Of a stretch of DNA of 64,000 bases, positions 1 to 64,000 are shown in pieces. A program made the translations under genes and the position numbers. Each line of letters begins with the position of its first letter. Position 1 is the stretch's first letter. This stretch comes from Paraspadella gotoi (Eukaryota; Animalia; Chaetognatha), in NCBI GenBank assembly GCA_051294375.1, contig CM119270.1, positions 12,151,676 through 12,215,675 on the forward strand. The letters run 5' to 3'. Below the pieces are notes generated by a model. That model did not search any database. It saw only the letters and a program-made list of their open reading frames with translations, and was not told the DNA's origin.

Positions 1-3000
1 GACGAGGCCATCCCTTCAGGAATGCACATCTTCCTACGGAACCTCAACGTCGACCGGTGGTCGAGGCACAAGCGATGTACGATCGCGCCAAGGCCGCCCG
101 ACGGAAGAAAACATCGCGGAGCCAACGCGGATAGATTCACTCTAAAGCAATTGTGAAGTGTCCGTTCCACGATTGCAAGGGTAGATGGAATGACGCAGGC
201 CATTTGGAACTTTTGTCGGGAGCTCCTCGATCGCCCTCAGCAACATCCCTCCGGGCATTGCCGCCAGCTCGATTCGCGGGCGTAATTCTATGCGACACGT
301 GTTTCATCCGGTGAAAGCATAGCGTCGACAGGACGCTCCCGTATCCGCCGCAGCACGGATGCACGACGATGCCCAGAAGAATCTAGAACTTAGACCGCCC
401 AACCTCCTTCAGCTGAACCTCGACGCGACTACGCTGGCGTCCATCCGACCTTATCCCTCCACGGACTTCAAGAAGATGACGTCGAATCAAACAAGGTCAT
501 TTCCGTGACGGCCGTGTTCGCGTTAGGATATCAGGACGAGAGAAAATAACAACTACCATTCAACTATCGATCGAGAATGGACATGAACTCGAATCTGACC
601 CCTGATCGCCACAAGGTTTAGTCAGAGCTGCGACTGCGCTGCACAGGAACACGAAGAACAGATCCATCAAACATCACTGTCGCCAACAGAAACAGAGTGG
701 TCGATATGAGAACTCTCGCTTCGCGCATGACGTGCGCAGGATTCTTGTACAGCATTCGACTCTTCAATGGAGCATCGGATATTATGCAGAGAGTTTGCGT
801 GAATCGACGTGATGATCCGACGTGTGTGTACCGCGCGCCTGCGCGCCGAAAAACGCAAGGACGGAATGGAAAGAATTGAGAGAAGAAGTGAAGATTTTTC
901 AGAGGCCGTTAGAACGTATTCTTTGGCGAAGTCGAGAGAGACCTGTTTCACGTCTTACGCCTTCAACGACATCGCGTACGGCCTGGAGCTGCGGTCGTGG
1001 CTCAATCACTCTCCCCCGTCTTGAGCCCTCTCTCCAACAGCTCGTCAACCGTCTTCAAACTCCACTTCCGTCGACGCATCAGTGTGTGAAAATAGCATCC
1101 GCCGGCATACCGGAAACATGGGAAGCGAGGAGGCGCGCGAGCGTTTGGAACGGAACCCGATGGCGTTCCGCCTGCCGCTGATCCGCCAAATCCGCAGTTC
1201 GTAACAATGGAGTTTTTGCGCGACGCATAAGGGAACTTTTTTAATGAAAGATTGCGTCGTGAGGCTTCTATTGAAAGAGACGTCACGCCGACTCTTGCGG
1301 CTTTAAACGTCTCTGTCGCCTCAAGGCATCAAACGGCGTCATCCTCTGATGCGGCGCCGTCCGAGGCAGCCTTCGTCCGCTCCGCTGCGATGGCGACGGG
1401 CTTCTTGGAGATTCAAGCTCAAACGCTCGCCTATCAAATGCTTCAGCAGCAACGCCCAAAGATCAAGGTCGACGAGACTTCGTCGCGTTTAGACTTTGAG
1501 CGTCAACTTCGCGATTTTAACGTCAGCGTCTGCGCGTTGGAGGCGCTACGGATCCAATAAAGTTGAAGGAGCTCCCCCATTGGTTCGACGGTCTTCCCAA
1601 GCGATCGATTGAACGATTTCTTTACGCAATCGGACGCAACCGGCGGCTCTTGGCGACGCCTCTTACCGTTCTCAAGAGAAAAATGGGGATGAAGGCGGAC
1701 GACGGCGGACGAGATGATTGAACAGATCCTCGCGGCCCTAGGCTCGATCGAAAGGACTCAGCGAGTCATTATGGTCTTCTGGTCACTTTGCAGCAGGTGT
1801 ACGACCTCGCGAAGGAAGACGGACCGACTTGCAGACCTCGACCGGGCGGCCGTGATGGCGGATCTGCTCTCCAAACGGATGCCTCACCTTTCAGATAAGT
1901 GGGCGAAAAAAGTGGTTATTTTTAGACAGAATCATAATTGGAACGACGATCTCTCTTTTTAGTGATTTCTTGTCATTTTTTAGCCATAAACCAAGAGGTT
2001 CTCGATTTCAGACCGCCGGCGAAAAATGGGAAAGATCCAGCGGCGACGAGCAAAGGCGAAGACGGCGGCGAAGGTCTACGCCGCGTCAGCGGACAATTTA
2101 TCGAGGAGAAAGAAATCTTCGGTGGCCGCCGCAGCCGTTCCTGCAACAACGGGAGCGCCGACTTCAAAGTCGACGTCGTCGTCAACGCCGGGGATCGAAA
2201 ACTTTCTTGCCGTGTCCACTTGCGGGAGACGACATTATTTGTACAGCTGTGAAAAATTCCAGAGATCGAAGCCCGCCGATCGCCGCAAATATTGCGTCTC
2301 TCAGGCCCGCTGCTTCAACTGCTTGGGAAGCGGTCATCGTGTTCGAAAAATGCCCTTCAAAGGAGCGCTGCTTTTGCGATAAAAATCATACATCCGCTTC
2401 TCCATTAGACGGATTGAGCCCCGTCGAGAAAAGCGGGATTTTCAAAAAGTATCTTCACGCAATTCGACATCGACGAGCAGCGGGAAAAAATTTTAGTCTG
2501 ACGCCGCCGCCGGATTAGTCAGGACCGGCGCCGTGTGAAAGGCTACGTGACTTTGCTTGTTTAGCCGCCGAGCGGGGGCGCGTTTCCGCCAAGCGGCGCC
2601 GATCGTGATCGTCGTTCGAGCGACGACGTTGTTCAGCTTTGTAATATTTGGATTTATGGGAGATTTTGCGTTTGAAAAAATATCCGTTTTTTACAAAGTG
2701 ATTGAAACTACAGCTTAGTCTCGTTAAAATATTTATTCTCGGCTCTGAGTCTACACTCCCTAGGCCAAAGGTGAAAAATTGAAGATTTCTGCGGTTGACG
2801 ACGCGTTCCATCTGGATATGGAGGAATGTCCCTCGCCGTCGACGTTCTTTCGTTTGGTGACGACGCTTCACCGGCGCGAGAAAAAGATTTCTCTCTTTTT
2901 ATTCATCTCGTGGATGCCGAGTTTCGAATTTAGCCGCGGTAGTAAAGATTCCTTTTCTACAAAGATGACGGGACCGTCGACGATCCAATCGGCCAAGGGG

Positions 3001-4300
3001 TCGTCGAGCTCCGCGGAAATTCATTTGACAACCTGACTTCGTATCGATGTCGACAACGTGAAGCTCAGCCGTGAATTTCGGCGACATTTCGACGCCGATA
3101 TTTTCCGGCGCCATCAGCGAAGCGTGTCTTCAACGTGCAGGGTGGCTTCGCTGTGGAGCGAATTCGGTCGACCATACGTTTCAACGGGCCAAGGTGACTG
3201 GATGCTGTGAAATTTACTTCCATCGAGATAATTATCTCTGGATCGCGGCCAAGCCTACAGAGACGACGCCGGAGATGTTCTTCTTCTGGATGCCTCCGAG
3301 ATGCCTGCGGCGTCGTTATGTTAAGTCGCGTCAAGGTTTAGTCTTTGAGTAAATTTTTTATATCCGCGTCGTCGCCTAATTCGTCTTACCGTTCGAGATA
3401 AATTCATGTTTTGAATTCGTTATTTTTTCATGGCGATTTTCGCTCATCGCCAAAAATATAGTAAATTCGAGTTTAAAAAAAATCGCGTTTTTCTCGTTTT
3501 TCAAAATATCGAATTATCTAAATTCATGATCATCCTGGTGGACGAATAGAGAACGTCCTGATGATGCGAATCTGGGCCTCTCTCTCTCTTTTACACGGGA
3601 AAATGGTGATATGGAATTGATTCCATGATGCGGGCTGATCACTCTTTGGATGCCGGGATCGACGTGGCCAAATTAACGAGCGTCTGGTCTCCATGGAAAC
3701 CAAAGATCATCCGGGTCTCGTCGCCGAGTTGTCGCGGGTGGCTCCGTCCTCGTCGATGATCTCCCGTTCTCACCGCCCATGTTTTCCGTTGCCTCGTGGG
3801 TGCTGGATCGTAATTGCTGCCTTTCGTTTGCGCGTGTTATGGATTTTTTATCCTTCAACGTGATCTGCGGCAAGAAGCATCCCTCGAGTCTCCCGTCGAT
3901 ATTCATTCGACAGCGAAACGCCTCTTTCGCTGATTGTAAAAAATATTTCGGTTTCAAGATGGAATTTTTTCTCATGTTTAATCGGCCTATCAAACTACAA
4001 GATGTGCTGGAGAGTCTATCTCGCCTCTTCGTGGGTTGTCTCCTTCGTCGACTGCGGGGGGAAACGCGCTTCAACGCTGTCCTCCGAGGCGAAGCATCCG
4101 ATCAATGAGCGATTCCATCATCTCGGCCTCGGCGCCGAGAATTATCATCCTTTAACGCCAGACGACGTCTTATCCAATTTTGGATCCAGATTTCGGCCGA
4201 CTCGTCCTTCTTGATGACGAAACCAAGTCGACGAGCATGTGGAGGCCCGGCGTTAATCAGAAAGGGTGCCTAGCAACGACTCGTACGGGCGGCGCGCGTT
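1..4300 (+). mobile_element. Degenerate BEL/Pao-family LTR retrotransposon fragment (gag plus integrase-like remnant)
   Basis: About 2220-2400 encodes, across a frameshift, CGRRHYLYSCEKF..RRKYCVSQARCFNCLGSGHRVRK/CPSKERCFCDKNH, matching the triple Cys-His knuckle array of BEL/Pao gag. A PHD-like CPFHDC..ILCDTCF remnant lies at 150-370, gag-like LKELPHWFDGLPKR at ~1560 and integrase-like EAK..IN..YHPLTPDDVL at ~4090-4170. Many stops and frameshifts. Confidence 0.7.
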
Positions 4301-7300
4301 CGTGCGGACCGAATGAAAAATTTTCGATCGCGACTCGATTTTAAAATAATCATCCGTTTGATATTAGTTGGGGAAAGTTAAAATAAATACGAATACCTCA
4401 CCTCAAAGAACTTACTCTTTGTGCCATATTTTTCATTTTATTGCTATGCATAACCGAAATTCTTTTACAGAGGCCTCGGCCGAAAAACGAAAATTTGTTT
4501 TCCCAATTTTGCTTTGATTTCGTTCGGCCGAGAAAATTCCCCCATAGGGACTGCACCAAACCTGAAATTCTGATTAAATGATTTTTCAGATTTGAATTTT
4601 TTGTTTATTTATTTTTACTGTTTAAGACAATGTTTTCTTCAGAACTGTTTTGTTTTGGTTAGTACTTTATTTTAAAAATTTAATTTTATTATTTTCAGTG
4701 ACTGGAAGTAGGGTTTTAAAAAATATTTAATTTATTTATTTATTTTCGATTTTCGTAAGTGGCAACCCCTACTCGAAATTTTTTGTTCAGAGTTTTGGCA
4801 GTAAAAATGATATTTTCGAATTATTCTCATTTGTCTAATTTTTATGTACGGATTTCACATTTTATAGTAGATCAAAATGGGATTTTGGCGTACAGTTGTA
4901 ATCGTTTATGCCGATTTTATTTCGCGTTTTCGGTTTTTATCGTACGTCATCTCGGGTCTGTTATTTTCGAAAATTCGCGATTTTTGGAATTTTTATATTG
5001 GAAAAAAGAAAAAATATTTTTTATTATTTTTTGCCTCATTTGCATAACGGGTTTTCAATACGGACGTCGCGGTATTGTCGCTTCGTTCTTTGTTTTCCTC
5101 CCTTTTTTCCAAGGTTTTAGTACCGTCCTTGTTCTGTACCGATCATACGGAGGTTCAAGTGTGACGTGGAAAGAACTTTAAAAAATTTCAAAGCTTCAAA
5201 ATGCAGGCCTCCATCACTAGTCAGGCGTCAGGTAGTACCGGCGCCTGCAAATGTTTGTGCTCCGCACCTAGGCCGCCAGGGACAAGCTGCTCCTGTCCAG
5301 CAGCCCTCTGGGTCGATTCAGTTGACGGCGGCAAAACGGCAGAGAAATAGACGCCGCATGGCTCGACGTTTTCGACGAAATGGGCGTTTTCGCACAGCGT
5401 CAACTTTACGCGGCGGCCAGTGTCGCCGAGGCGTCTATTTTGAAAGAAATCTGAAAGTCATGCCGCCCTATTAGACCTGGATCTCGTCGCGATGGGACGA
5501 GATCTGCAAGGAGCATCAGAGGCAATGATTGTGCTGCACCCGGGAGGCGGAGACGGTGATGACCTCGGTGAAGGTTGCGAAGCGTCAGGGGCTGTTTCAG
5601 TCCAGCGTGACGCCGCTGTTGAGCTGGAGCGGTCGGAGACTGTGGAGCGTGAAGCGGCTCAAGCCCTCCCCCAGTTCCGACGTCGACGTTATGTTCGACT
5701 CCAGAAAGGTGGAGAAGAGGTCGAAGCGGCCTTTGAGGCCGCGACGTCAATTGGTTGAAGATCGAGGTCGCCGGAGGCGCTCGGTGAGTTTCGACGGCTT
5801 TTGGAGCCGTCCACCCTGCCGCCGAAGGGCATGTGCTCCGCCCGGGATCGGACGAAAGGGCCGTAAGGACAGGCGCGGTCATGGTGAGTCCGATAGCAGC
5901 TTGTAGGGAGGGGCGTTGTGAATTCCATCTCCGACGCCCGCTCTCTTGTGTACAGTGGGCAGCCTTGGTGTCCGTGGGGTCCCGGCGGGGAGATATTTTG
6001 AGATTGTTTTATATTTTTTTTTTTTGAAGTTGTTTGCCGGGACGGGTTTAGCATACAGCCCTAACCTCCCTTTTGGAGACATGGGGGCTAAGATTCTTGT
6101 TACAGCACATAGAATCATTGTTTAAAGGTTTGGGGTTTACGGAAGCTCCCTCCCCTGTTAAAACCACTGAGCTGTTTAAATATGGGTGGTTAGATGTCAC
6201 GTGATTTACTTACTTTATTTGGCACAATAATTTAAGTAATATTGCGCGCATTGTGTCAGTCTGAGTTATTTCCCAGTCAGGCATCCTAAACTATTATTAC
6301 ATGTGCTTTATGATAAGATAAAGTCGCAAAAATGTACCTTTGATTATAAATTACCTAGGCTAATTTTTAATCTGCATTTTCCGCACACTTGTAAATAAAT
6401 TATAATTATTTATTTCTTAAATTATTTATTTCGTGCCTATTTTATTCACAGAACTCAACGGTTCCGGTTCGTCGTTCGTCAGTGGGTCAGTGGTTCTCTC
6501 CGGGAATTTCATCTGACGACGTTCGACGAAAAACGATCTTCTATAGTTAGTAACTCTCTAGATTTTTTCGTTTTTTGGTCTGCGTCCGTTCTAAACGGCC
6601 AGACAATTATTATTTATTTTTTCGTTCAGTCCTGCGTCCGTAACTGCGGCCAGGACTTGTCTGCGTCCGTTCTATACGGCCAGGCATTTTTTTATCTTAA
6701 ACGGGGGCGCAGAAGTTTTTTCAATTTTTTGTGCGACGGCCCCGGTCACAGAGAAGAAAGTTTTTCGTTTTTTGAAACGCTTACAGCGTTTTTAAAGTAA
6801 AAATATTTAGAGAATTTTGATAAATAACCGAACGTTTTTTAAACGGGTTTAATTTTTTAAATGATAGGATAATTTTTCATATTATTAATTATTCTTTTTT
6901 CATTTTTTAAATATAAATTAAACTCCGTCGAGCGCGAGTCAACCTTGACTCTTTTTCGGGTATTTTTTCTCTAATGATAACAGGCCCCCGCGCCTGATAG
7001 GACTAGGCCTATTTTTTGCTTTAATACGATGGCGCTCTAAGCCTTTCTCGAAGGCTTTTTCTTTTCTGTGAGCTGAAAAGCTCGTCTTCCATTTTTACAA
7101 TTTAACTATTTTTTTATTTTAATAATAGTTATTTTTATTTCTTTATTTCCCGTTTTTCTGGATTTGTTCAATTCGACTGAAAGTTGGATTCTCCTGTGGC
7201 GGGAGTAAAGNNNNNNNNNNNNNNNNNNNNNNNNNCGACTCGAACCTTCCTTTCCTTTCATTTGTCTCATTTTTTTCCCTCTGCCTCCCTTTTTTTGTTC

Positions 7301-8056
7301 TTTTCCATTTTCTCTATAATTTTAATCTTCTTTTCTGTTTTTCTTCTTCTTCTTTCTCCTCATTTTCTTTTCATCGCCCTTTTCTTTCTCTCCGTTGGCA
7401 AAGGCTCAAATTTTCAGATCTCAAGTTGGGACTTTTTCATTGAGATGAATCCCGACTAGGCAGCCCCAATCTTCAAGGCCCCGGTTTTGGGGCGCAGGTC
7501 CCGAGGCCTGGGCCTTTAGGCCCCGGTCTTGAGTCCAAAATATTGAATCTCTAGACTTGATTCCAGGCTCATTTCGAACCCTGTTTTTGCATTTCTTGTA
7601 GGGAAATTTTCGTGCATTTCGTTTTTGTTTTTGTTCTTTTAAGAATACAGTTCATGTAAATTGAATTTCGACTGAACAGCTCGAAATAAAATTTGAAAGA
7701 CTAAAATAATTTCAGGTTGGGCGATGGCCACGCTTGAAAATCTTGAAAAAGCCTGTCCAATATCAGGGACAAGTTTGTTTATTAATTGAATGGATAATTT
7801 TATATTGGTTGTATCACTTTCATAGATATGAAAATACTATTGGGTTTACTAATTTTTATTAAAAAAGGAAAAAATACAGCGCACGAGCTTGTCGCCCATT
7901 AATCCCAATTCCCCACACAAAAAAAAAACGACCCACACCAAAATCCCCAACGGAAAAAAATTCGCCGCAGACGCGAAATCACCGACCGCAACTTTGTTCT
8001 TCCTCGACGCGACGAGAGAACAAAAACTTGAAGGAAAACTTTTCTTCGCTCCTTCA

Positions 8057-8124
<68 letters not shown>

Positions 8125-8385
8125 CATCAAAATTCTGAATTCAATAATTTTCGTATTGGTTTTCATAAAATTCTGTTGTTCAATTTTAAGATCCAGTCGG
8201 CGATTTTTGTTTAAAAAAAAATCATTTGATTGTGACCGAAAAAGTGAGTTCGTCGCGAAATGAAGCGATACTAAATCTAGGCTAATAAGTTATCATTATT
8301 AACGACAACAAAAAAATCTATAAATAGAAGAAGAGCAAAGAAAAGGAAACTGCGAGAGACTTCGAGAACCGAAGACGAAAAAAAT

Positions 8386-8425
<40 letters not shown>

Positions 8426-8619
8426 AGTCTTCGTCGATGTTTCTTCTTCTTTTCTAGAGTCTTGATTTTTATGTGGAGAGAGATAGAGACAGAGAGAGAA
8501 AAAGAGAAGCGAAGAAAATAGGAGGAAAAAAGAAAAAGGAAAAAAAAAAGGATGGACGCGAGACGAAGGAACGAGGCAGAAGACGAGGAGAGGAAAAAAA
8601 GGGGAAGGGGAGCGAAGGA

Positions 8620-8855
8620 GGAGGAAGAGAGGAAAAAGGAAGTGGATTAAGGAAAGGAGGGAGAGAAGGGAGAGGAAGAGAGGAAAAAGGAAGGAAGTGG
8701 ATTAAGGAAAGGAGTGAGAGAAGGGAGAGGAAGAGAGGAAAAAGGAAGGAAGTGGATTAAGGAAAGGAGGGAGAGAAGGGAGAGGAAGAGAAGAAACAGG
8801 AAGGAATTGGATTAAGGAAAGGAGGGAGAGAAGGGAGAGGAAGAGAGGAAAAAGG
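8620..8855. repeat. Purine-rich minisatellite, ~55-bp unit, about 4 copies
   Basis: Repeated ggaaaggagggagagaagggagaggaagagaggaaaaaggaaggaagtggattaa; a noisy copy recurs at ~15540-15785. Confidence 0.85.
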
Positions 8856-9002
8856 AGAGTTTACTCACAAATGAAGTCAGAAGCCCACCGTTCGGGATAT
8901 ATCGTGGGAAAAAGTTTCTTTTTTCTTTTTTCTTTTTTCTTCATACCTTTCTCTTTCTTTTTCGACGTACGGAACTAGACTTTCTTATTTCTTTTTATCT
9001 TT

Positions 9003-9046
<44 letters not shown>

Positions 9047-9155
9047 TTTTTCTTTCTTTCTTTCTTTCTTTCTTTCTTTATTTCTTTCTCTCTTTTTTTT
9101 TAAAAATGTCTCTCTTTCTTCTTTCATTATCTTAAACAAATCTCGCTCTTTTCAG

Positions 9156-11886
9156 GGTCTTCCCCAGAAAGGTAAGAAAATATCTTACATTCTATATAAT
9201 GATATAATTCTATATCTGCTGATATTCAGACTCATTCTCTCTTTTGGCAATTTTAATTTTTTTACAGACTTTTTTTTTNNNNNNNNNNNNNNNNNNNNNN
9301 NNNNNNNNNNNNNNNNNNNNNNNNNNNNNNNNNNNNNNNNNNNNNNNNNNNNNNNNNNNNNNNNNNNNNNNNNNNNNNNNNNNNNNNNNNNNNNNNNNNN
9401 NNNNNNNNNNNNNNNNNNNNNNNNNNNNNNNNNNNNNNNNNNNNNNNNNNNNNNNNNNNNNNNNNNNNNNNNNNNNNNNNNNNNNNNNNNNNNNNNNNNN
9501 NNNNNNNNNNNNNNNNNNNNNNNNNNNNNNNNNNNNNNNNNNNNNNNNNNNNNNNNNNNNNNNNNNNNNNNNNNNNNNNNNNNNNNNNNNNNNNNNNNNN
9601 NNNNNNNNNNNNNNNNNNNNNNNNNNNNNNNNNNNNNNNNNNNNNNNNNNNNNNNNNNNNNNNNNNNNNNNNNNNNNNNNNNNNNNNNNNNNNNNNNNNN
9701 NNNNNNNNNNNNNNNNNNNNNNNNNNNNNNNNNNNNNNNNNNNNNNNNNNNNNNNNNNNNNNNNNNNNNNNNNNNNNNNNNNNNNNNNNNNNNNNNNNNN
9801 NNNNNNNNNNNNNNNNNNNNNNNNNNNNNNNNNNNNNNNNNNNNNNNNNNNNNNNNNNNNNNNNNNNNNNNNNNNNNNNNNNNNNNNNNNNNNNNNNNNN
9901 NNNNNNNNNNNNNNNNNNNNNNNNNNNNNNNNNNNNNNNNNNNNNNNNNNNNNNNNNNNNNNNNNNNNNNNNNNNNNNNNNNNNNNNNNNNNNNNNNNNN
10001 NNNNNNNNNNNNNNNNNNNNNNNNNNNNNNNNNNNNNNNNNNNNNNNNNNNNNNNNNNNNNNNNNNNNNNNNNNNNNNNNNNNNNNNNNNNNNNNNNNNN
10101 NNNNNNNNNNNNNNNNNNNNNNNNNNNNNNNNNNNNNNNNNNNNNNNNNNNNNNNNNNNNNNNNNNNNNNNNNNNNNNNNNNNNNNNNNNNNNNNNNNNN
10201 NNNNNNNNNNNNNNNNNNNNNNNNNNNNNNNNNNNNNNNNNNNNNNNNNNNNNNNNNGGATGACTCCGGTCTTGCAGTTTCTCTTGCACCATCCGTCGGG
10301 TTCCCGTCTTCAACGTCTTCGGCTTTTGCCAGAAGCGGATGAAGGCAACAGTTTTCTTCTTCGATGGGCAGCGATGGGTTTTTTCCTGAAGGGTTTACGT
10401 TTTTTTGTGGGGCTCTTTTGGAAAAGGAGTTTACTTCAAGATGGTTTTGGACTCCCTGAAATTTAAGCTAAAATAATCGGACTTGTGCAGTTGAAATTAC
10501 AGCATGTGAAAATACGCTGTACGAGGCGTACGTAGTCTAATTTTAATTTTTTCAGCAACTATTTATTTTTTAACAACTATAACTAAAATACAACAGTTAA
10601 TTAGTTATATTATATTAGCTATATTAGAGAAAATTTTCTTCTTAGTTTATTAACCAGAAATTAATTTCAAAAGAGTAATTTATTTATAAACTTTAAAAAT
10701 AGAACTTTATACTCCTCGAGGATATCTTAAAAACAGCAAACCTGATGTTTACAATTTCGTATTTTTCTTTTCACCCTCTCACACTCCCTCTCTCTCTTTC
10801 TTTCTTTCTTTCTCTGCATATTTTCCCTTCATCAATGAAAAAAAAATCTCAAATTTTGCCGACATGGTCGCTGATGTTTTTTGGCCCCGCCCTCTTTCCA
10901 TCAAAGATCGAATTAGGCTTTTGTTTTCGCAAATTTCTTCGCTCTTTCCTTTTTTTTTNNNNNNNNNNNNNNNNNNNNNNNNNNNNNNNNNNNNNNNNNN
11001 NNNNNNNNNNNNNNNNNNNNNNNNNNNNNNNNNNNNNNNNNNNNNNNNNNNNNNNNNNNNNNNNNNNNNNNNNNNNNNNNNNNNNNNNNNNNNNNNNNNN
11101 NNNNNNNNNNNNNNNNNNNNNNNNNNNNNNNNNNNNNNNNNNNNNNNNNNNNNNNNNNNNNNNNNNNNNNNNNNNNNNNNNNNNNNNNNNNNNNNNNNNN
11201 NNNNAAATGTTTTTAATTGCTGGCTGGGGAGGTTGGAAAGAAAGCTGGAGCGAAAGAGGAAAGAAAAGAGAGGAAAGAAGAGGGGTAAGACGGTGAGAAG
11301 AAGAGAGGAAAGAAGAGAGGTGAGACGATGGAATAAAGAAGAGAGGAATAAAGAGAGGTGAGATGGTTGAAAGGAGAAGAGAGGAGTACTTTTGAGAGGA
11401 ATATAAATGACAAAAATAGATTAATTATTTTAATAAAGTAAATTCCAATCATTTTATTCTTTATTTTATATTTTGTTTCAAGAAATAACAGCATGGATGA
11501 GAATGGTAAGAATAATTTTTTTAGTCAAAGCCTCGACCACCTGATAGACCTACATATATTGTGTTAGCAGCCATTATTACAGGCATGTCTAAATTCTACG
11601 CGTAAAAACAAGTTGGAAGAACGGCATGGTAAAATATTTTTCAATGAAAAGAGAGACTAAACGAAAGAGAATAAAGTTTAAAGATAAAAAAGAAAAGAAA
11701 AGGATCTCAGGAAGAAGACTGAGGATGAGGAGGAAGAGGAAGAGGAGGAGGAAAAAAGAGGAGGACCAAACTATTCTAATTGCAGACTTTAAAGAAATCT
11801 CCACTGCCTCATTTCTGGCGCAAAAGTTCATTCATGGAGCAAATGGCGGAAATGATGGCGACGGCGAAGGCGACGACGACAACTGA
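9156..11886 (+). CDS. Putative 3' end of an unidentified gene: microexons 9156-9171 and 11492-11505, terminal exon 11785-11886
   Basis: Splice junctions ttttcAG|ggtcttccccagaaag|GTAAGA, aacAG|catggatgagaatg|GTAAGA and ttgcAG|actttaaag... join in frame to xSSPESMDENDFKEISTASFLAQKFIHGANGGNDGDGEGDDDN*. No homolog recognised, and two gaps intervene. Confidence 0.35.
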
Positions 11887-12055
11887 GACGACGAGGACGG
11901 CGACGACGAAGACGGCGACGACGACGAAAAAAAAAGAAGACGAGGGGAAAAAAAAAGAAGAAGAAGCTGGATGAAACACATTCAAAGGATCTAAGATGAG
12001 TAGGAGGGGAAAAAAGATGGATGGGATTAAGAAAGAAGATGGGGGGAAAAGGGGC

Positions 12056-12102
<47 letters not shown>

Positions 12103-12484
12103 TTTCATGCAAAGAGTCAGAGACGAAGAGACAGAGACGGACGGCCGAAGTCAGAAAGGGAAAATCGAGAGGCGACTTCGTTGGCCATTTCGTGACACGA
12201 GGCTGTAAGTTTTTGATCATTTTGGTCATTCTCGTTCTCTCTCTTTCTTTCTCTCTCTCCCTTCCTCCCTCTCTCTTTTCGTTTTCCCCATTTTTTTTCA
12301 AAGACCATAGTAAATTTAGCCAAATCATTCGTAAACATTGCCGCGGTGGAAAGATAGATATTCTTGCTTTGGAGCTTTTTTTTTCTGCTTCTTCGCTTCT
12401 TGCAGTGACTGTCACGTGGCCAAGGGAGAGATTTTATACGTTAAACAACACAACTCCTTCACAAGGAACAAATAATAAATAATT

Positions 12485-12799
12485 TCAGAGCGATTCTTCC
12501 AACTCTTTTTCGCAGGTCTCCTCGATGCTCTGGATCCGCGACGCTAAATTCTCAGATTCTCCGCCGCAAGAATTGATTCTGGAAGCGACGGAGAATCTCT
12601 GCTGCGAGTCTCTTTGCCGAGATCCGGTTCCGGTGGATCGGCGCCGGGCGGAACCCCCGCCCGAGTTCAGAGTTCCTTTCCACGGTTCCACGACGACGTA
12701 GTAGAAGGAGAAGACGAGAATCGTGATGACGGTGTCGATGGCGCAAACAGTTCCGATGTACGTGTAGAGACTCGGATAAATGTTGAGCTCAGTTCGAAC
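12485..12799 (-). CDS. XK-related domain terminal exon (last TM helix and cytoplasmic tail)
   Basis: aAG|GTT..: VRTELNIYPSLYTYIGTVCAIDTVITILVFSFYYVVVEPWKG...EKELEESL*. FYYVVVEP resembles the XKR last-helix YYxxxHP motif. Phase 0 matches the donor at 14110. Confidence 0.7.
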   Translation of the reverse strand, partial: VRTELNIYPSLYTYIGTVCAIDTVITILVFSFYYVVVEPWKGTLNSGGGSARRRSTGTGSRQRDSQQRFSVASRINSCGGESENLASRIQSIEETCEKELEESL

Positions 12800-12978
12800 C
12801 TTTGGGCAAATATGTAATCATTATGACAGTAATGCGTTCGAAGCAAAATAAACATTTTGGTTTGAACCTGGTAAGCGTGAAAGGTTGAATTGACTTTCAT
12901 GTCTGTACTTTTCAGTCGATAAATAGAAATTCCATTCGTATCGCTTTCGTACTGTAAAAAAATTGAGAATATTAGTTA

Positions 12979-13051
<73 letters not shown>

Positions 13052-16000
13052 GTTATTATCATTACTATTATTTATTTATTTATTTTCTAAATTCCATCTC
13101 CTCTCGCTCATGTACCTCCTCGAACTTCAAAGCAACTGAAATCTCTATCACCNNNNNNNNNNNNNNNNNNNNNNNNNNNNNNNNNNNNNNNNNNNNNNNN
13201 NNNNNNNNNNNNNNNNNNNNNNNNNNNNNNNNNNNNNNNNNNNNNNNNNNNNNNNNNNNNNNNNNNNNNNNNNNNNNNNNNNNNNNNNNNNNNNNNNNNN
13301 NNNNNNNNNNNNNNNNNNNNNNNNNNNNNNNNNNNNNNNNNNNNNNNNNNNNNNNNNNNNNNNNNNNNNNNNNNNNNNNNNNNNNNNNNNNNNNNNNNNN
13401 NNNNNNNNNNNNNNNNNNNNNNNNNNNNNNNNNNNNNNNNNNNNNNNNNNNNNNNNNNNNNNNNNNNNNNNNNNNNNNNNNNNNNNNNNNNNNNNNNNNN
13501 NNNNNNNNNNNNNNNNNNNNNNNNNNNNNNNNNNNNNNNNNNNNNNNNNNNNNNNNNNNNNNNNNNNNNNNNNNNNNNNNNNNNNNNNNNNNNNNNNNNN
13601 NNNNNNNNNNNNNNNNNNNNNNNNNNNNNNNNNNNNNNNNNNNNNNNNNNNNNNNNNNNNNNNNNNNNNNNNNNNNNNNNNNNNNNNNNNNNNNNNNNNN
13701 NNNNNNNNNNNNNNNNNNNNNNNNNNNNNNNNNNNNNNNNNNNNNNNNNNNNNNNNNNNNNNNNNNNNNNNNNNNNNNNNNNNNNNNNNNNNNNNNNNNN
13801 NNNNNNNNNNNNNNNNNNNNNNNNNNNNNNNNNNNNNNNNNNNNNNNNNNNNNNNNNNNNNNNNNNNNNNNNNNNNNNNNNCATTGGTATACTTAATACT
13901 TTTCCAATTTGCAGTGTCCGCTATGATCCATAATTGTTGAATTTTATTTTTTATTTTTAGTGCCATCAGTGCAATTAGTCTTGCTCAATACTCATTTATT
14001 GTTTGAATGTCATATTGTTTCAAATCGTTTTATCTTTTCATCGTCTTAACTGTCAAATTGTCTCTTTTATTTAAGAAAAAAAAAATTTCCTTTGCCACTC
14101 TGCCCTTACCAAATTCTCCATCGCGGTCGCCCACTTCGGGTCCGCGTCGTAGTAAATCCTTTTGTCTTTCAAGAACATGGTGACTCTGTTGCCGGGCATT
14201 TCGTTGCAACCTTCAGTCAGATAGAAGAAGAGAGCGATGGCGCCGAAGATGAGGAAGTTGGTGGCGGGACCGAGCAACTTCCAAACGGACAAAAGGCAAT
14301 CGGCGAAACGTCTCTTTTCTCTTTCCTTTACGTTGACCTTTTTTTTTTTGATACAGGACTTTTGATGCAAGTTAGGAATATTAAGTTCTAAAAATAGTAT
14401 TGAATAGATAGGATAGACATATTTATTACTTAAGTAAATACAAATTCTCGGGGTTAAAGATTAGACGGAGAATGAGAGTGGGGCTGCGGTTACGGCAGCG
14501 TCGGCCAAGGCGCTGCCCCTATTCGCGTGCCATCCCGGTGCTTCGTTCTGAATGGCAGGTCCGCTCTTCTTTCGCCTATTGGCGGAGAAGACTGGTGCTC
14601 GGAGCTTGCCTCGGCTCCGACCGCTTCTGCGAATGCGAGAAGGCTCGTCACGCCGCGCCGAAAGCGAGTGCCGTGGTCAAAAAGTAAATTACCACATCCT
14701 GCTCGTCCACGATACTTGCTTTCAGTACCTCTCTCTCCTTCTAAACGCTCTTAATTCCAATATTTTATTTTCTTCCGTAATCTTTATATAATTGATCCCG
14801 AGAATCCCAGTATTTCCGGGTAGTTGGGTTTTCATATTCTGGTTGTTCTATACAGATATTATTAAATTTTATACATCCAGTCGGCTTGCATTTTGAGTAT
14901 TAAAAAATCATCTTGATAAAAAAGATGGATCTTAGGGTACGTGGATGCTCGGTTTTTTTGGACGAGGAGACGTATGATGAAAAAAAAAACTAATAATGCT
15001 TTCATTTGACGGAATATAATCCTAATGTCTATCATAGATTATCTTCACGAGATTATTATCCACATGCATTAAAACTGCGATAAATATAGTTGAATCGGTT
15101 TATTTTTAGATGTACTGGAGAATATGATAATCGCGCCTTATCGAGTACTATCTAATAATAGAGAGGATAAGAAGCCGGACTGGCCGAAGGAGAACTTCGA
15201 GAACCGCGAAGACGAAAAATACGTCGTGCTCCGTTGTCGTTCCGTCGTTAAGTCTTCGCCGCACTGGCAACAGGGCCCGATTGTTTCGGTGTTTTTTTCC
15301 CGGTAAGAGTCCGATTTGAGAACTGCTTTGTCCTAGCCGCGAGTCTACGCGATTGTTGCGACGCCAGTTAGTTTTACGATCGGGAGAAGAGCTAAGTGAA
15401 GTACCGACCCGAAGAGAGGAGAAAAAGTAGAAGCGAAAGAAAATAGGGAGAAGGAAAAAGAAAAAGAAAAAAAAAAAGGATGCGACGCGAGACCGGAAGA
15501 AACGAGGCAGAGACCGAGGAGAGGGAAAAAAAAGGGGGGAAGGGGAGAGAAGGAGGAGGAAGAAGGAAAAAGGTAAGTGGATTAAGGAAAGGAGGGAGAG
15601 AAGGGAGAGGAAGAGAGGAAAAGGAGGAGTGGATTAGAGAAGCGAGTGAGAGAAGGGGAGAGGAAAGAGAGGAAAGAAGAAGTGATTAAGAAGGGGGAGA
15701 AGAAGGGAAGGAAGAGAAGAAACAGGAAAGGATTGGATTAAGGAAAGGAGGGAGAGAAGGGAGAGGAAGAGAGGAAAAAGGAGAGTTTACTCACAAATGA
15801 AGTCAGAAGCCCACCGTTCGGGATATAATCGTAGGGAAAAAGTTTTTCTTTTTTCTTTTTCTTTTTTTCTTCCAATACCTTTCTCTTTCTTTTTCGACGT
15901 ACGGATGAACTAAGACATTTCTTATTTCTTTTTATCTTTTTTTCTTTCTTCTTTCTTCTCTTTATTTCTTTCTTTCTTTCTTGCTTCTTTCTTTTCTTTC

Positions 16001-16266
16001 TTTCTTTCTTTCTCTATTGTTTTTTTTAAATGTCTCTCTTCTTTGTCTTCTTTCCTTCTTTCATTATCTTAAACAACAAATCTCGCTCTTTTCAGGGTCT
16101 TCCCCAGAAAGGTAAGAAAATCATCTTACATTCTACTATATGATATAATTCTATATCTAGCTGATATTCAGACTCATTCTCTCTTTTGCATTTTAAATTT
16201 TTCAAGACTTTTTTTTTTAGAGCAACGAACTTCGCCTTATTTTTTCGAGGCGAGAGACCCCATGTA

Positions 16267-16314
<48 letters not shown>

Positions 16315-16803
16315 TCTCTTCGTCTTCCTCTCTCCTCTCTTCTCTCATCTCTCTCTCTCTTCTCTCATCACTCTTCCAAACCCTTTGCTAATCTTTTTTT
16401 TCGTGACATTAATTCCTCCCTTCCCGAAAAGCGAGCGCTCTTCCTCATTTCCTTCCGCCTTCTTCTGCTTCTGTCGCTTTTTTTCATCTCTTTCTCTCCT
16501 CTTCTTCTTCCTGCCTCCTCCTCTCTTCTCGCCCCTCCTCCTCCTCCCTCCTTCCATACATTTCTTTTTATGCGCCTTCACTTCTCATCCACTTTCCTTT
16601 CCTTTCATCGTTCTCGTCGCCTCCCCCCCTTCCTCCCCCCACTTTCTCGGCATCCAATTCCACTCTCTTTTTTTATTTGCTCGTCGCCGACTCCACCACC
16701 GCGAGGCGGTCACACCATCTCCGCACTCTTTCTAACATTCTCCTCTCCCTCTCTGCTCAGTCTCTCTCTTTCTCTTTCTCTCTCTCTCTCTCTCTTCTCT
16801 CTT

Positions 16804-16843
<40 letters not shown>

Positions 16844-17783
16844 CTCTCCTTCCTCTCGTCTCCTTCCCCTCTCCTCTCTCCACCTCCTCGGTGAGCGAGC
16901 GAGTGGAGTAGGACCGATTGATGATGGTGTCAGCGCGGGATGACTCCGGTCTTGCAGTTTTCTTGCACCATCCGTCGGGTTCCCGTCTTCAACGCTCTTC
17001 GGCTTTTGCCAGAAGCGGATGAAGGCAACAGTTTTCTTACTTCGATGGCAGCGATGGTTTTTTCCTGAAGGGTTTACGTTTTTTTGTGGGGCCTTTTGGA
17101 AAAGGAAGTTTTTACTTCAAAGATGGTTTTGGAATCCCTGAATTTAAGCCAAAAAAATCGGACTTGTCAGTTGAAGTTACAGCATGTGAAAATACGCTGA
17201 CGAGGCGTACGTAGTCACTTATTTTGGAAAAGTATTTTAATATTTTCAGCAACTATTTTTTTTAACAACTAGAACTAAAATACACACACTTATTAGTTAT
17301 ATTATATTAGCATATTAGAGAAAATTTTCCTCTTAGTTTATTAATCGCAGAAAATAAATTTTAAAAAGAGTAATTTATTTATAAACTTTAAATATAGAAC
17401 TTTTACTCCTCGAGGATATCTTAAAAACAGCAAACCTGATGTTTATAATTTCGGTATTTTTCTTTTCACCCTCTCACACTCCCTCTCTCTCTTTCTTCTT
17501 TCTTTCTCTGCATATTTTCCCTTCATCAATGAAAAAAAAATCACAAATTTTGCCGAAAATGGTCGCTGATCGTTTTTTGGCCCCGCCTCTTTCCATCAAG
17601 ATCGAATTAGGCTTTGTTTTTTCGCAAATTTCTTCGTCTTTTTCCTTTTTTTTTTTTCTTTTTCTTTTCTTCTATTTTTTTCTTGCTTTTTTCGGCTTCT
17701 TTTTTAAATCTGAAAATGATGGAAAGACGAAGCGCGGACATGCTTTTTGAAAAGAAAGAAAGAAAGAGAAGAGAGAGAGAGAG

Positions 17784-17840
<57 letters not shown>

Positions 17841-18945
17841 CGAGAGAGAGAAGAGAGAGAGAGAAGTTAGAATCGACCAAAATGTTTTAATTGCTGGCTG
17901 GGGAGTTGGAAAGAAAGCTGGGCGAAGAGGAAAGAAAAGAGAAGGAAAGAAGAGGGGTAAGAGGTGAGAAGAAGAGAGGAAAGAAGAGAGGTGAGACGAT
18001 GAATAAAGAAGAGGAGGAAATAAGAGAGGTGAGATGGTTGAAGGAAGAAAAGAGAGGAGTACTTTTGAGGAATATAAATGACAAAAATAGATTAATTATT
18101 TTAATAAAGTAAATTCCAATCACTTTTATTCTTTATTTTTGTATTTGTTTCAAAGAAAATAACAGCATGGATGAGAAGGTAAGAATAATTTTTTTAGTCA
18201 AAGCCTCCACGCCTGATAAGACCATACATATATTGGTGTTAGCAGCCATCATTACAGGCATGTCTAAATTCTACGCGTAAAAAATGTTGGAAGAAACGGC
18301 ATGTAAAATATTTTTCAATGAAAGAGGACTAAACGAAAGAGAATAAAGTTAAAGATAAAAAGAAAGAAAAGGATCTCAGAAGAAGACTGAGATGAGGAGG
18401 AAGAGGAAGAGGAGAGGAAAAGAGGAGGAACCAAACTATTCTAATTGCATGACTTTAAAGAATCCCCTGCCTCATTTCTGGCGCAAAAGTTCATTCATGG
18501 AGCAAATGGCGGAAAATGATGGCGACGTGGCGAAGGCACGACGACAACTGAGACGACGAGGACGGCGACTACGAAGACGGCGACGACGACGAAAAAAAAA
18601 GGCACGGGAAAAAAAAGAAGAAGAAGCTGGATGAAACACATCAAAGGATCTAAAGAATGAGTAGGAGGGAAAAGATGGATGGGATTAAGAAAAGAGATGG
18701 GGGAAAAGGGGCTAGAGAGAGAGAGAAGAGAGAGAGAGAGAATATATGATTTAAATATCTCACCAGTTATATCTTAAACAGAACTACAGTTTACTCCAAG
18801 AACATCCCCATATAATACAACCAATCACACACCGGCCTCCCTGTACCTCCCAACTTTTCTTGTACTACCAAAATTTTGAACGATAAATTTGCGTAAGATC
18901 TGGAGATTTTTGAGAGAAGCAGAGAGAGAGAGAGAGAGAGAGAGC

Positions 18946-19004
<59 letters not shown>

Positions 19005-22000
19005 AGAGAGACGAGAGAGATAATTTCATGCAAAGAGTCAGAGACGCTGAAGAGACAGAGAGGACGGCCGAAGGTCAGAAAGGAAAATCGAGAGACGACT
19101 TCGTTGGCCATTTCCGTGACACGAGCTGTGAAGTTTTTGATCATTTTGGTCATGTCTCAGTTCTCTCTCTTTCTTTTTCTCTCTCTCTTCCTCCCTTTCT
19201 CTTTCGTTTTCCCCATTTTTTTTCAAAGACCATAGTAAATTTAGACCAAATCATTCGTAAAACATGCCGTGGTGGAAAGATAGATTATACTTGCTTTGGA
19301 GCTTTTTTTCTGCTTCTTCGCTTCTTGTGCAGTGACTGTCACGTGGCCAAGGGAGAGATTTTTATACGTTAAACAACACAACCCTTCACAAGGAACAAAT
19401 AATATAAATTCAGAGCGCGATTCTTCCAACTCTTTTTTCGCAGTCTCCTCGATGCTCTGGAGTACGCGGACGCTAAATTCTCAGATTCTCCGCCGCAAGA
19501 AATTGATTCTGGAAGCGACGGAGATCTCTGCTCGCAGTCTCTTTGCCGAGATCCGGTCCGGTGGATCCGGCGCCGGCGAACCCCGCCCAGTTCAAGTTCT
19601 TCCACGGTTTCACCGACGACGTAGTAGAGGAGAAGACGAGCTCGTGATGACGGTGGTCCGATGCGAAACAGTTTCCAAGTTACGTGTAGAGACTCGGATA
19701 AATGTTGAGCTCAGTTCGACCTTGGGCAATATGGATCATTATGACAGTATGCGTTCGAAGCAAAATAAACATTTTGGTTTGAACCTGGTAACGCGTGAAG
19801 TTGAATTGATTTCATGTCTGTACTTTTCAGCGATAAATAGAAATTTCCATTCGTATCGCTCTTCGTACTGTCAAAAAATTGAGAATATTTTAAAGTATTA
19901 TTATTATTATTATTATATTATTATTATATTATTATTATTATTTATTTATTATTATGATTATATTATTATATTATTACCGTATTATTGATTACTATATTTA
20001 TTCATTTATTTTCTTAAATTCCATCCTCTCTCGCTATTGTACTCCACAAACTTGCGAAGCACTGAAATCTCTATCACCAAAGGCATCTAACCTTTTCCTT
20101 TCCTTTGGTAATTCCAATAATTTTTTTAATCTGGTACTTAATGCCTTTCCTGTTTATGATCAGTCTAAAAAAAAAAAATTGACAATTTCTGTCTATGCTT
20201 AAAAAACCAGGCAATGGCCTAGTATAAAATGTTAGGTACCATATGATAAGTATTTACTCGTCGATCTTTCATTTGCCAAGTTATCGTCTATGACTAAAAA
20301 AATTGCCAATGCCTAGAGTAAATTTTAGGAACCATAAATGATAATATTTACTCCTCAAATTTTCATTGGTATATTCATACTTTTCCATTTGCAGTGTCCG
20401 CGTATGATCCTTAATTGTTGAATTTTGTTTTTTATTTAGTGCATCAGTGCAATTACGTCTTGCTTCAATACTCATTTATTGTTTTGAATGTCATATTGTT
20501 TCAAATCGTTTTATCTTTTCATCGTCTTCCTGTCAAATTGTCTCTTTATTTCAGAAATAAAAATTTTCCTTGCCACTCTGCCCTTACCAATTCTCCATCG
20601 CCGGTCGCCCCTACGGGTCCGCGTCGTAGTAAAGTCCTTTTGTCTTCAAGAACATGGTGATCGTTTGCCGGCATTTCGCTTGCAGACCTTCAGCTCAGAT
20701 AGCAGAAGAGAGCGCATGGCGCCGAAGATGAGGAAGTTGGTGGCGGACCGAGCAACTTCCAAACGGACAAAAGGCAATCGGCGAAACGTCTCTCTCTCCT
20801 ATCCTTTACTTGACCTTTTTTTTTTTTATACAGGACTTTGTAAGGCAGTTAGAATTAAGTTCCAAAATAGTATTGAATAGATAAGGATAGACATATTTAT
20901 TACTTAATAAAATACAAATTCTCGGGTTAAAGAATTAGACCGAGAATGAGAGAAGAAGCGAGAGAGAGAGAGAGAGAGAGATGAGAGAAGAGAGAGGAGA
21001 GAAGAGAGAGAGAGAGAAGAGGGAGTGAGAGAGAGAACTGTCCTGATGACAGTTAAAAGTAAGAAGGCGAGGGGTTCTACTTTTTCCTTTTTCCCTTCGA
21101 CCCCCATTATTTAATTCCATCCCCCTTCTCCTTCCCTACCCCTTTTCAACCCTTGCACCTCGACGGTAATGAGCGCACGATATACGAAAGACGACGANNN
21201 NNNNNNNNNNNNNNNNNNNNNNGACGACGAAGGCGACTCCGATGCAGACGTGAAGAGCTCTTGTTTCGAAAGCGGCGGCCAACCCGACGGCCAAGTAGGA
21301 GGATAAGTAAACAGCGCTGATGATGCTGAACAAGTTGTAGACCAAGAAACCCGCGTAGGTGACCCCCTTCGTCCCGAGTCTCCGAAAGCTTTCCAGATGG
21401 CGCAACTTGCTGAAGGTGTTGCGCTGAACGATCCCCAGCGCCATGTTGACGAACGTGGTGGCGAGTTGAATGACGGGCATGATGACGGTTACCTTGTGTC
21501 TCTCCACCGATTGGCTGCAATCGGCGATGAAGCAACGGAATCCCGGTGGCGCCAATTGGCGGTGGATGTTGCGCAGGCAGTTGCGACCGCCGACCGCCTC
21601 CCAGGGGGCCTGGCAGAGGCGGGGACTAAGAGCCAAGCCGCCGTCCTCGTCGGCCTCGTAGAAGAGGGCGGTGGATGGGAAGGGCTGCCCGGTCAGGGTG
21701 GAGATGTCGGGCAGGAAGAGAGTCTTTTGCCCGATGCTGATGGAGAGGATGCTCATGTTGAGTAGGGATTGGCCAACGCCTATAATCAGAAAGGAAAGGA
21801 ATTATGTTAGATTTATTAAACACTATTGATGCATTATTGAAAATATTATTAAAAACTCATCAAATGTTTACTATTGTGCATACGTTATGGATATGTACTT
21901 ACTAATTTACTCTCAAAAAGTTAACAAGTGTTAAAAATAAATTCTAATTAAACTAAATTATAGTTTATACAGCTTAAACTAACTTGCCTCTCACCTTCGA

Positions 22001-25000
22001 AAAGGATTTCGAAAAGGACGAATCGGTCCAAGATTCTTTTCTTCTTCGTGAATTTGATTCTGTCGAGGGCGACTCGATTCACGGATTTTCTCATCTCTTC
22101 TTCGGACATATCACACGTCTGTCATTTTGGTAAGGGTGGATATTTTCTGGGGCTCAATTACCTCTTTCTTTTTATTGAACTCAACATTGCTCACAGTTTT
22201 TCGGCCTCAAATTGGCTTTTGTTTTTTTAGGGCTAAATTCGCCTAATTTTACGGGGAAGCTTGGCCTTTTTTTTNNNNNNNNNNNNNNNNNNNNNNNNNN
22301 NNNNNNNNNNNNNNNNNNNNNNNNNNNNNNNNNNNNNNNNNNNNNNNNNNNNNNNNNNNNNNNNNNNNNNNNNNNNNNNNNNNNNNNNNNNNNNNNNNNN
22401 NNNNNNNNNNNNNNNNNNNNNNNNNNNNNNNNNNNNNNNNNNNNNNNNNNNNNNNNNNNNNNNNNNNNNNNNNNNNNNNNNNNNNNNNNNNTTTTGTCTA
22501 AGATTTCCAAAAAACTTCAATTGAAAACAAACCATATAATCGAAAATTGTTAACTTAAATCCTACAAGTCAAATCCAGAGCATCTTCCTCGAGTCCTTTT
22601 CTACGATCACACGTTCTTAACATTTTTAATCCTCTCGCCCGCTCCCGAGAAAATAAACACCCCTTGTGCTTCCACAGGGCAAACTCGTCCAATAGGTTGT
22701 CCACGATCAAGATGATGGGACCCAAATTGAAGAAGAACATCATGAGATAAGCGAACTTGAGTTTGGAACTGCCGAAGATGCGCGGGTAGAGGCGCTCCTC
22801 GTTGAGGAAGAGCTTGACGCCGAGGTAGAAGGCGACTGAGGCGGAGAGCAAAAGGAAGGCGAGAGTGAGCAAGCACCACAGCAATTCCCCGTGGTAGAGA
22901 TAGAGGGCGGCGCTGCTGATGTCGGAGAGGACGTCGCAAGTGTAGGTGGTCAGAGTCACGGCAGAGTAGAAGTAGATGAGTAAGAGTTCCACTCGGTTCT
23001 TCACTGCGGTCAAACTGTTCTTTCTCTGGGACAACCTTGAAGGAGGGAGAAAAGTGAGACGGATGAATAGAACTCATTTGATTTTTTTTTTTTATTGAAA
23101 TGTGTATTACGCATGGATGGAGGAACGATAGAATGAATTAAGTAATTAATGAATTTTCAAATAAATATTCAGTAAATCCATCACACTCATAAATCAATTA
23201 ATTAATCGAACAGAAGCGCGTAAGGAAGGTTAAAAAATGTAAATATAAATTTTTATAAGTAATAATAATTAGGCATTATTGTAATTATTTAATTGAAATT
23301 TTTGCAATGAACGATTTTAAATATTATAAAACTCTTGCTCACTCTTACTCCAAAACTTTGGTTGTGGCGGTATATTACACCGCCTCACCTCATTTTGGCT
23401 CAGAGGGGGAACGCACCATCCCAAGCTTTAAGTTCCATTCCACAGTCCTGACGAATTCCTTCTGACAGAGGATCTGTGTTGGCAAAAGCGAGACCGTCCT
23501 TGGGTAACCGCGCCAGTGACATGAGCGGTCACGCCTAAATCTAACAGTGAGATGCCCGATCCCAATGAGCATCACAGGCCACCCAGATGTTGCCATATGA
23601 TCGTCATTTTATATCATTAACTAACATATTCTTCAGCCTTAACTGTCTTCCGTCGCTCCAGTCGCTCGTCAACCGACCCACGCAAACGTAATGCATCTTC
23701 CTCCTCTTCCTCCTCTCATAGAGAACCAAGAGCGGAAAGACGACGACGTAGAAAATTAAACAAAAGGCGATCGTCAACAATTGAACGTCGATTTTGGTGC
23801 AGACCAAGAAATTGGCGTGGACGAGGGCGCCGGCGGCGTTGACGCAGGAGAACGCCTTCACCCTGGCGTACTGCGCCTCGAACTCGATCCTGTCGCCGCT
23901 CCGCCGGATTCCGTCGATAAAGTAGGCGGTGCCGACGCCGGTTTCGTTACGGCGCCGACAGGGATTTTCGACGCTTTCGCCGGCGTAGACTCGTTGCACC
24001 TGATGGCAGACGGAGGGCGCTTCGATCTCGTTGACTGACGTCCAGATGGCGGGACGAGTTGAGTCGCGTCGGACGCAGCGGTAGCGGTCCTCGCCGTTCA
24101 AGTGAAAACCCTCGCGGCACGAGACGACGCAGGTCGAACCGGTCGGGCTCGTCGGGCAGCCGATGCCGTCCCTCAAAAAGAGACGCGGGCAATCCTGGCA
24201 GACGAGGCGCGGTGGCGAAGAGTCACTGGCGCGACGCCATTGACCGACGATGCCAGCGTGCTCCTTGACGCAACGCAAGGACACGTTGGCGTTGATGGCG
24301 TGGGAATCGAAACAAGATGGCGCACATGTGGAGTCGATGGAGGCGTGGGGACAGCCGACGCCGTTGGGGAGATGGAAGGGAGGACAATCCCAGCAGTGAG
24401 TTAAGGGTTGGGGATTAGGGAAGGTCAGAGTGGAGTTGATTGTCAGGTCGATTAGTTCAATATCGTCGTAGTTAACGTGGATATCGTCGTCGACATCAAA
24501 AGTAAAATCATTACGAGTTCTTCCTCCGCTTCTGCCGCTGTTGTTGTTGTTGACATTGTTGTTGTCGTCTTTTGGAATCCACCAGCCTAATTCTTCCTTT
24601 AAGGGTTTGACGCAGACGTAAGCTTTGACTCCGTCCATCACGAAGCCATCTCGACAAGCCACTCGACACTTCGAGCCTTCGTCGGAGAAGCCACACCCGA
24701 TTCCGTCGACAAAATCGAGGGTGGGGCAATCGAAGCAGCGCGGCGTCTCGCCGTCTTCGTCGCGCCATCTTCCGTGCGCAAAAGCAATAGCCACGCCCAC
24801 AGACGCCAACCTGTCGTCCCTCGCGCATCTCAGTTTTCCTTTTCTGTCGATCACGTGACTGGCGTCGCATCGCGGCGCGCAAGTCTCATCGACTCTTCCG
24901 AAACCGCAGCCTTTGCCGTGGCGGAGTACGAAAGGCGGACAATCCAGACACCTAAAAAACCGATCAACCTATATATCGCAGTTTTAAATGCTGATACGTA

Positions 25001-28000
25001 AGTTATAATTTACATAATATCCCGTCAAATGACAAAGTTTTTTTTATCAATTAATTCCAAAAGGTATAAAGATTTTTTTAGTTTTTTAAGCAAAGTATTC
25101 AATAATATCTGGGTTGGATCAATTTTAAAATTCAATAATATTTGATTAATTTAAAATTCGAACAATTCTGCCGTTAATCTACTTTTTCCACGCACTCGCT
25201 TTCGGCCGGCGTGACGCCTTCTCCATTCCACGTCCCGAGCAGATAGGCCACCGTCTTCTCGCAAACGAAAGAGCGCCTGCCATTCAGAACGAAGCCGGGA
25301 TGGCACGCAATGGTGCAGCCTTGGCCGACGCTGCCGTAACCGCAGCCCCGCCCGTTGAAGACCTCGACTGCGGGGCAGTCCAGGCACGCCACTCGTCCGT
25401 CCACTGGATTCCATCTGGACGAAGCAGCCGCGTATCTGTTGCAGAAGGCGACGGATGATCCGTTCAGGACGAACGCGGCGTCGCAGCGCAGTTGGCAGCG
25501 GTCGCCAGCGTCGCCGTAGGGACAAACGCTGCCGTTGGGCAAAGAGAATACGTCGCAGTCGCGGCAACGGCTGTCGCGGGGGCGGCTGTTGCTGCGGCGG
25601 CTGTTGCTGGAGTGCGAAGAAAAGTTGGCCCAGTGGCCAGGGAGGCATTCGAAGGAGCTCTCGCCTTGGAAAGGAGGAAGTCATTTTATTATATAATATT
25701 AAAATATATTAATTTATTATATTATTATTTTGATTGTAGAGCGAGAAAATAAGGAAAGAAAAAAAAATGAAAGAAAGATAAAAAGAAAGAAAGAAAGAAA
25801 GAAAAAAAGAAAGAAAGAAGAGAGAGAGATAGGGATATCCCTGACTTTAAATTGGTAAACCTTCCTTTAATCAATAATAATCGCATCACTAAGCAGTAAG
25901 CAAGTACGTAAGCAAGTAAGCAAGCAAGTAAGCAAGCATACCTTGCAAAACAAGGCCTTCATCGCAGGACAAGAAGCAAAGTTGGCCTCGATCGCCAAAG
26001 CCGCAGCCCTGCCCTCTCGCCAATTCGACGGCGGGACAGTCCATGCACGCGCTCTCCCTTCCGATCCACGAGCTGGACTTGGAGTGGACGTCGCGATGGC
26101 AAACTCGCTGATCACCACCCTTGAGGTGGTAATTTGAGGCGCATCTCAAGTGGCAGACATCGTTGGCGTTGGCGAAAGGGCAACGGAGTCCACCTCTTTG
26201 GCGGAATTCGGGACAGTCCCAACAGCTAAAATAAATGATTAATGTGGATGTTGAAGAGACAGTAATTATTGTTGCGTCTCTCAGTGAATGTTGTTGTTGG
26301 TGGAAAGTTCGTCACCAAGTGAGGCATGTCGCCTGATGTTGTTGTGGGCGGAAAGTGCATCCGCCAGGTTGAGGCATGTCGCCTGAAAGTGTTGTTGTTG
26401 CTGTTGTGTTCGGAAGTCGGGCTCACCAATGAAGAGACAGTAATTATTGTTATGTGTAAGTGACAGAACCGTTTAATATAAGCAGTCCCTGAGCTTCGGA
26501 TCAGGCTGTAACATCGTGTTACAGGCGGATTAAGCGCCCCGTCCCTCTTAACTGCCGAGACGACCACCGGGCTAGAACCCCGGACCTTTGGTTGGGAGGC
26601 GAATGACTTGCCTCCGGCACCAATGGCCCTGATGGAATGCGGTTGGTGGATTTTAGTCCACCATAATGTTAAAATATATTCAAAATATGTTTAAAATAGA
26701 TTTAAAATATATTTAAAATATATTTAAAATATATTTAAAACACCCTTACTTTAAAAAAAACAATTTTTTTTTTCAAAATACAATTTTAATTATATTTATA
26801 ATTTCTGATACAACATTCATCGTCATGTCACAATACCTGCTCTCGACGCCTGCTTCTCCGATCCACCGTCCGTTTCTGCACGTGATATCCGGACTGCCCT
26901 CCAGGTGCAATCCCTCTCGACAATCGACACGACAGGTCTGACCGTTGATTCCCATTTCGCAACCGCGCCCTGCCCCTTGGGGACTCCAATCCAGACAATC
27001 CGCTGTGGTGAGTCGACGCGGTGTTAAATATGACAACATTAGTAGGTCCTACCGCAGTTTATTTTTATTTAACCAAGAATTTTTTATGCATCGTTTCGCC
27101 GATTCGAAGTCTTTGAAAGCGCAGTTCAATCAATTTACAGAACCAGTGTGGCGGTATATTCACACCGCCTCACGTCCACCATCCGTCAGCCAAATCCATT
27201 GGCTCAGAGGGGGAACACACCATCCCAGGCGTAGTGTTCCATCCACAGTCCTAACGACTTCCCTCTGCGTTGGCAAAGCGAGACCGTCCTAGGGTAACCG
27301 CGCCAGTGACTGGAGGCGTCACTGAGGGTCGGAAGCCCCCAAAGCCAACAGTGAGATGCCCCATCCCAATGGGCATCACAGGCAACCCGGATGTTGCCAT
27401 ACCAGCTTATTTAGAAACGATATATAGCTTGAAGACAGCAATATCCACCCATTTAACCAACGATAACTCACCACTCCACATTTTGATTCCCGCGATGACG
27501 AGCTTCTTGTTCACGTTGCCGTAAGAGTTGACGCCCCTCACGTCGTCCACGTGAATTCCGTAGCAATAAAACGGTCGCCGGTTGTAGATGTTGGCGCCGA
27601 TCTCGCCCCCGGGTACTTTGGGGAAGTGACAGTCGTCTTCTTCGGAAAGGATCGTCCACTTGGAGGGATCGAGATCCTCGGCGTCGGTTCCGATTACTTG
27701 AAAACTGGGGAGAGACCGGTCGGGGCATGGGAAATTTCGAAGAGGAAGTTCTTGTTTGGATGCAGTATTACAAAGAAGCAGCTTCGATTTTTCATCTGCG
27801 GAATAGTTTCCATTCCAAATGCAGATCTTACGTTCTGGGTCCAACGTAATAATTGGAATAGATGGCCAGGCGGACGACGATGATCCTTTCCTCGAAGCAG
27901 AAGAGAATCGTCTCGTCGAAGTCGCTTGTCGACGCGGATACAGTCGTCGTGGTAATGCGGGATTTCCATTCCGGACCGGTGAAGGCGTTCAAAGGGGAAT

Positions 28001-29318
28001 ACCTTAAAGAGGCTCCTGGTTTGGTTCATCGATTTTAATTCTCTTCTCAATTTCTCGGAAATGAACAACAGAAATCTACAGACCTCCGATTTATAATGAA
28101 TGGTGAATGATACAGTAGAATGGATATATGTAGTCGGGCATAGCAAAGTTCACCCCGCCTATAAGCATGACACCTTCACTAATGAACCGGTGGCTCATTG
28201 AGTAAAGCCATCAGCTCATGACCACTAGCTACCGGGTTCAATCCCAACCCGGTACCTACCCTGCGGGAAACGTCAGGACGGCCGTAAACCACCTCGGGGG
28301 CGTGGAAAACCCTCAAGCCTGGTTCCATGGCCAGGACCCGTTCCATGGCTGCTAGAGGGGTTAAAGAAGTTGCGGATAGTCATCTTCAGCCCATTTAGCG
28401 CTTTATCCACTTATTAAATTAACTCCATGACTTAATCTATCATCACTCTCATACGCTTTTAACCGATTCGTTTTTACTGACGATGTTTTTGTGAGTTAAA
28501 AAATCCTAAATTAACAATTTAATTCACAATGTAAAAACTTTTGCTAGTATCCATACGATGGCTCGTGAGTAGAGAGATGTGAACATGATAAAATTTTTGA
28601 AAATTAAAATTTAGCAAATAAAACATGAATATAAAAACCATTAAAAATACTTTGTTAAAAGAAAATATAATTCTTTTTTAAAAATGTTTTCATTAAATTG
28701 GTCAAAAATGTAAAAAACTATATTTAAGATGCCGATTTTTAATTTGCAGTTTAAAAATATAGTTTTTTATAATTTTTGACATAATTTTTGAAAAAGTTTT
28801 ATATTTTCTTGTATCAACTTTTAACGAGGAATCTGAATCAGTTCTCGAGAATTAAAAAAAAAATTGGAAATTTAAACGTTATATAAGGGTAGTAACTATA
28901 TCAAAATAAGCTGACTGGGCTACTATATTTGTAAAAAAAGAAAAATAATTAGAGATTAGTATTCATTAATATGATAGTTTTCAAGATATAACTGCTAAAT
29001 TTTTGATTCCAAACTTTCACTTCACCCTACTCGTGAGAGGTGGTGATGGCTTTGCCTCGCGCCGTTTGAAAGTCGATCAAGGTGGCGCCATTCGGAGGAG
29101 AGTTGTCGTAGTTGTTACAGAACTCCCAGAAGGCGCCGTCTTGGAAAAAACATACTAGGACTATAAAATTATTCATTTATTCATTTTAACACACTAAATT
29201 AGTGCGATATTAATATTAATATATTTATTCGTTATCGTTTAAATTCGTCAAAATCACCTACTATAAAGCTGGACAAACTGATTAATTGAAGAAAGTAGAA
29301 TACCGTGAGAACTATCAT
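12485..29318 (-). CDS. Multi-exon gene span: signal peptide + discoidin/F5-8C-like domain + 9 Sushi/CCP modules + TM, putatively fused to an XK-related multi-pass domain
   Basis: Exons 29318-29258, 29160-29031, 28002-27832, 27704-27472, 27002-26837, 26225-25942, 25664-25196 and 24951-23626 all join with GT-AG and matching phases (about 947 codons). They are followed by 23035-22566, 22118-21995, 21779-~21160, 14358-14110 and 12799-12485. Junctions near the gaps and the duplicated block are unresolved. Confidence 0.65.
14110..14358 (-). CDS. XK-related domain internal exon
   Basis: SCIKKKKVNVKEREKRRFADCLLSVWKLLGPATNFLIFGAIALFFYLTEGC...WATAMENL|GTAAGG; 249 nt with a hydrophobic helix and a strong donor. 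Confidence 0.6.
14480..14690 (+). repeat. Error-rich inverted copy of part of a Sushi exon (25180-25350)
   Basis: gggctgcggttacggcagcgtcggccaagg...gtcacgccgcgccgaaagcgagtgc matches the reverse complement of 25180-25350 with many indels. Confidence 0.85.
15190..20951. repeat. Indel-rich direct duplicate of ~8350-14478 (probable assembly artefact)
   Basis: Colinear match throughout (9150 vs 16090, 10258 vs 16938, 12485 vs 19409, 14110 vs 20589) with scattered 1-nt indels that frameshift the XK exon copies. Confidence 0.9.
21223..21779 (-). CDS. XK-related domain exon (runs into a 25-N gap)
   Basis: tatAG|GC: (G)VGQSLLNMSILS...PVIQLATTFVNMALGIV...YAGFLVYNLFSIISAVYLSSYLAVGLAAAFETRALHVCIGVAFVV; several TM-like segments. 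Confidence 0.75.
21995..22118 (-). CDS. XK-related domain exon
   Basis: cAG|TCDMSEEEMRKSVNRVALDRIKFTKKKRILDRFVLFEILFEG|GTGAGA. Spliced to the next exon it gives LFEILFEGVGQSLLN, equivalent to the XKR LFExFLESxPQLxLQ motif. Confidence 0.75.
22566..23035 (-). CDS. XK-related domain first exon (TM1-TM2 region)
   Basis: ELLLIYFYSAVTLTTYTCDVLSDISSAALYLYHGELLWCLLTLAFLL...FFFNLGPII matches the XKR N-terminal DxxxD..Y..G..W..LTL pattern. The 3' donor (T|GTAGGA at 22565) is tentative. Confidence 0.8.
23365..23596. repeat. Hairpin-rich interspersed repeat, copy 1 (intronic)
   Basis: Shares gtggcggtata..caccgcctcac, ggctcagagggggaac, gcgagaccgtcct.gggtaaccgcgccagtgac and aacagtgagatgccc..gatgttgccata with 27147-27401. 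Confidence 0.85.
23626..24951 (-). CDS. Exon encoding Sushi/CCP modules 6-9, juxtamembrane region, TM helix and basic stop-transfer
   Basis: ttttAG|G CLDCPPF..., repeated CxDCP..GxGC..C...C..G..LxG....C...W, then VQLLTIAFCLIFYVVVFPLLVLY-ERRKRRK. Donor AT|GTTAGT at 23625, or read-through to a stop at 23604. Confidence 0.9.
25196..25664 (-). CDS. Sushi/CCP exon (end of module 3, modules 4-5)
   Basis: ccaAG|GC ESSFECLPGHW...CRDCDVFSLPNGSVCPYG...CLDCPAVEVFNGRGCGYG...PAES GA|GTGCGT. Confidence 0.88.
25942..26225 (-). CDS. Sushi/CCP exon (module 2, start of module 3)
   Basis: tttAG|C CWDCPEFRQRGGLRCPFANANDVCHLRC...CMDCPAVELARGQGCGFG...SCDEGLVLQ G|GTATGC. Confidence 0.88.
26470..26629 (-). mobile_element. 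tRNA-derived SINE-like element (intronic)
   Basis: The minus strand gggccattggtgccggaggcaagtcattcgcctcccaaccaaaggtccggggttctagcccggtggtc has A-box-like and B-box-like (GGTTCTAGCCC) motifs at tRNA spacing, followed by a non-tRNA body with hairpins. Confidence 0.5.
26837..27002 (-). CDS. Sushi/CCP exon (module 1)
   Basis: cacAG|CG DCLDWSPQGAGRGCEMGINGQTCRVDCREGLHLEGSPDITCRNGRWIGEAGVES AG|GTATTG. Confidence 0.85.
27147..27401. repeat. Hairpin-rich interspersed repeat, copy 2 (intronic)
   Basis: Homologous to 23365-23596; contains about six short inverted repeats. Confidence 0.85.
27472..27704 (-). CDS. Discoidin/F5-8C-like domain exon (C-terminal half)
   Basis: ccccAG|T FQVIGTDAEDLDPSKWTILSEEDDCHFP...RRPFYCYGIHV...LVIAGIKMWS G|GTGAGT. 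Confidence 0.8.
27832..28002 (-). CDS. Discoidin/F5-8C-like domain exon (N-terminal half)
   Basis: tttaAG|G YSPLNAFTGPEWKS...ILFCFEERIIVVRLAIYSNYYVGPR AC|GTAAGA; phases fit both neighbours. Confidence 0.75.
28185..28370 (+). mobile_element. tRNA-derived SINE-like element (intronic)
   Basis: A box TGGCTCATTGAG (28191) and B box GGTTCAATCCC (28235), followed by a GC-rich body in AT-rich intron; no clean cloverleaf. Confidence 0.55.
29031..29160 (-). CDS. Exon 2 of the Sushi-XK gene
   Basis: ttttatAG|TC LVCFFQDGAFWEFCNNYDNSPPNGATLIDFQTARGKAITTSH GA|GTAGGG; GC-rich island with phase 1 in and phase 2 out. Confidence 0.7.
29258..29318 (-). CDS. Putative first coding exon (signal peptide)
   Basis: ATG at 29318: MIVLTVFYFLQLISLSSFIV G|GTGATT; hydrophobic, and phase 1 matches the next exon. 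Confidence 0.55.
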
Positions 29319-30049
29319 GTCGAGATTTATCCGGTTTTTATCCGAAATTTTGAACAGAAATTGGAAAAAAGGTAAAATGAAATCGGTAAGGAACTAAATG
29401 GAAAAGGATTTGTACATTTCGGTGTAATCATTATGCTGGTAGATTGGGGAAATCGTTTGCTTAACTAATTGGATTTTTATCAACGTTTTTTCTGGAGTTA
29501 TTGTTGGTGACCGTTCGTAACTACAAATTTATCTAATCAAAGTTTGAATACATGTTGATATTGAAATTTCGGGCTATTTTTGTTCGTCAATCAACGACCA
29601 CTAAATGCTCCAACTCCGCCGGAAATATCCCGAGGTGGCTTTTGTTTAATTTCGAAAACAATTGTCTGCCTATTTTTCGCTAAGGATCGCTAGTGGTTCC
29701 TTAACTTTCAATGTTTCCTTGCATGATCTGGCAAAAAATTGAACAACAACAAATTTATTGACATGAATCATGTCATGATTCATGAACTAATTAATGATTG
29801 TCAGCTTAAACATAAACTCGTTTATTAAAAATTCTGGGGGCATATGGAAAACGAAGAGCAAGGTTTTTCTTAAAGTATTAACGGAAAAGGAAGATGAACG
29901 AAAGAAACGTAACGAAGAGGATAATTTATCGGGAAAAAAAGGAAATCAGATATCATAATTTTTTAATATTTGTAATTTTTGTATATATATTTGGGTAAAA
30001 ATTAAGGTTACGATAAATTATGGTTAAGAATAAGTGTAAGTTAACTAAA

Positions 30050-30160
30050 AAAATAAGTTAGGGTTAAAAATAGGTTGGAGGTAAGTTAGGGTTAGAGGTA
30101 AGTTAGGATTAGGGGTAAGTTAGGGTTAAGTTAATGTAAGGGGTAAGTTAGGGTTAAATT
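30050..30160. repeat. Degenerate TTAGGG-containing minisatellite (~17-bp unit ggtaagttagggttaga)
   Basis: Repeated aagttagggtta / aagttaggatta units seen directly. Confidence 0.75.
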
Positions 30161-30539
30161 AAAAATTAAGTTTCAGCTTATGTATATAATAATTTAAAAT
30201 TAAAAAACAATTTTAATATTAACAGATTTCTAAAAAAATAATAAAGTCAGGGGCAAGATAGCTTATTTATTAAATGAATGGATAATTTTTATATTGGTTG
30301 TACCAATTTCATACATTGCGTGATTTCTTTCTTTTCGTTGTTTCATTGAATTTGCGAAAATGAAAGTTTTTATTAGTTTTTAAAACGATTTTATTTGACA
30401 TTGGTATCGGAAACAAGTCCGTAACCAATGTCAATTATAATCGTTGTAAAAACTAATAAAAACTTTCGTTTTCGCTAAAAAAAATATAAGGGAGTGGTCT
30501 TTTCATACAATTGAAACATTCTTTGAAATATTATACCAC

Positions 30540-30748
30540 TTCATTGATAGGGAAGCCAGGTACTCTGGGAGTGAATAAACTAGACTGTGAGAGAGTCTTG
30601 ATTGAAAGCTTGCAGGGACCTGCTATGTCATTATCTTGTAAGAGTGATGGAGGCCTTAAACCACCAAAGCCTGTCCAAAGTCAGGGGCAAGATAGCTTAT
30701 TTATTAAATGAATGGATAATTTTTATATTGGTTGTACCAATTTCATAA
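30540..30748. repeat. Dispersed repeat family member (other copies ~7748-7825, 30243-30313, 43680-43815)
   Basis: Shared core gcctgtccaaagtcaggggcaagatagcttatttattaaatgaatggataatttttatattggttgtaccaatttcata. Confidence 0.8.
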
Positions 30749-30798
30749 TAATAATATTTACAAAGTAACAGACTTTTTATTTATTTAATTATTTAATA

Positions 30799-30837
<39 letters not shown>

Positions 30838-31949
30838 ATTTAAATATCTCACCAGTTAGATCTTAAAGGGGAAGGGGAAGGGGGGGAGAGGGGATATCAA
30901 GGTTAAAATTGTCCCTCTCTCTATCTGTCTCTTTCTCTCTAAACTATCAAAACTGGCTGATGAAGGTTCGAAGAACAAAAACCGAAACATGTCCGAATTA
31001 TTAAATGATCCTTGTAATCACAAATAAAAACTCTGTTATCAAAGGCAACGAAAAAAAGAAATACTTTAAATACTAATAATAAAAAAAAGAGCTTATCAAC
31101 GTTTTTAAATCTCTTGCCCATAAATACTCAGGTTTGTTCTCACGCTAACGTTGGTGACTCTTTGGTGACTCTTCAAAAGCTGAGTTCTAGTATCGTCATC
31201 AACCTACGGTATAAACTGAGACATAGTGAACATATTATGCTTTTGCGATATTGTACTTCTATTTGTAGCTATAGGTCGGAGACCAGGCATCAGTTTCATT
31301 GCGATTTCATGTGCTATTAATTCAAGGCGCATCTACTCGGTAATTATCTAATAATAGATTCATTAACAAGTGACCTGTAGTCGACTACAGACCTAAGACA
31401 TCTCGCTATCACCAGATAACGTGTTGAGTTTTAAGATACGGTTCGCAAACCTGAGAAATGTCAATATTTTTTAAAAATTCACAATTTAAACCTCTTTTTT
31501 CGAAATTTTCTGACTGTTGTTTACAGTGCTGGATACTCTTTAGTGTATACTGTACCATGCCATTTTTTAGAAATAAATGAATGCACATGAAGTAAAGATT
31601 ATCATTTTGTATTCATCGACAAATAAAGAGAAAATTGCACACAAACTGCAAGGTGGAGAAATTGAAGGGTATTTTTTTTTTATTATGTTTTTCAAAATGC
31701 AACAATGGCACATTCGTAACTATGTACAAATAAATACGTTAGGTTGTTTTTTTTTTCATTATACCAGTATGAAAAATACTGATGTCGATTATAACGAAAA
31801 ATACCGCGAATTCGGTTTAGAGACAGAAAACAGAGAAATTGACAGAAACGTAGACAAGAGAAAGATTGACTGGTACTCGCTGGGGTGGGAGACCGGTGGG
31901 GAATGGGGGGCGAAGGGGGAAGGGATGAGGCGAGGGGGGAAAGGGAGAG

Positions 31950-32379
31950 AAGTTAAAAAAAATAACACGTGTATTGAAACAGTCACGCCGTAGGGTGGAA
32001 AGTTAACTGGAAGCTTTGCAACGCGACCCGTCACCTCGATTTAAACACGGTGGTACAGGTATACGGGCTTCAGAAAATCATCTTGTCATCATCTTACACA
32101 GCACAGTACAGTTACAACATCGAATTCCGGTTTGGGACTGAAATTCGTAACAGTGAAAAAAATTGAGGGAGGGGGAAACGAATGAGAAAAAGATTTATCA
32201 CAAGCCTAGATGTTGCACAGTGAAGCATCACAGGGTAGGGAAAAACCAGAGCGGGAAACTTAAAAGTTGGTTGGGATTTAAATTTAGAAGCAACTCGATT
32301 CTGGGACTGGATGAACATTTTATTTCCAAAAAGCAATTTTAATTAAAGGAAGAGATAGATAAAAAAGAAGAAACGGGAG

Positions 32380-32457
<78 letters not shown>

Positions 32458-32502
32458 GCAATTTTAAATGTAAAGGAAGAGATAGATAAAGAAAGATAGA
32501 AA

Positions 32503-32542
<40 letters not shown>

Positions 32543-32546
32543 GAGA

Positions 32547-32583
<37 letters not shown>

Positions 32584-32816
32584 GAGAGAGAGAAGAGAGA
32601 GAGAGGACCATGAAGCATGCTGGTTCAATGGTCATAATCACGATGTCCTATAAAGATTTTAAAAAAAACGATCTCAGAGAACTAGGGAAAGAAATTAATA
32701 CAAAAAAGATAAAAATTTCGTAGAGGAAAACAAACAAAGTTTCTTGTTGAATGAAAATATCCGTCGTGTCGTCGGTCGTCGTCGTCGTTCGTCGTCGTCG
32801 TCGTCGTCGTCGTCGT

Positions 32817-32859
<43 letters not shown>

Positions 32860-33270
32860 GGTCGCTCTCGTCTGACGGTCCATGTTTCATCTTGACCGGA
32901 ATTTTGGAGACGTTCGAGCGCCAACGCTCTGCAGAGCGAGACGACCCTGAACAATGGCTCTTCTCCAACAAAACTGCCACAAAGACTTCCACTTCCTGTT
33001 TCTAAACCCCGCTCCATCAGCCCATCACACTCCCCCGACGACCTCATCCACAGCATCCAATTCCCGCGAACGCCGCTTCGCATGATTCCATCCGCATTCC
33101 ATCACGCCATGGCGCCGACCAATCGGGTTCGTCGAGAAGATGAGCGTTCATCGTCATCGAGGGGTGAGCGCCGTATGATCCCAATCGCCGGCGCCGTCGA
33201 CGACCGAAAAAGACGCCGGGCGAAACGAACGACGACGATGGCGGAGGAACGGGCGGCGCCCGTGACGTCG
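31950..33270. repeat. Tandem near-duplicate of 33296-34453 (GATA stop codon and 3' UTR) across a 25-N gap
   Basis: Both start agttaaaaaaa.ataacacgtgtattgaaacagtcacg and are colinear to tcatcgtcatcgaggg, with scattered indels. Confidence 0.9.
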
Positions 33271-33744
33271 NNNNNNNNNNNNNNNNNNNNNNNNNAGTTA
33301 AAAAAAGATAACACGTGTATTGAAACAGTCACGCCCGTAGGGTGGAAAGTTAACTGAAGCTTGCACGCGACCTCACCCGATTTAACACGGTGGTACAGGT
33401 ATACGGGCTTCAGAAAATCATCTGTCATCATCTTACAAGCACAGTAGTTTTAACATCGAATTCCGGTTTGGACTGAAATTCGTAACAGTGAAAAAAATAT
33501 TGAGGGAGGGGGAAACGAATGAGAAAAAGATTTATCACCAAGCCTTAGATGTTGCACAGTGATAAGCATCACAGGGGTAGGGAAAACAGAAGCGGGAAAC
33601 TTAAAGTTGGGTGTGGGGATTTAAATTTAGAAGCAACTCGCTGGGACTGGATGAACATATTTATTTCACAAAAAGCCAATTTAATTAAAGGAAGAGATAG
33701 ATAAAAAAGATAGAACAGGGAGAGAGAGAGAGAGGAAGAGAGAG

Positions 33745-33791
<47 letters not shown>

Positions 33792-33898
33792 AGAGGAGAG
33801 GCAATTTTAAATGTAAAGGAAGAGATAGATAAAGAAAGATAGAAACAGAGAGAAAGAGAGAGAGAGAGAGAGGAGAGAGAGAGATGAGAGAAGAGAGT

Positions 33899-33935
<37 letters not shown>

Positions 33936-34106
33936 AGAAGAGAGAGAGAGGACCATCGAAGCATGCTGGTCAATGGTCATATCACCGATGTCCTATAAAG
34001 ATTTAAAAAAACGATCTCAGAGAAACTAGGGGAAAGAATTATAAAAAAAGAAATAATAAATTTCGTAGGAAAACAACAAAGTTTTCTTGTTGAATGAAAA
34101 TATCCG

Positions 34107-34159
<53 letters not shown>

Positions 34160-34390
34160 GTCGCTCTCGTCTGACGGTCCATGTTTCATCTTGACGGAAT
34201 TTTGGAGACGTTCGACGCCAACCTCTGCAGAGCGAGACGACCCTGACAATGGCTCTTCTCCAACAAAACTCCACAAAGACTTCCACTTCCTGTTTCTAAA
34301 CCCCGCTCCATCAGCCCATCACACTCCCCGACGCCACTCCATCACACCATCCAATTCCCCGACGCCGCTCCATGATTCCATCCCATTCCA

Positions 34391-59494
<25,104 letters not shown>

Positions 59495-59935
59495 TGTTTT
59501 TGTCTTTTTATTTATTTTTTTTTTTCAATTTGGTTTTTTTTGTCAATTAATAACTGTACGACGCTGAGTCGTATCAAGCGCAAATAGCGTCCTCTCGCAG
59601 GAGCTAATCCTATTAGAGTTTTGAGAAATGGATATGTGTTTGTGTATCGATACGATTTTCGTTACCAAAATCGTTTTTATCTTTTGAATATTGTTAATTC
59701 GTTGTTCTTTTTTTTATTCAAGCTGAAGCGAAGAAAATCTCATCATGTCGACTGGAGAAGAAATTTAAAAAATGTCGACCTTTGGAAGTTGATTGGTTGG
59801 TTGAACGATCTATGTGCAAATCAGAAATTAGTAAATTAATTATTAAAAACAATTTTATCAATCATGAATGATATTTTTTCGGGGTTTTTAAAAAGGAGTG
59901 ACGGAGAAAAAAGGATGAGGGAGAGAGAAAGAGAA

Positions 59936-59968
<33 letters not shown>

Positions 59969-60203
59969 TCAACTGATGGCGCTGGTTGTCTCTCCATTCG
60001 ATCTAAAGATCTTCTTTTCTCTCCTTCAACGACTTGACAGGGAGAGGAGGAGAAAGAGGAAGAGGAGGAGGAGGAGTAGGAGGAGGAGAAGGAATAGGAG
60101 AATAAAGAAAATAAGATAATTAAGCCAAATCTAAACAATATTAATTGAAAATCTGTAAAATTTCAAATATGGAAATCGGAAATTTGTGAGAGAGAGAGAG
60201 AGA

Positions 60204-60269
<66 letters not shown>

Positions 60270-61260
60270 ATTGAAGAGTTCATCTTATCTTTTATTAGAA
60301 TAAAAAAATCCGAACTGATGACAAAAGAAAAAAAAACACGTTCGGAAATCTTATGAGTTAAAAACGATGACGTATTGGAAACCTTGTAATCAATTTTTAC
60401 GCATTATGCATTATGCAATCAATATTAAAAAAAAAACATCAATTTGGGATACAATGCTAATTTTTTATTATGAATGTTTTCTTTTAATTCAACTATTCAG
60501 TGCATACGATGACACTTAACGATCTGCAATCAAGATTATTATGAAAATGAAGCAGCAGAAAACATTTTTAAGGCGACTCCGGGCCATTTGGAATTGTAAC
60601 CATAAACTTTTGTAGTTTATTTCCTCTAAGACTAAGAATAAAATCGGAAAAAGGCCGCTTTCAAAGAATACAAATAACTTTTGTGGATGTAGGAGAATAG
60701 GTTTTTCATGAGTTGACAATTGGAATAAACTAATCTCATTCGGACTTTCTCTATAAAAACGATTGTGCTTACGGAAGAAAAAAGCATTGCAAAAGTCACG
60801 AGGATTGCAGAGTAGAAATCTCTTTTTTAGTTCTTTCTTTTTTCTTAAACGTCTCTATTTCTTTCCTTTAGTCGCCTCTTTTTTTTTTCTTTTTTTTTTC
60901 CTTCTCCCTCCTTTCCTTCTTTTCTCAAACGTCGGAGACTGGGATTTTCTCATCGACAGAATCTGAAGGACTCGGGACATTGATGCAGTTGATCCCTTTG
61001 CATCTGATGCGATCAAATGCGTAGAAGAGAAAACGAAGACGACGACGACGACGACGGCGACAAAGAAGACTACGACGAGATGGTCATCTAAGCAATGGAC
61101 AGAGGCTACGTCAGGAAAGATAAGGAAGATCACGAAAGATTTAGGTGAGCAAATCTTTTGCAGCGGCGAAACAGGGAAAACAAAACAAAAAGATAATCTT
61201 TATGATGTATTTGGGTTGTTCCAAACTATGAATATGATAAAATGACAAATGAATTTAATG

Positions 61261-61357
<97 letters not shown>

Positions 61358-62074
61358 CAATAGATAATAGAATGCACGGAAAAAATAACAAGAAAAAAAA
61401 AGTTAGTAATGTATAAAGAAAGAAAAGAGAATAATCTCTATAAATTATATATATACATACTGTAGCTGCCTAATTGAACATAAATTAACAAACAAAATTG
61501 TAGAGGATAATAAGCTGAGTAAATGTAAAACTGATAAGAAATAACACACGATTAATAAATGCTACAACAATATGAGAAAGTGTTAAGATTCTGAAAGTAC
61601 TAACGAACAAAAATGGTGTTGTAAAGCAATCCAAATTAGTCATCTTAAAATAGTTTAGCGTCAAAACTTGAAGAAAAGAGGAAACTCTTTATTATCGTCA
61701 AAATCAGACATAGTGATTTTTTGGCGCAAGATTAAAATAAGTATAAAGATTTTTATCTCCTTTTCTTTTCTTTTTATTTTATCGCCGATGATTTTAATCA
61801 ATGTAAATGATTCGAAGGCAAAACGAGAAAAAAGTTTTAATGAGAAAAAAAAGCGACAAATGAAGACGATGGCGACGAAAACATTCGATGACAGCGAAGA
61901 AAAATGAGAGAATGACGAAGAATAAAAACATGAATTCCCGTTTCCTTCGCTCATCTCTCTCTCTCTCTCTCTCTCCCCTCGTTCTCTCTCTCGTTCTGTC
62001 GAAAGAACAAGAATAGAAACCGTATTCTCTCTCGTCCCTGTCTACCGAAAAAATCCCCGAGCGAGAGAGGAGAC

Positions 62075-62208
<134 letters not shown>

Positions 62209-62533
62209 TTCACGCTTCTCATTCTCCTCGCCTCCGGCCAACCTTACCCTTTTCCTCTTCCTCTTCCTCCTCCCCCTTTTTCCCACATTAAACGCCTGTT
62301 AGAGAATAAATCGCCGCCTCGAAGGAGCGCCGGTTCCTCTTCCACCCATCTCCTCTTCCCTCTCCCATTAGTCATTCTCTCTATCTTCCTCTTCTCTCTA
62401 TCCGCGCGTCGCCCCTCAAACAAACACGCGACTCTCGAGGAGGGGGTTTCGCCAAGCAAAGGAGAAAACTCGTTGCTCTTCCCCCTCCCATAGGAAACCT
62501 TATGATGCCTTCCCGTCGTCCCGTGTTGGGGTT

Positions 62534-62660
<127 letters not shown>

Positions 62661-64000
62661 CTGGAATTGGCACCAAAAAGCGCATTGATGGAGGGGGGTA
62701 TGTCAATGGTTGCAACAGAAAAAAGAGCAGGAGGAATGAAAGCATAAGAACAGGAAACAGAATGAGAGTTAATTATAAAATTGGTAAAATTACATATAAA
62801 ACTATCTTAAGGAGGTAATGCGTAAAAATGGCGTATTGTTTTCATATAAAAAATATTATTTTGACTGAAATTTTCTGAAATTTTCTGAGATGTAAAGAAA
62901 TAATAAACCTTATGCACAAGGCGATGTAGACAATTAAAAATAAGGACAAAGTAAAATTAAAAAAGAAGATAAAAAAAGGAAGTTTTATCGCGAACACTTT
63001 CTCGGATTTGCTGGGCGAAGAGATGCACTGCTATATTCAAATTCTGACACACTTTCACATGACGGTCATGACATGGGGCCCTTGCAGAGATGAACGAACT
63101 ATATTATTTTTAAATAGTGGAAACTAAAGATAAGACAGATTTTTGGGTCGAAGGGCAAAAAAGAGTTTGAGTGAAAGAATAGAAAAGAAGAAATGATAAA
63201 AAAAACACGATCTTCTCAATATTTTTTTTTTATCGAAACATTCTGTTTGCTTCGAAATATTAAAATAAAGATTAGATTTGATCGTATTGGGCGAGCTTGA
63301 TTTTTTTTTCATTTCGTGTTAAAGGCGGCATTATTTTGGAGTTCATTGTGCTAAAAAAATCGCCGATACTATAGCTAATTAACTTGATTATTTTTCAGGG
63401 AAATTAATCTCTTTTTCTCCCGTTACATTTCCTGTCCAAGAGCCTCACTCTCCCTTTTACTCACCCGCGGTTATCATCATCGTCGCTTATTCCTAAAAAG
63501 AGTATTAATTATGCTAATCGGTTTTCGAGGGTCGAGAAAGACGACGACGACGACGACGACGGTGACCACTCGAGTGAGTCTCCGGTTCTCGTCTCATTCC
63601 CTACTCTGGCGGCGAGTCACCAAAGACTAAAGAACGTAAGTAAGAGAGATAGAGAGGGAGAGAGAGAGTGAGTGAAGTGAGGATCGCCACCCGAGCGAAT
63701 CAGCGTGAGACGACATGGAGAGGGACGGGCCAGGGGGGTGCCACCACGAGGGAGGCGAGGGTGGAGAGAGAGGGAGAGACGAGTGAGAGAGGATGAGAGA
63801 TTTGAGAGAGAGAGAGAGATGAGAGTGAGAGAGAGAGAGAGAGAAATCGTAAAAAGAGGTAAGGCAAGAGACTCGTGGCGCGGGTGAGGTCAGCTGCGCG
63901 CGGACGTGGCGTCGTATGGGGTAAGCTCGAATCGTGGGAACGTCGAACGAATTCTGGGTTGAGTGAGTCGCGAGAAAGGTAAGGGAAGTATATTGTTTAA

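What the first reader, a model, noticed from the sequence alone, without database searches (positions are those of the whole stretch)
21223..29318. Putative receptor-scramblase fusion: discoidin-like + 9 Sushi ectodomain spliced in frame to an XK-related domain
Seen: the large Sushi/TM exon has a donor AT|GTTAGT (23626/23625, phase 2). 590 nt later a pyrimidine tract and aAG|G acceptor (23035, phase 2) give ...RQLRLKNM-LSQRKNSL...TYTCDVLSD. The XK exon has no in-frame ATG before TM1, the intervening DNA is AT-rich intron plus a repeat, and aAG acceptors recur in this gene (25664, 28002, 12799). Topology fits: signal peptide, ectodomain, TM, RRKRRK inside, then a cytoplasmic XK N-terminus. Established: XKR proteins are phospholipid scramblases that normally partner separate single-pass proteins (XKR8 with basigin/neuroplastin, XK with Kell), and Sushi/CCP and discoidin domains act in complement control, adhesion and glycan or lipid binding. 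Inference: one ~1500-aa chain that may couple extracellular recognition to lipid scrambling. I do not know of this architecture being described, but I could not search for it.
Basis: partly seen in the sequence, partly recalled or inferred. Interest (0 to 1): 0.9.

Follow-up and report, generated by a model that had tools for sequence, protein, structure and literature searches.

The report
Receptor-like ectodomain fused to XK scramblase
An animal gene places exons for a large cell-surface arm (nine Sushi repeats and a predicted immunoglobulin-like domain on one membrane helix) directly in front of an XK-family membrane domain, likely making a single protein that would join a lipid scramblase to the kind of single-pass partner that human XKR8 receives from a separate gene.

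Summary
Eleven exons (29318-21223, minus strand) join into 1291 codons without a stop. They encode a signal peptide, nine Sushi repeats, a membrane helix and an XK-related domain (Pfam PF09815, E 6e-9). Two damaged exons follow.

The discoidin label was not confirmed by any search.

Best support for one chain: of the two XK relatives found among 1.84 billion proteins, one (P0002, unnamed ENA contig) has Ig-like domain, membrane helix, basic stretch and XK start in one ORF, in the same order. In the one run that holds the gene, an XK contig starts exactly at acceptor 23035. The XK exon has no usable start codon of its own.

Against: no laid contig crosses the 23626-23035 junction, the Ig-helix similarity to P0002 is weak (E 0.06), and the assembly is error-prone.

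Five of six tested XKR8 functional positions are kept (D26, D30, W45, E137, E141; not K134). Fusion is about 80% likely. Scrambling and control by the ectodomain are untested. Seven literature searches found no such architecture; InterPro was not available.

The parts
29258..29318 (-). Exon 1: start codon and hydrophobic signal-peptide-like segment
   Evidence: hydropathy 2.2 over residues 2-20; no signal-peptide predictor was run
29031..29139 (-). Exon 2: N-terminal ectodomain
   Evidence: AG/GT ends, phase 1 to 2
27832..28002 (-). Exon 3: first half of a beta-rich domain, discoidin-like by recalled consensus only
   Evidence: In frame; no Pfam, NCBIfam or PDB hit
27472..27704 (-). Exon 4: second half of that domain
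   Evidence: In frame; no relevant hit
26837..27002 (-). Exon 5: Sushi repeat 1
   Evidence: Pfam Sushi 24.5 bits, E 3.8e-5
25942..26225 (-). Exon 6: Sushi repeat 2 and most of repeat 3
   Evidence: Pfam Sushi; spliced to exon 7 in contig 6 of run X1
25196..25664 (-). Exon 7: end of Sushi 3, Sushi 4 and 5
   Evidence: Pfam Sushi E 3.6e-8; junction 25941-25663 seen in X1; its 3' donor at 25195 is inferred
24003..24951 (-). Exon 8, first part: Sushi repeats 6-9 with an Asn/Asp-rich spacer
   Evidence: Pfam Sushi E 5.1e-6; leave-one-out HMMs; covered in pieces by X1 contigs
23793..24002 (-). Exon 8: membrane-proximal Ig-like beta-sandwich (predicted)
   Evidence: Model at pLDDT 65.8; Foldseek top rows mostly Ig-superfamily domains but none at E<=0.001; VIA best Z 5.2, rmsd 2.5, 68 aligned
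23697..23780 (-). Exon 8: single membrane helix followed by a basic stretch
   Evidence: Hydropathy 2.84; helix at pLDDT about 90
23626..23696 (-). Exon 8 end: cytoplasmic linker up to the phase-2 donor (other in-frame donors at 23643 and 23673)
23036..23625 (-). Inferred 590-nt intron containing a high-copy repeat (23395-23597)
   Evidence: GT..AG ends; repeat also in intron 4; depth 0 in X1 over 23055-23334
22663..23035 (-). Exon 9: XK-related domain, helices 1-3, with the XKR8 D26, D30 and W45 positions
   Evidence: Pfam PF09815 E 5.7e-9; X1 contig 1 starts at 23035 and is laid without a mismatch to 22663
21995..22118 (-). Exon 10: XK helix with the XKR8 E137 and E141 positions
   Evidence: Aligns to P0001, which aligns to XKR9 and XKR8
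21159..21779 (-). Exon 11: Cys-containing loop and further hydrophobic segments (25-N gap near its end)
   Evidence: BLASTP to P0001 E 3e-8
20588..20835 (-). Exon 12 (approximate ends): further XK segments; frame-shifted in this copy, open in the duplicate near 14107-14358
   Evidence: no Pfam hit on the duplicate
19470..19720 (-). Exon 13 (approximate ends): last hydrophobic segment and C-terminal tail; frame not readable with confidence

Best explanation
The exons likely form one spliced gene for a roughly 1,480-residue surface protein in which nine Sushi repeats, a predicted Ig-like domain and one membrane helix continue inside the cell into an XK-family domain that would act as a phospholipid scramblase. 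Shown: the exon sequences, the Sushi and XK family matches, splicing of exon 6 to 7, and an XK contig that starts at acceptor 23035. Inferred: the exon 8-9 junction (about 80%). Inferred: the XK domain scrambles lipids (about 50%). Inferred: the Ig-like domain and helix act as a built-in version of the basigin/neuroplastin partner, bringing the XK domain to the surface and stabilising it (about 35%). Inferred: binding to the Sushi arm, or clustering through it, localises or switches on phosphatidylserine exposure (about 25%).
For: 1) 11 exons give 1291 codons and 0 stops. 2) The XK exon has no in-frame Met before helix 3, so it needs an upstream coding exon. 3) phmmer of the XK exon against 1.84 billion representatives gave 2 hits. 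One, P0002, has in one ORF a segment whose Atlas model matches PKD/Ig-like clusters in 10 of 10 listed rows (TM 0.47-0.59, all under the tool's naming bar), a hydrophobic helix, a basic stretch and the XK start. It aligns collinearly with the window's exon 8 end plus exon 9. Helix end to DxxxD motif is 56 residues in P0002 (counted) and 65 here. 4) The window's own segment models as a beta-sandwich with Ig-type neighbours. 5) In run X1 a 1683-nt contig begins exactly at 23035, the unique part of the intron has depth 0, and Sushi exons are spliced. 6) If these are k=31 de Bruijn contigs, a start exactly at the acceptor needs two different preceding bases, so one is not G; of 5 options examined only the exon-8 donors at 23625 and 23643 end in a non-G (inference). 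7) XKR8 positions D26, D30, W45, E137 and E141 are kept (roles from PMC8500837).
Against: No laid contig crosses 23626-23035: depth in bin 22915-23054 (6.28) equals contig 1 alone, and short sides do count in that table. The tool drops some records unseen, and X1 is only guessed to be RNA. The Ig-helix similarity to P0002 is weak: BLASTP E 0.06; shuffles reached the score in 16 of 2000 (whole exon), 1 of 2000 (last 150 residues) and 438 of 2000 (helix removed). The window's Ig model used P0002 as its only alignment partner, so it is not fully independent. P0002 is a fragment and shows no Sushi. The XKR8 K134 position is Val. No caspase-type DxxD motif was readable in the tail. Purified XKR9 showed no scrambling in vitro and no basigin binding (PMC8298096), so family membership does not prove activity.
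Confidence: 0.7

Rival explanations
1. Two neighbouring genes: a single-pass Sushi receptor ending at the stop at 23604, and a stand-alone XK gene with its own first exon.
For: No junction contig was laid. A candidate mini first exon exists in the intron: ATG at 23393 with a phase-2 donor at 23388 matching 3 of 4 consensus positions, the best of 8 candidates. AATAAA-type signals lie at 23293 and 23096. The repeat region is saturated in X1, so a 3' end or first exon there cannot be excluded.
Against: P0002 holds both parts in one ORF. Depth is 0 over 23055-23334, where a 3' UTR ending at those signals would lie. The mini exon sits at the edge of a high-copy repeat, and no joint from it was listed. 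Reading a few codons past a donor to a stop is also what exons 2, 3 and 7 do.
Confidence: 0.12
2. One locus with mixed products: the fused protein plus shorter forms (receptor only, or XK only from an internal start such as Met917 or the Met formed at the junction), with the fusion possibly minor.
For: The contig break exactly at the acceptor suggests more than one upstream partner. Three in-frame donors exist. In-frame Mets lie in the linker.
Against: No alternative joint was listed. The break is also explained by two close donors or by a few unspliced molecules.
Confidence: 0.1
3. The fusion is real but the XK domain is not a scramblase; it is a scaffold or adaptor platform for an adhesion or immune receptor.
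For: The K134 position is not kept. The exon 10 motif has Gly where XKR8 and XKR9 have Pro. No caspase-type site was readable. XKR9 was inactive in liposomes (PMC8298096).
Against: Four acidic path residues and the gate Trp are kept, and both relatives keep the DxxxD and Trp positions.
Confidence: 0.25
4. Assembly artefact: unrelated contigs were joined between the Sushi and XK exons.
For: The scaffold has 10 N gaps and indel-rich duplications.
Against: No gap lies between 22492 and 33270. The junction has canonical ends in matching phase, and P0002 shows the same order independently.
Confidence: 0.03

Closest known systems
XKR8-basigin/neuroplastin scramblase complex (PMC8500837; PDB 7DCE)
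   Same: An XK-family multi-pass domain together with an Ig-domain single-pass helix; D26, D30, W45, E137 and E141 positions kept.
   Different: Here both parts appear to be one chain. The ectodomain is about 870 residues with nine Sushi repeats. No sequence match to basigin was found. K134 is not kept. Basigin packs on XKR8 helix 9, which lies in the damaged 3' exons here and could not be tested.
XK-related family, Pfam PF09815 (XK, XKR4, XKR8, XKR9, CED-8)
   Same: Pfam match above cut-off over the N-terminal third; the conserved acidic cluster described in PMC8298096.
   Different: Divergent subfamily: best relatives 32-39% identical, and only 2 found. It has a Cys-containing loop shared with P0001 and an N-terminal ectodomain plus one extra helix. 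XKR9 is a 43-kDa monomer (PMC8298096).
Selectin/SVEP1-type Sushi (CCP) surface proteins (names recalled, not from a call)
   Same: Tandem Sushi repeats, mostly with six cysteines, behind an N-terminal globular domain, on one membrane helix.
   Different: Those end in a short cytoplasmic tail or are secreted (recalled). The N-terminal domain here matched no family.

Membership tests
XK-related (PF09815) | Profile match above the curated cut-off | tested here: met
   35.8 bits against 24.8, model 2-105. Later exons link to the family only through P0001.
XK-related (PF09815) | Conserved buried acidic residues of the N-terminal half (XKR8 D26, D30, E137, E141) | tested here: met
   4 of 4 kept: D974, D978, E1101, E1105 of the model, mapped through P0001
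XK-related (PF09815) | Eight membrane helices in two related repeats | tested here: inconclusive
   Hydrophobic segments occur in exons 9 and 11-13, but the 3' exons are frame-damaged and the whole domain could not be folded
XKR8-type scramblase | Gate tryptophan W45 | tested here: met
   W993 lies 15 residues after the D30 equivalent, as in 7dce
XKR8-type scramblase | Basic residue K/R134 on the lipid path | tested here: not met
   Val here, Cys in P0001; an Arg lies two residues earlier
XKR8-type scramblase | R183 on the lipid path | not tested
   No alignment to a solved structure reached this region
XKR8-type scramblase | Caspase site in the C-terminal tail | tested here: inconclusive
   No convincing DxxD in 6 frame-by-copy readings, but both copies of the exon carry indels
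XKR8-type scramblase | Lipid scrambling activity | not testable with these tools
   Needs an assay
Sushi/CCP (PF00084) | Profile match and repeated Cys/Trp pattern | tested here: met
   9 of 9 repeats by leave-one-out HMM
Basigin/neuroplastin/embigin | Ig-fold domain next to the membrane | tested here: inconclusive
   Ig-like neighbours, with basigin-2 and embigin among the top 20 Foldseek rows, all at E>0.1; VIA best Z 5.2, below the level that shows more than a common arrangement
Basigin/neuroplastin/embigin | Sequence homology, including the Glu at the cytoplasmic helix end (E230) | tested here: inconclusive
   No basigin row. A Glu follows the helix here, but P0002 lacks it.
Discoidin / F5-8 type C | Profile or fold match | tested here: inconclusive
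   Exon pieces gave no hit; the domain is split over exons and was not searched whole; the resemblance is to a recalled consensus

The most novel reading that the evidence does not exclude
A lineage of animals has a ligand-gated lipid scramblase: a Sushi receptor arm and a basigin-like Ig-helix module are built into an XKR chain, so that binding outside the cell, rather than caspase cleavage, triggers phosphatidylserine exposure. This would be a natural Rosetta-stone fusion of the XKR and accessory-subunit pair.
Probability: 0.22. Interest if true: 0.88.

Novelty: new variant of a known kind. Interest (0 to 1): 0.68.

Why it matters
The XKR scramblases read about here are switched on from inside the cell (caspase cleavage, phosphorylation), and XKR8 needs a separate Ig-domain partner to reach the surface (PMC8500837, PMC8298096). 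A natural chain joining an Ig-helix module and a long Sushi arm to an XK domain would allow two direct tests: whether a tethered partner helix replaces basigin, and whether an outside signal can gate an XKR. It also marks a barely sampled XK subfamily, with 2 relatives found among 1.84 billion representatives.

Tried and rejected
Word-index homologue searches for longer proteins found nothing: XK exon (571 candidates), Sushi exon (2785 candidates), three-sequence XK alignment (7993 candidates, 511-2000 aa). These are weak negatives; one search missed P0001 and P0002 although they were in range. JGI metagenome scans found no relative. No whole genome is held. No listed holder is on record as RNA. 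Runs X2 and X3 gave only short low-complexity matches. The window ORFs are not in the protein collection. The single-sequence model of exon 8 was poor (pLDDT 34.8) and was not used for a fold search. Four-row alignments A1 and A2 misaligned the Ig-helix piece and were dropped. The Atlas feature search of P0002 residues 20-145 gave no usable hit. PDB sequence searches gave nothing for the Sushi exon or the discoidin-like halves. No complex prediction was run, because the helix that basigin binds lies in frame-damaged exons. A spliced leader ending in ATG was considered and rejected: it would enter the wrong frame of exon 9. Earlier findings: four look-ups returned nothing that bears on this gene.

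Full report
OBSERVATION. The region is a minus-strand, intron-containing animal gene. A GATA1/2/3-type zinc-finger gene lies upstream on the same strand (type judged by eye). The taxon was not determined. Eleven exons from 29318 to 21223 join in phase at 10 of 10 junctions into 1291 codons with no stop. Two further exons near 20835-20588 and 19720-19470 carry indels and would bring the protein to about 1,480 residues. Phase agreement alone says little, since 3 of 11 GT sites near the exon end join the XK frame. The donor matches 3 of 4 consensus positions, as good as or better than 8 of the other 9 donors scored.

DOMAINS. Pfam Sushi passes the cut-off in four exon pieces, and each of nine repeats is found by an HMM built from the other eight (9 of 9, E 3e-12 or better for a one-sequence search). 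Exon 9 matches XK-related PF09815 at 35.8 bits (cut-off 24.8), and the Atlas agrees. Exons 10-11 give no Pfam XK hit alone. They align to P0001 (E 3e-8; 0 of 2000 shuffles reach the score), whose Pfam XK match runs over model positions 5-149. The N-terminal domain matched nothing as separate exons; its discoidin look is a recalled resemblance. New here: about 70 residues between Sushi 9 and the membrane helix model as a beta-sandwich (pLDDT 65.8 with P0002 as the only partner; strands also appear in the single-sequence model). Its Foldseek neighbours are mostly Ig-superfamily domains, including basigin-2 and embigin chains, but none reaches E 0.001. VIA gives Ig-like sandwiches with best Z 5.2, rmsd 2.5, 68 aligned, below the level the tool treats as specific. 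'Ig-like' is therefore a prediction, and 'basigin homologue' is not shown.

IS IT ONE CHAIN? Relatives. phmmer of the XK exon against 1.84 billion representatives returned 2 proteins, both from short unnamed ENA contigs. P0001 starts just before the XK domain and is uninformative. P0002 has about 170 residues before XK. The Atlas model of residues 20-113 matches PKD/Ig-like clusters in all 10 rows listed (TM 0.47-0.59, all under the naming bar). A hydrophobic helix and a basic stretch follow, then XK helices 1-3, in one ORF. One local alignment runs from the window's Ig-like segment through the proposed junction into XK. The pre-XK similarity alone is weak: E 0.06, with shuffles reaching the score in 16, 1 and 438 of 2000 for the whole exon, its last 150 residues, and the helix-free part. 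The argument rests on order, spacing (56 versus 65 residues from helix end to DxxxD) and predicted fold. P0002 is too short to show Sushi repeats.

IS IT ONE CHAIN? Contigs. One run, X1 (guessed RNA, Logan contigs), holds 0.49 of the sampled words. Only 22495-26690 was laid, so exons 1-5 and 10-13 were not tested directly. Exon 6 is spliced to exon 7 in a contig of depth 7.02. Its 194 unlaid letters equal exon 5 plus 30 nt of exon 4 (arithmetic only). A 1683-nt contig of depth 7.27 begins at exactly 23035 and lies without mismatch to 22663. Its length fits the summed XK exons (about 1560 nt) plus a short remainder. The unique part of the intron has depth 0. So 23035 behaves as a used acceptor. 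Against my reading, no laid contig crosses the junction: the depth of bin 22915-23054 equals that contig alone (6.28), although a 21-nt side is counted elsewhere in the same table. The tool drops records unseen, exon 8 is covered only in short low-depth pieces, and 1 joint and 127 loose ends were not shown, so this is not a refutation. If the contigs come from a k=31 graph, a start exactly at the acceptor needs two different preceding bases. Unspliced RNA, the 23673 donor and the candidate mini exon all end in G; the donors at 23625 and 23643 do not. That favours exon 8 modestly and also hints at more than one upstream form.

A STAND-ALONE XK GENE would need another first exon. There is no in-frame Met from the upstream stop to helix 3. 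Of 8 ATG-to-donor candidates in the intron, one has a good donor (23393/23388), at the edge of a high-copy repeat. I put two separate genes at about 12%.

MECHANISM. From PMC8500837 (abstract, sections 7-9 and search passages read): six charged residues (D26, D30, K/R134, E137, E141, R183) are needed for scrambling, W45 gates it, and basigin's helix packs on helix 9 and is needed for surface delivery, with one Ig domain sufficient. Mapped through P0001 to XKR8 and XKR9 (those alignments are themselves weak, E 0.09 and 0.33, and the Glu-bearing stretch is below threshold), the window keeps D26, D30, W45, E137 and E141, lacks K134, and R183 was not tested. From PMC8298096 (search passages only): the acidic cluster is a family hallmark, but XKR9 bound no basigin and showed no scrambling when purified. 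The most likely working model is a surface XK scramblase carrying its own Ig-helix partner, with a Sushi arm that binds a ligand or neighbouring cell and so localises or gates lipid exposure. Only the parts list is shown; activity, the chaperone role and gating are inferred.

NOVELTY. Seven full-text searches listed no paper whose title or abstract start describes an XK domain fused to an ectodomain. I saw listings only, apart from the two papers above, and opened no supplements. The library lacks most subscription papers. InterPro architectures could not be searched, so automated annotations of such proteins may exist. Three homologue searches for long relatives were blank but insensitive. 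I file this as a new variant of a known kind: a member of the XK-related family by profile, not shown to be an XKR8-type scramblase, with an architecture I found undescribed.

VERDICT. Observation confirmed; interpretation partly supported. Fusion about 0.8; ligand-gated scrambling about 0.22; interest 0.68.

Noticed in passing
window 8491-14478 versus 15413-20952: Gap-flanked second copy at 88-91% identity with many indels, including the last two XK exons; most likely an assembly duplication. Similar duplication at 31951-33163 versus 33296-34453.
   Followed up: partly
window 22663/22662, minus strand: The X1 contig leaves the genome after 22663, where the intron would begin with GG rather than GT: a non-canonical donor or a homopolymer error in the assembly.
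   Followed up: partly
window 51001, 48065 and 34955, minus strand: GATA-type transcription factor gene with two zinc-finger exons, upstream on the same strand.
   Followed up: partly
window 23395-23597 and 27199-27401: Two copies (76% alike) of a repeat, each shortly after a splice donor of this gene; the first is very deep in X1, as is another repeat in 26275-26690.
   Followed up: no
window 14480-14691 versus 25175-25349: Inverted, 78%-identical copy of part of Sushi exon 7; possibly a fragment of a paralogue or an assembly remnant.
   Followed up: no
window about 24570-24420, minus strand: Asn/Asp-rich low-complexity spacer of about 55 residues between Sushi 7 and 8.
   Followed up: no
window 1990-2382, plus strand: ORF with a CCHC zinc-knuckle-like motif, suggesting a retrotransposon gag remnant (by eye).
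   Followed up: no
window 56481-56942: Tandem repeat array.
   Followed up: no
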